64,000 nt of DNA from a virus, in IMG/VR virus record IMGVR_UViG_3300014202_000564. The stretch is one strand, 5' to 3'. The translations under genes were made by a program, and so were the position numbers. Below, in pieces: positions 1 to 64,000 of this stretch (positions are counted from its first letter, which is position 1; each line of letters opens with the position of its first letter). The notes under the pieces are model-generated. The model searched no databases, had not been told where the DNA came from, and saw only the letters and a program-made list of their open reading frames with translations.

Positions 1-207
1 AAACCATCAACAATCAGTGATAGCGATATCTCGCGTCGTAACACCATTGCAAAGCTTCTAGAGGAATGGGGGTTGGTGAAGGTCATTAACACTGGGGTTA
101 TTGTTGAAACATGTCCCCTGCATCATATCAAGATTCTATCATTCAAGGAAAAACCAGATTGGAAACTTGTTGCAAAATATACCATCGGCAAAAAACTCCC
201 AAAATAA
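1..207 (+). CDS. hypothetical protein, 5' end outside window
   Basis: frame 1 open from base 1 to TAA 205-207 (KPSTISDSD...KKLPK*); no start in window. Confidence 0.4.
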   Translation, partial: KPSTISDSDISRRNTIAKLLEEWGLVKVINTGVIVETCPLHHIKILSFKEKPDWKLVAKYTIGKKLPK

Positions 208-210
208 GTC

Positions 211-239
211 TTGACATTGATTAGTTAATAATATACAAT
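211..239 (+). promoter_or_regulatory. sigma70-type promoter
   Basis: TTGACA 211-216, 17-nt spacer, TACAAT 234-239; 8 nt before ATG 248. Confidence 0.45.
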
Positions 240-247
240 ATTGGGCA

Positions 248-547
248 ATGAATACCATACACCATAGGTTGATCAAACCTCCATCAGAAAAACAAGTGAA
301 ATTCTATAAAGCATTGGTGTTTCAAATTATCCCCAAAAAAGACCAGAAGGTATGGTTTAGTTTTTTAAATGATTATAATCTCAACCAGAAAGACCTGACC
401 TATAAAATAACAGAGCTTCGTAACATACAAAGTCAAAATATATCAAAAGATATTAAAAAATATGAAAAACAAGCATTAAATAAAATAATAAAACAGAGAC
501 AAATAGAAGAGGATAAGGTATTAAATTCACCATTTCCTGATGAGTAA
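248..547 (+). CDS. hypothetical protein
   Basis: 99-aa track ORF behind promoter 211-239; PSEKQVKFYKALV resembles PTEKQINFYKSLV of the 57055-57669 product. Confidence 0.6.
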   Translation: MNTIHHRLIKPPSEKQVKFYKALVFQIIPKKDQKVWFSFLNDYNLNQKDLTYKITELRNIQSQNISKDIKKYEKQALNKIIKQRQIEEDKVLNSPFPDE

Positions 548-1010
548 ACAATACCACCCATACATTTCATATAATTTATATTATGAATAATAGTCATCCG
601 TTCTAAATTAAGTGACTCACTTGAAAAAGAGTGAAGGGGTTTAGTGGATAAGTCTTCATGAATCACTAAATTCTACCGTTCCGGTGGTTGGGTTTATGTT
701 TACAAGCAACCAGGATGAAACAGAGCAGTCAACCGACTGGGGTGATCGAGGAACCTACTCGCGGTAACACAACACCGTCTCTTCATGAAGTAACTACCTA
801 CAAATAAGTAGGAGTGTCCTTAATCAGTGGATAGAGACCACGGCTCGCACCCGGCATCAAATTCCACTTGATGATGTCACCAGATTTTCTGGTGGACTTG
901 ACCTGCAACAATAGTTGTCACTGGTCATGGATTCTAGGGAATCTTTCTACCCACAATAATTTAAAATAGAACATCGAAGACGCGAAGCGAATATAGGACT
1001 TAATAATATT

Positions 1011-1607
1011 ATGAATTTTAAAGAGATTCTACCATTCCTACATAACTACTTCATATGTCCATCTCATAAAGTTATTATAAAAAATAAGGATTATGGGTAC
1101 GGACTATATCATGATCCTGATGATCAACTTCTTCATGCAGCATTTCAGGTCCTTGTTGATTATGTTGAGATTGACTGCACCTATGCTGGACCCGATTACC
1201 TCAATACTCCACTACAGAATCTTTTTGAACTATTGGATGAAATTCCAACCCTCAGATGGTTAATTCCTCACACATATCGAAGAAATGCTCTCCAGGGTCT
1301 TCTTAAATTAAAATGGGAAATGTCATTAAAAGATGAACACCCCTCTCAATCGGAATCTGCAGAAGCATTTTATAAACTCTATAAGTTTTGGAAACATGAT
1401 CGTCCACAACGACAAGACCCTTGGGATTTTGCAGAAGATGAAAGTTTTGAGCGATATGAACCCACACCACATGGGAAGTCTCGTAAATTTACAAAGATCT
1501 ACAGTCAAAAATTGAAAGAAGCTGGTGAATTGGAAGATAAATATCATGAAGAAGATCAAACAATGCTCCAATTGCTCATTAAACATCGTCGTTCTATGTG
1601 GGTGTAA
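1011..1607 (+). CDS. hypothetical protein
   Basis: 198-aa track ORF in plus-strand tiling; no motif recognised. Confidence 0.65.
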   Translation: MNFKEILPFLHNYFICPSHKVIIKNKDYGYGLYHDPDDQLLHAAFQVLVDYVEIDCTYAGPDYLNTPLQNLFELLDEIPTLRWLIPHTYRRNALQGLLKLKWEMSLKDEHPSQSESAEAFYKLYKFWKHDRPQRQDPWDFAEDESFERYEPTPHGKSRKFTKIYSQKLKEAGELEDKYHEEDQTMLQLLIKHRRSMWV

Positions 1608-1609
1608 CT

Positions 1610-2092
1610 ATGAAACTATCTCCTCATTTTTCTCTCTATGAGTTCACTCGATCAGAAACCGCTACTCGTTTGGATATTGACAACACACCAGACGATACAG
1701 TTATTGCCAATTTGCGCACTATTTGTGAAAAGGTTCTTGAACCTGTCAGGGCTCATTTTAAAAGACCAGTTCGAATCAATTCCGGTTATCGTTCACTAGC
1801 ACTGAATAAGGTGCTGAATCCATTTACTTCTGTTGCATCAAATATCAGTAAACATTGCTATGGTCAGGCAGTTGATTTTGAGATTGATGGTGTCCCCAAT
1901 TATGAGGTTGCATTGTGGTGTGCTGAGAATATTCCAGAGTTCCATCAGGTCATATTGGAGTTCTACACCCCAGGACAACCTAATTCTGGTTGGGTACATG
2001 TTTCATATGTGCCAGGAAACCAGAAGATGGAAGTTAAAACCGCACATAAAGTGAATGGAAAAACCATTTACACCCCCAGACTACTTGCATAA
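1610..2092 (+). CDS. peptidase M15-family cell-wall hydrolase (likely endolysin)
   Basis: LSPHFSLYEFTRSETA, INSGYRS, SKHCYGQAVDFEIDG match the phage M15 (VanY-like) zinc peptidase pattern; ATG 1610 follows the upstream stop (track start is 1598). Confidence 0.75.
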   Translation: MKLSPHFSLYEFTRSETATRLDIDNTPDDTVIANLRTICEKVLEPVRAHFKRPVRINSGYRSLALNKVLNPFTSVASNISKHCYGQAVDFEIDGVPNYEVALWCAENIPEFHQVILEFYTPGQPNSGWVHVSYVPGNQKMEVKTAHKVNGKTIYTPRLLA

Positions 2093-2113
2093 CCTATGTG
2101 ATTGTGTTATACT
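2085..2113 (+). promoter_or_regulatory. sigma70-type promoter (extended -10)
   Basis: TTGCAT 2085-2090, N17, TGtTATACT with -10 at 2108-2113; upstream of ATG 2140. Confidence 0.4.
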
Positions 2114-2139
2114 CCCTCAACTTGTAACGGAGGTTTGTA

Positions 2140-2550
2140 ATGTTTAATTCTATGATTGATGATGTGTGGGAATTTCAAGTCAAGAGTGAACAGCTTTCTC
2201 TCTACGATCCTGCAGCTCCTTCAGATAAACCAGAACTCTATCTAAAACTCGTCAAAGAAGAATACAAAGAGTTGATTGCGGCAGTTGAGTCCGGTGTTGA
2301 GAAAGACATCCTCAATGAAGCAATGGATCTTATTTGGGTGACCATAGGTCTCTGTAACGTCAAGGGACATCGTTTAGATGCTGCATGGAAGGTGTTGGCA
2401 CGTTCAAATATGGCGAAGTTACAGAAAGATCCTACCACAGGTAAGTTGCTGAGAAATTCAGAAGGTAAGATCATGAAGCCATCAAACTGGGAAAAACCAG
2501 ATTATGCTCCGTTTGTCTCACATATTAACAATAAGGGAGGGTTGCGATGA
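2140..2550 (+). CDS. MazG-like all-alpha nucleoside triphosphate pyrophosphohydrolase
   Basis: 136 aa; acidic helix pair LVKEEYKELIAAVE and NEAMDLIWV is typical of small MazG/HisE-like NTP-PPases. Confidence 0.55.
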   Translation: MFNSMIDDVWEFQVKSEQLSLYDPAAPSDKPELYLKLVKEEYKELIAAVESGVEKDILNEAMDLIWVTIGLCNVKGHRLDAAWKVLARSNMAKLQKDPTTGKLLRNSEGKIMKPSNWEKPDYAPFVSHINNKGGLR

Positions 2551-2891
2551 GTGATGTGAAATTGGTTCTCTTCAATAATGGTCTACAGCTTGTTGGTGAA
2601 TTCACTGAGGTTGATGCTACCATCGGTAAAGTGACAATCAAGAAACCGGTTCAGTTGGTTATTGGTCCTCGCACAGAAGCAGAAGCAGCACAGGGTAAGG
2701 TGGGTATGGCATTCACCCCATTCATGCAGTATACAGTTGAGTGGGAAAGTGGAGTTGTGTTTTCTGCAAACGATATTCTTTCTGTCTTGACCCCGATGGC
2801 AGATCTAGTTAATAACTATAGCACCAATTTTGGTAGTGGATTGGTTCTTCCTGGTGGTGCGTCAGGGTTGGTGTTGCCGAGCGGTCGTTAA
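2547..2891 (+). CDS. hypothetical protein
   Basis: 114-aa track ORF; ATGA start/stop overlap with the upstream gene. Confidence 0.6.
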   Translation: MSDVKLVLFNNGLQLVGEFTEVDATIGKVTIKKPVQLVIGPRTEAEAAQGKVGMAFTPFMQYTVEWESGVVFSANDILSVLTPMADLVNNYSTNFGSGLVLPGGASGLVLPSGR

Positions 2892-2916
2892 TTCCATTTG
2901 TGAAAGCATTTCATTT

Positions 2917-5463
2917 ATGAAATTTTATACGCATGTTGCCTGCAGGGGCAACTACATTTATTATCGTGGTGTTGATAACGGTCGGCGAGTACGCTTGAAG
3001 AAAGAATACTCACCTACTCTTTTTGTCCCTTCCCATTCTCCCCTCTCCACTACTTGGAAAGATCTTCATGGCAATGCGGTGGATACCCTCAAATTTTCCT
3101 CGATTTATGAAGCGCGGGAATATCTAACAAAATACAAAGATGTCGATGGGTTCACTATCTACGGAAATACGAAATTCGAATACACTTTCATTTCTGACCA
3201 ACATCCAGAAGATACTATTGATTGGAACATTTCTGATGTTGTGGTTGCGTATATTGACATCGAAGTCGGCACCGAGCATGGTATGCCGAATATTGAGAAA
3301 TGTGAAAACCCAATTACCGCTATCACAGTGAAGCTGTCCAATCGTTCTTACTATGATGTGTTTGGTTGTGGGTCTTATAAAGAACATCGCGGGGACATCA
3401 AATATCATCGCTGCAGAGATGAACATGATTTGATTGAGCAGTTTTTGGAATTTTGGAAAGAGGAATACCCTGATGTGATTACTGGGTGGAATGTAAAGAC
3501 CTTCGATATTCCTTATATTGTGGGTCGTATTTGTGCTCTACCTCTTTTTGGTGAGGAGAAAGCTAAATGGTTATCTCCTTGGGGTAAGATTACCCTCAAC
3601 ACTGAACATTTCTATGGTAAAGAACAACGAGTGTTTGACATTCTGGGTATATCGACACTAGACTATTTACAGCTCTTTAGAAAGTATTCCCCCAAGAGTA
3701 ACCAAGAATCCTACAAGCTTGATCATATCGCTCATGTGGAGCTGAAAGAGAGAAAGCTGGACTATTCTGATTATGACAACCTTCATGATTTGTACAGGAG
3801 TAACTACCAGCGGTTTATTGAGTACAATATTCATGACGTTGAATTGGTGGAAAAGTTAAATGTGAAGGGTCGGTTGATCGACATGGCACTTACCCTCGCA
3901 TATGATAACAAGACCAATTATGAAGACATGTTTAGTCAGGTTCGCATGTGGGATACAATTTGCTACAACCATCTGCGAAAGAAGAATATCGTTATCCCAC
4001 CAAAAAAACAAAATCATAAGACTAAAGCATACGAGGGGGCTTATGTAAAGGACCCTCAAATGGGGTTGCATCGGTTAGTTGGTTCATTTGACTTAGATAG
4101 TCTTTATCCACATTTAATGATGCAGTATAATCTTTCACCTGAAACATTAATCGAACCGAAAGATTACACTGAACCGATGAAGGAACTTTTGAGACTGAAT
4201 ATCACAGTTGATTCCTTTTTAGATCAAAAGTTAGATTTGTCGGTGTTGGAAGGGTGCACCATCACACCAAATGGGCAGTTGTTTAGAACTGATAAGCAGG
4301 GGTTTCTTGCTGAGATTATGGAAACGATGTATAATGCCCGCGTCATCTATAAGAAAAAGCAAATAGAGGCTCAAAAAGAAAAAGAAAATTGCACAGATCC
4401 TACTCGAAAGAAAGAGTTGGAGAATCTTATTTCTAGGTATATGAACCTTCAGCTTGCCAAGAAGGTCAATCTTGTTTCCGCATACGGTGCAATGGGTAAT
4501 GAATATTTTAGATTCTTTGATGTGCGAATTGCCGAAGCAGTCACCCTTGCTGGTCAATTGAGTATTCGTTGGATAGAGAAAAAACTCAATGAGTTTATGA
4601 ATAAGATGTTAAAGACGAATAAAGATTATGTTCTAGCATCAGACACCGATTCCATCTATTTGAGCTTAGAAGGTCTAGCTCGTATGGTGTTTGGGGACAA
4701 TCTTCCAAGTACACCAGAGTTGATTGATTGGATGGACAAAGCCTGCCAGAAAATTAACCTATTCATAGAAAAGTCATACAAAGAACTTGCTGTGTATGTT
4801 CGAGCCTATAAGCAGAAGATGAGGATGAAGAGGGAGTGTCTTGCTGACACGGCAATATGGACTGCCAAGAAGAGATACATTCTGAATGTCTGGGATCAAG
4901 AAGGAGTTCGTTATAAAGAACCAGATTTAAAAATTAAGGGGTTGGAAGCTGTAAAGTCATCTACTCCTTCCGCATGCAGAGATAAAATTAAAGAAGCACT
5001 TAAGATTATTATGACGGGGACAGAAGAGAATGTTATAGACTTCATCTATCAGTTCAGAAAGGAGTTTAACACTCTACCACTATCTGAGATTGGGTTTCCC
5101 AGAACTGTCAATAAGTTAGAAGAATATACAGACATGAAGGATATATACATCAAAGGGTCGCCCATGCATGTGAAAGCTGCTTTGGTCTATAATAACTTCA
5201 TTAAAGAAAAAAACCTCGATGGGACATATGAGTTGATCAAGAGTGGCGAGAAGATCAAATTCATTTCCCTCAAGAGTCCAAATCCTCTTGGTGTTCCTGT
5301 TATCGCATTTCTTTCTCGTATTCCAAAGGAATTGAATTTAGAGTCTATGGTGGATTATCGATACCAATTTGAAAAGAGTTTTATTGAACCATTGCGAATT
5401 GTCCTAGATAAGATAAATTGGCACACAGAGAAAACCAGTACATTAGAGGGGTTCTTTAAGTGA
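2917..5463 (+). CDS. gp43: family B DNA polymerase (T4 gp43-like)
   Basis: ExoI YIDIEVG, ExoII YNIHDVELV, motif A DLDSLYPHLMMQYN, motif B KKVNLVSAYGAMG, motif C LASDTDSIY; start moved to ATG 2917 (MKFYTHV) because track start 2830 overlaps the upstream ORF. Confidence 0.93.
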   Translation: MKFYTHVACRGNYIYYRGVDNGRRVRLKKEYSPTLFVPSHSPLSTTWKDLHGNAVDTLKFSSIYEAREYLTKYKDVDGFTIYGNTKFEYTFISDQHPEDTIDWNISDVVVAYIDIEVGTEHGMPNIEKCENPITAITVKLSNRSYYDVFGCGSYKEHRGDIKYHRCRDEHDLIEQFLEFWKEEYPDVITGWNVKTFDIPYIVGRICALPLFGEEKAKWLSPWGKITLNTEHFYGKEQRVFDILGISTLDYLQLFRKYSPKSNQESYKLDHIAHVELKERKLDYSDYDNLHDLYRSNYQRFIEYNIHDVELVEKLNVKGRLIDMALTLAYDNKTNYEDMFSQVRMWDTICYNHLRKKNIVIPPKKQNHKTKAYEGAYVKDPQMGLHRLVGSFDLDSLYPHLMMQYNLSPETLIEPKDYTEPMKELLRLNITVDSFLDQKLDLSVLEGCTITPNGQLFRTDKQGFLAEIMETMYNARVIYKKKQIEAQKEKENCTDPTRKKELENLISRYMNLQLAKKVNLVSAYGAMGNEYFRFFDVRIAEAVTLAGQLSIRWIEKKLNEFMNKMLKTNKDYVLASDTDSIYLSLEGLARMVFGDNLPSTPELIDWMDKACQKINLFIEKSYKELAVYVRAYKQKMRMKRECLADTAIWTAKKRYILNVWDQEGVRYKEPDLKIKGLEAVKSSTPSACRDKIKEALKIIMTGTEENVIDFIYQFRKEFNTLPLSEIGFPRTVNKLEEYTDMKDIYIKGSPMHVKAALVYNNFIKEKNLDGTYELIKSGEKIKFISLKSPNPLGVPVIAFLSRIPKELNLESMVDYRYQFEKSFIEPLRIVLDKINWHTEKTSTLEGFFK

Positions 5464-5651
5464 CACCACATGAAATTTATGCTGAAACAAATTGGCGTCC
5501 GGTGTCGTTGGTTCATTGTATTCGTTGTGGGGGTGAGTATCACCCCACTGAGTTATTGTTGATTGATCTTGGTAATTGGATATGTCCGTCAGAAGGTTGC
5601 AGGGGAAGTTGGGGAGCATCCATATTCCCCATAGTTACATCAGAAGAATAG
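5460..5651 (+). CDS. small zinc-ribbon-like protein
   Basis: 63 aa; GTG start overlaps the pol stop (GTGA); Cys pairs CIRCGG ... CPSEGC. Confidence 0.5.
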   Translation: MTPHEIYAETNWRPVSLVHCIRCGGEYHPTELLLIDLGNWICPSEGCRGSWGASIFPIVTSEE

Positions 5652-5661
5652 GAGATTGATT

Positions 5662-6687
5662 ATGTCATTGATGGATCGTATGAAAAAACAGACAACAATT
5701 GATATTGCTAATGCACTAGATGATTCTGACATTTTTAGTGATCGTCAGGTTATCCCCACAGAAATTCCAATTTTAAACATTGCTCTACAGGGTAGTTTGC
5801 AAGGTGGACTCACTTCTGGTGTCACACAGATTGCAGGACCATCGAAGCATTTTAAGTCGTTAATTGCATTGTTCATGATGCGGTCATTCCAGAAGAAATA
5901 TCCTGATGGTGCGGTGTTGTTCTATGACTCTGAATTTGGTACCCCAAAGGGATACTTCAAATCTTTTGGAATTGATATGAGCAGGGTTTTGCATTGTCCA
6001 ATTGTCGATGTTGAGCAATTCAAGCATGACATCATGGTTCAGTTGAAGGAATTTAAGCGCGGTGAGAAAGTCCTTATTGTTATCGATTCATTGGGTCAAT
6101 TAGCATCTTCGAAGGAAGTTGATGATACGCTAGAGGGTAAAGCAGTTGCGGACATGACCCGCGCTAAATCAATCAAGTCCTTGTTCAGAATGATTACCCC
6201 ACACCTAAGAATCAAGGATATCCCTATGGTGGTCATTAACCACACCTATAAAGAGCTTGGGATGTATCCAAAGGATATTGTTGGTGGTGGCACTGGTAGT
6301 TATTTTGCAGCAGATACCATTTGGATTGTTGGAAGGCAGCAGAATAAGGTTGATGGTGAAGTTGCAGGTTATAATTTCGTGTTGAATGTTGAGAAATCTA
6401 GGTATGTCAAAGAGAAGTCTAAATTTGGACTAACTGTTACGTTTGAAAATGGTATCGAAATTTACTCTGGTCTTCTTGAGTTGGCTCTTGAGGGTGGGTT
6501 CGTCACAAAACCATCACCAGGTTGGTATGTGAAAAAAGGAACCGCTAACAAGGTTCGTGAGTCGGAGACAAAAACAGAGGCATTTTGGAAGGATCTTCTT
6601 AAAGATGGAGAATTTAATGAATTTATTAAGAAGCATTGTGAAGTGGCTTATGGGGATCTTGTCGATTCAAAAGAAAGCGACGAGTAA
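5662..6687 (+). CDS. uvsX: UvsX-like RecA-family recombinase
   Basis: collinear with T4 UvsX: Walker A GPSKHFKS, DSLGQLASSKE, MTRAKSIKSLFR, VINHTY, NVEKSRYVKEKSKF; ATG 5662 lies 7 nt after GGAG. Confidence 0.92.
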   Translation: MSLMDRMKKQTTIDIANALDDSDIFSDRQVIPTEIPILNIALQGSLQGGLTSGVTQIAGPSKHFKSLIALFMMRSFQKKYPDGAVLFYDSEFGTPKGYFKSFGIDMSRVLHCPIVDVEQFKHDIMVQLKEFKRGEKVLIVIDSLGQLASSKEVDDTLEGKAVADMTRAKSIKSLFRMITPHLRIKDIPMVVINHTYKELGMYPKDIVGGGTGSYFAADTIWIVGRQQNKVDGEVAGYNFVLNVEKSRYVKEKSKFGLTVTFENGIEIYSGLLELALEGGFVTKPSPGWYVKKGTANKVRESETKTEAFWKDLLKDGEFNEFIKKHCEVAYGDLVDSKESDE

Positions 6688-7024
6688 CCCACTCCCACAA
6701 GAAGAGGTTGATTACACTTTTACTGAATTGGTTATTGGTGAAGATGTACTGAGTGCCATAAAGATCATTGACGGTTCATATAGCGGTGTGGTATATTATT
6801 ATGGGCGAGTGAAGGTCATTCCACCAGAAATTCCTGAAACACCAGCAATCCTGTCATTTGATTACAGGGTTCATTCTCTACCAGATGGTATGGACCATCG
6901 TGCGGTGAAGGGGGATGATTTCAAACAACGTGCTGGTGATATATTGACTGCTATTCTTTTAGATAATGGGAAGGGAGAGTATGCTACGATTAGAGAGCAC
7001 GATTCTAAAGAACCTCATCTATAA
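6650..7024 (+). CDS. hypothetical protein (start uncertain)
   Basis: track ORF 6557-7024 overlaps the uvsX 3' end; ATG 6650 is the last in-frame ATG before the uvsX stop; no motif recognised. Confidence 0.4.
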   Translation: MGILSIQKKATSNPLPQEEVDYTFTELVIGEDVLSAIKIIDGSYSGVVYYYGRVKVIPPEIPETPAILSFDYRVHSLPDGMDHRAVKGDDFKQRAGDILTAILLDNGKGEYATIREHDSKEPHL

Positions 7025-8393
7025 TGAATCATATATGAGAAAGGTTATTCCCTTTCTCAAAGCAGAATACTTTAAAGAACAAACAGAACGGTTGCTGTTT
7101 ACACATATCTCTCGCTTTATCGAGAAGTTTAAATCTCTCCCCACATTTGAAGCATTAATTATTGAAATCACAGAGTCCACCAATACCAAAGAAGAGCAGA
7201 TTAAGGATGCGGTTGATCTACTAAAAGATATCAACCTGGATAAAGCTGAACCGACAGATATTCCTTGGCTTTTGGGACAAACGGAAAAGTTTTGTAAAGA
7301 TTCTGCATTGTATAATGCGGTCCTTGAAGCAGTGTCCATCATGGATGAGTCGGACAAGAAGAACAAGAAACCAAGGGAAGTCATTCCCTTCATTCTTCAG
7401 CAAGCACTCTCCGTTTCTTTTGATCCTCATGTGGGTCATGATTATATGCTGCAATCTGATGATCGGTTTGCTGCATACCATAAGAAAGAAAAAAAGATTC
7501 CATTTGATCTTGAATTTTTCAACAAGATAACTAAGGGTGGGTTTTCGGTTAAGACCCTTAATGTGTTCCTCGCCGGAACTGGTGTTGGAAAAACCTTGCT
7601 CATGTGTCATTTAGCTGGTGCTGCTCTTTCTGCAGGGTACAATGTTGTGTATATCACACTTGAAATGGCAGAAGAGAAGATAGCTGAGAGAATTGACGCC
7701 AACTTGCTAAATGTTAAATTGGATGATTTGGAGAAAATTTCAAAACAAGACTATGACCGTAGGTTTTCTATATTTAAAAATAAAACACAGGGTAAGTTGA
7801 TTGTTAAGGAATTCCCCACTGCATCAGCATCTTGTCACCACTTTAGGGGGTTGTTGAGTGAGCTTGCACTTAAGAAGTCGTTCAAACCAGATTTGATTTT
7901 TGTTGATTATATCAATATATGTGCATCAGCTAGAATTAAAATGGGCGGTGGTGCCAACAGTTATGAATATGTTAAGGCAATAGCAGAAGAATTGCGGGGT
8001 CTCGCAGTCGAGTACTGCGTACCTTTGGTTACCGCTACGCAGACAACAAGAAGTGGATTTGAAAGTACAGATCTTGAGTTGACTGATACTTCAGAGTCGT
8101 TTGGTTTACCTGCTACAGCAGACTTCTTTGCCGCCATCATAAGTACTGAAGATCTAGAAAAGATGGGTCAATACATGATCAAGCAGTTGAAGAACAGGTA
8201 TAACGACAAGGCGAACAATAAGAGGTTTGTTATTGGGGTGGATAAACCAAAGATGAGATTGCATGACGTTTCACAAACAGCACAACAAGGATTACAAGAT
8301 GCTGGGCAAACCACACCCAATGTAGCACAAGAAAGAAAACCATTTGAGAGAAAACCGATCAATAAAGACGATCTATCTAAATTTAAGTTCTAG
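6981..8393 (+). CDS. gp41: replicative DNA helicase (T4 gp41 / DnaB-like)
   Basis: collinear with T4 gp41: ALSVSFDPHVGHDY, Walker A GTGVGKT, LEMAEEKIAERIDAN, AIAEELRGLAVE, GLPATADF; ATG 6981 follows GGGAGAG. Confidence 0.93.
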   Translation: MLRLESTILKNLIYNESYMRKVIPFLKAEYFKEQTERLLFTHISRFIEKFKSLPTFEALIIEITESTNTKEEQIKDAVDLLKDINLDKAEPTDIPWLLGQTEKFCKDSALYNAVLEAVSIMDESDKKNKKPREVIPFILQQALSVSFDPHVGHDYMLQSDDRFAAYHKKEKKIPFDLEFFNKITKGGFSVKTLNVFLAGTGVGKTLLMCHLAGAALSAGYNVVYITLEMAEEKIAERIDANLLNVKLDDLEKISKQDYDRRFSIFKNKTQGKLIVKEFPTASASCHHFRGLLSELALKKSFKPDLIFVDYINICASARIKMGGGANSYEYVKAIAEELRGLAVEYCVPLVTATQTTRSGFESTDLELTDTSESFGLPATADFFAAIISTEDLEKMGQYMIKQLKNRYNDKANNKRFVIGVDKPKMRLHDVSQTAQQGLQDAGQTTPNVAQERKPFERKPINKDDLSKFKF

Positions 8394-8972
8394 GTGAAGA
8401 TGATGAAAAGCTACATTACAGTATTAGATGGTGCGCTTACCCATAGTTTTTGTGTTGGTATGATTGAGAAGTTTGAGAAGAATGAAGAGCATGAGCAGGA
8501 AGACACCGATTGGGGAAACCGACACTTCAAAGAAATCAATATCACTTCCCATACGAATTGGGAAAAAGAAAATGACACAATGGTTAGGTCTGTGAATCAG
8601 TTATGGCGCGCTTATGCGCAGGAACATAAAATACTTCTTGATTCGCAGTGGCCCAAGACATTTGGATTTGAACAGTTCAGGATGAAGAGATATTTACCAA
8701 ACAATAAAGATGAATTTTCATTTCATACTGATGTTGGGAGCTATGCCTCATCGAGAAGATTTTTGTCGTTTTTGTGGTATTTGAATACGGTGGATCGCGG
8801 TGGTATGACTAATTTTGGTTATGAGCCAGCTTGTCCGCAGCCGTTTGCGTCGGTCCCTGCAGTAGAGGGAAGGGTCCTCATGTTCCCCCCTCTATGGACC
8901 TATCCCCATTGGGGAGAAAAACCAATTAGTGGTCCTAAGTATATTGTTTCTGGTTACTTACATTACCTCTAA
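8394..8972 (+). CDS. 2OG-Fe(II) oxygenase (prolyl-4-hydroxylase-like)
   Basis: HxD...H pattern: FSFHTDVG ... YPHWGEKP; GTG 8394 or ATG 8400/8403 are possible starts. Confidence 0.65.
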   Translation: MKMMKSYITVLDGALTHSFCVGMIEKFEKNEEHEQEDTDWGNRHFKEINITSHTNWEKENDTMVRSVNQLWRAYAQEHKILLDSQWPKTFGFEQFRMKRYLPNNKDEFSFHTDVGSYASSRRFLSFLWYLNTVDRGGMTNFGYEPACPQPFASVPAVEGRVLMFPPLWTYPHWGEKPISGPKYIVSGYLHYL

Positions 8973-8992
8973 ATATTGACGAAATATTATGT

Positions 8993-9910
8993 ATGCCAAA
9001 TCTTACAGATTTATCTGATGTCAATGAACTTTTCATACTATTTCTCCTTTCCAGTGAAACTTGGTCTTCCCAGGAAGTCAAGGATATCTTTGATAAGAAA
9101 TATCAATCCATAGGGGAAGAAGAAGCTTCATTGCAATTAGAGAGAGCGCGGTTCATGGTCCAAGCATTCCTTTCCTGGGCAGAACAAGCTGGATATCTGA
9201 CACCTATAAAAAATGTCTGGTGGACTGGTAGACCCGGAACACTTCAAAGTATTTTCCAGATCAATATCGATCAGAGAAAGAACCCAACAGATATATTGGT
9301 TCAGTTTACTGACGGACCATCGGATGGGTATTTGGGGATGTCTGCAAAATCAACTCGCGGTCGTTCTGATATCAGTTTCAAAAACCTAGGAGTTGGTTCA
9401 GTCGAGACTGACTTACAAATAGATATCAGTTCAGCGACAAACCAAATGACTGATGATGTGATAAAACAGTTGGGGCTTCCGGTGCAGATGGAAGAGAGGA
9501 AGACCTTTATACGCAGCAATCCTGAAATTAGGTCGTTGACGAGACAAGCAGGTACCCAAATACTAGAAAAGGTTCGGGATATTCTATTTGATAAGCTAAA
9601 AGAGTTTGACGATGAGTATCTAAAGTGTTATATTCTTGATACCTGGTTAAATGCATCAGTCGATAAATATCCACCATACATTAAGGTTACTGGGATAGGT
9701 AAGAAATTAGGGTCCATTCGAGCAAGGGTTGAACATCCCCTGGATAATGATAAAGTTCGCTCGTTGTCTCAGGGGTTGATATATATTGAAAAGTATGGTT
9801 GGGCGAGTGTTGGGGTCAGTGGTTCGGATAAGAGAGTGATGAAGATTCGAGCAAAGTATAGTTCTGAAAAGTTAGCATCATCTTTAAAACTTATGGGTGA
9901 TCCGTGGTAA
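8993..9910 (+). CDS. hypothetical protein
   Basis: 305-aa track ORF; no motif recognised. Confidence 0.65.
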   Translation: MPNLTDLSDVNELFILFLLSSETWSSQEVKDIFDKKYQSIGEEEASLQLERARFMVQAFLSWAEQAGYLTPIKNVWWTGRPGTLQSIFQINIDQRKNPTDILVQFTDGPSDGYLGMSAKSTRGRSDISFKNLGVGSVETDLQIDISSATNQMTDDVIKQLGLPVQMEERKTFIRSNPEIRSLTRQAGTQILEKVRDILFDKLKEFDDEYLKCYILDTWLNASVDKYPPYIKVTGIGKKLGSIRARVEHPLDNDKVRSLSQGLIYIEKYGWASVGVSGSDKRVMKIRAKYSSEKLASSLKLMGDPW

Positions 9911-11136
9911 CAGATTTTAAGACATATCTAACAGAAGACAATGAGCCGAAAAACATACATCTTGAACATATTGAAGATCTGATGTTCAATGATGGGATTG
10001 ATGGTGTTGTAGGTGCTTTAAACTTCCTCACATCGCTTCGTGATATGCTTTCTGGTCATTCAAGGTTCAGTAAGATGAATGTCACCACCAAATGGGATGG
10101 TGCACCTTCTGTGGTTGCTGGGATTAACCCAGACAATGGTAAGTTTTTTGTTGGTACCAAGAGCGTCTTTTCCAAGAACCCAAAAATTAATTACACTGAG
10201 CAGGATATCATCACCAACCATGAATCCCCAGAACTCCAAGATAAATTAAAAATCTGTTTACGCTATCTTCCTAAGCTTGGCATCAAAGGTATTTTGCAGG
10301 GTGATATTTTGTTTACCGAGGATGAGCCAACGGTACAGGAAATTTCTGGTACCGATTATATAACTTTTACCCCCAATACCATCACCTATGCTATTCCAGT
10401 TCTTACAAAATTAGCGGATAGAATTGGTAAAGCAAAGCTTGGTATTGTTTTTCATACCGAGTACAGCGGAAAGACAATGGAGTCATTAAAAACCTCATTT
10501 AACGTTGATCTTGGTTATCTTCATAACACAAAGGATGTGTGGTTCAGGGATGCTAGTTTTATTGACGAGTCTGGCACAGCAACATTCACGGAGGTTGAGA
10601 CTGACTTGATGGATGCCAAGTTGGTAGAAGTCAACCGTAAATTTAAAAGCATTAACACTAGGGTCTTACAACAGATTTCCATGAACACTGTGTATCGAGA
10701 TCTTGTTAAGATGTACAACAATTCTGTTATACGAGAGGGTCAGTCGATAAAAGATACCATCGTCCATACTAATGGTCTGATCCGTTGGATAGACAAGAGA
10801 TTGTCGGCAAAGGTCCTTGAAGCTAAGAAGGTGGAGACACAAACGAAGCGGTTCAAAGAAAAGTCGAACATACTTGGTTTCTTTCAAGTTCATAGCAATG
10901 ATATTAGGATTCTTTTTGACTTGCAAAATGCTATTGTTTCTGCTAAACTATTGATCCTGGATAAATTATCAAAAGCGGAGAGTACGAAGAGTTTTATACG
11001 GGTGGAGTCTGGGTACAAAGTGACAAGACCCGAAGGATTTGTTGCAGTGGATATCCTTGGCAATGCGGTAAAGCTTGTTGATCGTCTTGAGTTCAGTCAT
11101 GAGAACTTTAAAGTGTCCAGGAGTTGGAAAAAATAA
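9904..11136 (+). CDS. putative covalent-nucleotidyltransferase (ligase-like) protein
   Basis: 410 aa; motif I-like TKWDGAPS, motif IV-like RPEGFVAVD, motif V-like AVKLVDR; GTG start overlaps the upstream stop. Confidence 0.45.
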   Translation: MVTDFKTYLTEDNEPKNIHLEHIEDLMFNDGIDGVVGALNFLTSLRDMLSGHSRFSKMNVTTKWDGAPSVVAGINPDNGKFFVGTKSVFSKNPKINYTEQDIITNHESPELQDKLKICLRYLPKLGIKGILQGDILFTEDEPTVQEISGTDYITFTPNTITYAIPVLTKLADRIGKAKLGIVFHTEYSGKTMESLKTSFNVDLGYLHNTKDVWFRDASFIDESGTATFTEVETDLMDAKLVEVNRKFKSINTRVLQQISMNTVYRDLVKMYNNSVIREGQSIKDTIVHTNGLIRWIDKRLSAKVLEAKKVETQTKRFKEKSNILGFFQVHSNDIRILFDLQNAIVSAKLLILDKLSKAESTKSFIRVESGYKVTRPEGFVAVDILGNAVKLVDRLEFSHENFKVSRSWKK

Positions 11137-11152
11137 TTGAACTGGAGATATA

Positions 11153-12046
11153 ATGGAACAACGGGATTTGGTGATTGGGTCTGTCACTGGATATAAATTT
11201 GAACAAATCTCTCCTTGGGTCAACTCGCTCGATGCATCCGGGTTCAAGGGAATGAAAGCTCTTGTGGTATACAATATGGATGCTGAGGGGGTCAAAGAAC
11301 TTTCAGATCGCGGGTACATCATTCTTGGATTTGAGAAGGACTCTGTAACAAATTCACTCCATTACCCCAAACCAAAATTCTCCATCGTCGTTGAGCGTTT
11401 CCTTCATTATTACCTCTTTCTCTATAGCAAAGAAAATCGCTACAATATAAGATACATCCTTTCCACTGATGTGAAGGATGTAATATTCCAAAAGAATCCA
11501 AGTCTCTTTTTTGATTCATGTGATTTGTTGGGGTCTGAGAAAGCTTGCTCCATCATTGCGTCTTCTGAAGAGTTGGAATACCAACATGAAGATTGGGGTA
11601 AGAATAATATGATTGAGTCGTATGGAACAATTTTCTATGAACGACACAAAACAAATACAATATACAATGCTGGAGTGATTGCCGGTAAGTTCCATACGTT
11701 TCTTGGTTTGTGCAAAACAATTTACCTCACTTCTGCAGGTGCCCCCCAATTTGTTCCTGGTGGCGGTGGTCCAGATCAAGCAGCCTATAATCTATTACTC
11801 GATACCGCTGCATACAAAAACATAACGCTACATACAGATCATGACACTGCTTGGGCGGCTCAATTGGGCACCACTGCAGACCCTTCTAAAATTAATAAGT
11901 ATCGTAGCTTTTTAAAAACCACTGGTCCATGTCTAGACACTGATAAGGGTCTTGTTGTTACACCAGTTGGTGAACCGTATGCTATCGTTCATCAATGGGA
12001 CCGAGTTCCTGAAGTTCGTAAATTTGTTGAGAGGAGATATGTATAA
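11153..12046 (+). CDS. hypothetical protein, possible GT-A-fold glycosyltransferase
   Basis: 297 aa; LSTDVKDVIF is a DxD-like segment; first gene of the sugar island. Confidence 0.4.
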   Translation: MEQRDLVIGSVTGYKFEQISPWVNSLDASGFKGMKALVVYNMDAEGVKELSDRGYIILGFEKDSVTNSLHYPKPKFSIVVERFLHYYLFLYSKENRYNIRYILSTDVKDVIFQKNPSLFFDSCDLLGSEKACSIIASSEELEYQHEDWGKNNMIESYGTIFYERHKTNTIYNAGVIAGKFHTFLGLCKTIYLTSAGAPQFVPGGGGPDQAAYNLLLDTAAYKNITLHTDHDTAWAAQLGTTADPSKINKYRSFLKTTGPCLDTDKGLVVTPVGEPYAIVHQWDRVPEVRKFVERRYV

Positions 12047-13071
12047 TGGCTTTTGAAGAACCCACTAAACCAGCACAACCAACACAAGCAGGTGTTCCGG
12101 TGAAGTTTGTTAAGCGTAAGTTGTTGTTTGTCGTTCATAGGTATGCTCCATTTCCAGGTGGGTCGGAAAATTACGTGAAAGATATGGCAGAAACGGCATA
12201 TTTCAGGGGTCATGATGTTGTAGTGCTTGCGGGTGAGCACAAGGGAAATCATAATGGTGTTCCTGTTACCTCTGATACTTCCATCCTCATGAACAGTTGG
12301 GATTTAATCGTTGTTCATGGTGGTGATGTGTCTATGCAAAATTATGTGTTGTCTAATGCGGATAAGTTTGGGGGTCCTGTTCTTTATCTTCTTATTCTTC
12401 CATCAAATTCCCCCACTTGCATTTCTGCATTGTATAAAGCTTCCTACCTGGGGTGCTCCACCTTAGCGGATTATCGTCATGTTAAGGGGTATAATGTCCA
12501 ACATAAGGCAGTTCGCGTTCGTCATGGAATCAATTGTAATCAGTCCATAGGTCCTCTTGGTTTTAGAGAAAAATATGGCATTACCACCAAGTATATGTTC
12601 CTCTCTTCTGGTGGGTTTTGGCCAAACAAGGGGTTTGATGAGTTGGTCGAAACATTTAACTCTATTGATCGAGATGATGTAACCCTTGTATTGACAGGGT
12701 ATGACAACCGAAATAACATCATGCCTCAGACCACAAAAAGGGTGAAGAGTCTCTTGCTCCACACCAGATCTATGATGCTCTCCGCATTGCGAGAAGCTGA
12801 TTTGTATGTATTGAATTCAACGTCTGAGGGGTTTGGGTTGGTGTTGTTAGAGGCGATGTTGAATGGCACTCCCTGGGTCGCAAGAAACATTGCTGGAGCT
12901 GAAACGCTACGTGAATATGGGGTCACCTATACAACCCAAGAAGAGTTGGTAAAATACATGACGGGGTTCATTGGCGTTCCCCATGAAGATCTAGTGACAG
13001 CACAGAATTATATTATTTCTTCACATCAGATATCACACACAGTTGCCGACATCTTGAGGATTATTCAGTAA
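12046..13071 (+). CDS. GT-B glycosyltransferase (GT1/GT4-like)
   Basis: C-terminal signature STSEGFGLVLLEAMLNGTPWVARN; N-terminal FPGGSENYV. Confidence 0.75.
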   Translation: MAFEEPTKPAQPTQAGVPVKFVKRKLLFVVHRYAPFPGGSENYVKDMAETAYFRGHDVVVLAGEHKGNHNGVPVTSDTSILMNSWDLIVVHGGDVSMQNYVLSNADKFGGPVLYLLILPSNSPTCISALYKASYLGCSTLADYRHVKGYNVQHKAVRVRHGINCNQSIGPLGFREKYGITTKYMFLSSGGFWPNKGFDELVETFNSIDRDDVTLVLTGYDNRNNIMPQTTKRVKSLLLHTRSMMLSALREADLYVLNSTSEGFGLVLLEAMLNGTPWVARNIAGAETLREYGVTYTTQEELVKYMTGFIGVPHEDLVTAQNYIISSHQISHTVADILRIIQ

Positions 13072-13748
13072 TGAAGATGACGTTTGGAATATGTACCAGT
13101 GGCAATGTGAGGCATAAGTCTCGCCCACCACACAATGATCTAAGTAGTTACTATACTACTATTGAGAGTATAAAGAGTCTTAACATCCCTGATGTTGAAA
13201 TTCTTACTGCAGACTGTTCGAGTGGTGTGTGGCTCACAGACAAGAAAAATGCCATCGCAAGGCAAGCTTCCCATGATGTCATTGTTCTCCTGCATGATTA
13301 TTTTACCTTTGATAAGCGATGGTATCAAGCTTACAAAGAATTTGGTGATAAGTGGGATGTGTGTTCAAACCCTCAGTTCCTTATGGATGGGAACCGACAT
13401 TTCACAGATTGGGTCATGTGGTACAATGAAAAGCCACCCGTTCAATATACTTCCATAGAGTACACCAATTGGAGTTACACCAAAAAACAATATATTAGTG
13501 GTGGGTTTTTCTTGGTCAAGAAGCAGTTTCTTCTTGATAATCCCCTGAACGAAGAATTGCCAGTTGGTTCTACAGAAGATGTGGAATGGTCCTTGCGAAT
13601 ACGCGATAAGGCAATGATTGCATGCAACCCCGCGGCACTTGTCATACATAATAAACAGCACAGAGACATGGGTAGAGTTGGGTTTCCATTTCAACAAACA
13701 ACCCATTTTCATATTGACTGGTATAAGAGGATGTTGAATTATGATTAA
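13071..13748 (+). CDS. hypothetical protein, possible glycosyltransferase
   Basis: 225 aa; start overlaps the upstream stop; weak GT-A-like VLLHDYF segment only. Confidence 0.35.
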   Translation: MKMTFGICTSGNVRHKSRPPHNDLSSYYTTIESIKSLNIPDVEILTADCSSGVWLTDKKNAIARQASHDVIVLLHDYFTFDKRWYQAYKEFGDKWDVCSNPQFLMDGNRHFTDWVMWYNEKPPVQYTSIEYTNWSYTKKQYISGGFFLVKKQFLLDNPLNEELPVGSTEDVEWSLRIRDKAMIACNPAALVIHNKQHRDMGRVGFPFQQTTHFHIDWYKRMLNYD

Positions 13749-15114
13749 TCGTCTAGTAATTTTTGATCTTGATGGGGTGTTAGTTGATTCTCGGAAGATC
13801 CATTTTGAGGCATTGAATCGCGCCCTATTAGACTGTAACCCAAAGTTTGTGATTTCCTGGGATGAACACCTTTCAAAGTATGATGGACTACCCACCACCA
13901 AGAAGTTACAGATGCTTACCAAGGAAAAAGGATTACCTACCGGTCTGTATGATTCCATTTGGAGAAGAAAACAAGACTATACCGTTGAGTTGTATGGTAA
14001 TATCGATGTAGATGAGAGCACACAATATTTGTGTGAAAAACTCAGAATGAATGCAATTAAGATTGCGGTTGCCTCAAATAGCATACGTGCTACTATGAAG
14101 ATTGCCCTTTTAAGAAAGGGAATTATGGAATATGTTGACTATATGGTTTCAAATGAAGATGTGAAAAGAGCTAAACCCTTTCCTGATATGTATTGGAAGG
14201 TTATGACTGCCCTCAATTCCATTCCAGAGAAAACCGTTATCATAGAGGATTCACATATTGGAAGACAAGCAGCTCTTGCGTCCAAAGCACACCTTCTCCC
14301 CATAGGTGGACCCGAAGATTTGACGGAAGCTGTTATTGATAATGCCATACATTATTTGGATGGTGGGAAGTTGGTTACCGTACCTTGGAGGAACAATAAG
14401 ATGAATGTGGTTATTCCTATGGCTGGGCATGGTTCGAGGTTCGCACAAGCGGGATATTCATTCCCCAAGCCTCTCATCGAAGTGAACGGTAAACCTATGA
14501 TTCAGGTAGTGGTAGAGAACCTGAATATTGAAGCTCACTATGTTTTCTTGGTACAAAGGGAACACTATGAGAAGTATCAGCTAAAATATATGTTGAATAT
14601 GATTGCTCCTGGATGCGACATCGTTCAAGTTGATGGTGTTACTGAAGGGGCTGCCTGCACAACTCTCCTTGCAGAAAAATTTATCAACAATGATGATCCG
14701 CTGTTGATTGCGAATTCTGACCAGTATGTAGAATGGGATTCGAATGAATGCTTGTACGCATTTACTGCAGATGGTATTGATGCGGGCATTTTGACATTTC
14801 ACTCCCTTCATCCCAAATGGTCCTATGCGAAGATTAATGAGAGGGGGTTTGTTGAAGAGGTAGCAGAAAAGAAACCGATTTCAGACCATGCTACAGTGGG
14901 TATTTACTATTGGAAGAAGGGCTCCGATTATGTCAAGTACGCAAAGCAGATGATCGAGAAGAATATTAGGACGAATAATGAATTTTATGTCTGCCCAGTG
15001 TTCAATGAAGCAATCGGGGATGGTAAAGTGGTTCGTGTCAAGGACATTCAGAAGATGTGGGGGATTGGTACACCAGAAGATTTAAAAACCTTTTTGGAGT
15101 CTCATAAGCAATGA
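13741..15114 (+). CDS. HAD phosphatase / sugar-phosphate nucleotidyltransferase fusion protein
   Basis: N-terminal HAD motif I FDLDGVLVDS, then ASNS and EDSHIG; C-terminal half has VVIPMAGHGSRF...FPKPLIEVNGKPMI (GxGxR nucleotidyltransferase loop). Confidence 0.75.
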   Translation: MINRLVIFDLDGVLVDSRKIHFEALNRALLDCNPKFVISWDEHLSKYDGLPTTKKLQMLTKEKGLPTGLYDSIWRRKQDYTVELYGNIDVDESTQYLCEKLRMNAIKIAVASNSIRATMKIALLRKGIMEYVDYMVSNEDVKRAKPFPDMYWKVMTALNSIPEKTVIIEDSHIGRQAALASKAHLLPIGGPEDLTEAVIDNAIHYLDGGKLVTVPWRNNKMNVVIPMAGHGSRFAQAGYSFPKPLIEVNGKPMIQVVVENLNIEAHYVFLVQREHYEKYQLKYMLNMIAPGCDIVQVDGVTEGAACTTLLAEKFINNDDPLLIANSDQYVEWDSNECLYAFTADGIDAGILTFHSLHPKWSYAKINERGFVEEVAEKKPISDHATVGIYYWKKGSDYVKYAKQMIEKNIRTNNEFYVCPVFNEAIGDGKVVRVKDIQKMWGIGTPEDLKTFLESHKQ

Positions 15115-15641
15115 GAACCATCATTGAAATTGGTGCGCATGCTGGTGTAGAAACTAAACACTTTTTGGCAAGTCCAGATGTAAAGGTGTATGCGTTCGAA
15201 CCGAATATCCGCAGATTTAAGGACCTATTCAAGTTATCCCAGGAAAATCCTCGTCTATATCCCCTTCCATTCGCTATTAACTGGGGGGACAATCAGGAAC
15301 CGTTATTCCATGATGAGAACGATGCACAGGATTCTCTTAACCCCTCTGGAGGAACATTCGGCAAACAGTTCACCATGTCTTGGACTATGCGATTGGATAC
15401 GTTTATTGAAATGTATGGCATATCCAGTATAGACTATTTGAGGATTGATGCTCCATTTTCAGAGGAAGCTTGTCTCGATAGTTTGGGGGATCATTATAGA
15501 ATAGTAAAAGAGGGTAGGGTTAGGGTGTATGACAAGCATTCTCAAGATGTATTGCAGTGGTTAATTGATCATGACTTCACCTTTCACACAGACATCATTT
15601 ATGTTGGTGTCGGTGTGGTTGATATTACTTTTCGGAGGTAG
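15111..15641 (+). CDS. FkbM-like methyltransferase
   Basis: IIEIGAHAGVET at the N-terminus resembles the FkbM-family SAM motif; ATGA overlap with the upstream gene. Confidence 0.5.
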   Translation: MRTIIEIGAHAGVETKHFLASPDVKVYAFEPNIRRFKDLFKLSQENPRLYPLPFAINWGDNQEPLFHDENDAQDSLNPSGGTFGKQFTMSWTMRLDTFIEMYGISSIDYLRIDAPFSEEACLDSLGDHYRIVKEGRVRVYDKHSQDVLQWLIDHDFTFHTDIIYVGVGVVDITFRR

Positions 15642-15644
15642 ATT

Positions 15645-16439
15645 ATGCAGACATGGATTTTGACATTCAACAGACCCACAGCACTGAATAGACAAATTGA
15701 TACATTTAAATCATGGACTGATGTTCATGTTTTTACCAACCATTCTGAAGTTGGGTTATCTGAAGAGAACTATAAGTTGGCAGGCGAACAGAAGATTAAA
15801 ATTATGAACAATACCCTGTCCGATAATGAATCAAATTCTTGGTGTGCTCGCAGTTGGAATAGCATTTTTATAAAGGCATTCAAGACAGAAGAAGAGATTA
15901 TTTGTGTACAGGATGATACACACATTATCGATCCGGTTGGATTCCAAAATTTAATTCTTGCGAACAAAGACCGATATGATTTGATATGGGGTCCTGCAGG
16001 AGATCAATTCTTTTATGTGAAGAAGAGACTTCTTGCTCAAGTGGGATATTTCGATGAGAGGTATCTTGGTTGTTACTGTGGGGATGCTGATTGGTTGAAG
16101 AGGATTTGGCAACAGTGGGATGCGAACCGGTTGTCTATCTCAGAAAGTCATGACTGGGGATTTCGTCATAATTCAATTGGGGTGGAACGATACATACCAA
16201 CACATATTCAATCGAAGGCTTGCGATAAGACCTATATAAATCAGCATGAGGAAATTGTTGCGAAGATGGGTGGGAGAAATAGCATACTTGAGCACTCGCA
16301 AGCCCACTACTGTGCAAAATGGGGTCATATGTTAAATGGCAGCGGTCCCATTTCTAGGGTTGATCTTGCATTTGGATCTATGATAACTGAAATAGATTGG
16401 TATCCTTGGTTCACAAAGAAATATTTAAAAGGGGTGTAG
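15645..16439 (+). CDS. glycosyltransferase family 2-like protein
   Basis: ILTFNRPTALNRQIDT and CVQDDTHI resemble the GT2 N-terminal and DxD segments. Confidence 0.45.
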   Translation: MQTWILTFNRPTALNRQIDTFKSWTDVHVFTNHSEVGLSEENYKLAGEQKIKIMNNTLSDNESNSWCARSWNSIFIKAFKTEEEIICVQDDTHIIDPVGFQNLILANKDRYDLIWGPAGDQFFYVKKRLLAQVGYFDERYLGCYCGDADWLKRIWQQWDANRLSISESHDWGFRHNSIGVERYIPTHIQSKACDKTYINQHEEIVAKMGGRNSILEHSQAHYCAKWGHMLNGSGPISRVDLAFGSMITEIDWYPWFTKKYLKGV

Positions 16440-16441
16440 TC

Positions 16442-16606
16442 ATGCCACATAGGATTTATGTTGATGTGAAGAATGAAGTTGATGCGTCCATCATTCAGCA
16501 GGTCATTCATGAATCTCTATGGAGACAGCGGGCAATGCGGCAAGGGAAAGAAGACCTAACTGTTCATCTAATCGATTTACCGGAGGATAATCATGAGTGT
16601 AAGTGA
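16442..16606 (+). CDS. hypothetical small protein
   Basis: 54 aa from ATG 16442 (track 16397 overlaps the upstream gene). Confidence 0.4.
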   Translation: MPHRIYVDVKNEVDASIIQQVIHESLWRQRAMRQGKEDLTVHLIDLPEDNHECK

Positions 16607-17330
16607 TAATGATTTTTTAAAGAGACAATCCAATTTCTGGAATGACATTGCGAAGACATGGAGTCTACAAAACAAGAATCCTATTGTCGGTTGGTATCAT
16701 GAGCACATGGCATTCCCGGAGTATGATAGTGTATTGTTCCGAGATCTTCCATTGACGGGTAATGAAGTTGTCTTGGAATATGGTTGCGGACCTGCAAGAA
16801 ACATTATCAAGTGGCATAAGAAATTTCAACGCATTGATGGTGTTGATATTGCTCCTGAGTGTATTGAAAAAGCGAAGTTGCATCTTGCAGCAGAGAGACT
16901 ACCTGAGCCTAATCTATGGGTTAATGATGGTCGGTCGTTGGATATGATTCCTTCAGCGGGTACCAATCCATATGATTCTAGCCAGTTCCCCGGTTACGAT
17001 TTGGTGTTCATGGTTATCAGTCACCAACATATCACTTCTCGTTCAGTCAGGTTGAATTTGTATAGTGAGTTTTTGCGCGTGTTGAAGCCTGGTGGATATC
17101 TCTGTTTCCAAACTGGGTTTGGTCCTGGGCATCCCCGTTCGGTGGACTATTTTACAGATTCCTTTAACACCGAATCAGAATTTGTGGACAAGGACGTTCG
17201 GGTTGAAGATGTTGAGCATCTTCGCAAGGATCTTGTTGATGTGGGGTTTGAGTGGGTGGGTCACAAACTTACTCGTACCTGCAAAGACGAGCATCCATTG
17301 TGGATTTGGGTCCAGTGTCGTAAACCATAA
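16593..17330 (+). CDS. class I SAM-dependent methyltransferase
   Basis: motif I VLEYGCGPARN, then GVDI, LKPGGYLCFQTGFGPGHP. Confidence 0.75.
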   Translation: MSVSDNDFLKRQSNFWNDIAKTWSLQNKNPIVGWYHEHMAFPEYDSVLFRDLPLTGNEVVLEYGCGPARNIIKWHKKFQRIDGVDIAPECIEKAKLHLAAERLPEPNLWVNDGRSLDMIPSAGTNPYDSSQFPGYDLVFMVISHQHITSRSVRLNLYSEFLRVLKPGGYLCFQTGFGPGHPRSVDYFTDSFNTESEFVDKDVRVEDVEHLRKDLVDVGFEWVGHKLTRTCKDEHPLWIWVQCRKP

Positions 17331-17361
17331 TATCATAATTTTAAATTAGAAAGAGAATATC

Positions 17362-18048
17362 ATGGCAGATGAAATGTTGCGTCAGTTTTGGGGTGAAGAA
17401 GCTTCTCGTTGGTCATTGCAAAATAAAAATCCATTAGTTGGATGGTACAATGAACATATGGCTGATGAGAAAGAGGGGAAGCTTTTGTTCCGAGGGGTTC
17501 AAACTCACATTGGGTCTCATGCTTTGGAATATGGGTGCGGTCCAGGTAGAAACATCATCAAGTTTAAAGATTGGTTTGGTCGCATTGATGGTGTAGATAT
17601 TTCAAGCGAAATTCTTGCTAAACTTCCAGCGAATCTAGCAGAATCACAGGTTCAAGTGCCCAATCTTTATCATACGAATGGTCATTCTCTGAGTATGATT
17701 AATTCTTCAATCTACAATGTGGTCTTCTCCATCATTTGTATGCAACATATTGGTTGCAGGGATTGGAGATTGGAACTCTATCGAGAGATCCATAGAGTTT
17801 TGGTGCCTGGTGGTTATTTCTGTTTTCAGATGGGGTTTGGTCCTGGACACCCCATATCGGTTGATTACTTTCACAATTATGATGAAACCGATACATCCCA
17901 TAGGGATACGAGGGTTGAGGATGTGGAAGTTCTTAAGAAAGATCTTGAAGATCAGGGGTTTGTGGGGTTTGATTATGTTTTGACGGAACCCTGTCATGAC
18001 GTTCATCCCCAATGGATTTGGGTTCGAGTACAGAAACCCACAGAATAG
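17362..18048 (+). CDS. class I SAM-dependent methyltransferase (tandem paralog)
   Basis: ALEYGCGPGRN, GVDIS, LVPGGYFCFQMGFGPGHP; collinear with the 16593-17330 product (WSLQNKNP.VGWY.EHMA). Confidence 0.75.
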   Translation: MADEMLRQFWGEEASRWSLQNKNPLVGWYNEHMADEKEGKLLFRGVQTHIGSHALEYGCGPGRNIIKFKDWFGRIDGVDISSEILAKLPANLAESQVQVPNLYHTNGHSLSMINSSIYNVVFSIICMQHIGCRDWRLELYREIHRVLVPGGYFCFQMGFGPGHPISVDYFHNYDETDTSHRDTRVEDVEVLKKDLEDQGFVGFDYVLTEPCHDVHPQWIWVRVQKPTE

Positions 18049-18144
18049 CTCCATAATGCAACAAAACGGGCGTTTGAGAGGGTTATAATAAAAACCTGAG
18101 TCCACCCACACACCAAACGCCCACAATTTCGTAAGTGGTTGATT

Positions 18145-18606
18145 ATGTTATATATTGCACACCGTGGTAATATTTCAGGTCCGTCGATAGAACTAGAGAA
18201 CTCCCCCAAACACATACAGGTTGCACTGGGATATGGGTTTCATGTTGAAATCGATCTTTGGGGTAAAGATGGAACCTTGTGGTTAGGTCATGATAAACCG
18301 GTCCATAAAATAGACCCACCCTACATAATCGAACACCAAGATAAATTCGTATGCCATTGTAAAAATGTAGAAGCTATTGACATACTTAATGAATTTGTTC
18401 CTGGTGCACATTATTTCTTCCATGATTCTGATGACTACACCTTAACGAGCAGGGGGTATCTTTGGTGCTACCCGGAGCGAACCCCAGCAAGAAAAAACTC
18501 CATTGTTGTTATGCCAGAAAGATTCACTGATGGTGTTTCTTATTATCTTGCAAAACATAATGTGTTTGGTGTATGCTCTGACTACGTAAACGATCTAATC
18601 TTATAA
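18145..18606 (+). CDS. GDPD-fold phosphodiesterase-like protein
   Basis: IAHRGN..ENS..HVEIDLW..DGTLWLGHD follows the HRG / E / ExD / HD catalytic pattern of glycerophosphodiester phosphodiesterases; short; track start is TTG 18139. Confidence 0.5.
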   Translation: MLYIAHRGNISGPSIELENSPKHIQVALGYGFHVEIDLWGKDGTLWLGHDKPVHKIDPPYIIEHQDKFVCHCKNVEAIDILNEFVPGAHYFFHDSDDYTLTSRGYLWCYPERTPARKNSIVVMPERFTDGVSYYLAKHNVFGVCSDYVNDLIL

Positions 18607-18609
18607 ATA
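18602..18609 (+). promoter_or_regulatory. T4 late-promoter-like TATAAATA box
   Basis: exact TATAAATA 33 nt upstream of ATG 18642; the only exact copy I found next to a gene start. Confidence 0.3.
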
Positions 18610-18641
18610 ATTCCATAACATAACATTCCTGTAGAGGGGAT

Positions 18642-20753
18642 ATGAAGCCGCTATACATTCCTAAGCATGGTCTCAATATACAACGTTCCCAACTTCCACA
18701 GATCAAGTCTACAGATGTGTCCGCTTTCATTCAGTGGCTCAAGACCAAAAAGAATATAAAAGTCACACATACCGAGTTCCCCGTTGCTTCTCTCTATCCT
18801 TCTCAGGGTGAGTTTAATGAAGTAAAAATCAGACAGTTGATGAAGGATAAGCGGGAGCACTTAAAAAAACCTATTATCATGTCTGGAGATCATTACCTCT
18901 TAGATGGGCATCATCGTTGGATTGCTCTGCTCAATATTGACAATAAAGAGACGATTCCTGCTATTGTGGTCCATGCAAAAATTCTGGATCTTCTCTCCGC
19001 TGCAAAAGAATTCCCCAAGTCGTTCACTAAAACTGTGGTTGAATCATTTACCTCTCATATTCAGGAACCACATTTAGTCATGACGTTTGGTCGTATGAAT
19101 CCTCCAACACTTGGTCATGAGAAATTGATTCAGAAGGTTCATGAGATTGCACATAAACACAATGCAGATCATAAAGTTATCCTATCCCATACCCAAGATA
19201 GAAACAAGAATCCTTTAGATCAAGAGTCTAAGATCCGGCACACCAGTGCGATGTTTCCGGGTACCAAGATAATGGGGTCAACAAAGGAACATCCATCGTT
19301 ACTTCACCATGCAACTTTAGCACATAAGTCTGGGGTTAAGCATTTACATGTTGTCATGGGGGATGACCGAGTTGATGAGTTTAATACTTTGTTAAATAAG
19401 TATAATGGTCATATTGATGATGCGGGCAATGGATTCCACTTCAAATCCATCACCGTCCATTCAGCAGGACATAGAGATGCGGATGGAGAGGGGATTGAGG
19501 GGGTTTCCTCTAGTAAAATGAGAGAGCATGCAAAGAATAATAACTTTCAGGAATTTAAGAAAGGTATTCCAAGCACCATGTCACTAGATAACGCAGAGCA
19601 ATTATTCTACGATGTTAGGAAGTCGATGGGTATGTTAGAAGAAGAGAGACAATTGCTATCCGAAGGTGTACATGATGCATCTATTTTTAAAGCTGTATTT
19701 TTAGCTGGTGGTCCTGGATCGGGAAAAGATTTTGTTCTTAAGAAAGCACTTGATGGGCATGGACTGGTAGAAATTAATTCAGATAAGGCTCTTGAGTATC
19801 TGATGGACAAACATAAGCTTGACATGAAGATGCCAGAGCATGAGACGAAGAGACGAGACGAAGTAAGAGCTAAGGCTAAGTCCGTCACTGAACTCAGACA
19901 TCGTTTCGCTCTTGAGGGTCGCAATGGGATTATTATCAACTCCACAGGTGCAGATGCAAAGAAAATAGGAAAGATTAAGAGTGTTCTTGATGAGTTGGGA
20001 TACGATTCTAAGATGTTGTTTGTTGATACAAGTGATGATGTGTCTCGTCAGAGGAATGTTGAAAGAGGACAACGCGGCGGACGTTTAGTTCCTGAAAAGC
20101 TTCGTTCCTCCAAGTGGAAGGAGGCACAGGATGCCCGCGTAGAATTCTCAAAGATCTTTGGAACTGAGCACTATCATGAGTTCAAAAATGATGAGGATTT
20201 GCGCACTAATTTAGATCCAGAGGTACATAAGGCAAAGAGTAAAGAGCTACTAGATCTATTCAAAACAGTTAAGAAGTTCAGCCAGTCGGAACCAAAACAT
20301 CCGAAAGCACAAGAATGGATTCAGAGCAATTTGGGCAAGCTTGCTAAAAAACCAATTGGCAATAAGAAGCAGCAAAGTTCGGTAACCCCACCAAATGACC
20401 AATCTGAAGCAGCAAAGCAAGCACAGCAGATGGGACTGCAGTATTATGGGTTTGGTCGCTATGGTAAGGGTGGTCGAATCACTCACTTCTCATTACATGA
20501 TAAGCTGGTTGAGAAGAAGAAGGTTATGGAGAAACCAAAAGAAGTTGCTAAGCAGCCAGTTAAAGAATCCCTTGATGATGCATTCGCTAATTTACTTACT
20601 GAGGGTGAACCTGTTCTTGATTTGGGTGGTGAGGGTGGACCCATACTTGGTATGGATAAGGGCGAAAAGGAAGTTATTTCTCCTTTAAGTGGAGGCAAAG
20701 CAACAACAGGACCCAAGAAAACATTCAGAGATTTGCGAACGGAGAAGAAGTAA
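18642..20753 (+). CDS. ParB-like nuclease domain / HIGH-motif nucleotidyltransferase / P-loop kinase fusion protein
   Basis: aa 80-100 GDHYLLDGHHRWIAL (ParB/Srx fold); aa 148-160 TFGRMNPPTLGHE plus SSSKMRE (cytidylyl/adenylyltransferase HxGH and ISSTxxR); aa 353-363 FLAGGPGSGKD (Walker A); Lys/Glu-rich tail. Confidence 0.65.
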   Translation: MKPLYIPKHGLNIQRSQLPQIKSTDVSAFIQWLKTKKNIKVTHTEFPVASLYPSQGEFNEVKIRQLMKDKREHLKKPIIMSGDHYLLDGHHRWIALLNIDNKETIPAIVVHAKILDLLSAAKEFPKSFTKTVVESFTSHIQEPHLVMTFGRMNPPTLGHEKLIQKVHEIAHKHNADHKVILSHTQDRNKNPLDQESKIRHTSAMFPGTKIMGSTKEHPSLLHHATLAHKSGVKHLHVVMGDDRVDEFNTLLNKYNGHIDDAGNGFHFKSITVHSAGHRDADGEGIEGVSSSKMREHAKNNNFQEFKKGIPSTMSLDNAEQLFYDVRKSMGMLEEERQLLSEGVHDASIFKAVFLAGGPGSGKDFVLKKALDGHGLVEINSDKALEYLMDKHKLDMKMPEHETKRRDEVRAKAKSVTELRHRFALEGRNGIIINSTGADAKKIGKIKSVLDELGYDSKMLFVDTSDDVSRQRNVERGQRGGRLVPEKLRSSKWKEAQDARVEFSKIFGTEHYHEFKNDEDLRTNLDPEVHKAKSKELLDLFKTVKKFSQSEPKHPKAQEWIQSNLGKLAKKPIGNKKQQSSVTPPNDQSEAAKQAQQMGLQYYGFGRYGKGGRITHFSLHDKLVEKKKVMEKPKEVAKQPVKESLDDAFANLLTEGEPVLDLGGEGGPILGMDKGEKEVISPLSGGKATTGPKKTFRDLRTEKK

Positions 20754-21862
20754 TGTCACATATCACCGATGCATTCAAAGGTTCACACCAGTATACTGGA
20801 AAAATTAATGGTAAAACGTTTGTTGTCCCTCATGGTAAGGTTGACATCTACGCAACAAACTACCATAAGGCTCACAGCGATGAGACCATCACATCTAGGG
20901 AGCATGTTGCTAAACACAATCCAGATTTCTCTAAGCAGGAAATTGATGCCGTTCATTCACATATAAAAAAGGTTCATGGTGGAAATATGCATGAAGAAAA
21001 CAAAAACTCTAGTTCACAAGACACCCTAGAAGAAGGTAGACCAATGGTTGGTGATGTGTTTCACCGTCACCAGACTCATGTTGCTAGACAGACTTTGCGC
21101 ATGCATGATGCTGCAGCAGCGGTTGCTGGTGGTATGAGCAAAGATGAAGCGAGAGCACACCTTGCAAAAATGGGGTGGACGAAAAAGCAGATACATGATC
21201 ATGAACACTCCTTAAATGAACATGGTTTTGTTGGGTTTGATCATAAGGGAACTCGGCATGAGGTTGAAGCCGATTCTCTTTATTCTGCAGTCACACAAAT
21301 TCGTAAAAAGGCAAACACACCAAAAAGCAAACATCATTTGGTTCATGCAAAAATAGCAGAGAAGGATACCCCAGATGGTAGAAAGCAGGTCACCCATACT
21401 GCAGTTGATGAGAGTGTGCAGATTGACGAGCTGAACAAGTCCACACTTCGCTCATACGTGGCAAAAGCTGGGGATGCTGCAGCAAAGCATGCAAAAACCT
21501 CACATGATTTGTCCATGACGGCATCGAAATCGTCAGATAGTGGTGTCCGTTTGGGGTCAAGTCTTTTAGCAAAATCACAAATGAAAAAGTCATTAAAGAG
21601 GGCAAAGGGGGTTAATATGGCAACAAAGAAACTAACAAATGAAGAGGGGTCAACTCTCTCAATTGTAAAAGAGCTAATTAAGGAAGCTGCATTCACTCGT
21701 CGCCATTTCAGACAGGTTGCAGATATCATTAAGTCACACCCAGATCCAAAGAAACGACATGAGTTAGCATCACATCACTCCGAGATTTTCACTAAAGCTA
21801 ACCCACGTTTCGATAAGAAGCGTTTCTTTGATGCTGCAGGAGTAAAAGAAGAGAAGTCATAA
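20753..21862 (+). CDS. hypothetical protein (His/Lys-rich)
   Basis: 369-aa track ORF; start overlaps the upstream stop. Confidence 0.65.
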   Translation: MSHITDAFKGSHQYTGKINGKTFVVPHGKVDIYATNYHKAHSDETITSREHVAKHNPDFSKQEIDAVHSHIKKVHGGNMHEENKNSSSQDTLEEGRPMVGDVFHRHQTHVARQTLRMHDAAAAVAGGMSKDEARAHLAKMGWTKKQIHDHEHSLNEHGFVGFDHKGTRHEVEADSLYSAVTQIRKKANTPKSKHHLVHAKIAEKDTPDGRKQVTHTAVDESVQIDELNKSTLRSYVAKAGDAAAKHAKTSHDLSMTASKSSDSGVRLGSSLLAKSQMKKSLKRAKGVNMATKKLTNEEGSTLSIVKELIKEAAFTRRHFRQVADIIKSHPDPKKRHELASHHSEIFTKANPRFDKKRFFDAAGVKEEKS

Positions 21863-21871
21863 GGGGACCAC

Positions 21872-22540
21872 ATGAAAAAGTATAAACAGATTAAGGAAGC
21901 TAGGTTGCACACTCCTCTAAAGGGACATGATTATCACTATAAGAGTGATGCGGAGTTGCATTACATCGCAAAGGATGCTCATGAGGCGATGACTGCTATT
22001 GGTACCCATGACCAGAAAGCTGCAGGTAAGTATGCGGATCAGGTCAATGATGCTGCGTCCATTATTGCGTTTCGAAAGAAAGGTGGAAAGCAGCTCATAA
22101 AAGCGTCCAATAAGAAGATTCAAGAAGCGTTTAATGTGGCATTCAATGAGGATGGTGGGTTCAAGGTGGGTGATGTGGTTGTCCCGGATAAGGGGCCCCA
22201 TGTTGGCGTACCACATGAGGTTGTCCACCTACATGGAAACGGTCAGATAAATATCCGTCCAAAGGGAATACCGACAACAGCAGTCAAGTATCGTTTGGGG
22301 TCTGCAGTTGTACATCCGAACGAGATACAACCCCACCTCCCACTATCGGAACGTAAGCATACTGGCATTAATAGAGAGGTAGTGCAGGAAGCGTTCAAGG
22401 AAGCAAAGAAGAAGAAAAGTCCTTCAAAGGATCAAAAGGGTAACGGTGAGAAAATTGAAGTTAAGGGTCCTGGACCAGAGGATAGGTTTCAGAAAGATCC
22501 TGTTGTGACACCACTTACTACAGCTTACACGAAAGGTTAA
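21872..22540 (+). CDS. hypothetical protein
   Basis: 222-aa track ORF. Confidence 0.65.
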   Translation: MKKYKQIKEARLHTPLKGHDYHYKSDAELHYIAKDAHEAMTAIGTHDQKAAGKYADQVNDAASIIAFRKKGGKQLIKASNKKIQEAFNVAFNEDGGFKVGDVVVPDKGPHVGVPHEVVHLHGNGQINIRPKGIPTTAVKYRLGSAVVHPNEIQPHLPLSERKHTGINREVVQEAFKEAKKKKSPSKDQKGNGEKIEVKGPGPEDRFQKDPVVTPLTTAYTKG

Positions 22541-22551
22541 AAACCATAAAT

Positions 22552-23055
22552 ATGCTAAGGGACCCTAAAGCTATAATTTATAGTGATTCTGATGGTGTTA
22601 TCTGTGATTTTTATGCTCAAGCAGAAAAGGTCCTAGGTAGGAAGTGGAGCCATGAGCTGAGTGAGCATGAGCAGGGGTTAATCCTCAATAGACATGAGGA
22701 ATTTTGGGAAACCATACCCCCTATGAGAGATTGGAAACTGTATTGGGGGCACATTGAGAAGTATTCCCCCCATATCTTGACAGCCGTTCCTGGATGGGAT
22801 CATAACTTTTCCGAAGTAGAACGGGGGAAACAAGAATGGTATCGAAGGCATATTCCTTCACTTCCAAAATCACGTATCCATGTCGTTCACAGAAGAGACA
22901 AACAGTTATTCGCAGTCAATGGAAATATAAGAAATATACTCATAGACGATCATCCACACAATATAGAAGAGTTTGAGTCAGCAGGCGGAATTGGTATTCA
23001 CCATGTAAGCGCCAAAGTGACTATTTTGAGATTGAAAGAATTAGGATACTATTAA
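22552..23055 (+). CDS. HAD-family 5'(3')-deoxyribonucleotidase-like protein
   Basis: IYSDSDGVICDF (DxDxV motif I), LIDDHPHN (motif IV-like); size fits the NT5C family. Confidence 0.5.
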   Translation: MLRDPKAIIYSDSDGVICDFYAQAEKVLGRKWSHELSEHEQGLILNRHEEFWETIPPMRDWKLYWGHIEKYSPHILTAVPGWDHNFSEVERGKQEWYRRHIPSLPKSRIHVVHRRDKQLFAVNGNIRNILIDDHPHNIEEFESAGGIGIHHVSAKVTILRLKELGYY

Positions 23056-23076
23056 CATCTAAAAGGAGAGACTGAA

Positions 23077-23646
23077 ATGTCATTGTGGAATACTACAGAC
23101 GCAAACACGAGTGCACCAAAGTACGCTGTGGCTGGTGGATTGGGAGTGTCGGCTAACGGCAGAGTTCTTTATAACAACACACAGGTTCATGCCTTCAAGA
23201 CTGGTGTTGCACTAGGAGTTTTCGGTATCTCTTCTGGTGAAGCACAGAATACAACAAGAGAAGGAGCGAACACAACACATGCAGGTTGGGTCTTGCGCAC
23301 ACAACACACCGGAGGCGTGCAGCGTATCGATGTTGTTAGTGGTGGTGCTGGGTATACCCCCTCAGAAGTTGGGTTCATTGAGTTTGGTAGTGTTGGCAGT
23401 GGAGTCGGCGCAAATGCAACATACTATGTGAACGACACAGGGAACGTTGCTAACGTTGTGCTCAATAACTCTGGTAACAGTTTCAACACAAGAGCAGTTA
23501 CGGCAAATGCGAATACCACATACGACGAAGCAGCAGTGTTTAGTGTTGTCATGGGTGGTCGCGCAGGTCGTATCACTTATGAAACCATTCTCGCAAGCGG
23601 AAACATTGCAGCCGATTCAGATGATGACTCAGTATTCGGTGCATAA
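23077..23646 (+). CDS. hypothetical protein (Gly/Asn/Thr-rich, possibly structural)
   Basis: 189-aa track ORF behind AAGGAGAG RBS. Confidence 0.6.
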   Translation: MSLWNTTDANTSAPKYAVAGGLGVSANGRVLYNNTQVHAFKTGVALGVFGISSGEAQNTTREGANTTHAGWVLRTQHTGGVQRIDVVSGGAGYTPSEVGFIEFGSVGSGVGANATYYVNDTGNVANVVLNNSGNSFNTRAVTANANTTYDEAAVFSVVMGGRAGRITYETILASGNIAADSDDDSVFGA

Positions 23647-24041
23647 TGGATAGCACATCACATGATATGAATGACGGGGAGGTTGTCGCCAATCTCCTCG
23701 TTGTTGGTTCATCACATGCGGTGAACTTCCATGATGCAGACGCCCGCGATGATTTTAATTCTCTACTCGATGATGTCACCATTGATGCTAACCATCCTGG
23801 TATGGCATACGCTGAGATACGCGGTCTCTTCTCTGAAGCTGGATACACACTACCTCACTTTGATGAATTGGGTATGATGTACCCTTCCGATGAACGTATC
23901 ATTTCTATTCTACTTCATGAGGGTGATGAGGGGGTCTATTTTTATTTTGGTCATGGTCCAACAGATCTAAGAGGTACCGAAATTCTTTCAGAGGTAATGA
24001 CAGAAGAGGAATTAGAAGAACTTTTTAATGAAGATGAATAA
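23646..24041 (+). CDS. hypothetical acidic protein
   Basis: 131-aa track ORF; TAATG overlap with the upstream gene. Confidence 0.6.
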   Translation: MDSTSHDMNDGEVVANLLVVGSSHAVNFHDADARDDFNSLLDDVTIDANHPGMAYAEIRGLFSEAGYTLPHFDELGMMYPSDERIISILLHEGDEGVYFYFGHGPTDLRGTEILSEVMTEEELEELFNEDE

Positions 24042-24466
24042 TGCAAACTTTGAATTTGACGCCTGAAACGGTTATGATATATGCCGTTAAGGCATATGAT
24101 AAACCAGCATATGTACGAAGTGAACTTGCCGATGACATGAAGCATTTTAGCTATCTTCGTCGGTTGTTTCGTCGCTACACACAATATGGTGAATTGAGGG
24201 AAAGACTCATCCTCAATCATTTGATTATCGTTTACAACCTATTTGGTGTACCGGCAGCCACTCGATTGTTGTTTTACCATATACGTCCAGATGATTATAG
24301 GATACTCAAAACATTTTTGTCTTTTCTGAACTATATGCCAGTTGCGGTGCATGGGATTCAGGGAAAGACGATACTCTCTAATGATATCGAACTTGATAAC
24401 ACCATCATAGAAGCACTAAAAAAGATCAAGGTTAATGGTACGGATAATGAAACCACTTCTGATTGA
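24041..24466 (+). CDS. hypothetical protein
   Basis: 141-aa track ORF; TAATG overlap. Confidence 0.6.
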   Translation: MQTLNLTPETVMIYAVKAYDKPAYVRSELADDMKHFSYLRRLFRRYTQYGELRERLILNHLIIVYNLFGVPAATRLLFYHIRPDDYRILKTFLSFLNYMPVAVHGIQGKTILSNDIELDNTIIEALKKIKVNGTDNETTSD

Positions 24467-25304
24467 ATCTAATGGACACATTCTTCAAGACTACATACAA
24501 CACTTCTCATACTTTGCCTGCCAAAAACTAGGAATCAACGATTGTCCACCAATTAAATTGGTGTCGAAGACTGGTAGCTCCTCATTCGGTAACTATCACA
24601 TCAGTACAAAAGTTATCACCATTGCAACAGATGGTAGACATATTGCGGATATTCTTAGGACTCTTGCTCATGAACTAGTCCATGAATCACAGCATCTTCA
24701 TGGTCAACCGGAGTGTTCATTGGAAGAGTTGGAGTATGAGGCGAATGCGATAGCTGGAATGATCATGAGGGAGTATAATAAATTACATCCAGAATTGTAT
24801 GATGCAACAGACATTGAATCTGATGACACCTTAGAAGATATGGGCAATCCTGGTGCGGCACAGGGATCATTAGAGAACTCTGGTGTCACTGTGGACAGAT
24901 TTCAAGCGCCCTCATATCAAGAGGGTGGATTGAGTAGCGATCCAATGAGACCCACTTCTCATGTTGAACTTGCTGAAGAGGGGGTAAAGAGTACCGATTC
25001 TGATTCTCTCAAGCTACTTAAATTGCAGAATATGGCACTGAGAGCATTCCCTTCATCACCCAAGCAAAAAGAAATTCAGCAACAGATTAATGTTTTACGG
25101 GAAAAGATGAAAAAGGAAAACACACCAGAATATCATCAAACCCTCAAAAATGAGGAAGCTCCAGTGAATTCTGTTGGGTCTGGTGCAGTCGAAGGAATGG
25201 GGTTTGGACCAAAGGGTGAACCTGGTATACATCCTAGTAAGAAGAATAAGCCACAGGTGTTAAAGAGAAAGACATTAGAACAATTAAGACAAGGGTTAAA
25301 GTAG
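24435..25304 (+). CDS. putative zinc metallopeptidase-like protein
   Basis: HExxH motif in LAHELVHESQH; alternative start ATG 24447. Confidence 0.4.
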   Translation: MVRIMKPLLIESNGHILQDYIQHFSYFACQKLGINDCPPIKLVSKTGSSSFGNYHISTKVITIATDGRHIADILRTLAHELVHESQHLHGQPECSLEELEYEANAIAGMIMREYNKLHPELYDATDIESDDTLEDMGNPGAAQGSLENSGVTVDRFQAPSYQEGGLSSDPMRPTSHVELAEEGVKSTDSDSLKLLKLQNMALRAFPSSPKQKEIQQQINVLREKMKKENTPEYHQTLKNEEAPVNSVGSGAVEGMGFGPKGEPGIHPSKKNKPQVLKRKTLEQLRQGLK

Positions 25305-25313
25305 GAGGCAGTC

Positions 25314-25853
25314 ATGGGCATGGGAGATTTTTTCAAAGAAGCAGGTGGGTTGCTCGCAACAGTTGCCCCAACAGTTGCATCCGCGTTTGGTGGTCCATTG
25401 GCAGGTCTTGCAACACAGAAACTTATTGGTGCGCTTGGTATGTCACCAGATGCATCAAAAGAGGAGTTGGAGCAGGCAATACTTGGTGCAACACCAGAAC
25501 AGCTATTAGCAATTAAGAAAGCAGAGCAAGAGTTTAAAGTTGAAATGAAGAAACTTGACATAGATATTGAGAAAATCTATGCCCAGGACCGGGATTCTGC
25601 TCGTCAACGAGAGATCCAAGTAAAAGACCACACTCCAAAGGTTCTAGCTGCATGTGTGGTTGGGTTGTATATCTTTGTTCAAGTCGATCTGCTCACTAGT
25701 ACCATTGATCCTACAATGAAAGACTTTGTGCTCCGTTCACTTGGTATGTTAGATGCCGCTTTGGGTCTTGTGCTTGGTTATTACTTTGGTTCTTCTGCAG
25801 GGTCCAGGGCGAAAGACGAGGTTAGGTATCCCCGCGATAAGGATAGGGGATAA
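25314..25853 (+). CDS. membrane protein, possibly 3-TM holin-like
   Basis: Gly-rich N-terminus, coiled segment, then hydrophobic spans VLAACVVGLYIFVQV and LGMLDAALGLVLGYYFG; resembles the DUF3154/3TM-holin layout (from memory). Confidence 0.35.
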   Translation: MGMGDFFKEAGGLLATVAPTVASAFGGPLAGLATQKLIGALGMSPDASKEELEQAILGATPEQLLAIKKAEQEFKVEMKKLDIDIEKIYAQDRDSARQREIQVKDHTPKVLAACVVGLYIFVQVDLLTSTIDPTMKDFVLRSLGMLDAALGLVLGYYFGSSAGSRAKDEVRYPRDKDRG

Positions 25854-25855
25854 TC

Positions 25856-26368
25856 ATGAGTGGCGAGGTTCTACCGGATTGCAAAGAAGGATTTCATGAT
25901 CTTAAGCTAGAGGTCCAAGTTGTCAAAACTGAGGTAAAGACTCAGGAGAAAGTTATTGACAAATTGACCGAAGGTATTGAAAAGATTCAGGAAGTTAATA
26001 CTAATCTCTTGAGAATGCTTGCGATTCATGAGGAAAAGCATGAGACGCATGACAAGATCGAAGAGGATATGGATGATGATATCAAGGATTTGCATTCTAG
26101 GATAACAACAGAAAGCAGAGCGACACAAGACAAACTTGATGGACTGAAGACTGAGTTGTATGGTAAAATGGAAACCCTCAGAAGGGATGCGTTCGGTACA
26201 TATTCCCATAAGATTGATGGGGAGTCAGTCAGGTCTAGGAAAGTTACAGATATACTGAAAGATTTGGATAGGTGGAAGTATTTTCTTATTACCCTTGCCG
26301 TTATCCTATCATGGATCATTGAACATATAAACGTAAAGGTTCTGTTGCAGTTGTTCAGTGCAAATTAA
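25856..26368 (+). CDS. coiled-coil protein with C-terminal membrane anchor
   Basis: 170 aa; heptad-rich; C-terminal YFLITLAVILSWIIEHI. Confidence 0.55.
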   Translation: MSGEVLPDCKEGFHDLKLEVQVVKTEVKTQEKVIDKLTEGIEKIQEVNTNLLRMLAIHEEKHETHDKIEEDMDDDIKDLHSRITTESRATQDKLDGLKTELYGKMETLRRDAFGTYSHKIDGESVRSRKVTDILKDLDRWKYFLITLAVILSWIIEHINVKVLLQLFSAN

Positions 26369-26371
26369 GTA

Positions 26372-26400
26372 TTGAGTTTTTGTTATGTCCTGTGTATAAT
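26372..26400 (+). promoter_or_regulatory. sigma70-type promoter (extended -10)
   Basis: TTGAGT 26372-26377, N17, TGtgTATAAT with -10 at 26395-26400; 8 nt before ATG 26409. Confidence 0.45.
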
Positions 26401-26408
26401 ATTCGTCT

Positions 26409-27449
26409 ATGCTATACCTAGATTTAAAATATGTAAACTTGTTATCGAATCATTTTGAAAGATTCGTTAGGAAATCTGATTACCTCTTCAATGTGAGATG
26501 CCCAATATGTGGTGACTCGCAGACGAAGAAAACCAGAATGAGAGGATACATTTATCGAGTTCAGGATAGCTTGGCATACAAATGTCATAACTGCAATTGT
26601 AGTATGGGGTTTGGTAATCTTCTCAAACAGATGAACACAGAACTCCACAGAGAATGGACACTTGAGCTGTTAAAGGAGAAGCGACCAGGATTATTTAAGG
26701 TAGCAGTCGGAAAACATGGGCAGTTTAACCAGACACCAGTTAGATTTGGAAAGGTTGATCAGGTTATCTATGAACATGCTGAAAAGATTATTGATCTACC
26801 AGAGCTTCATTTTTGCCGGTCGTATGTCAGAGAGAGGAAAATCCCACAGAAATACTGGAATAGGTTATACTTTGCGCCTTCGTTTAAGGATTTTGCTGAT
26901 GAGGTTGCTCCTCTTCATGGCAAGGAAGTAACCAAAGATCCGCGTTTAGTTATTCCTTATTATGACGCATATGGAGCAGTTGTTGCGATTAGTGGTCGAG
27001 ACCTTCAAGGTAAACAGAATGCTCTTAGATATATAACGATAAGGGTTGAGGTAAGTGAGAGAAAACTCATCTATGGATTAGATAGAGTTAACCAGGATGA
27101 GCCGGTTCTGGTTGTTGAGGGTCCTCTTGATTCCCTGTTTCTAGATAATGCGGTTGCATCGGGAGACTCCAATCTCATTCTTGTTGCCAAACAATTGTCG
27201 GCAAAAAATATCACACTGGTGTTTGATAATGAACCTCGAAACAAAGAAAATATAGATCAAATCACTAAAGCAATCCGTGAGGGTCACAAGGTTTGCATAT
27301 GGCCCGAGTGGATTGAACATAAAGATGTCAATAAGATGGTGACACATGGGTGTCATACCCCAGAGCAATTGCAAACTATTATTAGAGAGAATACTTATAG
27401 TGGGTTAGCTGCACTAACACATTTAACATTCTGGAAAAAAACAAAATAG
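26409..27449 (+). CDS. gp61: DNA primase (T4 gp61-like)
   Basis: collinear with T4 gp61: zinc ribbon RCPICGDS...CHNCNC, DPRLVIPYY, TOPRIM VVEGPLDSLF, FDNEPRN, KDVNKM. Confidence 0.9.
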   Translation: MLYLDLKYVNLLSNHFERFVRKSDYLFNVRCPICGDSQTKKTRMRGYIYRVQDSLAYKCHNCNCSMGFGNLLKQMNTELHREWTLELLKEKRPGLFKVAVGKHGQFNQTPVRFGKVDQVIYEHAEKIIDLPELHFCRSYVRERKIPQKYWNRLYFAPSFKDFADEVAPLHGKEVTKDPRLVIPYYDAYGAVVAISGRDLQGKQNALRYITIRVEVSERKLIYGLDRVNQDEPVLVVEGPLDSLFLDNAVASGDSNLILVAKQLSAKNITLVFDNEPRNKENIDQITKAIREGHKVCIWPEWIEHKDVNKMVTHGCHTPEQLQTIIRENTYSGLAALTHLTFWKKTK

Positions 27450-27459
27450 GAGGCTTGTT

Positions 27460-28149
27460 ATGAGTGATGGGATTAGGGTATTAGATTATGGGGTGGTCAG
27501 ATTGGTTGAGCATATGGGTAGCGATTTGTCTATTGTTCGGTCTGCTCGCGTCAGCTATAACGCAGAATGGAGAACTGGTGAAGACGCGGGTAAGGATGAA
27601 AAGCTCATCAATTATCTAATAAAAAACCGTCACACTTCCCCTCTCGAATGTGTTCAGTTCACATTTGAAATCAAAGCTCCCATATTTGTATTTCGGCAGT
27701 GGCATCGTCATAGAACATGGTCCTATAATGAAGTGTCTGCTCGTTATTCAGAACTCCCCGAAGAATTTTACATCCCCACCGTTGAACATGTTGGTGTCCA
27801 ATCATCCAGCAATAAACAGATGAGAGTGTTAGAAGAGAATGCAGGGTTGAATCAGAAAGATGTCGCATTCATCAATGATTTACAGATGCATTCCCAGCAA
27901 GGATTTGCTTTATATCGTAAGCATCTAGAAGCTGGCGTTCCTAGAGAACTTGCCCGCTGTCTTCTTGGTTTGAATACATACTCACATATGTTTGCATCAG
28001 TGGACTTGCATAACCTTCTTCATTTTCTTAAACTGAGGTTGCATAGTCATGCACAATATGAAATCCGCGTTTATGCTGAAGCTCTGTTGCAGCTCATTGA
28101 ACCGGTTGCCCCAGTAGCTATCAATGCATGGAAAGAACATAACAAGTAA
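27460..28149 (+). CDS. thyX: flavin-dependent thymidylate synthase
   Basis: ThyX signature RHRTWSYNEVSARY (RHRxxSxxxxSxR); 229 aa. Confidence 0.9.
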   Translation: MSDGIRVLDYGVVRLVEHMGSDLSIVRSARVSYNAEWRTGEDAGKDEKLINYLIKNRHTSPLECVQFTFEIKAPIFVFRQWHRHRTWSYNEVSARYSELPEEFYIPTVEHVGVQSSSNKQMRVLEENAGLNQKDVAFINDLQMHSQQGFALYRKHLEAGVPRELARCLLGLNTYSHMFASVDLHNLLHFLKLRLHSHAQYEIRVYAEALLQLIEPVAPVAINAWKEHNK

Positions 28150-28271
28150 TGAAAAAGAAAACAGATTCACCAATCTTCTGCAATCATGCCAATGAGAATC
28201 CGAATGTATGTCCATGCCCCAAAGGCTGTTGGTGCAACAGGAACTCGAAGCGCATTTGCGGTAAAAAATAA
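28149..28271 (+). CDS. small Cys-rich protein
   Basis: 40 aa, below the track cutoff; TAATG overlap with the thyX stop; 7 Cys (CNH..CPCPKGCWC..IC). Confidence 0.35.
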   Translation: MKKKTDSPIFCNHANENPNVCPCPKGCWCNRNSKRICGKK

Positions 28272-28289
28272 GGAAAGGGTAGCACCATC

Positions 28290-30071
28290 ATGCAAGAGCC
28301 GAAGTATCAACCCATAGGGTTTCCTTTGCAAATTTTCAAAGATCGATATGCATTTCTGCCTGATGAAACTTGGGGTGAAGCTTGTCAGAGGGTATCACAT
28401 CAGATGGTGATTGCAGAGTCACCAGAGAAACAGAAAGTTTATCATGAAAAATTTTATGACATCCTCTCGTCAAATTTGTTTGTGCCTGGTGGAAGGATTT
28501 GGGTCAACTCAGGTCGAACCAATCCTCAACTCTTGAACTGTTTTGTGCTGAATCCAGATAAGGATTCTAAAGAAGGGTGGGGTCGTTCTGCTTACGACAT
28601 GATTGTCACATCAATGACTGGTGGTGGTTGTGGTGATGATTTTTCGGATATTCGCCCTCGCGGTGCAACGATCAATGGTCAAAAGGGTGTTGCTCCTGGT
28701 GCGGTCGAGTTGATGCGTTTAATTGATGCATGTGCACAGCCAGTTCGAAATGGTGGGCAGCGACGGGTTGCTCTTATGTTCTCCCTTGATCTTGATCATC
28801 CAGATATCGAAGAGTTTCTTAATGCAAAACTAGTGAAGGGCGAGTTAACGCATGCCAATGTTTCTGTGAGATCTAGACACACTAAAGCATTTCTTAAGGC
28901 TATCAAAGATGATGGGGAAATTGAACTGCAATGGAAAGGTAAATATAAAAAGAACATCAAGGCAAGAAAGCTTTGGGAGACCATTGTAACAAATGCATAC
29001 AACTCCGCTGAACCTGGATTTTTAAATTGGGAGTTGGTTGAAAGTGAAAGCAACATTCATTATATTGAAAAGTTGGTCACAACTAATCCATGTGGTGAGT
29101 TGCCTCTAGCTGCAATGGAGCCATGTTGCTTGGGTCATTTGGTGCTGTCTCGTTTTGTTGATGTTAATGAGATGGATTGGGTGAAGTTGGGTGAAACTAT
29201 TAGGCTTGCAGTGAGGTTTTTAGATAATGCATTGTCGGTCAACCACTTTCCTTTACCTGAAATGAAAGTGAAGTCTAATAACCTGAGACGTATCGGACTA
29301 GGAACCACAGCATTAGCCGACACACTAGCATTGCTCGGTTATCGCTATGGGTCAGAGGATGGGAATAAGTTCATCAGTAAGTTGTACCGTTTTATTTCTA
29401 AAGCGGCATATGAAGCATCAGTATTTCTTGCAGTAGAGAAGGGTGCATTTCCTCTTTGTGATCCATCCAAGCATATTGAATCGGGGTATATGAAGAGAAT
29501 GACACCAAAGATTCGTTCATTAGTTGCGGAACATGGTATTCGTAATTGTACCCTATTGACACAAGCTCCCACCGGCACCGTATCTATTTTATCCGATAAC
29601 TGCAGCGCAGGCATAGAACCAATGTTTGCACCAGCATATGAGAGAAGGTACTGGGTTGGTGAAGAGAGAAAGACTGAATTGGTATTCCATCCCCTATTTG
29701 AACGGTTCATGCAGCAGGGTAGGTCTGTTGACCATTTCATAGGGTCGCATGATTTACAGGTTCGAGATCATCTTGAGGTTCAACGGGTGGTACAGGTTCA
29801 TATTGACTCAGCATGCTCCAAGACCATAAATATACCAGAAACCTATCCACTAGAAGAGATGGCAGCAGCATGGTTGGAGTATCTTCCCCACCTAAAGGGT
29901 ACTACATTCTATCGAGAATCGACTAGGGGGTACGTTAACGCGAAGGGTGAGGTTGAAGCTCCACCGTTGAGTCCAATCCCCCTTGATGAAGCTAAGAAGA
30001 GGTTCAAAGAAACCCATATCACTGGAACAGAGGGTGCTATGGAATGTCCAACGGGTATCTGCTCAATATAG
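28290..30071 (+). CDS. nrdJ: ribonucleotide reductase, class II-like (single chain)
   Basis: 593 aa; NPCGE thiyl-radical loop; LNCFV; C-terminal CPTGIC redox pair; no beta-subunit gene nearby. Confidence 0.8.
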   Translation: MQEPKYQPIGFPLQIFKDRYAFLPDETWGEACQRVSHQMVIAESPEKQKVYHEKFYDILSSNLFVPGGRIWVNSGRTNPQLLNCFVLNPDKDSKEGWGRSAYDMIVTSMTGGGCGDDFSDIRPRGATINGQKGVAPGAVELMRLIDACAQPVRNGGQRRVALMFSLDLDHPDIEEFLNAKLVKGELTHANVSVRSRHTKAFLKAIKDDGEIELQWKGKYKKNIKARKLWETIVTNAYNSAEPGFLNWELVESESNIHYIEKLVTTNPCGELPLAAMEPCCLGHLVLSRFVDVNEMDWVKLGETIRLAVRFLDNALSVNHFPLPEMKVKSNNLRRIGLGTTALADTLALLGYRYGSEDGNKFISKLYRFISKAAYEASVFLAVEKGAFPLCDPSKHIESGYMKRMTPKIRSLVAEHGIRNCTLLTQAPTGTVSILSDNCSAGIEPMFAPAYERRYWVGEERKTELVFHPLFERFMQQGRSVDHFIGSHDLQVRDHLEVQRVVQVHIDSACSKTINIPETYPLEEMAAAWLEYLPHLKGTTFYRESTRGYVNAKGEVEAPPLSPIPLDEAKKRFKETHITGTEGAMECPTGICSI

Positions 30072-30079
30072 GAGTGTTT

Positions 30080-30487
30080 ATGTTTAACTACCGCAGTCTT
30101 AAATCATATAAGTACCAATTGATGGATGATTATGTATTTGATATTGCTGTTTTGTTGGCAGATGAATCTGTTATTGTTCCCGATCCTGGGGTGCCTGCTA
30201 GCATTGATGGGTTTGTCCAACTAAGCTCTAGTGGTGTGTTGGTGTTTAAAAAAGGATATGCATGGAACGGAGCTAACGTTGTCATGGACACCAAAACAAT
30301 CATGAGAGCGTCCCTTGTTCATGACGGACTATATCAGTTGATCAAAGAAAAGAAGCTACCCAAAGATCCATATAGAAAGATTGCGGGCAATGCTCTTTAC
30401 CGCGTATCTAGGATCGATGAGATGGGATGGTTTAGGGCTAATTACATTTACCTAGGTGTGAGAATAGGTGGGAGATTTTTTGTATGA
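30080..30487 (+). CDS. hypothetical protein (DUF1353-like)
   Basis: ATG 30080 follows AGGAG; KKGYAWNGANV...ASLVHDGLYQL resembles the DUF1353 core (from memory). Confidence 0.4.
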   Translation: MFNYRSLKSYKYQLMDDYVFDIAVLLADESVIVPDPGVPASIDGFVQLSSSGVLVFKKGYAWNGANVVMDTKTIMRASLVHDGLYQLIKEKKLPKDPYRKIAGNALYRVSRIDEMGWFRANYIYLGVRIGGRFFV

Positions 30488-30867
30488 AACATATTCTTGT
30501 GGTTGCTCTTGCTCTTTCTTTGTCTGCATGTGGCATCATACTTCCCGCTCAATATAATGAGACAGAGTACAGGACCTTATCGGAGATTGCAACAACCGTA
30601 TCGTTGGGAACATGTGATAGGACTACATCAGAGAAGCTTGTTGCACAGACAACATTCCTCGGTCATTATACCAAGCATTCTGGTGGAATCACAAAGAACC
30701 ACCACACTCATGAGGCGGTCGTTCTTATACAGGAAATGGTTTCTGACCTACATAAGAGAGTGGAATCGGGGCAGACAATTTCCCCAACGTTTTGTAGCAT
30801 GAAACTTCAGATTATTGGTGAATCTATCGATAGTCTAAAAGAAGCTTCTGGAGGTAAAGTACGATGA
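30484..30867 (+). CDS. lipoprotein
   Basis: signal peptide with lipobox: MKHILVVALALSLSAC. Confidence 0.65.
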   Translation: MKHILVVALALSLSACGIILPAQYNETEYRTLSEIATTVSLGTCDRTTSEKLVAQTTFLGHYTKHSGGITKNHHTHEAVVLIQEMVSDLHKRVESGQTISPTFCSMKLQIIGESIDSLKEASGGKVR

Positions 30868-31121
30868 CACAGCTACGATCATTGGTTGATGATTTGCTTG
30901 GGCACAATGAGGGGAAGGTAAAATGGATTGCCGGTATGATTGGTTCAATGGAAACTTATCTCCAAGAAGGAACGTTAACCAAAGCAGAATATGATGGGAT
31001 GATGGAAGACATCGAGCGATACCGCAAGATCATTGAGTTGTCCAACGATATTCAATTGAATACTAAGATCAACCAGGCGTTATGTTTGTTAATGGAAGCT
31101 GCAAAATACGCAAAGTTTTAA
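30864..31121 (+). CDS. hypothetical protein
   Basis: 85-aa track ORF; ATGA overlap. Confidence 0.55.
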   Translation: MTQLRSLVDDLLGHNEGKVKWIAGMIGSMETYLQEGTLTKAEYDGMMEDIERYRKIIELSNDIQLNTKINQALCLLMEAAKYAKF

Positions 31122-31134
31122 CTATGAGGGATTT

Positions 31135-31578
31135 ATGACTATGACAGTAGATCAATTACGAGCAGTCCTTGCCGACACATTCCACTTATATTTTCGTGCA
31201 CATGCATTCCATTGGAATGTGACTGGTATACTGTTTCCACAGTTGCATGATTTTTTTGGAAAAATATACACAGCAACATGGGCAGAGTTGGACGGAATTG
31301 CAGAGCACATTAGAGCATGCGGTGAATTGGCGCCGGCGTCAGTTGAATCTCTCTTGCGGTTTCGTAATGTTGCACCTAATGATGCAACACCAGGAACATA
31401 TAAAGAGATGATTGAGCAGTTGGTCATGTTAAACAGAACACTTCTTGGTTCTTTGGCAGTCGCCCGCAATGCTGCAGAAGATGAAAAACAAATTGGTGTG
31501 GTCAATTATCTTGAGGGTTTGATTGATGCACATGAGAAATTAAATTGGATGCTGTCAGCTTCGCTACAGGAGATATAA
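31135..31578 (+). CDS. dps: Dps-family ferritin-like protein
   Basis: LADTFHLYFRAHAFHWNVTG..FPQLHDFF...LDGIAEHIRACGE matches the Dps ferroxidase-site helices. Confidence 0.8.
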   Translation: MTMTVDQLRAVLADTFHLYFRAHAFHWNVTGILFPQLHDFFGKIYTATWAELDGIAEHIRACGELAPASVESLLRFRNVAPNDATPGTYKEMIEQLVMLNRTLLGSLAVARNAAEDEKQIGVVNYLEGLIDAHEKLNWMLSASLQEI

Positions 31579-31748
31579 TGAAATTATCAACCACATGTGA
31601 TGTATGCGAGAATAAAGTAAAGATTGATTATGACGAGACGGTCTGTCATGTGCAGTACTGCCCGTTTTGTGGTGAAGAGATGGAGGATGAGGGTGATTAT
31701 GAAATCTTAGAAGATGGTATTGATGTACCATCAGAGGATTGGGGTTGA
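31578..31748 (+). CDS. small zinc-ribbon protein
   Basis: 56 aa from ATG 31578; CDVC...CPFC; acidic tail. Confidence 0.5.
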   Translation: MKLSTTCDVCENKVKIDYDETVCHVQYCPFCGEEMEDEGDYEILEDGIDVPSEDWG

Positions 31749-32173
31749 AGATTTTTTAGTGTCGCTTTGTGGAGCTTTAAGCTCACCCATTTATTATAGA
31801 ACTTGTCACTGAGCAGTGCTCCCCGAACTAATATTTCAAACGCTTCATAGTAGTTAGTTTCCCCCCTACTTACACATAATCTTAGAACTTCCCTTGAGAA
31901 GTTGTCTTTACCATATTTCGTTACGTCCTCTAACAGATCAGCACTCGAACCGTAATAGGTTTGCCAATCACTTTCCACCCGCATTTTCTTTTTGCGTTTT
32001 GTTTTTGTCTTCTGTTGTATTTTGGATTTGGTGAAGTATTTTCTTCCTATATATTGTTTTCCTGTTGCTCTATGGGTGATGAGGTAGACCATTCCATAAT
32101 AACCAGTCGAGTCAATGAACTCTTTTCCTTTGAAAATCCAGTGGTTAGGTGTGGTCATGATATCCCTTGACAT
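31697..32173 (-). mobile_element. free-standing GIY-YIG homing endonuclease gene (seg-like)
   Basis: minus-strand ORF of 158 aa; YYGMVYLITHRATGKQYIGRKYF is the GIY-(x10)-YIG motif; followed by a basic region. Confidence 0.75.
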
Positions 32174-32195
32174 TGAAATTGTGGTGTGTTACCCT
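32167..32195 (+). promoter_or_regulatory. sigma70-type promoter (extended -10)
   Basis: TTGACA 32167-32172, N17, TGtTACCCT with -10 at 32190-32195; overlaps the 5' end of the minus-strand GIY-YIG gene. Confidence 0.35.
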
Positions 32196-32215
32196 CTCAG
32201 TATATAGGAGAACTT

Positions 32216-32386
32216 ATGAAGACTTTGAGGTTTTTGTTTCAATGCGTTTCATTGCTGTTCGCTGCGATGATTGTTCTGATCATGTATGCCGTTGCGGTGT
32301 CGGTTGCAGTGGTCGTTTTTGTTTTTCTTGTTGCGTCCGTTCCCTTCCTTTACCTTAAAGATAAGATCAAAGGGGTATATTCATGA
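32216..32386 (+). CDS. small membrane protein
   Basis: ATG 32216 follows AGGAG; two hydrophobic spans; preferred over the alternative-frame track ORF 32167-32358. Confidence 0.5.
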   Translation: MKTLRFLFQCVSLLFAAMIVLIMYAVAVSVAVVVFVFLVASVPFLYLKDKIKGVYS

Positions 32387-32808
32387 CTAGACCTGTTGGA
32401 TATCCACCAAAAAAATGGGATGTGATTATGTTCTTTGTTGATGAACAGAACATCCAATGTGTTGAGACATTTGAGGTTGCTCCTGTTGGTGCGGTAGTGA
32501 ATGGTAACACTGTGATCGAGCAGGAGTCCACAGAGCCAATCAGTGATCGAGTTGCATGTAAGGTTGGGTTGGTTTCGGTTCGAAAAAATCTTCCATGTAT
32601 TGAGGAACCATTTACCTCACACTTCTTTGATCCATTTGTATATGCGGAACGGATGTTAAATAGCGGATTTACTGGAATCATGGTGAAGGCTGGCAGCGCA
32701 ACGTTGGATGCATTTTTCGATCTGACATATGGCATTTTGGCACACAATGTCAAACAGACTGCATCGATGGCTGTACAGAACCTATCAAAGGAATGTGAAA
32801 AGAAATAG
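32383..32808 (+). CDS. hypothetical protein
   Basis: 141-aa track ORF; ATGA overlap. Confidence 0.6.
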   Translation: MTRPVGYPPKKWDVIMFFVDEQNIQCVETFEVAPVGAVVNGNTVIEQESTEPISDRVACKVGLVSVRKNLPCIEEPFTSHFFDPFVYAERMLNSGFTGIMVKAGSATLDAFFDLTYGILAHNVKQTASMAVQNLSKECEKK

Positions 32809-32810
32809 TA

Positions 32811-32839
32811 TTGACAGATGCCCGGTGATATGTTAAAGT
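32811..32839 (+). promoter_or_regulatory. sigma70-type promoter (extended -10)
   Basis: TTGACA 32811-32816, N17, TGtTAAAGT with -10 at 32834-32839. Confidence 0.45.
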
Positions 32840-32854
32840 TTCGATACTTTAATA

Positions 32855-33208
32855 ATGGAGGGAACGATGGTCACACAAGATAAGTTGATTGAGCTATTGA
32901 AAGAGGGGGAAGTTGTTGTTTCCTTCACAAAGAAGGATGGAACTACCCGCGTCATGACGTGCACAAAGAATAAAGATCTTATGACGTTCAAGGTATCAGA
33001 ACCTACCGATAAAAAGACTACTCGAAAAGAAAACCCAAATCAAATCCGTGTATATGACCTTACCGAACAAGCATGGCGATCATTTAACTATGATACTGTG
33101 TTTGATGTCCAGATTCCAAATGCAACGGGAGTAGACCCTGTTACAAAGGCAATCGGCGGGGTGGTCGTTGCTGCAGCAATCTTATCTTTGTTGATAGGCG
33201 TATCATGA
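32855..33208 (+). CDS. hypothetical protein with C-terminal TM anchor
   Basis: 117 aa; VVSFTKKDGTTRVM...IRVYDL..AWRSFNYDTV is a small beta-rich phage domain (DUF2693-like, from memory). Confidence 0.5.
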   Translation: MEGTMVTQDKLIELLKEGEVVVSFTKKDGTTRVMTCTKNKDLMTFKVSEPTDKKTTRKENPNQIRVYDLTEQAWRSFNYDTVFDVQIPNATGVDPVTKAIGGVVVAAAILSLLIGVS

Positions 33209-33465
33209 ATACGCTCGGACTTTCTGTGATAGCATTTGTCATTTTTATCGTGGTGATAAATGTTGTTGCACTGCTACTAGTGTGCGCATGGGCTGATTCT
33301 TATGCGCGACGTTTGTATGATGCATTTATGTTCAAATCCTCAACCTCTCAGTTAAAGGAGACATATGACACAAGAAGGGTATCCTCGAACACTCAAGGGA
33401 AACCGAAATCGAAAAAGATCCGAGGCAGCGGTGCGTCAGCAAGAGTGGGCAAACCTAAGTCTTAA
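33205..33465 (+). CDS. membrane protein with basic tail
   Basis: 86-aa track ORF; N-terminal TM; overlaps the next ORF by ~100 nt. Confidence 0.45.
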   Translation: MNTLGLSVIAFVIFIVVINVVALLLVCAWADSYARRLYDAFMFKSSTSQLKETYDTRRVSSNTQGKPKSKKIRGSGASARVGKPKS

Positions 33466-33565
33466 GCAGCAGTTGGCTGAGTTGGACAAGCGCCCAGGTG
33501 AGTGTAAGAAGCAACGGGCAAAGATTGCTCGATTGATGGAGCAAGAGAAGACCAACAAGAATTAA
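33365..33565 (+). CDS. hypothetical basic protein
   Basis: 66-aa track ORF behind a strong AAGGAG RBS. Confidence 0.55.
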   Translation: MTQEGYPRTLKGNRNRKRSEAAVRQQEWANLSLKQQLAELDKRPGECKKQRAKIARLMEQEKTNKN

Positions 33566-33577
33566 TAGCAGGACATT

Positions 33578-33748
33578 ATGATACAATTGACCGGTTCATG
33601 CACAGTAAAAATACCCTCTGATTGTGTACTACAGATCGAACCTCGAACTGATGGAACCGGTCATGATCTGACAATTTTTAAAGAAGAGACTGGTGAAATA
33701 GCATTTAGTGGCACGTTCGGTATCAGTGAGTTATCATTTTTAATATGA
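33578..33748 (+). CDS. hypothetical small protein
   Basis: 56 aa, below the track cutoff; fills an otherwise empty gap. Confidence 0.35.
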   Translation: MIQLTGSCTVKIPSDCVLQIEPRTDGTGHDLTIFKEETGEIAFSGTFGISELSFLI

Positions 33749-33758
33749 TGAGGGGATT

Positions 33759-34199
33759 ATGAAATCTATTATCCTGGCATTCATTATCACACTCATTCCT
33801 CTGGTGGTCTCTGCAGAACCGATCTATTTTTGTACTGATGCAGCAGGACAAGTCACCTATACCAATAAGGAATTGGTTGGTCAATCCTGTGTATGGCATG
33901 TGCTCCCTGGTCTCTCAGTGGTCCCGAAGCGCACACTTCCCACTTCTCCCTCACATGTAGATGATGTCCATCAAGATTCATTTGATATCCAAGATCCACC
34001 CTTGGTCGAGGGTCCCAGAGAAACCCATACAATCAACCCTGTTGTGGGTCATAATGTCGCTGAACAGGTCTGTGATCTATATGGGAAGTGGCTTGATTTA
34101 AACCTTGCAACCAGAGGGGGATTGTACTATAATAAACTTACTGCACCATTGCTCACTCTTTTTGGTGGTGGGTTTATTCCGATGGAATGTAAGCGATGA
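33759..34199 (+). CDS. secreted protein (DUF4124-like N-terminus)
   Basis: signal peptide MKSIILAFIITLIPLVVSA; IYFCTDAAGQVTYTN resembles the DUF4124 motif (from memory). Confidence 0.5.
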   Translation: MKSIILAFIITLIPLVVSAEPIYFCTDAAGQVTYTNKELVGQSCVWHVLPGLSVVPKRTLPTSPSHVDDVHQDSFDIQDPPLVEGPRETHTINPVVGHNVAEQVCDLYGKWLDLNLATRGGLYYNKLTAPLLTLFGGGFIPMECKR

Positions 34200-34378
34200 A
34201 CACCAATCCCAATAACACAGTCTATCGTATAGACTCCTTGCCGTTCATTAAGCAGGTCGAGTGTCCACATACACAAACAGAACGGCGAGGTCAATCTTCC
34301 TATGGATCATATTACACATGGAATGTGTGCTTGGCTTGTGGGTATGAGTCCAACTATCATTGCCAGGAAGGTTGGTAA
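34196..34378 (+). CDS. small Cys-containing protein
   Basis: 60-aa track ORF; ATGA overlap. Confidence 0.5.
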   Translation: MNTNPNNTVYRIDSLPFIKQVECPHTQTERRGQSSYGSYYTWNVCLACGYESNYHCQEGW

Positions 34379-35058
34379 TGGCAAATCTTCCACCCAGCGG
34401 TACTATCATACATTGTCCACACTGTGGATCTGATGACCTTACTGAAAAACAAACAGACCCTCATGTTTTGTTGGGTATTCTATATCGGCATATGATGTGC
34501 CACAGATGCTTTGATGATTTCCCTGTTCCCATAGGTCCAGCGCATGTGTTTACATTCAATGAGCTTCTAACGAGGAACCATTTCAATTTTACTCACACAC
34601 CAACTAAAGCAGCAGATACCATTCGATGGAAGGGGTCGGATCGTAACATGATGTTTGATGCTCCTACTCGGCATGATATGGACAACATGATGAGTCTAAC
34701 TCATACCTTGATGGATGCGACACTGGAGGAGAATAGTGAAGTGGCAGAACAGGTGAGAAACCTCATTCGTAAGACGACTCCCTCATTTGCAGATGGCATC
34801 AAACCGGAAAGAATAGGTCGGAATTTATTGCTTACTGTGATTCTTCCCAAAGAAGTTACAGCATACCGAAGTCGGTTCATTCATGTTGAGCGACCTACTT
34901 TGCAGGATACTATTACGCTTGCGCTTTTGGGTCCACCCGCTAAGAAGATTGAAGACCCTCGGCTTGCATGGGATGATCATATCAAGGGGGATCAGGTGTT
35001 ACATAAGGAATATGTCTGTCACCGTGTGTATGGTACCGTCTATGAGGCACAACCATGA
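34378..35058 (+). CDS. hypothetical protein with N-terminal zinc ribbon
   Basis: ATG 34378 (TAATG overlap); CPHCGS...CHRC. Confidence 0.55.
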   Translation: MANLPPSGTIIHCPHCGSDDLTEKQTDPHVLLGILYRHMMCHRCFDDFPVPIGPAHVFTFNELLTRNHFNFTHTPTKAADTIRWKGSDRNMMFDAPTRHDMDNMMSLTHTLMDATLEENSEVAEQVRNLIRKTTPSFADGIKPERIGRNLLLTVILPKEVTAYRSRFIHVERPTLQDTITLALLGPPAKKIEDPRLAWDDHIKGDQVLHKEYVCHRVYGTVYEAQP

Positions 35059-35732
35059 GAGAGTTTTACACTGTGTTTCCTGTTCTTCTTGAGCAGGATA
35101 TTCGAGATGAGGATCATATTATTGATGAAGCGGGTCAGACATTCTATAATCTGACGCCGTACATTTCATCCAGTGATCTTGCGTCCTGGACCGCGTTTCT
35201 TGCTGATGTGCCGCCTTGTGATCCGATTGATGGTCCCTGGATCATGGGTGGCGCAGTCCGTCGATTCCTACAGGGACAGCCGCAAGATGCCGATATTGAT
35301 CTATTCTTTGATAGCAGCGCACAGTATGACCTGTATCATCGTCTTATGGTTCATATGGGTCATGGTCTGCTTGCACACACAGAGCATCATACGATGTTTG
35401 AGGTTCGTTCCGCACAGTCTATCAAGAAGGTTCAGCTTGTCACAACTCGCTATCGAGAGTCACTGATTGATCATATGAATGCATTTGATTATACGCTGTG
35501 TCAAACCGGATGGGATGGTGAACGAGTGATAGCATCCTACCATGCGCTGATTGATATTGTTGATCAGAAGCTTAATTTGGCATCGACTACCCTTCATGAC
35601 CTACCCTCGTCCTGGTTTCGAATCCTCAAGTATGCACAGCAGGGCTACCACCCTTCACAGAAAACGATCAATTATTTTATGCAGCATGCACATGAAGTCA
35701 CCAGCACCATTGATCAAGTCAAAACCTATTAG
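35055..35732 (+). CDS. Pol-beta-superfamily nucleotidyltransferase (CCA-adding / poly(A) polymerase head-like)
   Basis: IMGGAVRRFLQGQPQDADIDLFF matches the GGxVRDxLLGxxxxDxD head-domain motif. Confidence 0.45.
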   Translation: MREFYTVFPVLLEQDIRDEDHIIDEAGQTFYNLTPYISSSDLASWTAFLADVPPCDPIDGPWIMGGAVRRFLQGQPQDADIDLFFDSSAQYDLYHRLMVHMGHGLLAHTEHHTMFEVRSAQSIKKVQLVTTRYRESLIDHMNAFDYTLCQTGWDGERVIASYHALIDIVDQKLNLASTTLHDLPSSWFRILKYAQQGYHPSQKTINYFMQHAHEVTSTIDQVKTY

Positions 35733-35744
35733 AAAGGAACGAAC

Positions 35745-36008
35745 ATGGAAGGTAACAGCTATGAGTACCCTGCATTTGATCCAGACCTTATGAAGATCTT
35801 TATGGGATGTTTGCTCTATAAGCTTGGTGGTGAGATCAAGATTACCCCTGAAGAGATTGACGAGATCAAGAAGAGTATTGGAGGTTTCCAGGTTCTTCTC
35901 ACAGCGGATGATGCCATTGTGTTGAAGATTAAGACTCCCGAAGCGTATCAAGAGACACTAGAAGCATTGAGAAAGCTTGAGCTGGAGGGGAATGATGCGA
36001 CTCAGTAA
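35745..36008 (+). CDS. hypothetical protein
   Basis: 87-aa track ORF. Confidence 0.55.
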   Translation: MEGNSYEYPAFDPDLMKIFMGCLLYKLGGEIKITPEEIDEIKKSIGGFQVLLTADDAIVLKIKTPEAYQETLEALRKLELEGNDATQ

Positions 36009-36174
36009 GATCCTTGCATGGGGGTTTCTGATTACCCTTACTCTGTTTGTGTCGGGTGTCTTTCTTACTGCTATTGTCGTTTCGATGGGATGGATGCCAA
36101 TTTTGGGAGTATTAGGACTTCTTGGTATTGGTATCCTTACTAATTATTGTCTCCATGTGGTCTCAAGACCCTGA
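35992..36174 (+). CDS. small membrane protein
   Basis: ATG 35992; two TM spans; last gene before the repeat region. Confidence 0.5.
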   Translation: MMRLSKILAWGFLITLTLFVSGVFLTAIVVSMGWMPILGVLGLLGIGILTNYCLHVVSRP

Positions 36175-36357
36175 AAATGGGGTATCTGCCAGAATAGAAT
36201 GATAGGTGTGGTATCGAGTGGGGGATTGTGGTAGATGGTGGGAGAGTGTGTGCCAAAATAATCGATGAAACAGTGAATATGACACTTTTTGGTAACATGG
36301 GGGTAGAAGCGTAAAATAGGGGGGGTCGGTGTACATGATGGTTGGGCTTGAGGGTTT

Positions 36358-36487
36358 GTTCATTTTTGTACGCCATGTTAACGGTGTGTTCAATTTTGTC
36401 CATGTTCACTATTGTTCATAGTGTTCATTTTGGCACAGTTCGTTTTTGTACATGTTCAATTCTGTGCATTAGTGTTCATTTTTGTAC
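36358..36487 (+). repeat. iteron-like direct repeat array (GTTCAnTTTTGTAC)
   Basis: full units at 36358, 36388, 36423, 36438, 36454, 36474; partial units at 36404 and 36414; lies in a 430-nt ORF-free gap. Confidence 0.7.
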
Positions 36488-36553
36488 ATGATACCAGGTA
36501 CATGGCTTGCATGTTGAGTTTGTGTGATTTATGAGACCTTACGTAGTATCACC

Positions 36554-36573
36554 ATGTATCCAATCAGATACAT
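36554..36573 (+). repeat. palindromic hairpin, variant of the cassette hairpin
   Basis: ATGTATC-CAATCA-GATACAT. Confidence 0.5.
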
Positions 36574-36610
36574 GAGTATTTTCACCATGTTATAGAAAGG
36601 AACTGTGAAC

Positions 36611-36871
36611 ATGGAAGCAACAGAATTGTTTGTCATACCTGGCATCTATGGTGTACCTGGTGTCAAGCGTATGTGGTATGACATAGGAGAGCGCACTTTT
36701 CATTTTATATTTGACAACACTGCAAGTGAATATGTAGCGACCGCAGAATACCTGTTACTCATGTCGGATGATGATCCACATTTTGACGGTGTTGGGGTTG
36801 GGGGTCGAGAAAAAATAAAAGAGTTTGTCAAGAGAATTCATACTTCCAGTAGCCTTGACACCATGCACTGA
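36611..36871 (+). CDS. hypothetical protein
   Basis: track ORF 36605 (GTG); ATG 36611. Confidence 0.5.
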   Translation: MEATELFVIPGIYGVPGVKRMWYDIGERTFHFIFDNTASEYVATAEYLLLMSDDDPHFDGVGVGGREKIKEFVKRIHTSSSLDTMH

Positions 36872-37049
36872 GATATGGTATCATGATATTGTAGAAAGAT
36901 ATTCTGTCATAGGCGGTGTGGATGGACACACTTGCATAGTGATGGGAAGCCGTAAAACTCGGCGGGTAACGGTCATGCAGAGACACCATCGAACCAGAAT
37001 CAAGCCTGGTCCTATGACATCATGGAGGACCCATGACACCAGATATTGA
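36825..37049 (+). CDS. hypothetical protein (weak)
   Basis: 74-aa track ORF overlapping both neighbours; no RBS seen. Confidence 0.3.
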   Translation: MSREFILPVALTPCTEIWYHDIVERYSVIGGVDGHTCIVMGSRKTRRVTVMQRHHRTRIKPGPMTSWRTHDTRY

Positions 37050-37212
37050 GTATATTGAATCCTTGCGCGAGCAAGCAAAAGACTTTACGATGGTGGCATT
37101 CTATGATAATATGTTACTGCGAATGAGGTATTCGCATATTAAGATGCTCGATGTATTCATGAGTACCATGCAACGGGGTCAATGGGTTTCTATTGAGGAG
37201 TACCATCCATGA
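37033..37212 (+). CDS. hypothetical small protein
   Basis: 59 aa, just below the track cutoff; stop overlaps the next ATG (ATGA). Confidence 0.45.
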   Translation: MTPDIEYIESLREQAKDFTMVAFYDNMLLRMRYSHIKMLDVFMSTMQRGQWVSIEEYHP

Positions 37213-37292
37213 GTGAAATTGATGGCACAGTGTGGATTGTGGTTGCTGGGTTGGTCTTATACTTCTTACTATGGGTGTATGACGAATGTTAA
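37209..37292 (+). CDS. very small membrane protein
   Basis: 27 aa, single TM; coupled overlaps on both sides. Confidence 0.3.
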   Translation: MSEIDGTVWIVVAGLVLYFLLWVYDEC

Positions 37293-37471
37293 CAATATTG
37301 GCATGGATACCAGTTGGTGCAGTCGGACTTGCTTGCTTGGTGGTGATCGGGATGCTTGCATGGGATCATCCCTATACTGCAGCATGGGTATTTGGTGCAC
37401 TCTGGTTCTTTTGGGGTGCGATTCACCTTGTGAATCACTATGACACCAATCCAAACAAAGATAATTGGTGA
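37286..37471 (+). CDS. small membrane protein (2 TM)
   Basis: 61-aa track ORF; preferred over alternative-frame 37213-37443. Confidence 0.5.
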   Translation: MLTILAWIPVGAVGLACLVVIGMLAWDHPYTAAWVFGALWFFWGAIHLVNHYDTNPNKDNW

Positions 37472-37659
37472 TGGACTCGCAGCTTTGCATTGTTGAGAAA
37501 GAAAAAATTCTTGAGTATATCCGTGCGGCCCACCTGTTGGAGCTACCCTATCGGATGTCATTGCATCTTATATTGAAGTTGACAAAGGGTCACTGTAACC
37601 CTATTGAAGTCGTTGCGCTCATGGATCAGGTGAATCCTCATTGGAAGAATCATGATTGA
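37471..37659 (+). CDS. hypothetical small protein
   Basis: ATG 37471 overlaps the upstream TGA. Confidence 0.5.
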   Translation: MDSQLCIVEKEKILEYIRAAHLLELPYRMSLHLILKLTKGHCNPIEVVALMDQVNPHWKNHD

Positions 37660-37924
37660 ATATATCTGCCGGGATTGGTATTGCCATAAAATTAGATTTG
37701 TGGTTGAGTTCTGTGGTCTGGTGATTGGCATTGCTATGTCCATCTTGTTGGCACTCACAACCCCTACGCCTCCAATGGTCTATGCGTATATTGGTTGGTT
37801 AATCTCCGCATGCTTGCTTGGTGGGGGTGCGTGGCATCGTGGGTCGTTTGGACTTACTGCTCTCTATGTTGCGTACTTTATCATTGATGGTATCGGACTT
37901 CTTCGAACCTTGGGGGTGCTATGA
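37652..37924 (+). CDS. membrane protein (3 TM)
   Basis: 90-aa track ORF. Confidence 0.55.
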   Translation: MIEYICRDWYCHKIRFVVEFCGLVIGIAMSILLALTTPTPPMVYAYIGWLISACLLGGGAWHRGSFGLTALYVAYFIIDGIGLLRTLGVL

Positions 37925-38163
37925 TGAACATACGCCAACAACGTAGCTTGCTGAACATGATGGAAGTGATTGAGGACATCCTCAAAGACTCATACCCAAG
38001 TTGTCATGTTTGCTATGATCGAGAGTGGATACCGGTGGACGCGCAAACCTTTATTCGGTGCTATGGTGCTCGCATGGGGCAGGGTCTTGCCATTAATATC
38101 GATGAAAAGATTGATGAGTGTTCGGTGCGCCGCGGATGGTGCACATGCCAAAGAGAGGAATAA
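37921..38163 (+). CDS. hypothetical Cys-rich protein
   Basis: 80-aa track ORF; ATGA overlap. Confidence 0.55.
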   Translation: MMNIRQQRSLLNMMEVIEDILKDSYPSCHVCYDREWIPVDAQTFIRCYGARMGQGLAINIDEKIDECSVRRGWCTCQREE

Positions 38164-38164
38164 C

Positions 38165-38242
38165 ATGGATACATTTGACTACCTGGTCATTGCGTTTCTC
38201 TCCATCATGGTTGGGTACTTCTTTCGAGTATGGACTCTATAA
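38165..38242 (+). CDS. very small membrane protein
   Basis: 25 aa, single TM; ATG 2 nt after the upstream stop. Confidence 0.3.
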   Translation: MDTFDYLVIAFLSIMVGYFFRVWTL

Positions 38243-38599
38243 CCCTGCTCTCTTTGCATTCGAAAAGATGAGCTTGGTGAGATCCGCGTACAACGTCACC
38301 CCTGCTTCCCTTCCACAATAGACCGCATAGGTTGCCAGGACCACATGAGTGGGCAACTCCCTCAGTTTGCTTGGTTGATTCGCTTCGAACATCGGGTGGT
38401 TGCTATGAACATGTAACACTTCCTGTGTGTCCAGGTTATAGAACGCATAATACGTTCTGCTCCCCTCATCCCAATAGCTCCTCAGATCCTTGGGTGCCCG
38501 TTCCTTGGGTTGCAAGAAGAACTTACGTCCTTTGTAATCAGGGAACGTGGCTTGAATGATGTGCTTTACGGACTTGAGATCTTTTCCTATGAGCTTCAT
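38237..38599 (-). CDS. hypothetical protein
   Basis: minus strand; ATG 38599 follows AAGGAGG; the in-frame upstream ATG 38629 sits 7 nt after the -10 of its own cassette promoter. Confidence 0.65.
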   Translation of the reverse strand: MKLIGKDLKSVKHIIQATFPDYKGRKFFLQPKERAPKDLRSYWDEGSRTYYAFYNLDTQEVLHVHSNHPMFEANQPSKLRELPTHVVLATYAVYCGREAGVTLYADLTKLIFSNAKRAGL

Positions 38600-38663
38600 G
38601 GTTGCCTCCTTGTTTTCTCCCCTGTCCATGATCTAAGCATACCATATTGGCAGATAGTGTCAA
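38600..38663 (-). promoter_or_regulatory. early-promoter cassette, minus strand
   Basis: read on minus: TTGACA (38663-38658), N16, TGgTATGCT (-10 at 38641-38636), TAGATC, ATG 38629, AAGGAGG. Confidence 0.6.
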
Positions 38664-38683
38664 GTCAACCAAATATTAAAAAT

Positions 38684-38743
38684 TTGACATTTTACGGAGT
38701 TATGGTAATCTGGTAACATGGGGAGTGTATCTAAAAGGATACA
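38684..38743 (+). promoter_or_regulatory. promoter plus cassette hairpin, no ORF downstream
   Basis: TTGACA 38684-38689, N16, TGgTAATCT (-10 at 38706-38711); hairpin TGTATC-TAAAAG-GATACA 38726-38743. Confidence 0.5.
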
Positions 38744-38800
38744 ATGAGTATACTTCTCCACAATACCAGATTACCAAATATATGGAAGCCTGTCAACTGT

Positions 38801-38814
38801 GTTCATTTTTGTAC
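38801..38814 (+). repeat. isolated copy of the iteron GTTCATTTTTGTAC
   Basis: exact 14-mer identical to the units at 36358 and 36474. Confidence 0.6.
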
Positions 38815-39013
38815 ACTGAGAGAACATTAAAAATAATTAATATTGGCTTCTGTGAGGCTTTGTGAGCATGGAACTTGCAAGCCTATGATTTTTGCAATTG
38901 CAAGAGTCGATGGTGTCATTTATACCACTCTATACACACACCCGCCCCTAGGGGGTTTCACCCTCAAAAATCAATTATAGTTTATCATAATAAAAAATCT
39001 TGTCAAGGGGGTC

Positions 39014-39093
39014 TTGACATCACATGCCAGTATGGTATTCTTGGATCATGATGATGACGCAAAAAGTAGATGATCTGAACTAGGAGGCACACA
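39014..39093 (+). promoter_or_regulatory. early-promoter cassette
   Basis: TTGACA 39014, N16, TGgTATTCT (-10 at 39036-39041), ATCATGATGA box with ATG 39048 (+7), 11-codon mini-ORF to 39083, AGGAGG. Confidence 0.65.
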
Positions 39094-39705
39094 ATGTCTA
39101 TTCGTATGATGGTAGACAAAGCTGAGTATGACAAGAACCCTGGTGAGGTTGAGTGCATTGAGAATTACCCAGGTCATGAGATTACGCGAATTCATCACAC
39201 CTATGCTTGTGGTAAGGGGTCGCATGAGGGCCGCGGTGAATCGTGCAGTCAATGTGTCAACTATTCGCCACTGTATATGAAAACGTCTTATGTGGGGTGT
39301 GTGGTCGATACCGGTGAGATCAATGGATATGATGACTCGGACTTTTACGCGGTTGTGTGGGATGATGCCAAACAGGAATTTAAACGAGTGGTCTATGCTT
39401 CAACTCGCGGCTGGTCCTATCCAAATGGTGCTTCGATTGATGCGACTCCCGAAATTGCTGCCAAGTATGCTGAGATGCAAGAAGCAAAATATAGAGCGAT
39501 ACAGGAACGTAAGCGGATGGACCGGTTGATGCGAGTGGAGCGCGGGAAGCAGGTTAAAATTGTTCGGGGTCGCAAGCTTCCAAAGGGATTAATCGGGATC
39601 TGTTTCTGGGTAGGTCAGACACGGTTTGGTTGGTCGGTTGGGATCGAGTCGGAACGGGGTCGAGAGTTCACAGCGTTAGGGAATGTGGAAGTGATTCTTG
39701 CTTGA
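39094..39705 (+). CDS. hypothetical protein
   Basis: 203-aa track ORF behind AGGAGG. Confidence 0.7.
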   Translation: MSIRMMVDKAEYDKNPGEVECIENYPGHEITRIHHTYACGKGSHEGRGESCSQCVNYSPLYMKTSYVGCVVDTGEINGYDDSDFYAVVWDDAKQEFKRVVYASTRGWSYPNGASIDATPEIAAKYAEMQEAKYRAIQERKRMDRLMRVERGKQVKIVRGRKLPKGLIGICFWVGQTRFGWSVGIESERGREFTALGNVEVILA

Positions 39706-39730
39706 CAATAACGGCAGACATGGAGGCACC

Positions 39731-39976
39731 ATGATTCCAGAACCATGCACACAAAAAGAAGGGGTCTATACACAGGACGATATTGTGAAGTGGTATGTGG
39801 TGAGCAACTACAGGCGAGCGCATGTGTTGCAAGAGGGTGATGGGTTTGTGTATCGAGTGTTCGAAATGGTTGACCATCCAAGCGGGTCCAAGGTACATGG
39901 ACGAGTGATCTATATGGGTCGCCGCAAAACCCTGGAGGGTGCGAGGGGACGCGCATTATCGTACATATGGAGATAG
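39731..39976 (+). CDS. hypothetical protein
   Basis: ATG 39731 follows GGAGG (track start 39698). Confidence 0.6.
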   Translation: MIPEPCTQKEGVYTQDDIVKWYVVSNYRRAHVLQEGDGFVYRVFEMVDHPSGSKVHGRVIYMGRRKTLEGARGRALSYIWR

Positions 39977-40070
39977 TGTATCCTTTTAGATACACCAGAA
40001 AACCTGACACTTGACTATTCTGGCACCTATGGTATTCTTGGATCATGATGATCAAGACACCAAAGGAGAC
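39976..40070 (+). promoter_or_regulatory. hairpin + early-promoter cassette
   Basis: GTGTATC-CTTTTA-GATACAC 39976-39995; TTGACT 40011, N16, TGgTATTCT (-10 at 40033-40038); ATG 40045 (+7); mini-ORF stop overlaps ATG 40071. Confidence 0.65.
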
Positions 40071-40553
40071 ATGATGATTCAACCTCTCAAACAACGTAAG
40101 AATGAATGTTGGGTCACTTCGTTAGCAATGGTCACTGGAAAAGCGGTTGATGAGTTGTTGAAAGAATTCGAGACCCTGGCAGGTATGGAATACCATGCCT
40201 CGATTGCAGCACGGAGACCGGATGGGACACAAGATTTTACTTGGTTTCAGACAGCGAACACAATGATGAAACAGTATGGATTTCAGGGTCAACCCGGATC
40301 TACCTTTGCGACTGGACTATTCGATACCCCATTTCTGGGGTTGAAGCGAGTGAACCTCACTGAATCCTTGTTACATGGGAAGGGTATTTTGGGGGTCGCA
40401 TTGGGGAAGCGCACGGCACATGCGGTTGCGTTTGAAGATGGAAAGATCTATGAGCCGAACTGTGGAACCGGTGGCCTGCCATTCAAGGAGTGGAAAAAAT
40501 TATATCGAGTTCGAGTCTATCGGTGGCGCATTGATCGATGCCAGAAAGGATAA
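40071..40553 (+). CDS. hypothetical protein, possible papain-like cysteine peptidase
   Basis: ATG 40071 follows AGGAG; NECWVTSLAMV (Cys) and RTAHAVAF (His) suggest a Cys-His dyad. Confidence 0.35.
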   Translation: MMIQPLKQRKNECWVTSLAMVTGKAVDELLKEFETLAGMEYHASIAARRPDGTQDFTWFQTANTMMKQYGFQGQPGSTFATGLFDTPFLGLKRVNLTESLLHGKGILGVALGKRTAHAVAFEDGKIYEPNCGTGGLPFKEWKKLYRVRVYRWRIDRCQKG

Positions 40554-40555
40554 CG

Positions 40556-40771
40556 ATGAAGATTTTTATCTGGGAATATGTTGAAGAGCTGACGGACCAA
40601 TATCATTCTGATGGAGGGTTGGTGATCATTGCACAAGATGAGGAGCGAGCGAGACAGCTAGCAGCAGAGCGTGATGTGAAGTTCAGAGATGATGAAGTGC
40701 CGGTATCCTATGACATCACAGCAGAGAAGGAAAAGGTCTACATTTTCCCCGATAACGGGTGCTGTTCATAA
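40556..40771 (+). CDS. hypothetical protein
   Basis: ATG 40556, 2 nt after the upstream stop. Confidence 0.55.
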   Translation: MKIFIWEYVEELTDQYHSDGGLVIIAQDEERARQLAAERDVKFRDDEVPVSYDITAEKEKVYIFPDNGCCS

Positions 40772-40786
40772 GGAAGGATTGGAGAC

Positions 40787-41185
40787 ATGGAACAGGATGA
40801 AATGGACGCGATGTTTAAACGGATCAGGTTAGATATCGCTCAGTATGACCTACGCCCAGGCACCGTTGTGGATCTGGGTGCAGAGCATGGAACATACATT
40901 GTGGCACTGACGATTCTTGGTAAGAGAATGGAGAGTCAACTACGAGATCGGAGAATTTGGAAGCTGTTCACACTGGTCAACTTGAGCTGCGGGATTACCT
41001 GGGCAGCACCAATTCCAGTCATGAGTGAGGGGACCATTGACATCAGGAAGCTGTTGAGGGGTGGGGATGACGAGAGAGCGCGGGTAACCAAGGTCACCTA
41101 TCAGGGGGGACTGGAGGAGAAGAAAAGGAAGTATCTGGTAGAGTGGGAAGGGAAGCGGACGTTCGAAGCGACTGTATCCAATTAG
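40787..41185 (+). CDS. hypothetical protein (paralog of 44534-44911)
   Basis: RIWKLFTLVNLSCGITWAAPIPVMSEGTIDIRKLLRG vs KIWALFCLVDISNGSIYEEPVPIMSEGYIDLRRLMG. Confidence 0.65.
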   Translation: MEQDEMDAMFKRIRLDIAQYDLRPGTVVDLGAEHGTYIVALTILGKRMESQLRDRRIWKLFTLVNLSCGITWAAPIPVMSEGTIDIRKLLRGGDDERARVTKVTYQGGLEEKKRKYLVEWEGKRTFEATVSN

Positions 41186-41225
41186 ATACACTTGACACTA
41201 TCTGCCAGTATGATAGACTTTGATC
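41173..41225 (+). promoter_or_regulatory. hairpin + early-promoter cassette
   Basis: TGTATC-CAATTA-GATACA 41173-41190; TTGACA 41192, N16, TGaTAGACT (-10 at 41214-41219); ATG 41226 at +7. Confidence 0.65.
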
Positions 41226-41336
41226 ATGATGAAGGTGATCAAAAGGGTAGCGAAGGAAATCAGGATTCTGGTGGAAGCATGGAAGCGGACTCAGCGCATG
41301 CCGTGCCCACAGTATACTGAGATCTTTGAACACTAG
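41226..41336 (+). CDS. 36-codon leader ORF starting at the predicted transcript 5' end
   Basis: MMKVIKRVAKEIRILVEAWKRTQRMPCPQYTEIFEH*; stops 9 nt before ATG 41346. Confidence 0.3.
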   Translation: MMKVIKRVAKEIRILVEAWKRTQRMPCPQYTEIFEH

Positions 41337-41345
41337 GAGGCAATC

Positions 41346-41552
41346 ATGATTGGGTATGTGATTACAGATGGAGCAGGTCGAAAGCTGGATGGCGGTCAGA
41401 CGCGGGCGCAAGTGGTCGCTGCGGTTCAGCGATTGCTCAGCGACATGAACGTGGTCATACCGAAGCTTCCAAAAGCAGGGTACACAGTGGTCCTAGCACT
41501 CCCAATTGGTAAGTATCTTGGTGTTGATCAGTTGCGGATACAGAAGGTCTGA
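41346..41552 (+). CDS. hypothetical protein
   Basis: 68-aa track ORF behind AGGAGG. Confidence 0.6.
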   Translation: MIGYVITDGAGRKLDGGQTRAQVVAAVQRLLSDMNVVIPKLPKAGYTVVLALPIGKYLGVDQLRIQKV

Positions 41553-41584
41553 GAGATCCTTGAACACATGGAGGAAGGCGTCTC

Positions 41585-41779
41585 ATGATCATTGAAGAAT
41601 TCACACATAATAAGAGATATAGTGGGTTTACTATTCGTTTTCAGAACCGTCCAAGCATGATCTACACCTATGATTACCTGTTGACTCGTATGAACGTGGA
41701 CCCCTTACTCAAGACCCTTTCGCGGGAAGTCAAAGAGAACATACAGTTGTCGGTGTTTCGAGAGAAGAATGCATCATAG
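41585..41779 (+). CDS. hypothetical protein
   Basis: 64-aa track ORF behind GGAGG. Confidence 0.55.
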   Translation: MIIEEFTHNKRYSGFTIRFQNRPSMIYTYDYLLTRMNVDPLLKTLSREVKENIQLSVFREKNAS

Positions 41780-41783
41780 TGGC

Positions 41784-41810
41784 GAAACAATCAAAAAGAA
41801 TAGGAGCAAT
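41784..41810 (+). repeat. 27-nt direct repeat, copy 1
   Basis: GAAACAATCAAAAAGAATAGGAGCAAT, identical to 42038-42064. Confidence 0.8.
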
Positions 41811-41817
41811 AGGAGAG

Positions 41818-42033
41818 ATGATGAAGCAGAAAGATCATAGGTTGTCTAAGGGTGTGTTGGACCTATATGAGAGAGAAATCGACGGACTTGAGCGGCAGGT
41901 CCAGTGCATGGCTCTAGAGATTTATAGACAACAAGTTTCATTAAAACGTATGATAGAGGAACAAAAAGACAGGAAGAAGCAGGTTGAGAAGTTGATGCGC
42001 GTGGTGATTCAACATCACAAGTGTACATCCTAA
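41818..42033 (+). CDS. hypothetical coiled-coil protein
   Basis: ATG 41818 follows GGAG (track GTG 41779). Confidence 0.5.
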   Translation: MMKQKDHRLSKGVLDLYEREIDGLERQVQCMALEIYRQQVSLKRMIEEQKDRKKQVEKLMRVVIQHHKCTS

Positions 42034-42037
42034 TGGT

Positions 42038-42064
42038 GAAACAATCAAAAAGAATAGGAGCAAT
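42038..42064 (+). repeat. 27-nt direct repeat, copy 2
   Basis: GAAACAATCAAAAAGAATAGGAGCAAT; supplies the RBS of ATG 42068. Confidence 0.8.
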
Positions 42065-42067
42065 CAC

Positions 42068-42289
42068 ATGAAAGATGCACTAGGAAAAACGATTACAAAG
42101 GGATGCAAGATAGCAGGACTTGCACTCAGTTCATGGACTACGCCGTGGTTCTATGTCGGAAAGATTTCGGGAATGTCAAAACGGACTGACTCAGTGTATG
42201 TGAAGGTTGCAGGTGAGGAATTTCTTGTTCCTGCAGGGGAATGTGTCGTTGTGAAATCGGCACGGCGTGTATCCAAAAAGATACAGTGA
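42068..42289 (+). CDS. hypothetical protein
   Basis: 73-aa track ORF. Confidence 0.55.
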   Translation: MKDALGKTITKGCKIAGLALSSWTTPWFYVGKISGMSKRTDSVYVKVAGEEFLVPAGECVVVKSARRVSKKIQ

Positions 42290-42323
42290 CAATAATTGTC
42301 ATATTTTTAATGTTTCTGGTGAC

Positions 42324-42387
42324 TTGACAAGATTGGCATATATGCTAGACTCAGAATGTAAGGGAAATAAACAAGGGAGGTAGAAAG
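42324..42387 (+). promoter_or_regulatory. early-promoter cassette (no ATCATGATGA box)
   Basis: TTGACA 42324, N16, TGcTAGACT (-10 at 42346-42351), GGGAGG RBS; same layout as 57743-57808. Confidence 0.6.
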
Positions 42388-42948
42388 ATGGCATATATGA
42401 GTCAAGAGAAAAAGAAGAAGATTGCTGAGGAGCTGAAGAAGGCACTCAAGGGAACCGGACTCAAGTATACCTTGGGGGTACACAATCACAGCACATTGGT
42501 GATGAACATCAAGAGCGGTCCAATTGATTTCATCGGTAACCATGTCAAGACCATGTTGGATAAAGCGTATACGTTGCAAGATTACCAGAAAGAAGCAATC
42601 GAAGCTTTGCCCAAACAAGGGTACATGGATATCAATCATTATTGGTATCATGAGCATTTCACTGGGGTTGCGCTGGAAGTCATGAAGAAGATCATCGATA
42701 CCATGCACATTGGAAACCATGATAACAGTGATCCGATGACGGACTACTTCGATGTGGGATGGTATGTTGATGTCAACGTAGGGAAATGGGAGAAGCCCTA
42801 TGTATGCACTGCTCATGATCCGGCGATTGAGGATGCAATACAGAACGCGAAGGATGCCAAGAAGGTGGAATTGGAAAAGAAGATTGTGGAGTTGAAGGAT
42901 CAATTGAATCAAGCGGTGGTCCAGTATCAGGAGTTGGTAGCAGCATAG
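42388..42948 (+). CDS. hypothetical protein (paralog of 57809-58222)
   Basis: MAYMSQEKKKKIAEELKKALKGTGLKYTLGVHNHSTL vs MAYMSQERKKEIAEQLKKVLAGTGIKYTLGVDNHSTL; adds a C-terminal coiled extension. Confidence 0.7.
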   Translation: MAYMSQEKKKKIAEELKKALKGTGLKYTLGVHNHSTLVMNIKSGPIDFIGNHVKTMLDKAYTLQDYQKEAIEALPKQGYMDINHYWYHEHFTGVALEVMKKIIDTMHIGNHDNSDPMTDYFDVGWYVDVNVGKWEKPYVCTAHDPAIEDAIQNAKDAKKVELEKKIVELKDQLNQAVVQYQELVAA

Positions 42949-42980
42949 GGGGACATGCGGATAGAGAGAAAGGAACCAGG

Positions 42981-43193
42981 ATGATCAAGGTGCACAAACC
43001 AAACAACATCTATGCCGTATTGAGTGATCATGATTTTTTGATCTGCAAGGAGATCGGTGAAGGACAACTTCGTGCAGTGCATAGTTCTATAACACATGCT
43101 CGCGCTCAGGAAACCATCATGGAGTGGGGTGAATTGAGGAGCATTGTGTATGCGATTGTACCGAGAAAAGATGTTGAATGGGTGGAGTGGTGA
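42981..43193 (+). CDS. hypothetical protein
   Basis: 70-aa track ORF. Confidence 0.55.
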   Translation: MIKVHKPNNIYAVLSDHDFLICKEIGEGQLRAVHSSITHARAQETIMEWGELRSIVYAIVPRKDVEWVEW

Positions 43194-43396
43194 GAAAACA
43201 CAAAAAGACCATGCAGGGGCGCTGGCTTCTAGAGTGGTGGGACGAAACCAGCATGTATGATCCAGAGGGGGTTTGGCAAGGTGGATCTGAGTGCTACATG
43301 AGATTCTATCGAGCATGGATTCCAAACAGCATTAAGCGTCATGATGTCGATGAACAGATGAACTATTTGGAGACACACCCTCAAGCGTATGTATGA
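43178..43396 (+). CDS. hypothetical protein
   Basis: 72-aa track ORF; 16-nt overlap with the upstream ORF. Confidence 0.5.
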   Translation: MGGVVRKHKKTMQGRWLLEWWDETSMYDPEGVWQGGSECYMRFYRAWIPNSIKRHDVDEQMNYLETHPQAYV

Positions 43397-43397
43397 C

Positions 43398-43498
43398 TGT
43401 ATCCTTTTAGATACACCCGAAAATTTGATACTTGACTTTCCTGGCACCTATGGTATTCTTAGATCATGATGATGAACAAGAAAACCAAGGGGGAAACG
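43398..43498 (+). promoter_or_regulatory. hairpin + early-promoter cassette
   Basis: TGTATC-CTTTTA-GATACA 43398-43415; TTGACT 43432, N16, TGgTATTCT (-10 at 43454-43459); ATG 43466 (+7, in frame); AACAAGAAAACCAAGGGGGA. Confidence 0.7.
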
Positions 43499-43966
43499 AT
43501 GAAGACACCAACACTCGCTGCGTTTAAATTGTGGGCGAAGGTCAACAAGGAACTTGCGTTGATGGTCTGTAAAGCTCAAGCACAGGCAGAGCTGGTGCGG
43601 GAACATGTTGACTCGTATACACAACCAATCTTCGAAACCTACGGGTTCAAGGTTGATGCCGACATCACAAAGGGGATGACGGATTACGGACGGCCCCTCG
43701 ATAAACCTTCTGACCTGTACTTGACGGATGACCCCAGGGTGACAGAGTACTATGCAGCATGTGACAAAGCACACAAAGAGCAGGGGTACGATGTGCAAGC
43801 GGGGTATTGCCCAGCACTTGTTGCAGAGCATGAGCTGATTAAGATCCAGAATCAGCTCTTAGAGAGTGGTGCTAAATTGATGGGGATCGAGGACATCCCA
43901 GTATATGGAAAAAATCGAGTGGACATGTTGAAGCTCTTGATCGGTGCATGTACCGCAAAGCAATAG
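43499..43966 (+). CDS. hypothetical protein
   Basis: ATG 43499 follows AAGGGGGA; track start 43466 is the in-frame +7 ATG. Confidence 0.65.
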   Translation: MKTPTLAAFKLWAKVNKELALMVCKAQAQAELVREHVDSYTQPIFETYGFKVDADITKGMTDYGRPLDKPSDLYLTDDPRVTEYYAACDKAHKEQGYDVQAGYCPALVAEHELIKIQNQLLESGAKLMGIEDIPVYGKNRVDMLKLLIGACTAKQ

Positions 43967-43978
43967 GAGAAGAGGAAC

Positions 43979-44173
43979 ATGGGAATCTGGTTTCAAAAGA
44001 CCACAGATAAAAGCGCAGTGATCTATCGAGTCAATGACCGGTATCTCTATGATGTCTATGCACTTTGGATGGGTCGCTATGGTAAACTTGTCAATGGTCC
44101 GTTGTTGCAGACCGGCAGCATGGATACACTTGAACAAGCAAAGAGGATGTGTTTGTCTTATTTGTACGCATAA
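43979..44173 (+). CDS. hypothetical protein
   Basis: 64-aa track ORF behind AGGAG. Confidence 0.55.
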   Translation: MGIWFQKTTDKSAVIYRVNDRYLYDVYALWMGRYGKLVNGPLLQTGSMDTLEQAKRMCLSYLYA

Positions 44174-44248
44174 TGGCAAATAAACCACTAGCCCAAGGTG
44201 ATACCATGTAACCGATATCTGGCATTTAACTTTTAACATGGAGACATT

Positions 44249-44485
44249 ATGAAAACCGAGATCGAGACAGTGACAGTGACATACTGCAGAGATTTTACTT
44301 GTTCAGTCTGCCGAAAAAGTGAAATGGGTCCAAAGGTGACGATGGTTTATCATGGTGGTGGGTTGCCGGGCACAAGTATGCTGCGGTTCAATGCGAGATA
44401 TTCGTATCCAAAGGGATGGAACTGTGTGACAGCTAGAGAAGATGGGTTGATTCTCTATACCTGTGTCTCATGTATCAAACAATAA
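44249..44485 (+). CDS. hypothetical Cys-rich protein
   Basis: 78 aa; CSVC...CVSC pairs; GGAG RBS. Confidence 0.55.
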   Translation: MKTEIETVTVTYCRDFTCSVCRKSEMGPKVTMVYHGGGLPGTSMLRFNARYSYPKGWNCVTAREDGLILYTCVSCIKQ

Positions 44486-44487
44486 GC

Positions 44488-44533
44488 TTGACAAGCTCTC
44501 TACCACTTGATAGACTCTGAATCGGAGGCGGTG
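44488..44533 (+). promoter_or_regulatory. early-promoter cassette (no ATCATGATGA box)
   Basis: TTGACA 44488, N17, TGaTAGACT (-10 at 44511-44516), GGAGG. Confidence 0.55.
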
Positions 44534-44911
44534 ATGACAGACGAAAATCTACAAGAAATTATAGAAGATGTGGATAGAGAGATGGAGCGGTATTGGGTGA
44601 GATCGGGTGAACAGGTCACAATGAGGCGCGTCTTGACTGATGGTGAGTTTGTCGTCAGTCGAATCCTCATGCAGGGTGAGATCGCGCAAGCGTTGAATGA
44701 TAAGAAGATCTGGGCACTCTTTTGCTTGGTCGATATCTCAAACGGGTCGATCTATGAAGAACCGGTGCCGATCATGAGTGAGGGGTATATCGATCTGCGG
44801 CGGTTGATGGGATCTACCAAGATTGTGTACATGAATACGAGGGGGTTTGTGAGGACCTATAAAGCAACAGCACATGATGGGTACGAATTCATTATGAAGG
44901 TGAAACGATGA
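44534..44911 (+). CDS. hypothetical protein (paralog of 40787-41185)
   Basis: ATG 44534 follows GGAGG; shared PVPIMSEGYIDLRRL core. Confidence 0.65.
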   Translation: MTDENLQEIIEDVDREMERYWVRSGEQVTMRRVLTDGEFVVSRILMQGEIAQALNDKKIWALFCLVDISNGSIYEEPVPIMSEGYIDLRRLMGSTKIVYMNTRGFVRTYKATAHDGYEFIMKVKR

Positions 44912-45087
44912 TAGCACTCTATGTTCGAACGGTGGGGATGGAAGTTGGAAAACGCTACCGGTCTCTGGAAGTGGTTGGTGAGTTTTCCTATGATGGTGCA
45001 CAATACTGGCATCATACGGTCCTTGGTGAAACGGTGCACATTCACCCGGATCTTAGATCTATCTGGATTCCGAAGGACCCAGCATGA
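44908..45087 (+). CDS. hypothetical small protein
   Basis: 59 aa; ATGA overlaps at both ends; preferred over track ORF 44921-45127 in another frame. Confidence 0.45.
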   Translation: MIALYVRTVGMEVGKRYRSLEVVGEFSYDGAQYWHHTVLGETVHIHPDLRSIWIPKDPA

Positions 45088-45335
45088 AGAAGATGACGCG
45101 ACAGGATGCTATCTCTCTATTGAATAGAACACTTGAAGATGTAGCATTTTATCGTTTTGAAACTAAAGTCTTACTGAACCGTGATCATGCAAATTCACAT
45201 GAAATATTGATACTCCTTCTTTCGAAACTGAAGGAAGTCGAGGAGAAGTTAGATCGGGTGTTAGATGAAGCGGGGGTCAATGAAGCGTCCAATAAAGCAA
45301 TTGAGGAATTGATGAAACGGGGGATACAACCATGA
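45084..45335 (+). CDS. hypothetical protein
   Basis: 83-aa track ORF. Confidence 0.55.
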   Translation: MKKMTRQDAISLLNRTLEDVAFYRFETKVLLNRDHANSHEILILLLSKLKEVEEKLDRVLDEAGVNEASNKAIEELMKRGIQP

Positions 45336-45508
45336 GTAAGGATACACTATGGGAATTTCGCGCCGTGTTGTGGTTGATGTTTGCGTTTATATTGTCACAT
45401 GATGATCGAGGGGGTTGGATGCAACTCATTGCGCTTGCCTTAGCGGGGGTGTCAATATTCATGTCCCTACTCCATCTGGTAGTCGATTACTATATTAACC
45501 GGAAGTAG
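45332..45508 (+). CDS. small membrane protein
   Basis: 58 aa, two TM; ATGA overlap with the upstream gene. Confidence 0.45.
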   Translation: MSKDTLWEFRAVLWLMFAFILSHDDRGGWMQLIALALAGVSIFMSLLHLVVDYYINRK

Positions 45509-45510
45509 CG

Positions 45511-45626
45511 GTGTATCTAAAAGGATACACTTTAAACATGAGTGTTTGGAGACCCCTTGACAAGATTGGCAGCTATGGTATGATTAGACCATGATGATGA
45601 TGAACAACAAAACCAAGGGGGAAATC
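45511..45626 (+). promoter_or_regulatory. hairpin + early-promoter cassette
   Basis: GTGTATC-TAAAAG-GATACAC 45511-45530; TTGACA 45557, N16, TGgTATGAT (-10 at 45579-45584); ATG 45591 (+7, in frame); AACAACAAAACCAAGGGGGA. Confidence 0.7.
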
Positions 45627-45938
45627 ATGGAACATCTGACAACCAAGATCGAGGCGCTTGCGGTTGAGTTGAACAAGCTGGAAGCTGAGGATTTTGCTCG
45701 AAGGGGTTTCACACATCCCCATGATAGATGGCACTTGAAGAAGGTGGGGAAAAAGTTCGCATACCTGGATTGTGGTGGGTCTGGTGCATTTCTGGTTGAA
45801 AGTGCAACAGGGGAATTGTACAATATTAAAGGATATGGAGTGCCGGATTACAACAAGAAAAAGAAAGCGGATATCGGGAACATTGCAACAGTGAATCCGA
45901 GGGAGTTGCATGCAAGACGGTGGAACTACCTTCGATAG
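45627..45938 (+). CDS. hypothetical protein
   Basis: ATG 45627 follows AAGGGGGA (track start 45591). Confidence 0.65.
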   Translation: MEHLTTKIEALAVELNKLEAEDFARRGFTHPHDRWHLKKVGKKFAYLDCGGSGAFLVESATGELYNIKGYGVPDYNKKKKADIGNIATVNPRELHARRWNYLR

Positions 45939-45950
45939 GAGTATTCAACA

Positions 45951-46115
45951 ATGAGAATGCAAAAAGCAAACTACCGCACAGTCTACCGAGTCATTGTGAA
46001 CGGACTCATGCAAGAGGAATACGAGTCCAAGTCACTTGCGGAACGTGATGTGAAACAAGCGCAAGCACAGGGGAAGGATGCGTATGTGTATACAGCATCC
46101 GTTGTGGAGTACTGA
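45951..46115 (+). CDS. hypothetical small protein
   Basis: 54 aa, below the track cutoff; AGGAG-like RBS; fills a gap. Confidence 0.4.
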   Translation: MRMQKANYRTVYRVIVNGLMQEEYESKSLAERDVKQAQAQGKDAYVYTASVVEY

Positions 46116-46118
46116 GTC

Positions 46119-46283
46119 ATGAGGAAAGAAAAGAAGTGTCCAGGTCTGCATGCCAGGGATTGTGATAATCCCCGTTCGAAGACGCTACACACTTGTCCAT
46201 ACAAAGAAGATCTGTATGCCGATCTGGGCACAATGTGTGCATGTTGTGATGACTGTAGGAAACGATGTCAAGATGAGACCTAA
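46119..46283 (+). CDS. small Cys-rich protein
   Basis: 54 aa with 8 Cys (CACCDDCRKRC); its 3' end overlaps ATG 46273. Confidence 0.4.
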   Translation: MRKEKKCPGLHARDCDNPRSKTLHTCPYKEDLYADLGTMCACCDDCRKRCQDET

Positions 46284-46797
46284 CTGGCACGGTCCTATGT
46301 ATCGCGTGGTGTCTGGTGTGCAGAGTCCTGCCGCAATGCGGTTGCGCTACAAAGTTTTCGCTGAAGAATTGCACTGGATACCGGAGACCCCAGACCGACA
46401 GGACCAGGATGAATATGATGCACAGTGTATGCCCTACGCGGTGTATATGGATGATGCACCAATCGCGTATGCTCGCGTGATTCATGAAGAACACCAATAT
46501 ATGATCGAAAAAGATTTTCTTGATGTGCTGCCCACCCCATTCAATAAAAAGAGCAGCGCGGAAGTTTCGCGTCTCTGTGTTGATCCATTTGTGCGTCATG
46601 ATGGGTTTCCTATCGTCTCGATGCTGTTGAAGAGTATCCATAGGGATCTGAAATCGCTGGGTGTGGAGTATGCGTATTTTGTGACGATTGCGCCAGTGGT
46701 TCGAGTGCTACGGAGGATTGGGGTGCCGGTGCATGTGTTGGTGAAGACGGAGAGTAAGTTATCTGCAGTTGTGAATATTTCCGAATGGATCTATTAG
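46273..46797 (+). CDS. GNAT-fold N-acyltransferase of the autoinducer-synthase (LuxI) / N-acyl-amino-acid synthase type
   Basis: RLRYKVFAEELHWIPETPDRQDQDEYD ... AEVSRLCVDP follows the R..vF..elgW......E.DeyD and S-R-l-x-V pattern; start ATG 46273 (track 46150). Confidence 0.5.
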   Translation: MRPNWHGPMYRVVSGVQSPAAMRLRYKVFAEELHWIPETPDRQDQDEYDAQCMPYAVYMDDAPIAYARVIHEEHQYMIEKDFLDVLPTPFNKKSSAEVSRLCVDPFVRHDGFPIVSMLLKSIHRDLKSLGVEYAYFVTIAPVVRVLRRIGVPVHVLVKTESKLSAVVNISEWIY

Positions 46798-46805
46798 GGG
46801 GACGT

Positions 46806-47270
46806 ATGGAACTTGTGACACAAATCTACGGTGTGATGTGGATGATAGTGATTGCTATGTTGGTTGTGGTGTTCTGCTCTATCGCGGTGCTCAGTGTGCG
46901 CGATTCTCGTAGAAAAGCAGCAGATCTAGACCGACGCTCTAAATTACATGGTCGGTATGACGTGTCCGGTATTTCTGTATCGGTCAATGGGTATCATGGC
47001 ATCATTACAAACATGAGTCTCATGGGAGCAGGAATTACTCTCGATGAACCCATTTCACCATTGCATCAGGGTCCGTATGTGAGGATCAAACTGAAATCTG
47101 ATGATGAAGTCACGATTATCAGCATGAATGCTTGGCTCACCAAAACACAAACCTACAGTATGAGACAGATCCATGTGGTATTCGATACACATGACGCACT
47201 GTCTTACCGTGAGGAACTATCTGCTCTTATCACCCACTACTGGATGCGAAAACATAGTGTATCCTTTTAG
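46806..47270 (+). CDS. membrane-anchored PilZ-like protein
   Basis: N-terminal TM; DRRSKLHGR ... ITNMSLMGAGITL gives a good (D/N)xSxxG motif but a non-canonical RxxxR. Confidence 0.5.
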   Translation: MELVTQIYGVMWMIVIAMLVVVFCSIAVLSVRDSRRKAADLDRRSKLHGRYDVSGISVSVNGYHGIITNMSLMGAGITLDEPISPLHQGPYVRIKLKSDDEVTIISMNAWLTKTQTYSMRQIHVVFDTHDALSYREELSALITHYWMRKHSVSF

Positions 47271-47348
47271 ATACACCCCCCTTGACACTATCCGTTGATA
47301 TGGTATTCTTAGATCATGATGATGAACAAGAAAACCAAGGGGGAGAAC
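47257..47348 (+). promoter_or_regulatory. hairpin + early-promoter cassette
   Basis: GTGTATC-CTTTTA-GATACAC 47257-47276 (contains stop 47268-47270); TTGACA 47282, N16, TGgTATTCT (-10 at 47304-47309); ATG 47316 (+7, in frame). Confidence 0.7.
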
Positions 47349-47492
47349 ATGAAAAAAATCGCTGGGAAGACTGCGAAGTGGGTATTGTGCGTTGAAGAGA
47401 AGATTGTCGAGTGTGTAACCTACCAAGAAGCGAAACTACGAATGATTGAGTACGAAGCAGCAGGAAGACCCTGTTACATCGAACCCAAGTAA
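47349..47492 (+). CDS. hypothetical small protein
   Basis: 47 aa behind AAGGGGGAG; extends to 47316 if the +7 ATG is used. Confidence 0.45.
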   Translation: MKKIAGKTAKWVLCVEEKIVECVTYQEAKLRMIEYEAAGRPCYIEPK

Positions 47493-47526
47493 ATCGGCAA
47501 CCATTAGGAAATCTTAGAAAGGGTTA

Positions 47527-49485
47527 GTGAAAATGATGACGAGTTTGGTAGTTACGGGTATTTGGTTGATGGTAATTTTTGCCGCAGTGGTATCAAAACA
47601 ACGAAAAGTCGCATTGATGTTGAGCGGTCTGCTCTATGTGCGCTACATGGTCTGGCGTGTCACTGAAACAATCCCCACTGATGAAACGTGGTCATTGGTT
47701 GCAGGTATTGTTTTGTGGGGTGCAGAGTTATATGGGACCATTCAGTTTGGATTTTTTGCGTTTCAAACTTGGCATGGGTTTCATACAACCCCCAAACCGG
47801 ACAAGGTTGAACCTCTTAGTGTGGATATGTTTGTCTGTGTGGTCCAAGAACCCATTGAACTCCTGAGACAAACTGTTTATGGTTGTTTGATGCAGCGGGG
47901 TCGGTACTCCATCACTGTTCACATTTTGGATGATGGAAAGCGCGAATCAGTGCGACTGTTGGCAGAGGAATTGGGGTGTCGCTATCACACCCGGACCAAT
48001 ACTCCCCAACATGCGAAAGCTGGGAATATTAATGCGGCATTACCTCGAACATCTGGGGATGTGATTGCAATATTTGACGTGGATCATGTACCCACAGAAA
48101 ACTTTGTGCAGGAGACACTACCTCATTTTAGTGATCCTAAAGTGGCGATGGTGCAAACTTCACAACACTTCTATAATCCTGACATCTTTCAATCTGGGCT
48201 ATCGCGGAAGATTCAGAACGAACAGGAACTCTTTTTCTCTGTCCTGCAACCTGGGAGAAATGCACACAATAGCGCATTCTTCGCGGGGTCTGGTGGGTTG
48301 GTGCGCCGATCGGCTCTATTGGAAATTGGTGGCTTCATGACTCAGACGATTACCGAGGATATCCATACAAGCATGGAACTCCATTCGCGGGGATGGAAAT
48401 CGGTCCATGTGAATCAACCCTTATCAGCAGGACTCATGCCGGAAACGTTTCATGGGTATGTGAAGCAGCGGAAGCGGTGGGCGATTGGATGTATGCAAGT
48501 GTTCTTTGGTGACAATCCGTTATTGAAGCGCGGGTTGACGTGGCAACAGCGGATCGATTATCTTGGATCAATGTTCTACTTCATGTTTGGGTTTCCTCGT
48601 ATGATCGGGTTGGTTGCACCACTAACAATGCTTTTGTTTGGAATCACCCCAGTTGCAACCGATCTGTGGCACCTAGTGATACAATTTGGTGCAGTGTACC
48701 TGGCACTCATTGCCACCATGCATCTTTCTGTTGCTAGGATGCGCAATCCGTTTGCTTCTGATATCTATGAAGTAGCGATGGCACCAAGTCTGTGTCGAGC
48801 AGCATTGTCGATTTGTTTTCCTCGAAAAGAACGAGTGTTTGAAGTTACCCCAAAGGGTGAGCAGCAGGATCATGGGGCGAGCATGTGGGCACCCACGTAT
48901 CCTTTGATGGTGCTTGCTTGTTTGTTGGGGTTGGGTATAATCCTGGGTGCATTTGAATTGCAGAGTGGGGATTATCATCTTGGAGTTCCATATGCGATGG
49001 TCTGGGCAACTATCAATCTGGGGATGGTACTTGCAGCTCTTTGGACAGCTCAACCAACAGAGCATCGCCGCGGTGCATTCCGTCATGTGCGGCAGGGGTT
49101 GCATAACATTCCCGCTCTGATAGGTGCAGAATATGGAAAGGTGTATGATTTGAGCATGACCGGTGCAGCAATAACCCTGACATCAATGTCACCAAAATTC
49201 TTGGTGGGGAAGCGGGTTCCGGTTGCATTTAATGATGAAGATGTGGGTATAGTATTTGTGCTCATGGCAACCATTGTTCGTCTAGATGGTATGCGGGTGT
49301 CGGTGAAATTTGATTCGGAGGATATGAAACATGTGGAAGGTCAACTTATCACTCTACTGTTTGGTCATAGTGGAGTGTGGGAAGATGAACGCGGGTTGAA
49401 AGTTTACCCAGAGTTAGAAACCTCTGCAGTGCAGCAAATTGAAACGCATGTGGCACAGGACCAACAACGAAGGGAGTTGTTATGA
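47527..49485 (+). CDS. bcsA: cellulose-synthase-like processive GT2 with C-terminal PilZ domain (BcsA-like)
   Basis: LDDG, HAKAGNIN, FDVDH, QTSQHF, FFAGSG, TEDIHTS, QRKRWAIG (QxxRW); multiple TM spans; PilZ RRGAFR + DLSMTGAAI. Confidence 0.85.
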   Translation: MKMMTSLVVTGIWLMVIFAAVVSKQRKVALMLSGLLYVRYMVWRVTETIPTDETWSLVAGIVLWGAELYGTIQFGFFAFQTWHGFHTTPKPDKVEPLSVDMFVCVVQEPIELLRQTVYGCLMQRGRYSITVHILDDGKRESVRLLAEELGCRYHTRTNTPQHAKAGNINAALPRTSGDVIAIFDVDHVPTENFVQETLPHFSDPKVAMVQTSQHFYNPDIFQSGLSRKIQNEQELFFSVLQPGRNAHNSAFFAGSGGLVRRSALLEIGGFMTQTITEDIHTSMELHSRGWKSVHVNQPLSAGLMPETFHGYVKQRKRWAIGCMQVFFGDNPLLKRGLTWQQRIDYLGSMFYFMFGFPRMIGLVAPLTMLLFGITPVATDLWHLVIQFGAVYLALIATMHLSVARMRNPFASDIYEVAMAPSLCRAALSICFPRKERVFEVTPKGEQQDHGASMWAPTYPLMVLACLLGLGIILGAFELQSGDYHLGVPYAMVWATINLGMVLAALWTAQPTEHRRGAFRHVRQGLHNIPALIGAEYGKVYDLSMTGAAITLTSMSPKFLVGKRVPVAFNDEDVGIVFVLMATIVRLDGMRVSVKFDSEDMKHVEGQLITLLFGHSGVWEDERGLKVYPELETSAVQQIETHVAQDQQRRELL

Positions 49486-49901
49486 AATATGTGGTGGTGA
49501 AGACTGAGTTTGATGATCTGGTGCCGATTATATTTCCTGAGACCATTCCACATAGGACGATTCCAAAAGAGAGTTACAACCATACTGCAGTGAGTGCTGG
49601 GTTTTGTGCTCTCAAGCAAGGCAAATGGGTTGCGTATGGGGAAAGTATAGGTCTTAAATTGAAATCTAGACCGGAGGATACCGATTTACTAAATCGCCAT
49701 TTTAGTGACACTGATACAAAACATGAGGTTGAACATTTGAAGGCTCATGTGTTCGGGATGCTGCAGATTATTGAGTTGATGAATAATAATGCACTACCGA
49801 AAGACTACGCGACTCTGAACAACTTGCAACACTGGATTGATAGTGCTCGAAAGGCAGCAAATGGTAACTGTATCCAAAAAGATACACCCACCAAAACATG
49901 A
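49482..49901 (+). CDS. hypothetical protein
   Basis: 139-aa track ORF; ATGA overlap with the bcsA-like stop. Confidence 0.6.
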   Translation: MKYVVVKTEFDDLVPIIFPETIPHRTIPKESYNHTAVSAGFCALKQGKWVAYGESIGLKLKSRPEDTDLLNRHFSDTDTKHEVEHLKAHVFGMLQIIELMNNNALPKDYATLNNLQHWIDSARKAANGNCIQKDTPTKT

Positions 49902-49938
49902 CGCTTGACAGACCGGTGGGATGTGGTAGACTTAAATC
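49869..49938 (+). promoter_or_regulatory. hairpin + early-promoter cassette
   Basis: TGTATC-CAAAAA-GATACA 49869-49886 (inside the upstream ORF 3' end); TTGACA 49905, N16, TGgTAGACT (-10 at 49927-49932). Confidence 0.65.
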
Positions 49939-50103
49939 ATGATGAATATGACGAAAATAAAAGAATTGGTTCTAGACTGTGAACGGTTGGTCAAGCGGGT
50001 AGAGCGTTTGGTTGAAGCGGATGCAGCAGATGATGTGTTCTTTGCAGCACTGAGGGTACCAAAAGAGTTGGTGGGGATAAGCCTAAAGAATGCCCAAAAG
50101 TGA
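49939..50103 (+). CDS. hypothetical small protein (candidate leaderless start)
   Basis: 54 aa; ATG 49939 lies exactly 7 nt after the -10; no RBS. Confidence 0.4.
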   Translation: MMNMTKIKELVLDCERLVKRVERLVEADAADDVFFAALRVPKELVGISLKNAQK

Positions 50104-50109
50104 GGGCCA

Positions 50110-50256
50110 ATGGAACCCTGTGAATGTGAACAATTACGAACACTTGTGGATAAGCTGATTGATGTTGCCGATAACGCGACTCCAATCCATTTCATGAGGG
50201 AACTTGACAAGGTGGTGACGGAAGCGAAAGAGATCCGTCGAAGGGGGAATCAATGA
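50110..50256 (+). CDS. hypothetical small protein
   Basis: 48 aa, below the track cutoff; stop overlaps the next ATG. Confidence 0.35.
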   Translation: MEPCECEQLRTLVDKLIDVADNATPIHFMRELDKVVTEAKEIRRRGNQ

Positions 50257-50405
50257 AGCTCGTATGCGCATGGTGTCTACAAGAGGGGAAACCTGCGGAT
50301 ATGGGGGACAAGGAACCCCTAGACGATACGCGGGTGAGTCATACGATCTGTGATGATCATTTTAAGCAGTTTGATGCTCAATATGGGGACCCACATAAGA
50401 CTTGA
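50253..50405 (+). CDS. small Cys-containing protein
   Basis: 50 aa; CAWC...CDDH; stop lies inside the next -35. Confidence 0.35.
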   Translation: MKLVCAWCLQEGKPADMGDKEPLDDTRVSHTICDDHFKQFDAQYGDPHKT

Positions 50406-50470
50406 CAATTTGGACGGGTGTGGTAGACTTAAATCATGATGAATGACCAACAAAACAAAGGGGTGAAATC
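50402..50470 (+). promoter_or_regulatory. early-promoter cassette
   Basis: TTGACA 50402, N16, TGgTAGACT (-10 at 50424-50429); ATG 50436 (+7); mini-ORF stop overlaps ATG 50471. Confidence 0.65.
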
Positions 50471-50620
50471 ATGAGGATGATTATTACGGGGGTGGTGCTT
50501 GGTATAGTGATGTTCATCATGTATACGACAGCAAGTATGACGAAGGATGCAGCAGAGGGGGCGAAGAAGCTGGTTGAAAGTCGGAATGCAATGATCGAGG
50601 AGATCTTAAAGGAGCAATAA
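50471..50620 (+). CDS. small membrane protein
   Basis: 49 aa; N-terminal TM; AAAGGGGTGA RBS. Confidence 0.45.
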   Translation: MRMIITGVVLGIVMFIMYTTASMTKDAAEGAKKLVESRNAMIEEILKEQ

Positions 50621-50622
50621 CA

Positions 50623-50817
50623 GTGGCAACGATTAAAATCAAAACCACATACCAACCATACTTTGGGTGGAATGCGATTGACGAGAACACCTATGATGGT
50701 GCACCAGACAGCATTAATAAGGAATGCGGAACCGGTGAGACCGAAGAAGAAGCGATCAATGACTTACTAGAGCAATTGACGGAACGAGATACCCTGGAGG
50801 ATGAAGATTATGGATAA
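50623..50817 (+). CDS. hypothetical acidic protein
   Basis: 64-aa track ORF; GTG start 8 nt after AAAGGAG. Confidence 0.5.
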   Translation: MATIKIKTTYQPYFGWNAIDENTYDGAPDSINKECGTGETEEEAINDLLEQLTERDTLEDEDYG

Positions 50818-50965
50818 GATGACGAGGACGGAAGTGCATAGTCTTCTTGTTCAGGTGACCGAGGCAAAAGCGGTCCTGGCTGCGGCACAATCGCATTATG
50901 ACAAGCTTTATCATCGGTTGTGGAACGAGATCCAGCAGCATTATCCAATCGAACCTAGGAACTAG
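50810..50965 (+). CDS. hypothetical small protein
   Basis: 51 aa; overlaps the upstream stop. Confidence 0.4.
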   Translation: MDKMTRTEVHSLLVQVTEAKAVLAAAQSHYDKLYHRLWNEIQQHYPIEPRN

Positions 50966-51076
50966 TGTATCTAAAATGATACACCCAGAAAGTATATATT
51001 TGAGGACTTGACATTCTGGCAGACTTTGTTATACTCAGATCATGATGAATGACAAACATAACAAAGGGGTGAACTG
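50965..51076 (+). promoter_or_regulatory. hairpin + early-promoter cassette
   Basis: GTGTATC-TAAAAT-GATACAC 50965-50984; TTGACA 51008, N16, TGtTATACT (-10 at 51030-51035); ATG 51042 (+7); mini-ORF stop overlaps ATG 51077. Confidence 0.7.
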
Positions 51077-51346
51077 ATGGGACGCTCTATTACTCCAAAA
51101 TACCGAATGGAATTTGTTGATAGCCAGGGTGTGAAGGTTCAGATGTGCTGGAAGGGGAAAGCAACGGAAAAATCTTTGGGGGAGTGGGTTTTCGCCTATC
51201 ATGAGTCGATGAAGTCTGGTGGTTGCAATGCGCACATTCCTCAATCTCTTGGGGTGTTTCCTGCGGTAAACAAAGCCAAGGTGATTCGACAGGTTGACAA
51301 TGCGGTTGTTGCAACCTGGAATGCACCAATGTTCATGGTGATTTGA
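51077..51346 (+). CDS. hypothetical protein
   Basis: 89-aa track ORF. Confidence 0.6.
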   Translation: MGRSITPKYRMEFVDSQGVKVQMCWKGKATEKSLGEWVFAYHESMKSGGCNAHIPQSLGVFPAVNKAKVIRQVDNAVVATWNAPMFMVI

Positions 51347-51555
51347 TGACAACATACTACACTGCAGAGCAAGCGCAGAGGATTCTTAAACAAATAGCAG
51401 GGCACAAAGTTCTCCCAGAGAAGGGTGAGCGAGTGACTGTTGAGTGTTCGAAGACCTGGAAGGGGAAATGTACAGTAACCCTTCATGACATGAAGTCTAC
51501 ACATGGTAGACCACTGTACAAGTTCGTTTTTAATGGAGTCCCGTTGCCATCATGA
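51346..51555 (+). CDS. hypothetical protein
   Basis: ATG 51346 overlaps the upstream TGA (track 51343). Confidence 0.55.
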   Translation: MTTYYTAEQAQRILKQIAGHKVLPEKGERVTVECSKTWKGKCTVTLHDMKSTHGRPLYKFVFNGVPLPS

Positions 51556-51644
51556 AGGAACTACTGGTCGATTTCATATGTCTTCCGTATGTGTGGAAGT
51601 TTATGCCCATGAGGGTGAAGGTGTGGGCATTTTTAAATGGTTGA
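51552..51644 (+). CDS. very small ORF
   Basis: 30 aa; ATGA overlap; alternative to track ORF 51503-51748. Confidence 0.25.
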   Translation: MKELLVDFICLPYVWKFMPMRVKVWAFLNG

Positions 51645-51653
51645 GGGGGTGTT

Positions 51654-51764
51654 ATGTTTGCAACAGCACTGATCGAGTTTATGGTTGCTCTTGGGTTCTT
51701 GTATGTTCTGGTGCATGGGTTTGTTGGTGGTGTGGTCATTTTACGTAACCGGTTGGGACTGTAA
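51654..51764 (+). CDS. very small membrane protein
   Basis: 36 aa, single TM; GAGGGGG RBS. Confidence 0.3.
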   Translation: MFATALIEFMVALGFLYVLVHGFVGGVVILRNRLGL

Positions 51765-51994
51765 GGAAAAGTGAGGGGGACGGTTCTGAAGTTGTTTTGG
51801 AATGGAGGCAACACCTAAAAGACTCTCAGGACACTTCATCCAAGACTTGATGCTTCCTTCTGATGTGGTGGAGTGGAGGGCAATCTCATGCATCATAACA
51901 TGACTAAGCCCGTAGAAGCGTTGAAACCATATCGGATGAAAAAATTGAATCGTAACATGACGGCAGTTTCCCCCTCACCCATTTGGAGGATGTT

Positions 51995-52357
51995 ATGGAC
52001 ATCGATGCAAAAGAATACAGCGACACAAATAAGAAAATAAAGAGCATTCAGGATAAGGTTGATGCTTTGCAGAAGAAGCAGACTGTTTTGGTGTTGGAGT
52101 ATATCAAACAAGAAGCGAAGAATATCCTATTGAAATATCCAGAGTTGGTGTGTTATACCCAAGGAATGGGGTCGTGGTCGTTTTATGATTCTTTTAATAC
52201 TCCTGTATCGTGGGTTGATGGGGTTGATTTAGAAGAGGATAGTGGTATCGCACATATTCTCTATGAATATGACAATGATCTGCATGTGACTGGTGTACCC
52301 CTAAAAATTATGAAGGATTTGGTTACTGGGGAGTTTGAAACCTTAACTGACTGGTAG
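51995..52357 (+). CDS. hypothetical protein
   Basis: ATG 51995 follows GGAGG (track 51983). Confidence 0.6.
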   Translation: MDIDAKEYSDTNKKIKSIQDKVDALQKKQTVLVLEYIKQEAKNILLKYPELVCYTQGMGSWSFYDSFNTPVSWVDGVDLEEDSGIAHILYEYDNDLHVTGVPLKIMKDLVTGEFETLTDW

Positions 52358-52364
52358 GAGCACT

Positions 52365-52514
52365 ATGAAAAAATGTTGCGGGTGTACGATACGCGGTGAA
52401 CATTTTACAACCTGCCGAGTGAATGTTTTTGATAAGAGTTTTGAGGAGCCCAGTGTAATGGATGTGTTGGAATTTAGGATTATTCGATGGTTGCAGAAGT
52501 GGGGGATTCTGTGA
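52365..52514 (+). CDS. small Cys-rich protein
   Basis: 49 aa; KKCCGCT..C; AGGAG RBS. Confidence 0.4.
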   Translation: MKKCCGCTIRGEHFTTCRVNVFDKSFEEPSVMDVLEFRIIRWLQKWGIL

Positions 52515-52765
52515 GGATCAATAGAAAAAAGCTTCTTGTCCGATGGAGCAAAAAGGAGAATGATTTTTTCATTAGCTATCCATCCAGACCGGATGGGCAT
52601 CTAGCATCCAATGTGCTCTTCTCTAAGAGAATGTACCCAAAGTTTGGTGATAGGAAACCTGGTGAATTTCCTTGGGATTTTGACCCTTCGTTTATTGAGG
52701 AACTTGAGAAGAGGGGATACGACACCAAGACTCTAAGATTATCTGTGGAATTGAAGAAGACTTGA
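52487..52765 (+). CDS. hypothetical protein
   Basis: 92-aa track ORF. Confidence 0.55.
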   Translation: MVAEVGDSVRINRKKLLVRWSKKENDFFISYPSRPDGHLASNVLFSKRMYPKFGDRKPGEFPWDFDPSFIEELEKRGYDTKTLRLSVELKKT

Positions 52766-52799
52766 CAGGCGCCAGGGAGTTTGGTATCATGGAGATATT
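52762..52799 (+). promoter_or_regulatory. early-promoter cassette (short)
   Basis: TTGACA 52762 (overlaps the upstream stop), N17, TGgTATCAT (-10 at 52785-52790), GGAG. Confidence 0.5.
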
Positions 52800-52964
52800 A
52801 TGAAACCCACATTACACCTAGATTCAAGAATTTCAGATGCTCTGCAGGATATTGAAGCCCTTAAGAGGAAAGTTGGAGAGCTAGAAGCTCGTCTTGATGG
52901 TGTAACTGACGCACTTTTAAAATATGCAGAAGGTGCCAAGAACGTATTGGAGGAGAGATCATGA
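52800..52964 (+). CDS. hypothetical coiled-coil protein
   Basis: 54 aa, below the track cutoff. Confidence 0.4.
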   Translation: MKPTLHLDSRISDALQDIEALKRKVGELEARLDGVTDALLKYAEGAKNVLEERS

Positions 52965-53128
52965 TTGAGACATTTGCTCTTGGTTATGCCGCAGTGTTTA
53001 TGACTGGGTTGGCATTTGTGATAACCACACCAAGAAATTTCGGGTCTGTTGCCCTGTTTAAGATACTGCCGTTTTTCGGTGGATTGTTGTGTTTTGCATT
53101 AACTTTAAAGCGGTTGGGTGTGATCTAG
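52961..53128 (+). CDS. small membrane protein
   Basis: 55 aa, two TM; ATGA overlap. Confidence 0.4.
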   Translation: MIETFALGYAAVFMTGLAFVITTPRNFGSVALFKILPFFGGLLCFALTLKRLGVI

Positions 53129-53292
53129 TGAAGGAAACCTGGCATGTAGTATTCCAGGGGACCGTTGATGTTGACAAGACATCGATGGATCATCCGTATA
53201 AACAGATCTATGATGCTGTGCGAGATAATAAATTAAGTTGTATGAGGATTGTGTCGGCTGATCCACTGAACACATACCATGAGGATGATTAG
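53128..53292 (+). CDS. hypothetical small protein
   Basis: GTG 53128 overlaps the upstream TAG; same frame as track ORF 53089. Confidence 0.4.
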   Translation: MKETWHVVFQGTVDVDKTSMDHPYKQIYDAVRDNKLSCMRIVSADPLNTYHEDD

Positions 53293-53294
53293 CG

Positions 53295-53534
53295 ATGGAG
53301 GTACCTATTGTGTATAGCCGAGACGAGATAGCAGCAGAATTTCCTGGTGTTCCCAACCTCAGTGATCGGGAACTTCTGAAGACCGATTTTACGAGGAGAA
53401 AGATTAGTCGGGTATATGATTGGAGGAACTACGCTTCCGGGCATGCAGAAAAATGGAAAACCTACACCCCACTAAAAAGGTTAATTATTTACATACGTTC
53501 ATATGAGGAAGCTATGAGAGAAGAGTGGGATTAA
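53295..53534 (+). CDS. hypothetical protein
   Basis: 79-aa track ORF. Confidence 0.55.
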   Translation: MEVPIVYSRDEIAAEFPGVPNLSDRELLKTDFTRRKISRVYDWRNYASGHAEKWKTYTPLKRLIIYIRSYEEAMREEWD

Positions 53535-53734
53535 GACTTATTCTATTCATTTGGTGGTTCGCTGTAGTCACACCACAGGGTGGAGTCATGTATTATGACT
53601 ATGGAAGCAAAGAGACCTGCGAAATGATGCAGCGGGCGAAGAGTCGAGAAATAGCGGAAAATAAGATTACACAGTGCCAACAGACCCTTTTAAAAAGGGA
53701 GAGGAAAAGTCTTCATGGTGACTCTGCGGCATAA
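53525..53734 (+). CDS. small secreted/membrane protein
   Basis: 69-aa track ORF; hydrophobic N-terminus. Confidence 0.45.
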   Translation: MGLRLILFIWWFAVVTPQGGVMYYDYGSKETCEMMQRAKSREIAENKITQCQQTLLKRERKSLHGDSAA

Positions 53735-53787
53735 TAACAGGAATCCAGAGGTTCTGTTACCAGGTGAGCATTCTATTTTAGAGATGG

Positions 53788-54471
53788 ATGAAACGAAATC
53801 TAATGAAGAAGGACACAGCACCCATGAATATCATCCTAAGTGTGATATTATTGATTCTTCTTCAACCTAGTGTTGTTCTTGCCGGGGATGTGTTCACTGG
53901 GTTTCAGAGTGACATGTATAAGCAGTATTTTGGTTACCTAGGCGCTCGAACACATCTATCAGAGCAAGTGTTTATTCAAGGATTGACTGGTGGATTTGGA
54001 TATGGTGAGCATGACAAAGGTGGACAAACACTCCATACAGATGTCCAGTTCATGAACCTAGGAATAGGATTGGAAAAGAAAATACAATCGTATGCATTTG
54101 CGGCAATGATTGGTGCATCGGGTCGTAGGGTCGATTCCAACAATTCGGACCATAATCGAGCTGGGGCATTTGTGCAGCTAGAAGCTGGTCATTGGGGGGA
54201 ACGAATTAGTGTACAGGGAATGCTGAACTATGTGACAATGGACAATTTTTTCTGGGGACGCATTCGGAGTATGTACCGAACTGGTGAATATATATCTGCG
54301 GGTATGGATGTTGTGGCAATGGGTAATGCAGGATATTATGCAGTTCAAACTGGACCGGTCGTTGGTGTTCCTGTGGGTCCAGTGAATGTAAATCTTAAGG
54401 GTGGATATCAGAGAGACAGCACGTTCAGAGACGGAGCATATAGTGGCATTGAGTTGGGACTTCATTTTTAA
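53788..54471 (+). CDS. outer-membrane beta-barrel-like protein
   Basis: Sec signal peptide ending VVLA-GD; alternating Gly/aromatic strands; C-terminal GIELGLHF ends in Phe. Confidence 0.5.
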   Translation: MKRNLMKKDTAPMNIILSVILLILLQPSVVLAGDVFTGFQSDMYKQYFGYLGARTHLSEQVFIQGLTGGFGYGEHDKGGQTLHTDVQFMNLGIGLEKKIQSYAFAAMIGASGRRVDSNNSDHNRAGAFVQLEAGHWGERISVQGMLNYVTMDNFFWGRIRSMYRTGEYISAGMDVVAMGNAGYYAVQTGPVVGVPVGPVNVNLKGGYQRDSTFRDGAYSGIELGLHF

Positions 54472-54482
54472 TCGGGGGGAAT

Positions 54483-54641
54483 ATGTCAAGCTTTACAACT
54501 ACCTACTACGTAAATTCATATGATGGGAACGACAATAATCCGGGAACAAAGGAACAACCCTTCAAGACCCTGGAGCGCGCCGCGCAATTGGAACTCGATG
54601 ATAATGTGCATATATCTGCAACGATAGTTGTTCCGAACTAA
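54483..54641 (+). pseudogene. short ORF resembling only the N-terminus of right-handed beta-helix proteins (possible remnant)
   Basis: 52 aa; YYVNSYDGNDNNPGTKEQPFKTLERAA resembles YVS..G.D.N.G....PfkTi..A leader segments; no helix body follows. Confidence 0.3.
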
Positions 54642-54662
54642 TCATCTAATTTAGGAGGCACC

Positions 54663-54890
54663 ATGCAAGTTGATGTCCCGCAAACGAAAGATTCTTGGGC
54701 ATTTCGCGCTATCGTTCCTGTTAACGTGGTCACTGTAATTTTGGTGCTCTTAAAGGGATTTGGAGTTCTTGATATCAGTTGGCTGCAATCACTGACCCCA
54801 GGACTCGCGTTAGCAGTTATGTTGGGGTTGATGGCAGAATATGGGTTGTATATCTGCCACCAAGAAGAGAAGGAGAGGATGCAACGATGA
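54663..54890 (+). CDS. membrane protein (2-3 TM)
   Basis: 75-aa track ORF behind AGGAGG. Confidence 0.55.
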   Translation: MQVDVPQTKDSWAFRAIVPVNVVTVILVLLKGFGVLDISWLQSLTPGLALAVMLGLMAEYGLYICHQEEKERMQR

Positions 54891-55141
54891 TTAGTTTTAT
54901 GCAAGAAGGAACCAAAGTAAAGATCCAAGCGAACCCCAAAATGCACAACGGTAATGTGATGTATTTTTATTGGGAATGTGGAACAGAATGGTACGCTGAG
55001 TTGTTGACCAAGCAGTTGCAAGATTGCCTCGCAGAATCTATTCGTGGCATTCGTTCAGATGAATATAATGAGGGATGGAAAGCGGCGAAGGCGAAAACTT
55101 TCAAGAAGCTATATTTTATGAGTTCCTTTTTCAGAAAGTGA
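54887..55141 (+). CDS. hypothetical protein
   Basis: ATG 54887 (ATGA overlap); track start 54779 overlaps the upstream ORF. Confidence 0.5.
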   Translation: MISFMQEGTKVKIQANPKMHNGNVMYFYWECGTEWYAELLTKQLQDCLAESIRGIRSDEYNEGWKAAKAKTFKKLYFMSSFFRK

Positions 55142-55147
55142 GAAGCT

Positions 55148-55426
55148 ATGGACGAGTATTTTATTCGCTGTGAATGTTTTGCTGAAATGATTCACGTTTG
55201 CCGGGATCGTGACGATGGAGAAGTGTATATGTCAGTCTACGTACCTCGCGGTAGGGGTAAACTGGCATGGAAATACCGGTTGCAACACATTTGGAGAATA
55301 CTTACTAAGGGATATCCTTGGCAGGATGAAATCATTTTAGGCAAGGCAGAAGCAGCGAGATTTGGTGTATGGTTGTTAGAGTCGGAAGAAAAGAAATTCG
55401 TGGACCCAGAAAATTTGGGTGGATAG
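55148..55426 (+). CDS. hypothetical protein
   Basis: 92-aa track ORF. Confidence 0.6.
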   Translation: MDEYFIRCECFAEMIHVCRDRDDGEVYMSVYVPRGRGKLAWKYRLQHIWRILTKGYPWQDEIILGKAEAARFGVWLLESEEKKFVDPENLGG

Positions 55427-55525
55427 TGGTCAACTATAGTTCACTGGAATCGATTTCCCCACCATTTGGTAAACTCACCTTTACCACATACCATAACTCA
55501 TTGATTTACATAGAGTATTTTCCAT

Positions 55526-55591
55526 TTGACAAACCAATTCCCCTTTGATAAGGTTATATCGTAATGATTGAACAACAAAGGGGGAATCGAG
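55526..55591 (+). promoter_or_regulatory. early-promoter cassette (degenerate box)
   Basis: TTGACA 55526, N17, TGaTAAGGT (-10 at 55549-55554); ATGATTGAACAACAAAGGGGGA. Confidence 0.45.
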
Positions 55592-55756
55592 ATGTTTAGA
55601 GTCACATTCAACAGTGATCGAGAGGGGAATGAGCAGAAGGATTTTGCCGATAAGTCATGGGGGAAGTCCATCGGTCACATTGTCACTAAGCTGATTTCTC
55701 ATGGTGAGGAATGCGGGCATAACGACAAATTGACCATCACAATAGAATGGATTTAA
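55592..55756 (+). CDS. hypothetical small protein
   Basis: ATG 55592 follows AAGGGGGA (track 55568). Confidence 0.5.
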   Translation: MFRVTFNSDREGNEQKDFADKSWGKSIGHIVTKLISHGEECGHNDKLTITIEWI

Positions 55757-55983
55757 CAATGCGACATGATCAACTTGTGATGCAAGCGATGAACCATTTA
55801 TCTGAAGCAAGAGAGCTGTTAGATAAACTGGTTGATGAGCAGTTTCAACCAAACTTCGAAAAGTTCTCACAGGTGGTCGATGCAAGGGAAAATGTACGGG
55901 TGGCACTGACTGGGGTATCCATCTATTTTACTGAGTTAGTCCTCGAAAACCTCAAAAAGGAGCAGAACAATGGAACTGTGTAA
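55747..55983 (+). CDS. hypothetical protein (possible frameshift donor)
   Basis: 78-aa track ORF; contains C-AAA-AAG at 55953-55959. Confidence 0.55.
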   Translation: MDLTMRHDQLVMQAMNHLSEARELLDKLVDEQFQPNFEKFSQVVDARENVRVALTGVSIYFTELVLENLKKEQNNGTV

Positions 55984-56048
55984 TCGGTTGTCGTTTTCAC
56001 AATTTTGTTGGTTGCGCAAGATCATGCGAACGTTGCGAGCGGAAAAGA

Positions 56049-56207
56049 ATGGTTAAAACGGACGCGGTGAGAATACGAAAAACTCTTATCGAGTATCTAT
56101 ACGCGAAGGCACAAATGAGAGATTGGCATGGTGTGAGTGACGCAGCAAACGATCTGAGGGAACTGGAAGCTCGGTACCCATTCCTCAAGGAGAAAGATAC
56201 ATTATGA
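56049..56207 (+). CDS. hypothetical small protein (frame open upstream to 55935 with no start codon)
   Basis: 52 aa from ATG 56049; ATGA overlap with the next gene; the upstream in-frame stretch is Cys-rich. Confidence 0.4.
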   Translation: MVKTDAVRIRKTLIEYLYAKAQMRDWHGVSDAANDLRELEARYPFLKEKDTL

Positions 56208-56413
56208 TTACGACGAACCAGACCGGTCGAGAGGTAGAGTTTGAAGTGGCGGGTGAAGAGGATGATGTGCATATTTCTTGGATGGTGTTTACTGACACCC
56301 AAGAAGAAGCGGATGATGAGACAGTTGAATGGGTCGAAGAGAATAAACCAGAGCTGTTATTTGAAGCATGGTTTGGTAGTCAGGTGGAACGAACTGAATA
56401 TCTATATGGGTGA
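56204..56413 (+). CDS. hypothetical acidic protein
   Basis: 69-aa track ORF. Confidence 0.55.
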   Translation: MITTNQTGREVEFEVAGEEDDVHISWMVFTDTQEEADDETVEWVEENKPELLFEAWFGSQVERTEYLYG

Positions 56414-56418
56414 ATAAC

Positions 56419-56730
56419 ATGGAACAAGAACGAACCAAAGAACAGATTTACGACGAAGAAATTGCACCAGTTCTCCTTGCACTCGGTGAGAAAATAAAGA
56501 AGCTCGATATGAGCATGGTGGCAGTTGTGGAATATGCACCAAGTGAGCGCGGAGCGACCAAGGTAATCGGCAAGGACTCTGGGTTAGAAATGAAAATGTT
56601 GAGTATCTGTGATCAAACAGCACCGAATGTTGATGGATTTATGCTTGCATTAAAGAGATACTGTTATCAAAACAATATTGATGTGAGTTCATCTATGTAC
56701 TTGTCGGATTGGGGGAATAAGAGTCGATGA
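56419..56730 (+). CDS. hypothetical protein
   Basis: ATG 56419 (track GTG 56410). Confidence 0.55.
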   Translation: MEQERTKEQIYDEEIAPVLLALGEKIKKLDMSMVAVVEYAPSERGATKVIGKDSGLEMKMLSICDQTAPNVDGFMLALKRYCYQNNIDVSSSMYLSDWGNKSR

Positions 56731-56969
56731 GTAAAAAAGGATTCGTGAAGCACACCATTGAAATTGATATTCCAGCGGGGAGAGATCCGCTGTCATACTT
56801 GAAAGATGCTCTAGAGGATGCGATTCAACATAACTATGAAATGGTGATGTTGGATCTGACGAAAAGACCACACATTAACGAGAACCTGATGAGGGTGGCT
56901 GCAGAGATATATCGAAAGAACATTGAGGAATATAAGCAAACCAAAGGAACGTTGAGCGTGATTGTGTAG
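56727..56969 (+). CDS. hypothetical protein
   Basis: 80-aa track ORF; ATGA overlap. Confidence 0.55.
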   Translation: MSKKGFVKHTIEIDIPAGRDPLSYLKDALEDAIQHNYEMVMLDLTKRPHINENLMRVAAEIYRKNIEEYKQTKGTLSVIV

Positions 56970-56992
56970 TAATAACAATAAGTTACGATTAC

Positions 56993-57054
56993 TTGACAAA
57001 CATGAGACCCCGTATTATACTTTGTGCATAACACAGGATAACAAAGGGGGAGCT
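56993..57054 (+). promoter_or_regulatory. early-promoter cassette (no ATCATGATGA box)
   Basis: TTGACA 56993, N17, TATACT 57016-57021; AACAAAGGGGGAG RBS. Confidence 0.5.
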
Positions 57055-57669
57055 ATGGACTTATTGACACCATATCTTGAAAAGACCAAGCAGGAGATTT
57101 CCGGTATCGTAACTGAGTTTGGACCCCCAATCACAGGAACTCCAGATGCACCAACCGAAAAACAAATCAATTTCTACAAAAGTTTAGTGATGGGTAAGGA
57201 TCTGATTGATACGCAACGGTACCAGCTTATGACCAACCTTTCCAAATTGACTCGCAAAACCATATCAGACACCATTTCATGGTTAGTGGGTATTCCCTGG
57301 AAAAAGAAAGAAGTCGTTGTAAACACACCAGTTGCACCACAAATTAGAACGGTCACCTTGAACCCAGGACGGTATGCAATAAATCACCCCTCTGGTGAAC
57401 TCAGGTTTTATCAGATTGATAGACCGGTTCAGGGTCGATGGGCTGGTGTGGTATTTTTGTCACAGTTGAGTGGTGAAAATCACATCGCAATACGTGATCG
57501 AACCGAAAAGGATTTTATATTTTCACTGATAGCAATGAATCCAACAGAGTCATTGAAGCTGTATGGTCAAAAGATAGGTCGTTGTGGTCACTGCAAAAAG
57601 ACCCTAACAGATCAAGTTTCTAGGGATTTTGGCATTGGACCGGTTTGCAGGAAGGTGTTGGGAATTTGA
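57055..57669 (+). CDS. hypothetical protein with C-terminal CxxC domain (DUF6011-like)
   Basis: ATG 57055; C-terminal GRCGHCKKTLTDQVSRDFGIGPVCRKVLG; N-terminal PTEKQINFYKSLV shared with the 248-547 product. Confidence 0.55.
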   Translation: MDLLTPYLEKTKQEISGIVTEFGPPITGTPDAPTEKQINFYKSLVMGKDLIDTQRYQLMTNLSKLTRKTISDTISWLVGIPWKKKEVVVNTPVAPQIRTVTLNPGRYAINHPSGELRFYQIDRPVQGRWAGVVFLSQLSGENHIAIRDRTEKDFIFSLIAMNPTESLKLYGQKIGRCGHCKKTLTDQVSRDFGIGPVCRKVLGI

Positions 57670-57701
57670 CACATTTTTGTCAAGTGTCCTAAGTCGTTGA
57701 G

Positions 57702-57808
57702 TGTATCTAAAAGGATACAGTAGAATTGACGGTTTAGGAGACTTGACAACTTATATATGCCATGATAGTCTTAGAACGTAAGAGATAAACAAATAAACGG
57801 AGGATGAA
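57702..57808 (+). promoter_or_regulatory. hairpin + early-promoter cassette
   Basis: TGTATC-TAAAAG-GATACA 57702-57719; TTGACA 57743, N17, TGaTAGTCT (-10 at 57766-57771); ACGGAGG RBS. Confidence 0.6.
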
Positions 57809-58222
57809 ATGGCATACATGAGTCAAGAGAGAAAAAAGGAAATCGCGGAACAGTTGAAGAAGGTGCTTGCTGGGACTGGTATCAAGTACACACTCGGTGT
57901 TGATAACCATTCCACATTACAGATGAAGATTAAAAGTGGTCCGGTGGATTTCATTGGTAACTACAATGAAGTGAAGATTGCGGATCATGTTGAGTTGAGA
58001 AATCCACACTGGAAACCTGCAGAGGGAAATATCGATGTTAATGTGTACTGGTACAAGGATCATTTCAGTGGGGTTGCAAAGGACATTTTGGAAAAGATCA
58101 TCAAGACCATGAACGCAGGAAATCATGATAACAGTGACTCGCAGAGTGATTATTTCGATGTGGGTTGGTATGTGAGTGTGTCGGTTGGGTTGTGGAATAA
58201 ACCTTATAATTTGGTGAAATAA
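57809..58222 (+). CDS. hypothetical protein (paralog of 42388-42948)
   Basis: 137 aa; collinear with the 42388 product through DYFDVGWYV. Confidence 0.7.
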   Translation: MAYMSQERKKEIAEQLKKVLAGTGIKYTLGVDNHSTLQMKIKSGPVDFIGNYNEVKIADHVELRNPHWKPAEGNIDVNVYWYKDHFSGVAKDILEKIIKTMNAGNHDNSDSQSDYFDVGWYVSVSVGLWNKPYNLVK

Positions 58223-58413
58223 TGGCTGGTAAATGGTTATCAAAGGAAGCGGTATTGCGAGCAATTGATGAGGAGCCAGTTCTTCCGGGTGAGATGCCGG
58301 AGGAAATGTACAAGGTTATAGTTACCGGTGATAAGGATCTTGTTACTGCAGCGTTTAGGATTGTGGTCGAGCAAGCGAAGAAGGGAATACGAAACCGCAT
58401 TCTTGAAGGTTGA
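58222..58413 (+). CDS. hypothetical protein
   Basis: 63-aa track ORF; TAATG overlap. Confidence 0.55.
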   Translation: MAGKWLSKEAVLRAIDEEPVLPGEMPEEMYKVIVTGDKDLVTAAFRIVVEQAKKGIRNRILEG

Positions 58414-58450
58414 TTGAAGTCTACCGGCCTATGACGCGCAAGAGGGATTT

Positions 58451-58540
58451 ATGTACATGATGACAACGGAAGCAATCATATCGATTCTGGTGTTCTCTCT
58501 TGCTTTGATTTTCTACACATGGAAGAAGGAAGGGTTCTGA
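58451..58540 (+). CDS. very small membrane protein
   Basis: 29 aa, single TM; stop overlaps ATG 58540. Confidence 0.3.
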   Translation: MYMMTTEAIISILVFSLALIFYTWKKEGF

Positions 58541-58785
58541 TGGATTCCGTCAAGTTTCCCGATAACCAGCCCGGTGTCCTTTGCGCAGATGAAAAGCGGT
58601 ATCATGCTAATGCGTCGGTGCTGGGGTTGTCGTTTCCATTCCCGGTTATGGTCTCATTCAGGGGGAAGACATACATAGCCTGTTCAACCATTTCAGATGA
58701 TAAGGGGGATTTTCTGAGGGTTACCTATAAGTGTGGGGAAGACCATTTCTTTATTGTCCACAATGAAACAGTAAAAAAGGATTGA
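58540..58785 (+). CDS. hypothetical protein
   Basis: ATG 58540 (track 58519). Confidence 0.5.
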   Translation: MDSVKFPDNQPGVLCADEKRYHANASVLGLSFPFPVMVSFRGKTYIACSTISDDKGDFLRVTYKCGEDHFFIVHNETVKKD

Positions 58786-58790
58786 GCACA

Positions 58791-58985
58791 ATGAAGCGTA
58801 AAAAGAAGCAGCCCATTGATAGCTGGGTGGTGTTGCATAACATGGTGAAGTTTTTGGTCCTCTTTCTGTTGGTCGCTAATGTGGTGTCGCTGTTCACCCA
58901 TACCCTCTTCTTCATCATTCTTTTTACTGGAATCTTTTCACATTTGCTTTCTGTGTGGTACCATATTTGGTGGAGGCCAGAATGA
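58791..58985 (+). CDS. small membrane protein
   Basis: ATG 58791 (track TTG 58782); two TM. Confidence 0.5.
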   Translation: MKRKKKQPIDSWVVLHNMVKFLVLFLLVANVVSLFTHTLFFIILFTGIFSHLLSVWYHIWWRPE

Positions 58986-59305
58986 AAAACACTACTGTGG
59001 TCACAAATAAAGATATCGATGCAGTCTTAGGTGGAGTCCTCAAGAAGGGGGAAGAAGAGCTGAAGAATCTGAAGCAAGAAGACCTTGATAAGTTCTGGTA
59101 CTTCCGATATAATAAAGAGGCATCCAAGGAACAGAATTTATATGAGTTTCATGGCATGTTGGATCTTTACCGCAGACAATGCAGACGGTGGGAAGAGATT
59201 CATAGGGGATCATGTTGTGTGGTTGAGCGAGTCCGAGATACGTACCTGTGGCCCAAGATTAAACAATTTCTTCTTGATCTTGAGGGAGATAATCAACATG
59301 AATGA
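58982..59305 (+). CDS. hypothetical protein
   Basis: ATG 58982 overlaps the upstream TGA (track 58955). Confidence 0.55.
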   Translation: MKNTTVVTNKDIDAVLGGVLKKGEEELKNLKQEDLDKFWYFRYNKEASKEQNLYEFHGMLDLYRRQCRRWEEIHRGSCCVVERVRDTYLWPKIKQFLLDLEGDNQHE

Positions 59306-59498
59306 GGAAATATTGGATGCGGTAGAGAAGTTTGTCTGTGAGTGTGAATTTGAAGCGACTCATGAAGCAGTTGAAGCTGGGTTTGGTATTGTGGGATGGG
59401 AGATCATGATTGTATTCCACCCCCTCTATGAACAATATGTCCTTTCGAAAGAATTTCTCACTCATTATGCTAACAAAGTTTCCTTGGTGTCCCAATGA
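59298..59498 (+). CDS. hypothetical acidic protein
   Basis: ATG 59298 within track ORF 59085-59498; avoids a 220-nt overlap. Confidence 0.45.
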   Translation: MNEEILDAVEKFVCECEFEATHEAVEAGFGIVGWEIMIVFHPLYEQYVLSKEFLTHYANKVSLVSQ

Positions 59499-60070
59499 AC
59501 GATACCTATAAGTCCATGTTAATAGATCTGTTTTATAAAACTGATTCATACAAAGAAGACCACATTCATCCTTTTCTGTTGTCTTCTGGTGAGGAGAGCC
59601 CATATTACGTTGACTGCAGGAGGCTACTATCATACCCATATGCAAGAAAATTGGTTGGGGAAATGGGGGCATGGCTTCTGAGGGACCTTTCGGTTGATTG
59701 TGTTGGTGGGTTAGAGTCTGGGGCGATATCGGTTGCACAATCCATTTCCGATCAAACCAACACCCGTTTGTTCTATGTTAGAAAAAATCAACGGACACAT
59801 GGTGCAAAGGGAATAATCGGGGCGATTGAGGGGGCGGTACGTGCCCAGGATCGAGCGGTGATTGTCGATGATGTGTTCACAACGGGGGAGTCGGTAATTA
59901 AAGCTGCTACTGCAGTGCGGGAAGCGGGGTTACTGGTGAGCAATGCGTTGGTTATTGTGAATAGATCTGAAGATTTTATAGCAGCACAGACCCTCTTACA
60001 GAAACATGGGATTAGGACCCATAGCATTTTAAAAATGAGAGACATTTCGGAGTTTAAAAGTTTAAAATGA
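59495..60070 (+). CDS. pyrE: type I phosphoribosyltransferase, orotate PRTase-like
   Basis: FLLSSGEESPYYVDCR (like FxLxSGxxSPYYxD) and PRPP loop RAVIVDDVFTTGESV. Confidence 0.6.
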   Translation: MNDTYKSMLIDLFYKTDSYKEDHIHPFLLSSGEESPYYVDCRRLLSYPYARKLVGEMGAWLLRDLSVDCVGGLESGAISVAQSISDQTNTRLFYVRKNQRTHGAKGIIGAIEGAVRAQDRAVIVDDVFTTGESVIKAATAVREAGLLVSNALVIVNRSEDFIAAQTLLQKHGIRTHSILKMRDISEFKSLK

Positions 60071-60405
60071 AGCAGCCGAAACATCTATATGTTATCACAA
60101 GAAAGGATCTTTCCCCTGGGTACCAAGGAGTCCAGGGCATGCATGCATTGGTTGAGTTCTCTGCAAAATTTCCTGAGTTATATCTTAAGTGGTATAAGAC
60201 TTCCAACTACCTCTGTTTCCTTTCTGTGTGGGACGAAAAGGAGCTGAAAGCTCTTGCAAGAAAAGCAATGAAGTTGGGGGTTATGGTGTCCACGTTTCAT
60301 GAACCGGATGTCAATTTTGAAATGACTGCAATTGTGTTGGAAGTTGGCTCGAAGTCTATGAAAATAACCAAGAAACTAACATTAGCACTGAAGGAGTGGC
60401 CATAA
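60067..60405 (+). CDS. peptidyl-tRNA hydrolase 2 (Pth2)-fold protein
   Basis: 112 aa; LYVITRKDLSPGYQGVQGMHA and KELKALARKAMKLGVMVSTFHEPD are collinear with archaeal/eukaryotic Pth2 (VVRNDLKMGKGKxAAQxxHA ...). Confidence 0.6.
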   Translation: MKQPKHLYVITRKDLSPGYQGVQGMHALVEFSAKFPELYLKWYKTSNYLCFLSVWDEKELKALARKAMKLGVMVSTFHEPDVNFEMTAIVLEVGSKSMKITKKLTLALKEWP

Positions 60406-60947
60406 TGAGTACGAAGATTTACAATGGATTCCAGACTTCATTTGGTGATCTTGAAACGTTTTTGGATCTTGTTCATACGTTTCGTGATGGGTATTGGAAG
60501 AAGGGAGCAATAGAGCTGAGGGAGAAGTTTGTCGCCGCAGCTTTTGCTGGGTTTCCTGTTCAGGATGCAGAGGCAAAGAGGAAAGCGTATAGCCTTTGGT
60601 GGGATCTTTCTAGTAAAGCGCGAACCTCGACCACCAGGCAACCAGCATTAGACACAGATTTTAAAGTAACCATTTTTCCTGATTCGGGTCGGTTTATTGG
60701 TATCGCATATACAGAGCATGATAAGTGGTTTGAAGCATGGTTAAAGTTGCCAGGAATTCGAGAGTATGGATATTGGAATAACGTTGATCCTCCAGACCAT
60801 GTAACTGACGAGGAGTGGGAAGCTCGAAGGGAAGTATGGGACCGCGTTTTGCCTGGATGTGGTATTCCAGCTATGGAGGGATTTTCCATCGATGTGAGTG
60901 ATACTTTTGGTGCACCCATTGCAACCCTTGAGGAGATGGGGTTATGA
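60405..60947 (+). CDS. hypothetical protein
   Basis: ATG 60405 (TAATG overlap; track GTG 60396). Confidence 0.6.
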   Translation: MSTKIYNGFQTSFGDLETFLDLVHTFRDGYWKKGAIELREKFVAAAFAGFPVQDAEAKRKAYSLWWDLSSKARTSTTRQPALDTDFKVTIFPDSGRFIGIAYTEHDKWFEAWLKLPGIREYGYWNNVDPPDHVTDEEWEARREVWDRVLPGCGIPAMEGFSIDVSDTFGAPIATLEEMGL

Positions 60948-61213
60948 TGAAATATGATCCTGAGCTTCCCTACGCAAAACAGCTTTTTGCTTCTCTTTTC
61001 TTAATTGCAGCGTTGTATGCCGGTTCGATGTTTCTCAGTGCTCTGATAGCTGTATGCGTCTCTTTGGCATCAGGGTTTTCGATGGGCTATGGTTGGTTGT
61101 TCGAGGAACTTGGCACGATGGTTGCAACAGTTTTGGTAATTGGGTTCTGGTGGGTTATATTCACCCTGTCTATGAAATATTATGTTAACTGTGATAGAAA
61201 GGAGAAGAAGTGA
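60944..61213 (+). CDS. membrane protein (3 TM)
   Basis: 89-aa track ORF; ATGA overlap. Confidence 0.55.
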   Translation: MMKYDPELPYAKQLFASLFLIAALYAGSMFLSALIAVCVSLASGFSMGYGWLFEELGTMVATVLVIGFWWVIFTLSMKYYVNCDRKEKK

Positions 61214-61289
61214 GAACCATACATTACTTTTTCTATTTCATGATCGGTATTGGGTTGGGGATGTCCCTTGCAACTCTCTGGGGAGTATC

Positions 61290-61598
61290 ATGACAACATC
61301 ACAAGAGCTGCAAGATCTAAAAGAAGAGACTATCCTTTCAACACTCAAAAAGTTAAAAGAAGAGAATAAGGCTCTGAAAGACGAGATTGAGTATTATAAG
61401 AAAATGAAGCAGGGTATTGTGATGTTCTTGTCTGGTAGACAGATTTGTGCATCTACATTCATTGATGATGAAACAATTACATACGGATATGGTGATCTTG
61501 ACAGGATCGGGTGTTGGGAATATTCTGTCCCCTCTATCATAGTGAAGTACGTTCAAGAATTGCGAGAGAAAATTAAATTACTCGAAAATAAGAGTTGA
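61290..61598 (+). CDS. hypothetical coiled-coil protein
   Basis: ATG 61290 follows GGGGAG (track 61182). Confidence 0.5.
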   Translation: MTTSQELQDLKEETILSTLKKLKEENKALKDEIEYYKKMKQGIVMFLSGRQICASTFIDDETITYGYGDLDRIGCWEYSVPSIIVKYVQELREKIKLLENKS

Positions 61599-61623
61599 CG
61601 AGGGTAAGTGACTGTGGTAGTAT
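61595..61623 (+). promoter_or_regulatory. sigma70-type promoter of the ncRNA
   Basis: TTGACG 61595-61600 (overlaps the upstream stop), N17, TGgTAGTAT (-10 at 61618-61623). Confidence 0.55.
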
Positions 61624-61631
61624 GTTGAATT

Positions 61632-61918
61632 GTGGGGTGTGGCTGATAGACTCATTCTACAGGGTCAAGGCGTAGTACCTGAAAGGACCAGGGAAAGCAC
61701 AAGTAGAATGGTGGAGGTAAGGCTGAAGGATACCAGAAGATCCTAATCTGGTAGAGCGCAAGGCATTCGGTAGCTCCCTATACACCAGTAGACGAATGCT
61801 TGGGAGTAGACACTCTCCCCAGAACGCAGAGATCCGTAACCGGAACGGGTTGAGTTCTGTAGCCAAATAACCGAACACCAAACGAACGTTGGGGGGCCTG
61901 GAAATCCCCCCACCCCAC
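61632..61918 (+). ncRNA. candidate ~287-nt structured RNA of unknown class
   Basis: no ORF; own promoter; 5' GTGGGGT (61632-61638) pairs with 3' ACCCCAC (61912-61918); many internal helices; GC hairpin and T-run at the 3' end. Confidence 0.55.
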
Positions 61919-61925
61919 TTTTTAT
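61891..61925 (+). terminator. terminator-like GC hairpin and T-tract
   Basis: GGGGGG-CCTGGAAAT-CCCCCC then ACCCCAC then TTTTTATT; the T-run is 7 nt from the hairpin, so atypical. Confidence 0.45.
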
Positions 61926-61926
61926 T

Positions 61927-62142
61927 ATGGAGCCTATGATGGAAACATACTGCAACGAACTAGCACAGAGACATATAGCAAATGCGGAAAATCTTCTGAG
62001 AGAAGCATTTAAAAGCTTACACTATGCAAAAGAATACATTGCATTGATGAATAGAATTCGTACTACCGGCGAAGTAAAATGTGTGCTTGATTGTATCTCC
62101 CCACCACCCGATGCCATTGTTCTGGAGAAGCAGAATGTATAA
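61927..62142 (+). CDS. hypothetical protein
   Basis: 71-aa track ORF; ATG 61939 has better GGAG spacing. Confidence 0.5.
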   Translation: MEPMMETYCNELAQRHIANAENLLREAFKSLHYAKEYIALMNRIRTTGEVKCVLDCISPPPDAIVLEKQNV

Positions 62143-62503
62143 GATCCAACAAAACAAAAAGACACCCCTATTCAGCGTGACTATAAAAGATTGCGAGATC
62201 CAGACATTTCGTGCTGGTGGGAAGGGTGGGCAAAATCAAAATAAGGTTGAGTCTGGTGTGCGTATCATTCACCATCCATCCGGGTCTCGCGGAGAATCTA
62301 GGGAATTCAGAACCCAGTTAGAAAACAAAAAAGCAGCATTTGCGCGAATGGGGAAGACTGAGACATTTCAGAGATGGGCTCGTAGTATGGCAGCTAAACT
62401 TCGCGGTGAGAAGTCTTTGGAGGATCGAGTAGAAGAATCAATGATACCACAAAATTTACTTATCGAAGAGCAATCCGCTGATGGATGGAAGGTGACATCA
62501 TGA
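62135..62503 (+). CDS. GGQ-domain release-factor-like protein (ArfB/PrfH-like peptidyl-tRNA hydrolase)
   Basis: FRAGGKGGQNQNKVESGVRIIHHPSG...RTQLENKKAA matches the class I RF GGQ domain; 122 aa from ATG 62135 (track 62081). Confidence 0.75.
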   Translation: MYKIQQNKKTPLFSVTIKDCEIQTFRAGGKGGQNQNKVESGVRIIHHPSGSRGESREFRTQLENKKAAFARMGKTETFQRWARSMAAKLRGEKSLEDRVEESMIPQNLLIEEQSADGWKVTS

Positions 62504-63120
62504 ACACAGACGATCCGATTAGGGATGAAATTGATACAATGATTCTCCGCAAAATAGCTGAGACAGAATTTCAAACATTCAATAAAATTCCACGGCTTTC
62601 TCGTCGTTGTGTGGTTACTGAAAAGATTGATGGGACCAATGCTCAACTCCTTATCACAGAGGATGGTAAATTGTTTGCGGGCAGTCGCTCTCGATGGCTT
62701 GTCGAGAATGATGTGTTGAAATGTGATAATTTTGGGTTTGGTGCTTGGGCACTCCAACATAAGGATGAGTTGGTTACAGGTCTTGGGATAGGAAGACATT
62801 TCGGAGAGTGGTGGGGCGCAGGTATTCAGCGTAAGTATGGGTTGAAGGAAAAGAGGTTTTCTCTATTCAATACAGATCGTTGGAAGGAAGATAATAAACC
62901 TGCCTGTTGTCATGTGGTACCAGTATTGTACGATGGAATGTTCACAACCAACGAGATTAACGTAACCCTTGCTCATTTGGCATTTAATGGGAGCGTTGCT
63001 GCTCCTGGGTTCATGAAGCCAGAGGGTATCGTTATCTATCATGTTGCTGCAAATTCGTTCTTTAAGAAGACCATTGAGGGGGATGAAAGTCCAAAGGGAT
63101 TAGTTGACAATAATGGATAA
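62500..63120 (+). CDS. ATP-dependent RNA ligase, Rnl2-like adenylyltransferase domain
   Basis: motif I EKIDGTN, III HFGEWWG, IV PEGIVIYH, V FFKKT; ATG 62500 overlaps the RF-like stop (ATGA). Confidence 0.7.
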   Translation: MNTDDPIRDEIDTMILRKIAETEFQTFNKIPRLSRRCVVTEKIDGTNAQLLITEDGKLFAGSRSRWLVENDVLKCDNFGFGAWALQHKDELVTGLGIGRHFGEWWGAGIQRKYGLKEKRFSLFNTDRWKEDNKPACCHVVPVLYDGMFTTNEINVTLAHLAFNGSVAAPGFMKPEGIVIYHVAANSFFKKTIEGDESPKGLVDNNG

Positions 63121-63394
63121 GGGTGTTAGACTCAGGGCAGTGCTAGATGAGGATGATTGGTGGTTGGGATGGACCACTGATAGAGGTATCCCAACATGGG
63201 TGCCAATGCAGGTTCAAGAGTGGATCGTTACGAAGTGGAACTTGGTTGTATGTTGGTTCAAGGGGCATCGGATAGTAGGAGAGATCCGAGGAACACTTTG
63301 TAGTCACTGTATGCACTGTATGACTGAAACCCTAGGTACTGGTTGTCGATGGTGTGAACTTGATGATAAAGACCTGGAGGAATTAGATGATTAA
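63113..63394 (+). CDS. small Cys-rich protein
   Basis: ATG 63113 within track ORF 63104; CSHCMHC...GCRWC. Confidence 0.5.
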   Translation: MDKGVRLRAVLDEDDWWLGWTTDRGIPTWVPMQVQEWIVTKWNLVVCWFKGHRIVGEIRGTLCSHCMHCMTETLGTGCRWCELDDKDLEELDD

Positions 63395-64000
63395 GTCATT
63401 TGTGAAATATAAGAAAATCAAATTTCCTGCCGGCGAAATGCATGTTCAACTCCTTCTTGAGGACGATGTGACATATCCTGATAAGGGGAATGTTGAGTGG
63501 TTATTTGAATCCACTGAGGAGATCATGGAGATACTACTTTTGAGTAGTGCTCTAAAACAACATGGGTATAAAATAGATAAATTGATCATTCCCTATTTTC
63601 CATTTTCTCGCCAGGATCGTGTAGCCAATTATGGGGATTGTTTTTCGCTCAAGGTGATGTGTGGGTTAATTAATCAGTTGGGAGCAGAGGAAGTCGTAAC
63701 ACATGACCCCCATTCCGATGTTCTTCCTGCATTGTTAGATAATGTGTATGTCGTTCACCAATCGACAATTTTCTATCCTATGTTGAATTCATGGTTTTCC
63801 CATGATGATAATGTGATTCTCATTTCCCCTGATGCAGGGGCGCTTAAGAAAATCTATCGTCTCTCTAAGGAATCCTTTAAAGTTAAGGGGGTTGTGGAGT
63901 GCAGTAAGCTTCGAAATACACAAACCGGAGACATTACCGGAGTCAAGGTTAATGCGCCCGCACATGAATTAGACGGTAAAACCTGTGTGATGGTAGATGA
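63387..64000 (+). CDS. prs: ribose-phosphate pyrophosphokinase (Prs)-like protein, 3' end outside window
   Basis: KFPAGEMHVQL, IPYFPFSRQDR (like PYxxYxRQDR), ISPDAGALKK; open to the window end. Confidence 0.75.
   Translation, partial: MIKSFVKYKKIKFPAGEMHVQLLLEDDVTYPDKGNVEWLFESTEEIMEILLLSSALKQHGYKIDKLIIPYFPFSRQDRVANYGDCFSLKVMCGLINQLGAEEVVTHDPHSDVLPALLDNVYVVHQSTIFYPMLNSWFSHDDNVILISPDAGALKKIYRLSKESFKVKGVVECSKLRNTQTGDITGVKVNAPAHELDGKTCVMVD

What the first reader, a model, noticed from the sequence alone, without database searches (positions are those of the whole stretch)
61595..61925. Promoter- and terminator-bounded ~287-nt structured RNA just upstream of the rescue/repair genes
This 330-nt stretch has no plus-strand ORF. 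An extended -10 promoter (TTGACG-N17-TGgTAGTAT) predicts a start near G61632. The first 7 nt (GTGGGGT) are perfectly complementary to 61912-61918 (ACCCCAC). That closing stem lies directly after a GGGGGG-N9-CCCCCC hairpin and is followed by TTTTT, an acceptor/T-arm-like end geometry. Internally there are many helices: CUACAG/CUGUAG spanning 61657-61861, CCAGA/UCUGG interleaved with GGAU/AUCC (pseudoknot-like, 61729-61752), CUCCC/GGGAG/CUCCC, and AACCG/CGGUU. Its neighbours are a Pth2-like gene, a GGQ-domain gene and an RNA ligase gene. It could therefore be a tRNA-like or tmRNA-like cofactor, a decoy substrate for host nucleases, or a new RNA class.
Basis: seen in the sequence. Interest (0 to 1): 0.7.

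Follow-up and report, generated by a model that had tools for sequence, protein, structure and literature searches.

The report
New phage RNA beside rescue gene
A 287-base stretch of an uncultivated T4-like phage encodes a previously undescribed, intricately folded noncoding RNA with its own early promoter; it always sits beside a small peptide-release (GGQ) gene, its fold is proven by comparison with relatives, and its job is still unknown.

Summary
Window 61632-61918 (+) is a real structured-RNA gene. I found 14 distinct homologues in metagenomic T4-like phage contigs. On their alignment, 86 proposed pairs are 97% paired, and 52 show compensatory changes on both sides (8-13 in register-shifted controls). 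A phage early promoter, (A)GTTGACA-N17-TAnnnT, sits a fixed 7-8 nt before the first G in 12 of 13 variants.

The fold has an 8-bp terminal helix stacked on a 3' hairpin, about 14 further helices, and two covarying loop-loop contacts that dock both ends on one apical loop.

It is not a tRNA or tmRNA. ARAGORN and Rfam 15 find nothing. The third pair is G-C, not G·U. No CCA is encoded, although 20 of 21 tRNA genes on a related contig that carries the RNA encode it. There is no conserved tag ORF. The T-run "terminator" is not conserved.

The constant neighbour is the stand-alone GGQ gene: upstream in most contigs, but 4 nt downstream of it in a rearranged one. In other phages this gene sits inside tRNA arrays. 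Close relatives have lost the RNA, one leaving a deletion scar.

Best reading: a new class of stable, trans-acting phage RNA tied to the translation-maintenance island. Its function is unproven.

The parts
61595..61600 (+). -35 hexamer TTGACG of the RNA's own early promoter
   Evidence: It aligns with (A)GTTGACA in 11 other variants. It is one of 35 matches to the TTGAC-N17-19-TANNNT motif in the window, against 8.7 expected.
61615..61623 (+). Extended -10 element, TGg-TAGTAT
   Evidence: Homologues have TATACT, TATAAT or TAGAAT at the same place. The distance to the first G of the RNA is 8 nt here and 7 nt in the 11 other promoter-bearing variants.
61632..61918 (+). The 287-nt structured noncoding RNA (new family)
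   Evidence: Covariance model R1 scores it at 308.8 bits. There are 14 distinct homologues. Sequence similarity between loci begins at the -35 and ends at the last P1 base.
61632..61639 (+). P1, 5' strand (GUGGGGUG) of the terminal 8-bp helix
   Evidence: It pairs with 61911-61918. Five of 8 pairs change on both sides across the family (for example GUGAGGUG/CACCUCAC, GUGUGGGG/CCCCACAC, AGGGGUGG/CCACCCCU), and 100% of cells are paired.
61642..61671 (+). P2/P2a hairpin (GCU..GGC enclosing GACUC/GGGUC) with loop AUUCUACA at 61654-61661
   Evidence: Compensatory changes occur in P2 and P2a. Loop bases UCUAC (61656-60) pair with GUAGA at 61788-92.
61674..61697 (+). AGUA - P3 hairpin (CCUG/CAGG) - GAAAG: candidate bulged-G (loop-E / sarcin-ricin-type) module
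   Evidence: AGUACC and GGGAAAG are invariant in all 14 sequences. The P3 pair U-A changes to C-G in a compensatory way. The motif assignment is my inference from the known AGUA/GAA consensus.
61691..61709 (+). J region GGGAAAGCACAAGUAGAAU, the longest conserved single-stranded stretch
   Evidence: Nearly invariant in 14 sequences, including the divergent L084 and L100. No complementary target is found in the window.
61710..61725 (+). 5' strands of long-range helices P4 (GGUG), P5 (GGU) and P6 (GGCUG)
   Evidence: They pair with 61860-61879. Ten of 13 pairs show changes on both sides (helices 6-8).
61731..61753 (+). P7 hairpin (UACCAG/CUGGUA)
   Evidence: Eight of 9 pairs are compensatory; the sequence is almost free while the helix is kept (helix 9).
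61761..61801 (+). P8 (AGGCAUUCG/CGAAUGCUU) with its apical loop. CCAGUAGA at 61785-61792 is the docking strand for two other loops.
   Evidence: P8 has 5 of 9 compensatory pairs. GUAGA (61788-92) pairs with the P2a loop UCUAC: L084 has UCUGU/ACAGA and L100 has CCUAC/GUAGG, so 3 of 5 pairs are compensatory. CCA (61785-87) pairs with UGG of the P12 loop, and this becomes GCA/UGC in the L074/L075 group.
61802..61819 (+). P9 hairpin GGGAG-UAGACACU-CUCCC
   Evidence: Three of 5 pairs are compensatory, and the loop UAGNCANU is conserved.
61820..61859 (+). P10/P10b arm (CAG-AAC...GUU-CUG enclosing AUCCG/CGGGU)
   Evidence: Ten of 13 pairs are compensatory (helices 13-14).
61860..61879 (+). 3' strands of P6, P5 and P4, with conserved AAUAACC between them
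61880..61890 (+). Conserved AACGAACGUU. The 3-bp mini-hairpin P11 is doubtful.
   Evidence: The sequence is nearly invariant, and no covariation supports the hairpin (helix 15).
61891..61911 (+). P12 GC-rich 3' hairpin (5-6 bp, 8-9 nt loop) that abuts P1
   Evidence: Compensatory G-C to A-U changes occur. The loop pairs with the P8 apical loop. It lacks the TΨC-loop consensus.
61911..61918 (+). P1, 3' strand (CACCCCAC); the end of the RNA
   Evidence: Similarity between loci stops here.
61919..61926 (+). U/A-rich 3' flank (UUUUUAUU)
   Evidence: The flank is A/U-rich in all variants, but a T-run is not conserved. It is not called as a terminator. I infer a processing or leaky-termination site.
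61927..62142 (+). 71-aa gene (small-protein family A) between the RNA and the GGQ gene
   Evidence: Homologues lie next to the RNA in L084 and L085, and one gene away in L100. No Pfam or NCBIfam hit.
62138..62503 (+). Stand-alone GGQ (RF-1 domain) protein gene: the one constant neighbour of the RNA
   Evidence: Pfam RF-1, E = 3e-16. It lies within 450 nt of the RNA in every locus, on either side.
62485..63120 (+). RNA ligase gene (nucleotidyltransferase domain only)
   Evidence: Pfam RNA_ligase, E = 1e-11. It follows GGQ in most loci but is absent within 3 kb in L100.

Best explanation
What it is (about 0.95): a self-contained gene for a 287-nt noncoding RNA of a family not in Rfam.

How it is made:
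- Shown from sequence: a phage early sigma-70-type promoter sits a fixed 7-8 nt before the first G.
- Inferred: transcription therefore starts at or next to the first base of an 8-bp terminal helix (P1).
- Shown: no canonical terminator follows.
- Inferred: the RNA is the first product of a polycistronic early transcript that continues into the GGQ - RNA ligase - NAD-salvage genes and, in relatives, a tRNA array. It would be released at the A/U-rich stretch after P1. In contig L100 it would be cut out from behind the GGQ ORF.

How it folds (shown by covariation):
- P1 stacks end-to-end on the 3' hairpin P12.
- A long-range stem (P4-P6) carries four arms (P7-P10).
- The apical loop of P8 acts as a splint: CCA pairs with the P12 loop and the adjacent GUAGA pairs with the P2a loop.
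- The 5' domain and the 3' end are thus locked together, with both termini buried. That suits a compact, nuclease-resistant particle.
- About 19 invariant single-stranded bases (GGGAAAGNACAAGUAGRA), plus an AGUA/GAA module, remain free for a partner.

What it does (about 0.45, inferred): it acts in trans as a stable RNA of the phage's translation-maintenance or anti-defence island. It occupies the slot next to the stand-alone GGQ peptidyl-tRNA-hydrolase gene that tRNA genes occupy in other phages. Most likely it binds a conserved component of the translation or RNA-repair machinery, as scaffold, mimic or decoy. It is an accessory function rather than an obligatory cofactor of GGQ.
For: Structure:
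- 52 of 86 pairs change on both sides and 97.3% of cells are paired. Slid controls give 8-13 pairs, and 0 of 500 shuffles reach the observed values.
- Independent MAFFT and RNAalifold results agree.
- Tertiary contacts: the P2a loop with the P8 loop has 3 of 5 compensatory pairs, arising in two lineages. The P12 loop with the P8 loop shows a G-C to C-G swap.

A discrete gene:
- Similarity between loci starts at the -35 and stops at the last P1 base.
- The promoter belongs to a motif enriched 4-fold in the window. Its spacing to G1 is 8 nt here and 7 nt in the 11 other promoter-bearing variants.

Selection:
- The RNA is 68-88% identical between phages whose neighbouring 183-aa protein is only 39-57% identical at the amino-acid level.

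Link to GGQ:
- The RNA is adjacent to the GGQ gene in all loci.
- In L095 the upstream Pth2/p180/p102 block is missing from its usual place, and the RNA still sits before GGQ.
- In L100 the order is inverted: the RNA starts 4 nt after the GGQ stop codon, has no promoter of its own, and no ligase lies within 3 kb.

Stable-RNA context:
- GGQ homologues of other phages lie inside tRNA arrays, with a tRNA within 100 nt in at least 17 of 60 loci.
- L075 has a 21-tRNA array 4.9 kb downstream of the RNA.

Not a gene-specific leader:
- The gene immediately downstream varies: family A, family B, GGQ, or a membrane protein.
Against: - No transcript data exist, so ends, stability and action in trans are all inferred.
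- There is no terminator, so the RNA could simply remain the 5' part of the mRNA.
- GGQ proteins from phages with and without the RNA show no distinguishing residues.
- The GGQ-ligase operon exists without the RNA in L067-69, L099, L001/L002 and about 60 IMG/VR loci. A direct RNA-GGQ partnership is therefore not required.
- Most extra homologues were retrieved through the GGQ gene, so their adjacency is partly built in. All carriers are related T4-like phages.
- No partner protein, ligand or target RNA was identified.
Confidence: 0.5

Rival explanations
1. A cis-acting operon leader. The RNA stays on the 5' end of the early transcript and acts on that transcript. It could make RNA polymerase resistant to termination across the long, partly untranslated GGQ-ligase-NAD-salvage-tRNA unit (as HK022 put or the Bacillus EAR element do). 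It could shield the mRNA 5' end from decay. Or it could sense a ligand, as a riboswitch does.
For: - It starts at the predicted transcription start and has no conserved terminator.
- It is on the same strand and upstream of the GGQ operon in 12 of 13 variants.
- The operon leads into a 21-tRNA array in L075.
- The 5' end is buried in a helix.
- The 5' domain is nearly invariant, which would fit binding to a conserved machine such as RNA polymerase.
Against: - In L100 it lies behind the GGQ ORF and in front of unrelated genes.
- The gene directly downstream and its ribosome-binding site differ among loci.
- I saw no alternative pairing that involves the P1 3' strand or any conserved expression platform.
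- It is 3-4 times larger and far more elaborate than put or EAR.
- No Rfam riboswitch or leader model matches.
- Relatives run the same operon without it.
Confidence: 0.27
2. A tmRNA-like or tRNA-like molecule that receives CCA, is aminoacylated and enters stalled ribosomes.
For: - The terminal helix directly abuts a 3' hairpin, and a 2-nt linker leads to the next helix.
- A long helix replaces the 'anticodon arm', giving a topology like the tRNA-like domain of tmRNA.
- The neighbours act on peptidyl-tRNA.
- Another phage in the GGQ set carries a true tmRNA near its GGQ gene (L057).
Against: - ARAGORN finds nothing at default settings and gives only inconsistent calls at 60-80% thresholds.
- The Rfam tmRNA and tRNA models do not match.
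- The third pair is an invariant G-C, so the alanine identity pair G3·U70 is absent.
- No CCA follows P1 in any variant, while 20 of 21 tRNA genes on L075, a related contig that carries the RNA, encode CCA and canonical GGTTCRANNCC T-arms.
- The stack is 13-14 bp with an 8-9 nt loop.
- There is no conserved reading frame or tag.
- There is no SmpB-like ORF in the window. This is a weak test: the query was recalled from memory and only 64 kb of the genome was visible.
Confidence: 0.04
3. A mobile or self-processing element: a degenerate group I intron, a ribozyme, or a cargo that inserts next to GGQ.
For: - Presence is patchy among close relatives.
- Homing-endonuclease genes are inserted nearby in L074 and L103.
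- The module has sharp boundaries.
Against: - Absence is explained by deletion: L099 keeps the -35 and the last 13 nt of the RNA.
- It has its own promoter, and no interrupted host gene or exon continuity is seen.
- No intron or ribozyme model matches.
- There is a single copy in this 64-kb window.
- The RNA has diverged in step with its phages.
Confidence: 0.04
4. Not an RNA gene at all: a small protein gene on either strand, or just a promoter plus chance hairpins.
For: Minus-strand ORFs of 46-88 aa span the region in several loci.
Against: - Those ORFs are in different frames in different phages, and the alignment has many 1-2 nt indels.
- All other genes called in this part of the window are on the + strand.
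- Substitutions are concentrated as compensatory pairs.
- Plus-strand frames are full of stop codons.
Confidence: 0.01

Closest known systems
tmRNA (SsrA), tRNA-like domain
   Same: The 5' and 3' ends pair in a terminal helix that directly abuts a 3' hairpin. A long helix leads from this end module to a large, pseudoknotted body. Size is 260-400 nt. The genomic company consists of ribosome-rescue and tRNA genes.
   Different: There is no G3·U70, no CCA, no TΨC loop and no tag ORF. The stack is 13-14 bp, not 12. ARAGORN and Rfam do not find it. It works at most like a tmRNA in topology; it is not a member.
Phage T4 stable RNAs C and D (species 1 and 2)
   Same: They are small stable RNAs of unknown function encoded by a T4-type phage, on the same strand as and next to its tRNA cluster, with an RNA-ligase-annotated gene nearby. 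Processing from a polycistronic transcript is established knowledge for T4 and is inferred here.
   Different: They are 119-139 nt against 287 nt. The covariance model detects no homology. They lie inside the tRNA array rather than beside a GGQ gene.
GOLLD and ROOL large ornate phage RNAs
   Same: They are large, multi-helix, pseudoknotted RNAs of unknown function carried by phages, often next to tRNA genes (from my own knowledge of Weinberg et al. 2009 and 2017).
   Different: They are 500-800 nt, and their Rfam models do not match. Their hosts and phage groups differ. No oligomerisation evidence exists here, though palindromic UUGCAA loops occur in the P10b and P12 loops of some members.
Bacterial Y RNAs (YrlA/YrlB) of the rsr-yrl-rtcBA operon
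   Same: They are noncoding RNAs with a tRNA-mimicking module, co-transcribed with an RNA ligase in an RNA-repair operon (own knowledge). This matches the idea of an RNA scaffold or decoy in RNA repair.
   Different: They are about 100-130 nt, have a canonical T-arm and need Ro60/Rsr. There is no Rfam Y RNA match. The ligase here is of a different family (Rnl-type, not RtcB). The link here is to GGQ, not to the ligase.
PrfH-RtcB2 ribosome rescue-and-repair pair
   Same: A GGQ-bearing release-factor homologue is paired with an RNA ligase. Related phages (L001, L002) even pair this GGQ gene with RtcB. The function is described in PMC9304027 and PMC9223846.
   Different: That system has no RNA component. 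The phage GGQ protein keeps only the GGQ domain: it scores 46.5 bits against PrfH, where the cut-off is 166.65.
Processive antitermination RNAs (HK022 put, EAR)
   Same: They are promoter-proximal structured RNAs at the head of a long operon that act regardless of which gene follows.
   Different: They are 70-120 nt with two or three helices. There is no sequence or structural match. In L100 the RNA is internal to the operon.

Membership tests
tmRNA | Recognised by tmRNA detectors and models | tested here: not met
   ARAGORN finds 0 genes at default settings. At 60-80% thresholds it gives only inconsistent permuted calls in 3 of 5 sequences. No Rfam tmRNA hit appears, even at E<=10.
tmRNA | G3·U70 wobble pair in the acceptor stem (alanine identity) | tested here: not met
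   The third pair of P1 is G-C in all 14 sequences (pair 3/307).
tmRNA | Tag-peptide reading frame with a resume codon and a stop | tested here: not met
   Three-frame translations of 5 members share no frame or tag, and the candidate region is a covarying helix.
tmRNA | SmpB partner encoded or available | tested here: inconclusive
   tblastn with E. coli SmpB (sequence recalled from memory) finds only noise in the 64-kb window. The rest of the genome and the host are unseen.
tRNA / tRNA-like structure | 3' terminal NCCA, encoded or added | tested here: not met
   No CCA follows P1 in 13 variants. By contrast, 20 of 21 tRNA genes on L075, a related contig that carries the RNA, encode CCA. Post-transcriptional addition cannot be tested here.
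tRNA / tRNA-like structure | A 7-bp acceptor plus a 5-bp T stem (12-bp stack) with a 7-nt TΨC loop | tested here: not met
   P1 is 8 bp and P12 is 5-6 bp, giving 13-14 bp. The loop is 8-9 nt (NUUGGAAU, AUUGCAAC or CCUGGAAAU), whereas the phage's own tRNAs have GGTTCRANNCC.
tRNA / tRNA-like structure | Elbow formed by loop-loop contact of the arms next to the acceptor | tested here: inconclusive
   The P12 loop and the P2a loop do not touch each other. Both dock on the P8 apical loop, with covariation. This is analogous in logic, but the geometry is unknown.
Any Rfam 15 family (including RNase P, 6S, SRP, Y RNA, GOLLD, ROOL, HEARO, group I/II introns, riboswitches, T-box) | Score at or above the family's gathering threshold | tested here: not met
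   There are 0 hits in the whole window. Permissive scans of three divergent members give only unrelated hits of 16 bits or less, and the one family seen twice (CRISPR-DR36, 12-14 bits against a 38-bit cut-off) is noise.
Riboswitch / gene-specific cis-regulatory leader | Constant position in the 5' UTR of one gene family, with an expression platform that competes with the aptamer | tested here: not met
   The downstream gene varies. In L100 the RNA lies 3' of the GGQ ORF. There is no conserved terminator or RBS-sequestering alternative.
Intrinsic terminator | GC-rich hairpin immediately followed by a U-run | tested here: not met
   The scan calls none here. The U-run starts 7 nt after P12 and is missing in L003, L080 and L100.
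Type III toxin-antitoxin RNA antitoxin | Tandem direct repeats upstream of the protein gene | tested here: not met
   Tandem Repeats Finder gives 0 rows for 61400-62200.
T4 rnaC / rnaD | Sequence or structure homology | tested here: not met
   The covariance model run without filters over the T4 tRNA region gives at most 6.5 bits, and none of that falls on rnaC or rnaD as a whole.
Bacterial Y RNA | Ro60 (TROVE) partner gene nearby and a Ro-binding stem | not tested
   The 10 neighbouring proteins scanned have no TROVE domain. The full window proteome was not scanned.

The most novel reading that the evidence does not exclude
The RNA may be the RNA subunit of a new ribonucleoprotein built around the stand-alone GGQ peptidyl-tRNA hydrolase. 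It might descend from one of the tRNA genes that flank this gene in other phages. In this reading the compact RNA supplies the ribosome- or substrate-recognition function that the 120-aa GGQ protein lacks. Alternatively it acts as a bait for a host translation-targeting defence nuclease. Either way it would be a tag-less functional counterpart of tmRNA-SmpB, or the first large RNA-based anti-defence factor aimed at the translation apparatus.
Probability: 0.15. Interest if true: 0.9.

Novelty: categorically new. Interest (0 to 1): 0.7.

Why it matters
Large RNAs with this much proven architecture are rare: about 16 helices and two covarying long-range loop contacts in 287 nt. Historically such RNAs have turned out to be ribozymes, riboswitches or cores of ribonucleoproteins.

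This one is transcribed from an early promoter in T4-like phages. It is more conserved than the neighbouring proteins. It is tied to a minimal GGQ peptide-release gene within an island that also holds an RNA ligase, a PTH2-like hydrolase, a NARP1-like NAD+ reconstitution gene pair and, in relatives, a 21-tRNA array.

If it acts on ribosomes, tRNAs or a host defence nuclease, it would add an RNA player to phage counter-defence and ribosome rescue. It would also give a tractable, compact target for structure determination. Even if it proves to be a cis-acting operon element, it would be an unusually elaborate one.

The family, its alignment, a covariance model and natural loss variants (L067, L099) now make the question directly testable.

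Tried and rejected
Searches that found no homologue:
- GenBank phages by blastn: no match.
- E. coli genomes by blastn at E<=10: no match, so no evident rRNA, tRNA or sRNA mimicry.
- IMG/VR pattern scans with three independent conserved blocks: only the L003 contig is a true hit.
- The remaining pattern hits (L064, L065, L076, L078, L079, L081-83) are chance hits in coding DNA.
- Covariance-model search of 63 IMG/VR GGQ loci and other loci: no further copies.

Ideas tested and dropped:
- tmRNA or tRNA: rejected.
- A pseudoknot between the P2a loop and the J-region GUAGAA: dropped in favour of the P8-loop GUAGA. Only the P8 partner covaries; J changes give a wobble pair (L103) or a mismatch (L100).
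- The sarcin-ricin-loop resemblance (AGUAC...GGACC): covariation shows GGAC is loop sequence of P3, so only a generic AGUA/GAA module remains.
- D-arm-like UGGUAGAGCGC and 16S-3'-end-like words: present in the window copy only.
- An antisense target of the J region in the window: none.
- A minus-strand ORF: the frames are not conserved.

Neighbouring proteins as partners:
- The 102-aa upstream protein occurs without the RNA (L072, L073) and is missing upstream of it in L080, L095 and L100.
- The 183-aa protein has an AlphaFold2 model at pLDDT 78 but no PDB fold match.
- GGQ proteins from loci with and without the RNA show no discriminating residues.

Literature: searches found no description of this RNA.
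Full report
**1. The observation**

- TTGACG at 61595-61600, a 17-nt spacer, and TGg-TAGTAT at 61615-61623.
- G61632.
- GTGGGGT (61632-38), complementary to ACCCCAC (61912-18). The helix is really 8 bp, 61632-39 with 61911-18.
- GGGGGG-N9-CCCCCC (61891-96 and 61906-11), followed by TTTTT.

The longest plus-strand ORF inside the region is 38 aa. G+C rises to 49-52% against about 40% in the flanks. The plus strand folds at -98 kcal/mol (z = -2.5), better than the minus strand (z = -1.2). ARAGORN finds no tRNA or tmRNA in the whole window. Rfam 15 gives no hit at gathering thresholds, and only noise at E<=10.

**2. The host genome**

All genes called in this part of the window are on the + strand. 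The DNA polymerase is 49% identical to those of T4-like Synechococcus myoviruses. An identical protein lies on a 168,789-bp JGI contig. This is therefore an uncultivated T4-like phage of about 169 kb.

Pfam and NCBIfam confirm the neighbours:
- a PyrE-like phosphoribosyltransferase (59495-60070)
- a PTH2-like protein (60067-60405)
- an unknown 183-aa protein
- a stand-alone GGQ/RF-1 domain protein (62138-62503)
- an RNA ligase with a nucleotidyltransferase domain only (62485-63120)

A Prs-like ORF runs off the window end. In relatives it is followed by a NAMPT-like gene. Together these match the gene pair of the NARP1 NAD+ reconstitution pathway (bioRxiv 10.1101/2024.02.11.579819; PMC12774641).

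**3. Homologues**

blastn against GenBank phages found nothing. I collected homologues by three routes.
- IMG/VR loci encoding relatives of the GGQ protein gave one homologue at 70% identity, in the same synteny (L003).
- A two-block DNA pattern scanned over metagenome contigs gave L074, L075 and L080.
- A protein search with the GGQ protein, followed by contig look-ups in Logan and ENA assemblies, gave many more. I detected these with a covariance model (R1). They are L084, the L085-L094 group, L095-L097, L103, and the divergent L100-L102.

In all there are 14 distinct sequences (alignment A7).

Scans of IMG/VR with two other conserved blocks, of 185,579 bacterial and archaeal genomes, and of E. 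coli genomes gave only chance hits or nothing.

**4. It is a structured RNA**
- With two sequences, 21 of 78 predicted pairs already changed on both sides.
- With five MAFFT-aligned sequences, 34 of 81 did.
- On the 14-sequence alignment, a structure of 86 pairs is 97.3% paired and 52 pairs change on both sides.
- Register-shifted controls give 8-13 such pairs and about 40% pairing. None of 500 column shuffles reaches the observed values. The A7 alignment is fitted to the model, but the independent MAFFT results agree.
- P1 alone shows GUGGGGUG/CACCCCAC, GUGAGGUG/CACCUCAC, GUGUGGGG/CCCCACAC and AGGGGUGG/CCACCCCU.
- Indels of 1-2 nt, and non-conserved frames on both strands, exclude a protein gene.

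**5. Architecture (window coordinates in 'parts')**

P1 (8 bp) closes the molecule and abuts the 3' hairpin P12. After a 2-nt linker come P2/P2a, with the conserved loop AUUCUACA. Next is an invariant AGUA-P3-GAAAG unit. Its flanks match the bulged-G (loop E) consensus; that assignment is my inference. Then comes a nearly invariant single strand, GGGAAAGNACAAGUAGRA. Long-range helices P4-P6 carry four arms, P7 to P10. The sequences AAUAACC and ACGAACGU are conserved.

Two tertiary contacts emerged from a search for covarying column runs outside the nested fold.
- The P2a loop UCUAC pairs with GUAGA in the P8 apical loop. L084 has UCUGU/ACAGA and L100 has CCUAC/GUAGG, so three of five pairs are compensatory, in two lineages.
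- The adjacent CCA of the same P8 loop pairs with UGG of the P12 loop. In the L074/L075 group this becomes GCA/UGC.

One apical loop thus splints the 5' domain to the 3' terminal hairpin.

CUACAG/CUGUAG, GGAU/AUCC, the first CUCCC and AACCG/CGGUU are not.

**6. Ends**

The promoter is real by comparative criteria.
- (A)GTTGACA-N17-TATACT (or TATAAT, TAGTAT, TAGAAT) lies 8 nt before G1 here and 7 nt before it in the 11 other promoter-bearing variants, so 12 of 13 carry it.
- It belongs to a motif, TTGACA-N14/15-TGnTAnnnT, found 35 times in the window against 8.7 expected. Most copies precede small early-region genes.
- Similarity between loci begins at the -35 and ends at the last P1 base.

The 'terminator' is not upheld. 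The T-run is 7 nt from the hairpin and is not called by the scan. It is replaced by ACUUAUU, AAAAUUA or AAAAUAA in other members. All 3' flanks are A/U-rich and are followed within 8-40 nt by the next gene.

I infer that the RNA heads a polycistronic early transcript. It is then either released by endonucleolytic cleavage and trimming back to P1, or terminates leakily when P1 closes.

**7. Not a tRNA or tmRNA**
- ARAGORN at lowered thresholds gives only inconsistent calls.
- The third pair is always G-C.
- No conserved tag frame exists.
- No CCA follows P1, although 20 of 21 tRNA genes on the RNA-bearing contig L075 encode CCA and canonical T-arms.
- The stack is 13-14 bp with an 8-9 nt loop.
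- No SmpB-like ORF is seen in the window, though this is a weak test.

The resemblance is one of end topology only.

**8. Genomic logic**

The RNA lies within 450 nt of the GGQ gene in every locus. Everything else varies.
- The upstream gene is the 102-aa protein in most loci, but different proteins in L080, L084, L095 and L103.
- The gene directly downstream is family A (window, L084, L085), family B (L003, L075, L095, L103), or the GGQ gene itself (L074, L080).
- In L100-L102 the order is inverted. The RNA starts 4 nt after the GGQ stop codon and has no promoter of its own. No ligase lies within 3 kb, and a family A gene is one gene further on.

This rearrangement is the best evidence for a specific link to GGQ. 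It argues against a leader dedicated to one downstream gene.

The RNA is also dispensable.
- The window phage is closer to RNA-less L067-69 (183-aa protein 65% identical, PTH2 81%) than to the RNA-bearing L003, L074, L075 and L080 (39-57% and 52-54%).
- L099 retains a deletion scar made of the -35 and the last 13 nt of the RNA.
- L001 and L002 pair the GGQ gene with RtcB and have no RNA.
- GGQ proteins from the two kinds of locus are indistinguishable.

The RNA (68-88% identity) is better conserved than the neighbouring 183-aa protein is at the amino-acid level.

**9. The wider context of the GGQ gene**

In other IMG/VR phages the homologous GGQ gene sits inside tRNA arrays.
- A tRNA lies within 100 nt in at least 17 of 60 loci, often on both sides.
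- One phage (L057) has a tmRNA about 1 kb away.
- In L075 a 21-tRNA array begins 4.9 kb downstream of the RNA, after the NAD-salvage genes. L099 also has tRNAs downstream.

The RNA therefore occupies the position next to GGQ that stable-RNA genes occupy elsewhere. It belongs to a 'translation-maintenance' island.

T4 itself keeps two stable RNAs of unknown function (rnaC, rnaD) at the end of its tRNA cluster. They are not homologous to this RNA.

**10. Interpretation**

Shown:
- a discrete, promoter-equipped, strongly constrained, compactly folded RNA gene
- a new family
- a genetic link to a stand-alone GGQ gene
- accessory status

Inferred (about 0.45): it acts in trans as a stable RNA that binds a conserved component of the translation or RNA-repair apparatus, as scaffold, mimic or decoy.

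The main rival (about 0.27) is a cis-acting operon-level element, giving processive antitermination or 5'-end protection across a long, partly untranslated unit. Favouring it are the start at the predicted transcription start and the missing terminator. Against it are the L100 arrangement, the variable downstream genes, and the size and complexity of the fold.

The tmRNA/tRNA, mobile-ribozyme and protein-coding readings are each at or below 0.04.

**11. Novelty and significance**

No Rfam family, ARAGORN class or paper I could find describes this RNA. A 2023 catalogue of 10,006 candidate phage RNAs was built from IMG/VR (PMC10690425). Only one copy of this RNA is present in IMG/VR, so it was probably out of reach of that approach, though I could not check the catalogue itself.

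I rate it as a categorically new RNA family with unknown mechanism. Interest is 0.7: it is ornate, well supported and sits in a biologically suggestive place. It is also narrowly distributed and functionally unassigned.

Noticed in passing
window 32000-63200, + strand (for example 39014-39041, 40011-40038, 43432-43459, 47282-47309, 49905-49932, 63104-63132); divergent copies on both strands at 38636-39041: There are about 25 copies of one early-promoter-like motif, TTGACA-N14/15-TG(G/A)TAnnCT, mostly in front of small ORFs. A looser pattern gives 35 matches against 8.7 expected. It looks like the phage's early-promoter consensus, with an extended -10.
   Followed up: partly
window 63393-64000 (runs off the end); L003 5259-7656; L075 4564-6857; L067 6805-9188: A Prs-like gene followed by a NAMPT-like gene lies directly after the ligase. 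This is the gene pair of the NARP1 NAD+ reconstitution anti-defence pathway (Adps + Namat). I assigned it by domain content only.
   Followed up: partly
L004-L063 (IMG/VR loci), for example L019 3909-4393, L026 3911-4405, L058 3886-4453: Homologues of the stand-alone GGQ gene sit inside phage tRNA arrays, with tRNA genes 10-20 nt from both ends of the ORF, in at least 17 of 60 loci. This suggests the GGQ mRNA is cut out of a tRNA precursor transcript.
   Followed up: partly
L057 5416-5807: A phage-encoded tmRNA (tag ADENSRLLNSANEIVSPMFAESVLATI*) lies in a tRNA array about 1 kb downstream of a GGQ gene on a 215-kb viral contig.
   Followed up: no
L008 5290-5368; L015 6136-6213; L026 1291-1364 and relatives: tRNA genes with a CUA (amber-reading) anticodon, and tRNA-like genes that ARAGORN reports with a 2-nt 'anticodon', lie near GGQ genes. 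These may be suppressor or odd tRNAs in phages that also carry a release-factor fragment.
   Followed up: no
L099 1160-1215: This is a deletion scar of the RNA gene. The -35 (TTGAC) and the last 13 nt (CCCTCCACCTCAC) survive around about 20 nt of filler, in a phage whose GGQ protein is closest to those of the RNA-bearing L003 and L103.
   Followed up: yes
L074 2189-2665; L103 5150-5530; L099 4576-4686: Homing-endonuclease-type ORFs are inserted in the island: an HNH-like ORF between GGQ and the ligase, a LAGLIDADG ORF between the Prs-like and NAMPT-like genes, and an HNH ORF near the tRNAs.
   Followed up: no
window 60396-60947 (183 aa); L067 5001-5543: A conserved protein lies between the PTH2-like and GGQ genes with no family assignment. 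Its AlphaFold2 model is fair (pLDDT 78.5, pTM 0.74) but has no PDB fold match at E<=0.001. It is a candidate new component of the rescue/repair operon.
   Followed up: partly
window 61927-62142; L084 2808-3008; L085 2626-2835; L100 4031-4264 (family A). L003 3844-4050; L085 2832-3053; L095 2832-3044 (family B): Two families of 66-77-aa proteins of unknown function recur between the RNA and the GGQ gene. Family A (...RHI..AE..L.EAF...YAKE...PPPD.I) stays near the RNA even in the rearranged L100.
   Followed up: partly
L072 4366-4491 and L073 436-561: Two contigs from one sample both end exactly 125 nt after the 89-aa gene and share identical last 130 nt. This is probably an assembly break between co-occurring strains. 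No RNA follows that gene in either contig.
   Followed up: partly
A7 columns 229-236 and 288-296 (L003, L074, L075, L080, L103; not the window copy): The P10b loop, and in some members the P12 loop, carry the palindrome UUGCAA. This could allow intra- or intermolecular kissing (dimerisation).
   Followed up: no

Follow-up and report, generated by a model that had tools for sequence, protein, structure and literature searches.

T4 Pnkp and Rnl1 counter PrrC, and mtRF-R (C12orf65), a minimal GGQ protein acting with MTRES1, works on split large ribosomal subunits that still hold peptidyl-tRNA. Among the described systems closest to the locus considered here is the bacterial PrfH-RtcB2 pair, for which rescue followed by repair has been experimentally shown (PMC9304027, PMC9223846; also PMC12829566). 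For phages, the repair of RNA and the freeing of jammed ribosomes have been put forward as the role of tRNAs, RNA ligases and the peptidyl-tRNA hydrolase PTH2 (PMC7824862, section 3.4.9), and actinobacteriophage 'RF-1 domain' genes have already been noted inside tRNA arrays (PMC5966550); in the papers that we consulted, we found no reported function for these genes and no reported link to an RNA ligase. Here we describe a phage locus in which a gene for a predicted stand-alone GGQ domain, the signature of the same 'RF-1 domain' family, is joined to a gene for a predicted RNA ligase and preceded by a structured RNA.

Gene layout of the locus

The features of the locus, which lies near the end of the 64-kb stretch of phage DNA analyzed here (the window), are listed in Table 1. 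The stop codon of the GGQ ORF and the start codon of the ligase ORF share an ATGA at 62500-62503, as the original prediction had it, and its description of the locus was confirmed as a whole, including the coordinates, ORFs, motifs and domain matches. Its interpretation of the two genes as a ribosome rescue and RNA repair pair was supported in part: the domain identities and the pairing within the clade held up, whereas the likeness to ArfB and a wide co-occurrence of the two genes did not. The 71-aa ORF extends 8 nt into the GGQ gene, and the genes of the locus show an operon-like packing. An alternative in-frame ligase start, ATG 62485, which yields a protein of 211 aa, is used in the JGI gene call (P0121), but we prefer the start at 62500 because GAAGGTGA is located 5 nt upstream of it. 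The 4-nt ATGA overlap is routine in this genome rather than special to the GGQ and ligase genes, with about 25 overlapping same-strand junctions counted in the ORF list of the window (for example, 59495/59498, 60067/70 and 60944/47). The window as a whole represents a replication and nucleotide-metabolism region encoding PolB, UvsX, DnaB, primase and RNR, and a megablast search of GenBank phages found no near-identical genomes.

Table 1. Features of the locus (window coordinates)
Feature	Position	Strand	Borders and evidence	Assignment
GGQ ORF, 122 aa	62135-62503	+	opens at ATG 62135; stop TGA 62501-62503	predicted stand-alone GGQ peptidyl-tRNA hydrolase domain (RF-1 / RF-PH)
Ligase ORF, 206 aa	62500-63120	+	ATG 62500-62502	predicted minimal ATP-dependent (lysyl-AMP type) polynucleotide ligase
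Small ORF, 71 aa	61927-62142	+	ORF list; possible start at ATG 61939 behind GGAG	
Cys-rich small ORF	63113-63394	+	ORF list and sequence; CxxCxxC...CxxC	
PRPP-synthetase-like gene	63387-64000	+	cut by window end; Pfam Pribosyltran_N 6e-8	
PTH2-type peptidyl-tRNA hydrolase	60067-60405	+	Pfam PTH2 and PHROG 1866	
Sigma-70-like promoter	61595-61623	+	consensus scan; TTGACG-17-TAGTAT, ahead of the structured RNA	
Structured RNA, about 287 nt	61632-61918	+	covariation and conservation	class not assigned

A predicted stand-alone release factor catalytic domain

Sequence searches and the modeled fold identify the product of the GGQ ORF as a class I release factor catalytic domain (RF-1, PF00472) standing alone. 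The ORF matches PF00472 with an E value of 3.3e-16 (59.7 bits, cut-off 35), covering profile positions 6-67 of 116, and PHROG 3122 with an E value of 6e-29. The latter family is already annotated as 'RF-1 domain peptide chain release factor' in actinobacteriophages, and its members from Mycobacterium phages are 44-50% identical to the window protein. The GGQ tripeptide occupies residues 31-33, within GGKGGQNQNKVESGVRIIHHPSG (residues 28-50), and the pattern GG.GGQ..N together with R43, H46, S49, E54, R56, Q61 and N64 is invariant in an alignment of 50 family members. In the PDB sequence search, the top match was the GGQ domain of PrfH (9mor_A, 2.5e-10), in an alignment that spans PrfH residues 107-167 only, followed by mtRF1, RF1 and RF2. 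The AlphaFold2 (AF2) model (pLDDT 88) has a single beta-sheet and three helices, ends in a C-terminal hairpin, and was matched by Foldseek to domain 3 of RF1, RF2, mtRF1a and PrfH with a probability of 1.0. Domain 1 and the codon-recognition domains 2/4 (PxT or SPF) of RF1/RF2 are absent from the 122-aa protein; the Pfam score and the Foldseek matches thus bear out the predicted GGQ catalytic domain devoid of codon recognition.

The two likenesses drawn in the original prediction fared differently. That to ArfB did not survive: the C-terminal tail is acidic, not basic (net charge of residues 86-122, -3; family median, -3), no ArfB match was obtained in the PDB sequence search at E<=0.01, and by fold ArfB appeared at rank 48 only. 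That to PrfH holds for the catalytic domain, but not for domain 2/4, the phage protein being about 100 aa too short. The fold match to mtRF-R (7a5h_C) is weak (rank 38, E 3e-3). No recognizable sensor of stalled or damaged ribosomes was found in the GGQ protein, which has neither the tail of ArfB nor the decoding domain of PrfH.

A predicted minimal ligase of the Rnl2/Rnl5 type

ATP-dependent lysyl-AMP ligases take 3'-OH/5'-P ends, and the repair of 2',3'-cyclic-P/5'-OH ends by such an enzyme requires a polynucleotide kinase/phosphatase. In Rnl2 enzymes, which include T4 Rnl2 and the trypanosome editing ligases, the recognition of nicks and their complete sealing depend on the C-terminal domain. 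The ligase ORF of the window matches the Pfam family RNA_ligase (PF09414; E 1.1e-11, 45.6 bits, cut-off 27) and PHROG 548 (E 7e-26). The predicted catalytic motifs I, III, IV and V (EKIDGTN 41-47, FGEW 101-104, EGIVI 175-179 and FKK 188-190) are present, along with motifs Ia and IIIa, and all six are invariant across 47 homologs, the invariant residues including K42, D44, G45, S62, R63, E103, F123, E175, G176 and K189. The family profile matches T4 Rnl2 (1s68, 2hvq) with an E value of 1.5e-3, the match ending at query position 111, and the AF2 model (pLDDT 92) comprises the nucleotidyltransferase domain alone. The Foldseek matches of this model are led by Naegleria Rnl5, T4 Rnl2 and archaeal Rnl3, with DNA ligases mostly lower, the ASFV DNA ligase also being among the top matches. 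RNA ligases lead both the profile and the fold searches, a ranking that would favor RNA over DNA as the substrate. The folds matched by the two models of the pair are release factor domain 3 and RNA-ligase adenylyltransferase domains.

The Rnl2-family label of the original prediction has to be narrowed to a catalytic domain of the Rnl2/Rnl5 type. The protein stops 16 residues past motif V, and the C-terminal domain of Rnl2 is absent, with no further domain in the AF2 model. The N-terminal OB-like module of Rnl5 is absent as well; the adenylyltransferase fold is preceded by one helix (residues 6-22), which is missing from most homologs, the usual size in the family being 177-211 aa. The accessory domain is needed by Rnl5 for complete nick sealing (PMC1807946). 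Among the roughly 36 window proteins screened, no end-healing polynucleotide kinase/phosphatase was detected; a candidate P-loop kinase (18642-20753), which forms a fusion with a cytidylyltransferase-like domain, has a weak polynucleotide-kinase match (phrog_505, E 7e-6). A tblastn search with the enzyme of L005, a member of another large-phage group, identified no T7-type DNA ligase in the 64 kb, a negative of little weight given that the window leaves out about 105 kb of the phage. P0001 is located on a contig of 168,789 bp.

Pairing of GGQ genes with ligases across relatives

The GGQ gene is followed by the ligase gene, overlapping or abutting it, in L006, L152/153, L155/156, L160, L161, L166, L173 and L176, with overlaps of 4 nt in L152, 1 nt in L155 and 8 nt in both L160 and L161. 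These include every examined relative that carries the Rnl2-like ligase at a GGQ identity of 67-79% to the window protein. Across this clade the junction is conserved, so that the tight joining of the two genes seen in the window is borne out.

The same GGQ family recurrently adjoins a second, unrelated RNA ligase fold, that of RtcB. L005 and L159 have RtcB first, then a small ORF and then the GGQ gene, and in L004 an RtcB fragment is located directly upstream of the GGQ gene, with a gap of 21 nt; the GGQ proteins of these RtcB-type phages are 68-70% identical to that of the window, although the flanks are otherwise unrelated. A tRNA array is followed by GGQ, (tRNA-Glu) and RtcB in prophiGD54-2, L037, L038, L071, L026 and the Mycolicibacterium palauense genome L184, the GGQ members beside RtcB in Mycobacterium prophages being more distant from the window protein. 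Overall, the GGQ-ligase junctions are of three types and involve two ligase folds that are unrelated to each other; in all of them the two genes share a strand and are at most about 0.7 kb apart. The analogy with PrfH-RtcB thus gains comparative support from two other phage lineages, while the window itself encodes no RtcB in its 64 kb, its GGQ partner being the PF09414 ligase.

Co-occurrence, which the original prediction took as a test of the pair, is found within the clade but not outside it. In 44 of the 48 GGQ clusters (clustered at 75% identity), there is no ligase within about 6 kb, and in bacterial genome records a ligase is near 1 of 23 full-length GGQ matches. Conversely, a GGQ gene is present at a single one of 80 loci of the Rnl2-like ligase family, and a general co-occurrence of this family with GGQ is accordingly rejected. 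With clusters as units, the closeness of GGQ genes to ligases has a binomial P of 0.037, which is modest statistical support. In L178, an RtcB-type phage, the Rnl2-like ligase (P0170) stands elsewhere, without a GGQ gene; the L159-type contig has a DNA ligase beside RtcB, and the L178 contig carries the same DNA ligase.

Translation context and neighboring genes

Phage tRNA arrays are the commonest context of the GGQ family: tRNA genes were found within 6 kb of 28 of the 60 IMG/VR GGQ loci (six or more tRNAs in 20 of those 28), and tmRNA near several. L166 encodes 20 or more tRNAs, together with an RNase P RNA, 4-10 kb downstream. ARAGORN found no tRNA or tmRNA genes in the 64-kb window, and a counterpart of the L166 array would lie past the window end. 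No tRNA array is present in the flanks retrieved for L005 and L159, in which RtcB, the small ORF and GGQ nevertheless follow one another in this order. A PTH2 gene is located 1.7 kb upstream of the GGQ gene on the same strand (Pfam PTH2 1.2e-5, 25.9 bits, cut-off 23; PHROG 1866 1.4e-15). It is syntenic in L006, L152, L155, L166 and L173, and the distance between the PTH2 and GGQ genes is <=2.1 kb in the window clade and also in L014 and L021.

The 71-aa ORF is 43% identical to an ORF at the same position in L173 and has no Pfam or PHROG match. The Cys-rich ORF, which overlaps both the ligase stop and the start of the next gene, is conserved 3' of the ligase in L006 (50%), L166 (64%) and L173 (60%); it has no Pfam or PHROG match either, and its cysteine pattern suggests that the protein probably binds zinc. 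In the relatives, a Prs-like gene is followed by a NAMPT_N/NAPRTase (NAMPT-like) gene, with PDB sequence matches to ribose-phosphate pyrophosphokinase and nicotinamide phosphoribosyltransferase.

A candidate RNA family upstream of the operon

As judged from the alignment of the relatives, the apparent gap upstream of the small ORF holds a structured RNA that covaries strongly and is preceded by a predicted promoter of its own. In the RNA model, a closing helix formed by GUGGGGUG and CACCCCAC carries a tRNA-like terminal hairpin stacked on it and encloses a multi-branched core. The model contains 78 pairs, with 96.7% of cells paired, compared to 38-44% when the partners are slid, and 35 pairs change on both sides, compared to 6-9 when slid; the covariance model R1 scores the window RNA at 326 bits. 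DNA identity to the relatives is 70-84% for the RNA versus about 65-70% for the flanking genes. The promoter boxes are kept in the aligned relatives (TTGACA...TATAAT/TATACT), and no conserved terminator was found in this alignment between the RNA and the GGQ operon. The RNA is upstream of the GGQ-ligase pair in every examined relative that has it but is absent from L161, in which the pair is kept, and R1 searches around the other GGQ and ligase loci brought up no distant copies. In a metagenome pattern scan for further homologs, 10 of the 14 matches were the end of an unrelated protein-coding gene, a chance 22-mer match.

The hallmarks of tmRNA are a tRNA-like domain with a canonical T-loop, a G:U identity pair and a tag reading frame. 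The acceptor-like helix of the RNA consists of 8 Watson-Crick pairs with no G:U, its T-loop-like sequence is UGGAA, not UUCRA, and there is no consistent tag reading frame; ARAGORN was silent at default settings and gave inconsistent noise when relaxed, and tmRNA was rejected. No Rfam family matched at E<=10, tmRNA, tRNA, T-box and riboswitch models included, nor is there Rfam support for RNase P, SRP or a group I/II intron; the nearest hint is group-II D1, at an E value of 3.1 and in one homolog only. A sarcin-ricin-loop mimic (UAGUAC...GGACC) was rejected because the covariation backs another pairing, CCUG/CAGG. By these comparisons the RNA appears to be previously undescribed and is a candidate new RNA family.

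Possible functions of the locus

We propose that the GGQ protein and the ligase belong to a phage module by which the translation machinery is kept running under host nuclease attack, a proposal that we consider to have about equal chances of being right and wrong. The activities, substrates, order of events and counter-defense role that we infer are as follows. The GGQ protein would enter the A site of the large subunit as a codon-independent hydrolase and free the nascent peptide from ribosomes blocked by cut tRNA, mRNA or rRNA, and the ligase, self-adenylylated on K42 with ATP, would reseal 3'-OH/5'-P breaks in the damaged RNA. A single transcription unit would begin with the 287-nt RNA and continue through the GGQ and ligase genes, the zinc-ribbon-like protein and the Prs-like gene, with the NAMPT-like gene added in relatives. 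We favor this module because the catalytic residues of both proteins are invariant and both AF2 models are confident, because the junction is conserved across the clade, because the adjacency persists while the ligase fold changes from Rnl2-like to RtcB, and because of the translation context, with tRNAs, tmRNA, PTH2 and, in L166, RNase P RNA; the logic also has precedents in print (PMC7824862, PMC9304027, PMC9223846). It is weakened because a nearby ligase is the exception among GGQ genes and the L178 ligase has no GGQ gene, because ATGA overlaps are normal in this genome and the statistical support is modest, because no end-healing enzyme was seen among the screened window proteins, and because the ligase has no accessory domains and the GGQ protein no ribosome sensor.

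Alternatively, the adjacency may be inherited rather than functional, with two independent accessory genes standing side by side in one phage lineage, a reading that we regard as rather unlikely. The GGQ protein would then, with the same limited likelihood, serve the translation of the phage broadly, rescuing for instance ribosomes that are non-stop or starved of tRNA, and the ligase would have a task of its own, such as the repair of nicks in tRNA or other RNA. That the Rnl2-like ligase and GGQ almost never meet outside the clade, that this ligase family stands alone in L178 while GGQ pairs with RtcB, that gene overlaps are routine in the window, and that tRNA arrays, not ligases, are the commonest GGQ neighbors all fit such an origin; moreover, RtcB is a frequent gene of phage tRNA arrays, and its proximity to GGQ could therefore stem from shared location. 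The recurrence of same-strand junctions of three types with two unrelated folds within so short a distance argues against mere inheritance, as does the retention of RtcB, small ORF and GGQ in L005 and L159 with no tRNA array in the fetched flank. A role in offense or DNA metabolism, in which the GGQ protein would prematurely release host nascent chains (shut-off) and/or the ligase would seal DNA nicks for the replication module, seems very improbable to us. The window is filled mostly by replication and nucleotide-metabolism genes, no T7-type DNA ligase was found in it, the ASFV enzyme is among the top fold matches, and any ribosome with an empty A site would in principle be open to a GGQ factor that is independent of codons; but the nearest matches in both sequence and structure are the RNA ligases Rnl2, Rnl5 and Rnl3, with cellular DNA ligases lower, a separate DNA ligase is carried by the L159-type contig and by L178, and the tRNAs, tmRNA and PTH2 found around GGQ genes speak for a role that aids translation and against one that blocks it.

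The structured RNA might itself be the working partner or sensor of the operon, although we think this improbable. Its tRNA-like end might bring the sensor-less GGQ protein to empty A sites, as in a tag-less relative of trans-translation; it might be a leader that switches on the rescue and repair genes upon damage to tRNA or nucleotide pools; or it might be the substrate of the ligase. There is a small chance that the RNA, the sensor-less GGQ protein and the ligase lacking accessory domains form one ribonucleoprotein system, in which either the RNA guides tag-less GGQ delivery, or the RNA serves as a sensor of RNA damage that licenses the operon, with the ligase acting on the RNA or RNA-bound substrates. 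A central role of the RNA is consistent with its conservation, which exceeds that of the neighboring genes, with its very strong covariation, with its own conserved promoter and the absence of a conserved terminator ahead of the GGQ operon, with its position upstream of the pair wherever it occurs, with the resemblance of its closing helix and directly stacked hairpin to the acceptor/T-arm of tRNA or tmRNA, and with a GGQ protein that has no targeting domain of its own. Yet the RNA is limited to one clade, is missing from L161 despite the pair and from the vicinity of all other GGQ and ligase loci, matches no tmRNA, tRNA, T-box or riboswitch model, and departs from tmRNA in the T-loop-like sequence and the lack of a consistent tag frame.

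If the proposed rescue and repair module is real, phages have built a two-step logic like that of PrfH-RtcB2 from a far smaller GGQ protein, and have done so on three or more occasions, with ligases of two different chemistries. It would then represent an additional counter-defense against RNA-cutting immunity and give many phage genes annotated as 'RF-1 domain' their first testable function. It would also raise the question by what mechanism a GGQ domain on its own picks out the right ribosomes. Should the ribonucleoprotein reading be the true one, the locus would define a new class of phage device for ribosome rescue or RNA repair, built around a new RNA family. Whatever becomes of the GGQ-ligase reading, the strongly covarying RNA is a candidate new family with a clear genetic handle.

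Comparison with known systems

The phage pair resembles PrfH-RtcB2 in that a GGQ release-factor homolog is encoded beside an RNA ligase, with PrfH as the top PDB match, and in that other members of the phage GGQ family adjoin RtcB itself. It differs in both components: PrfH, at about 200-230 aa, keeps a domain that reads the damaged decoding center, whereas the 122-aa phage protein consists of the catalytic domain, a short helix and a hairpin; and RtcB uses 3'-P or 2',3'-cyclic-P and 5'-OH ends, whereas the window ligase is, by its motifs, of the ATP-dependent lysyl-AMP type predicted to join 3'-OH/5'-P ends. ArfB (YaeJ) and ICT1 are likewise small codon-independent GGQ proteins, but the part of ArfB that detects an empty mRNA channel is a long, basic C-terminal tail, the counterpart of which in the phage protein is acidic. 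The absence of a decoding domain is shared with mtRF-R, and mtRF-R-like action on the large subunit is, by analogy, a plausible mode for a sensor-less GGQ protein, even though the fold match is weak and no MTRES1-like partner was identified.

The window ligase shares the adenylyltransferase fold and motifs of T4 Rnl2 and of Rnl5 (Naegleria, Deinococcus), with T4 Rnl2 as the top profile match and NgrRnl and T4 Rnl2 as the top fold matches, but has neither the Rnl2 C-terminal domain nor the Rnl5 N-terminal OB module. It also differs from the T4 Pnkp-Rnl1 system, in that no end-healing enzyme accompanies it among the screened window proteins. Adjacent PRPS-like and NAMPT-like genes, together with ADPR-specific activity, define NARP1, an NAD+ reconstitution pathway (Adps and Namat; 10.1101/2024.02.11.579819, PMC13586617); a gene pair of these two kinds, the folds of which were confirmed by sequence, is present in the relatives and may or may not share that specificity. 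Finally, although the peptidyl-tRNA hydrolase listed in the survey of jumbo phages is PTH2 and not a bacterial-type GGQ domain, the jumbo-phage sets of tRNAs, RtcB/Rnl1/Rnl2 and PTH2 (PMC7824862) follow the same proposed logic, and have PTH2, an RNA ligase and the tRNAs of the relatives in common with the locus described here.

Gene order and domain assignments

Both genes of the candidate pair are real, and the domain assignments of the original prediction hold. The GGQ ORF encodes 122 aa, contains GGKGGQNQNKVESGVRIIHHPSG and matches Pfam RF-1 (E = 3.3e-16) and PHROG 3122 (6e-29), and the 206-aa ligase ORF carries the motifs EKIDGTN, FGEW, EGIVI and FKK noted in the original prediction and matches Pfam RNA_ligase (PF09414; 1.1e-11) and PHROG 548 (7e-26); as sequence comparisons, these matches are well past chance level. 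At 62500-62503 the GGQ TGA and the ligase ATG overlap in ATGA, as described. A public gene call, P0121 (211 aa), takes an alternative in-frame ATG upstream, at 62485, but 62500 is favoured because the Shine-Dalgarno sequence is better there. Same-strand overlaps of 1-10 nt occur at many junctions across the window, so that this one is weak evidence. All genes from 59495 to the window end lie on the plus strand, overlapping at most junctions. Among them, PTH2 represents a second peptidyl-tRNA hydrolase, chemically unrelated to the GGQ protein.

Features at and around the GGQ-ligase operon
Feature	Coordinates	Strand	Remark
PRTase	59495-60070	+	
PTH2-type peptidyl-tRNA hydrolase	60067-60405	+	archaeo-eukaryotic type; 1.7 kb upstream of GGQ; syntenic in relatives
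Three ORFs	60396-61598	+	no assigned function
Promoter	61595-61623		sigma-70-like
Apparent gap between ORFs	61599-61926	+	
Structured RNA	61632-61918	+	~287 nt
Small ORF	61927-62142	+	
GGQ protein	62135-62503	+	
Ligase	62500-63120	+	
Cys-rich ORF	63113-63394	+	
Prs-like gene	63387-64000	+	cut by window end

The window (GC content 42.7%) forms that arm of a large tailed phage which serves replication and nucleotide metabolism, with genes for PolB, a UvsX-like recombinase, DnaB, primase and RNR. An identical GGQ protein was found on a 168,789-bp contig; a nucleotide search revealed no close DNA relative among GenBank phages. No tRNA gene was detected in the window, and nothing in it reached an Rfam gathering threshold. 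Elsewhere in it, an ORF at 46150-46797 (+) matches autoinducer synthase and N-acyl amino acid synthase GNAT families (PF00765, 3e-10; PF13444, 2e-9). Another cluster comprises a GT4 'conflict-system' glycosyltransferase and a fusion of HAD phosphatase and sugar-nucleotidyltransferase (12046-15114, +), two methyltransferases (16593-18048) and, at 18642-20753 (+), a protein of 703 aa combining a cytidylyltransferase-like domain with a Zeta-toxin/AAA_33 P-loop kinase. It may represent a pathway for nucleotide sugars or DNA modification, or NadR-like NAD metabolism.

Minimal versions of both enzymes

The GGQ family, with no fewer than 880 members roughly 104-135 aa long, shares an invariant core (DC..F..GG.GGQ..N, R43, H46, S49, E54, R56, Q61, N64) and a conserved C-terminal segment (RVEE.M.P.NL.VE.....W). 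In the AF2 model (pLDDT 88), a short helix and then a beta-hairpin come after the RF domain-3 fold. The nearest solved relative in a PDB sequence search is the PrfH GGQ domain (2.5e-10), followed by mtRF1, RF1 and RF2; by fold, RF1, RF2, mtRF1a and PrfH rank at the top, with mtRF-R 38th and ArfB 48th. The original prediction described the protein as lacking codon-recognition domains, like ArfB or PrfH. The absence of PrfH/RF decoding domains is borne out and the likeness to PrfH extends to its GGQ domain, but not to its decoding domain, and in contrast to the basic tail of ArfB the tail here has a net charge of -3. Because it lacks both the decoding domains and an ArfB-type tail, the protein is a bona fide but sensor-less predicted GGQ hydrolase. 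Its sequence offers no account of how ribosomes would be selected; by analogy, a precedent may be mtRF-R-like action on large subunits still carrying peptidyl-tRNA.

The ligase family (at least 8,000 scored homologs, typically 177-211 aa) consists of the adenylyltransferase domain only; K42, the catalytic lysine, is invariant, as are motifs Ia, III, IIIa, IV and V. T4 Rnl2 is its sole credible solved relative by family profile (E = 1.5e-3), and the top fold matches of the AF2 model (pLDDT 92) are Naegleria Rnl5, T4 Rnl2 and archaeal Rnl3, with DNA ligases, the ASFV enzyme excepted, ranking lower; the enzyme is likely RNA-specific. The label 'Rnl2-like' fits the catalytic domain, whereas the C-terminal domain of Rnl2, required for complete nick sealing in characterised enzymes, is absent. 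Also missing is the N-terminal module of Rnl5, an accessory required for complete nick sealing (PMC1807946). The Cys-rich protein (CxxCxxC...CxxC), kept across the clade, is translationally coupled to the genes on either side, ligase and Prs-like, and might serve this domain-poor ligase as a zinc-ribbon accessory. On a 966-bp contig encoding an identical GGQ protein (L154; L-numbers denote loci from related or comparison genomes), the ligase reading frame (408-965) is broken into two frames, reflecting pseudogenisation by frameshift or else faulty assembly.

A structured RNA upstream of the operon

The gap upstream of the operon contains a structured RNA. Its DNA is 84, 79, 74 and 70% identical to that of relatives, compared with ~65-70% for the surrounding genes, and seven distinct homologs support 78 base pairs. 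Paired cells account for 96.7% in the RNA alignment versus 38-44% with partners slid, both-sided pair changes number 35 versus 6-9, and none of 500 shuffles reached the observed covariation. An 8-bp closing helix, with a 6-bp hairpin directly before its 3' strand, has the appearance of a tRNA-like acceptor/T-arm and encloses a core of four hairpins, with a possible loop-to-strand pseudoknot (AUUCUAC with GUAGAAU). The promoter 5' of the RNA is conserved (TTGACA-N17-TATAAT-like). No conserved terminator separates the RNA from the next ORF, so transcription probably continues from it into the GGQ operon. The RNA matched no Rfam family at E<=10, ARAGORN gave no consistent call, and the covariance model detects it in this clade only. 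It precedes GGQ-ligase at every examined locus bearing it; L161 has GGQ-ligase without it. We give a low probability to the reading that the RNA belongs to the rescue/repair system itself, as its partner or its sensor.

Recurrent association with RNA ligases

Within the clade, the GGQ-then-ligase junction is kept in L006, L152/153, L155/156, L160, L161, L166, L173 and L176 (67-79% GGQ identity), the ligase usually being followed by a small ORF, a Prs-like gene and a NAMPT-like gene. Outside it, among 80 IMG/VR loci carrying a ligase of this family, 1 has a GGQ gene. For 44 of the 48 GGQ clusters, the nearest ~6 kb is free of ligase genes, and of the full-length GGQ matches from bacterial genome records, 23 in number, 1 is accompanied by a ligase; none adjoins the GGQ gene in cultured phages such as WXIN, ScottMcG, Tunturi_4 and Nanosmite. 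Judged by co-occurrence, the check proposed originally, the pairing with an Rnl2-like ligase is a lineage feature. The main rival explanation, inherited synteny of two independent translation or RNA accessory genes, is one we consider rather unlikely, though a serious contender.

The GGQ family also adjoins RtcB, a ligase unrelated to the Rnl2-like one, in two other contexts. In large phages (L005, 4527-6348; L159, 3540-5363), RtcB is followed by a small ORF (93-101 aa) and GGQ, and in L004 (1-638) an RtcB fragment lies immediately upstream; these GGQ proteins are 68-70% identical to that of the window, with otherwise different flanks. In the RtcB-type phage, the Rnl2-like ligase sits elsewhere, with no GGQ gene beside it. 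In Mycobacterium prophages and relatives (prophiGD54-2, L037, L038, L071, L026 and M. palauense L184), a tRNA array (plus tmRNA) leads into GGQ, tRNA-Glu and RtcB. Altogether, three junction types involve two ligase chemistries, always within ~0.7 kb and on a shared strand; closeness given presence has modest support (P = 0.037, clusters as units). A T7-type DNA ligase is encoded a few genes upstream of RtcB-GGQ in L005 and L159.

Translation context and a possible counter-defence neighbourhood

tRNA genes, the dominant context of the GGQ family, lie within 6 kb at 28 of 60 GGQ loci, with at least six at 20 of these 28 and tmRNA at several. PTH2 is found <=2.1 kb from GGQ in the window clade, L014 and L021; in the latter two (6001-7368 and 6001-8213, respectively), GGQ, PTH2 and an amber-reading CUA-anticodon tRNA, called 'Pyl' by ARAGORN, fall within 2.2 kb, an arrangement that may link the family to stop-codon recoding. 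In L166 (79% GGQ identity), GGQ-ligase is followed at a distance of 4-10 kb by an array of at least 20 tRNA genes (8074-14653) and by an RNase P RNA of bacterial class A that the phage itself encodes (13753-14065; 198 bits); the equivalent position is past the window end. At L162, a ligase-less GGQ gene is preceded, at 2.6 kb, by an Acb2/Tad1-hairpin family gene (1727-2395; the anti-CBASS/anti-Thoeris sponge fold), which fits an anti-defence or early-gene neighbourhood. Relatives encode a Prs-like and then a NAMPT-like gene (L152, 7272-9556; L155, 7401-9781; L160, 6344-8993), the combination defining the phage NAD+ reconstitution pathway NARP1, Adps plus Namat (10.1101/2024.02.11.579819, PMC13586617); this putative NARP1-type pair suggests a counter-defence neighbourhood.

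The most likely reading, to which we give about even chances, is a phage module for rescue and repair of the translation apparatus, in which the minimal GGQ hydrolase would clear blocked ribosomes and the minimal ATP-dependent ligase would reseal RNA, acting alongside PTH2 and, in relatives, phage tRNAs. RF-1 and PTH2 genes inside mycobacterial tRNA arrays were noted earlier (PMC5966550), and phage tRNAs, RNA ligases and PTH2 have been proposed to repair RNA and rescue jammed ribosomes in a survey whose list does not include the bacterial-type GGQ domain (PMC7824862). In PrfH-RtcB2, release comes first and rRNA religation after (PMC9304027, PMC9223846, PMC13166195), and the phage GGQ family is likewise encoded beside an RNA ligase. 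The proposed module belongs to a known kind, that of PrfH-RtcB and phage RNA repair, rather than to a new category.
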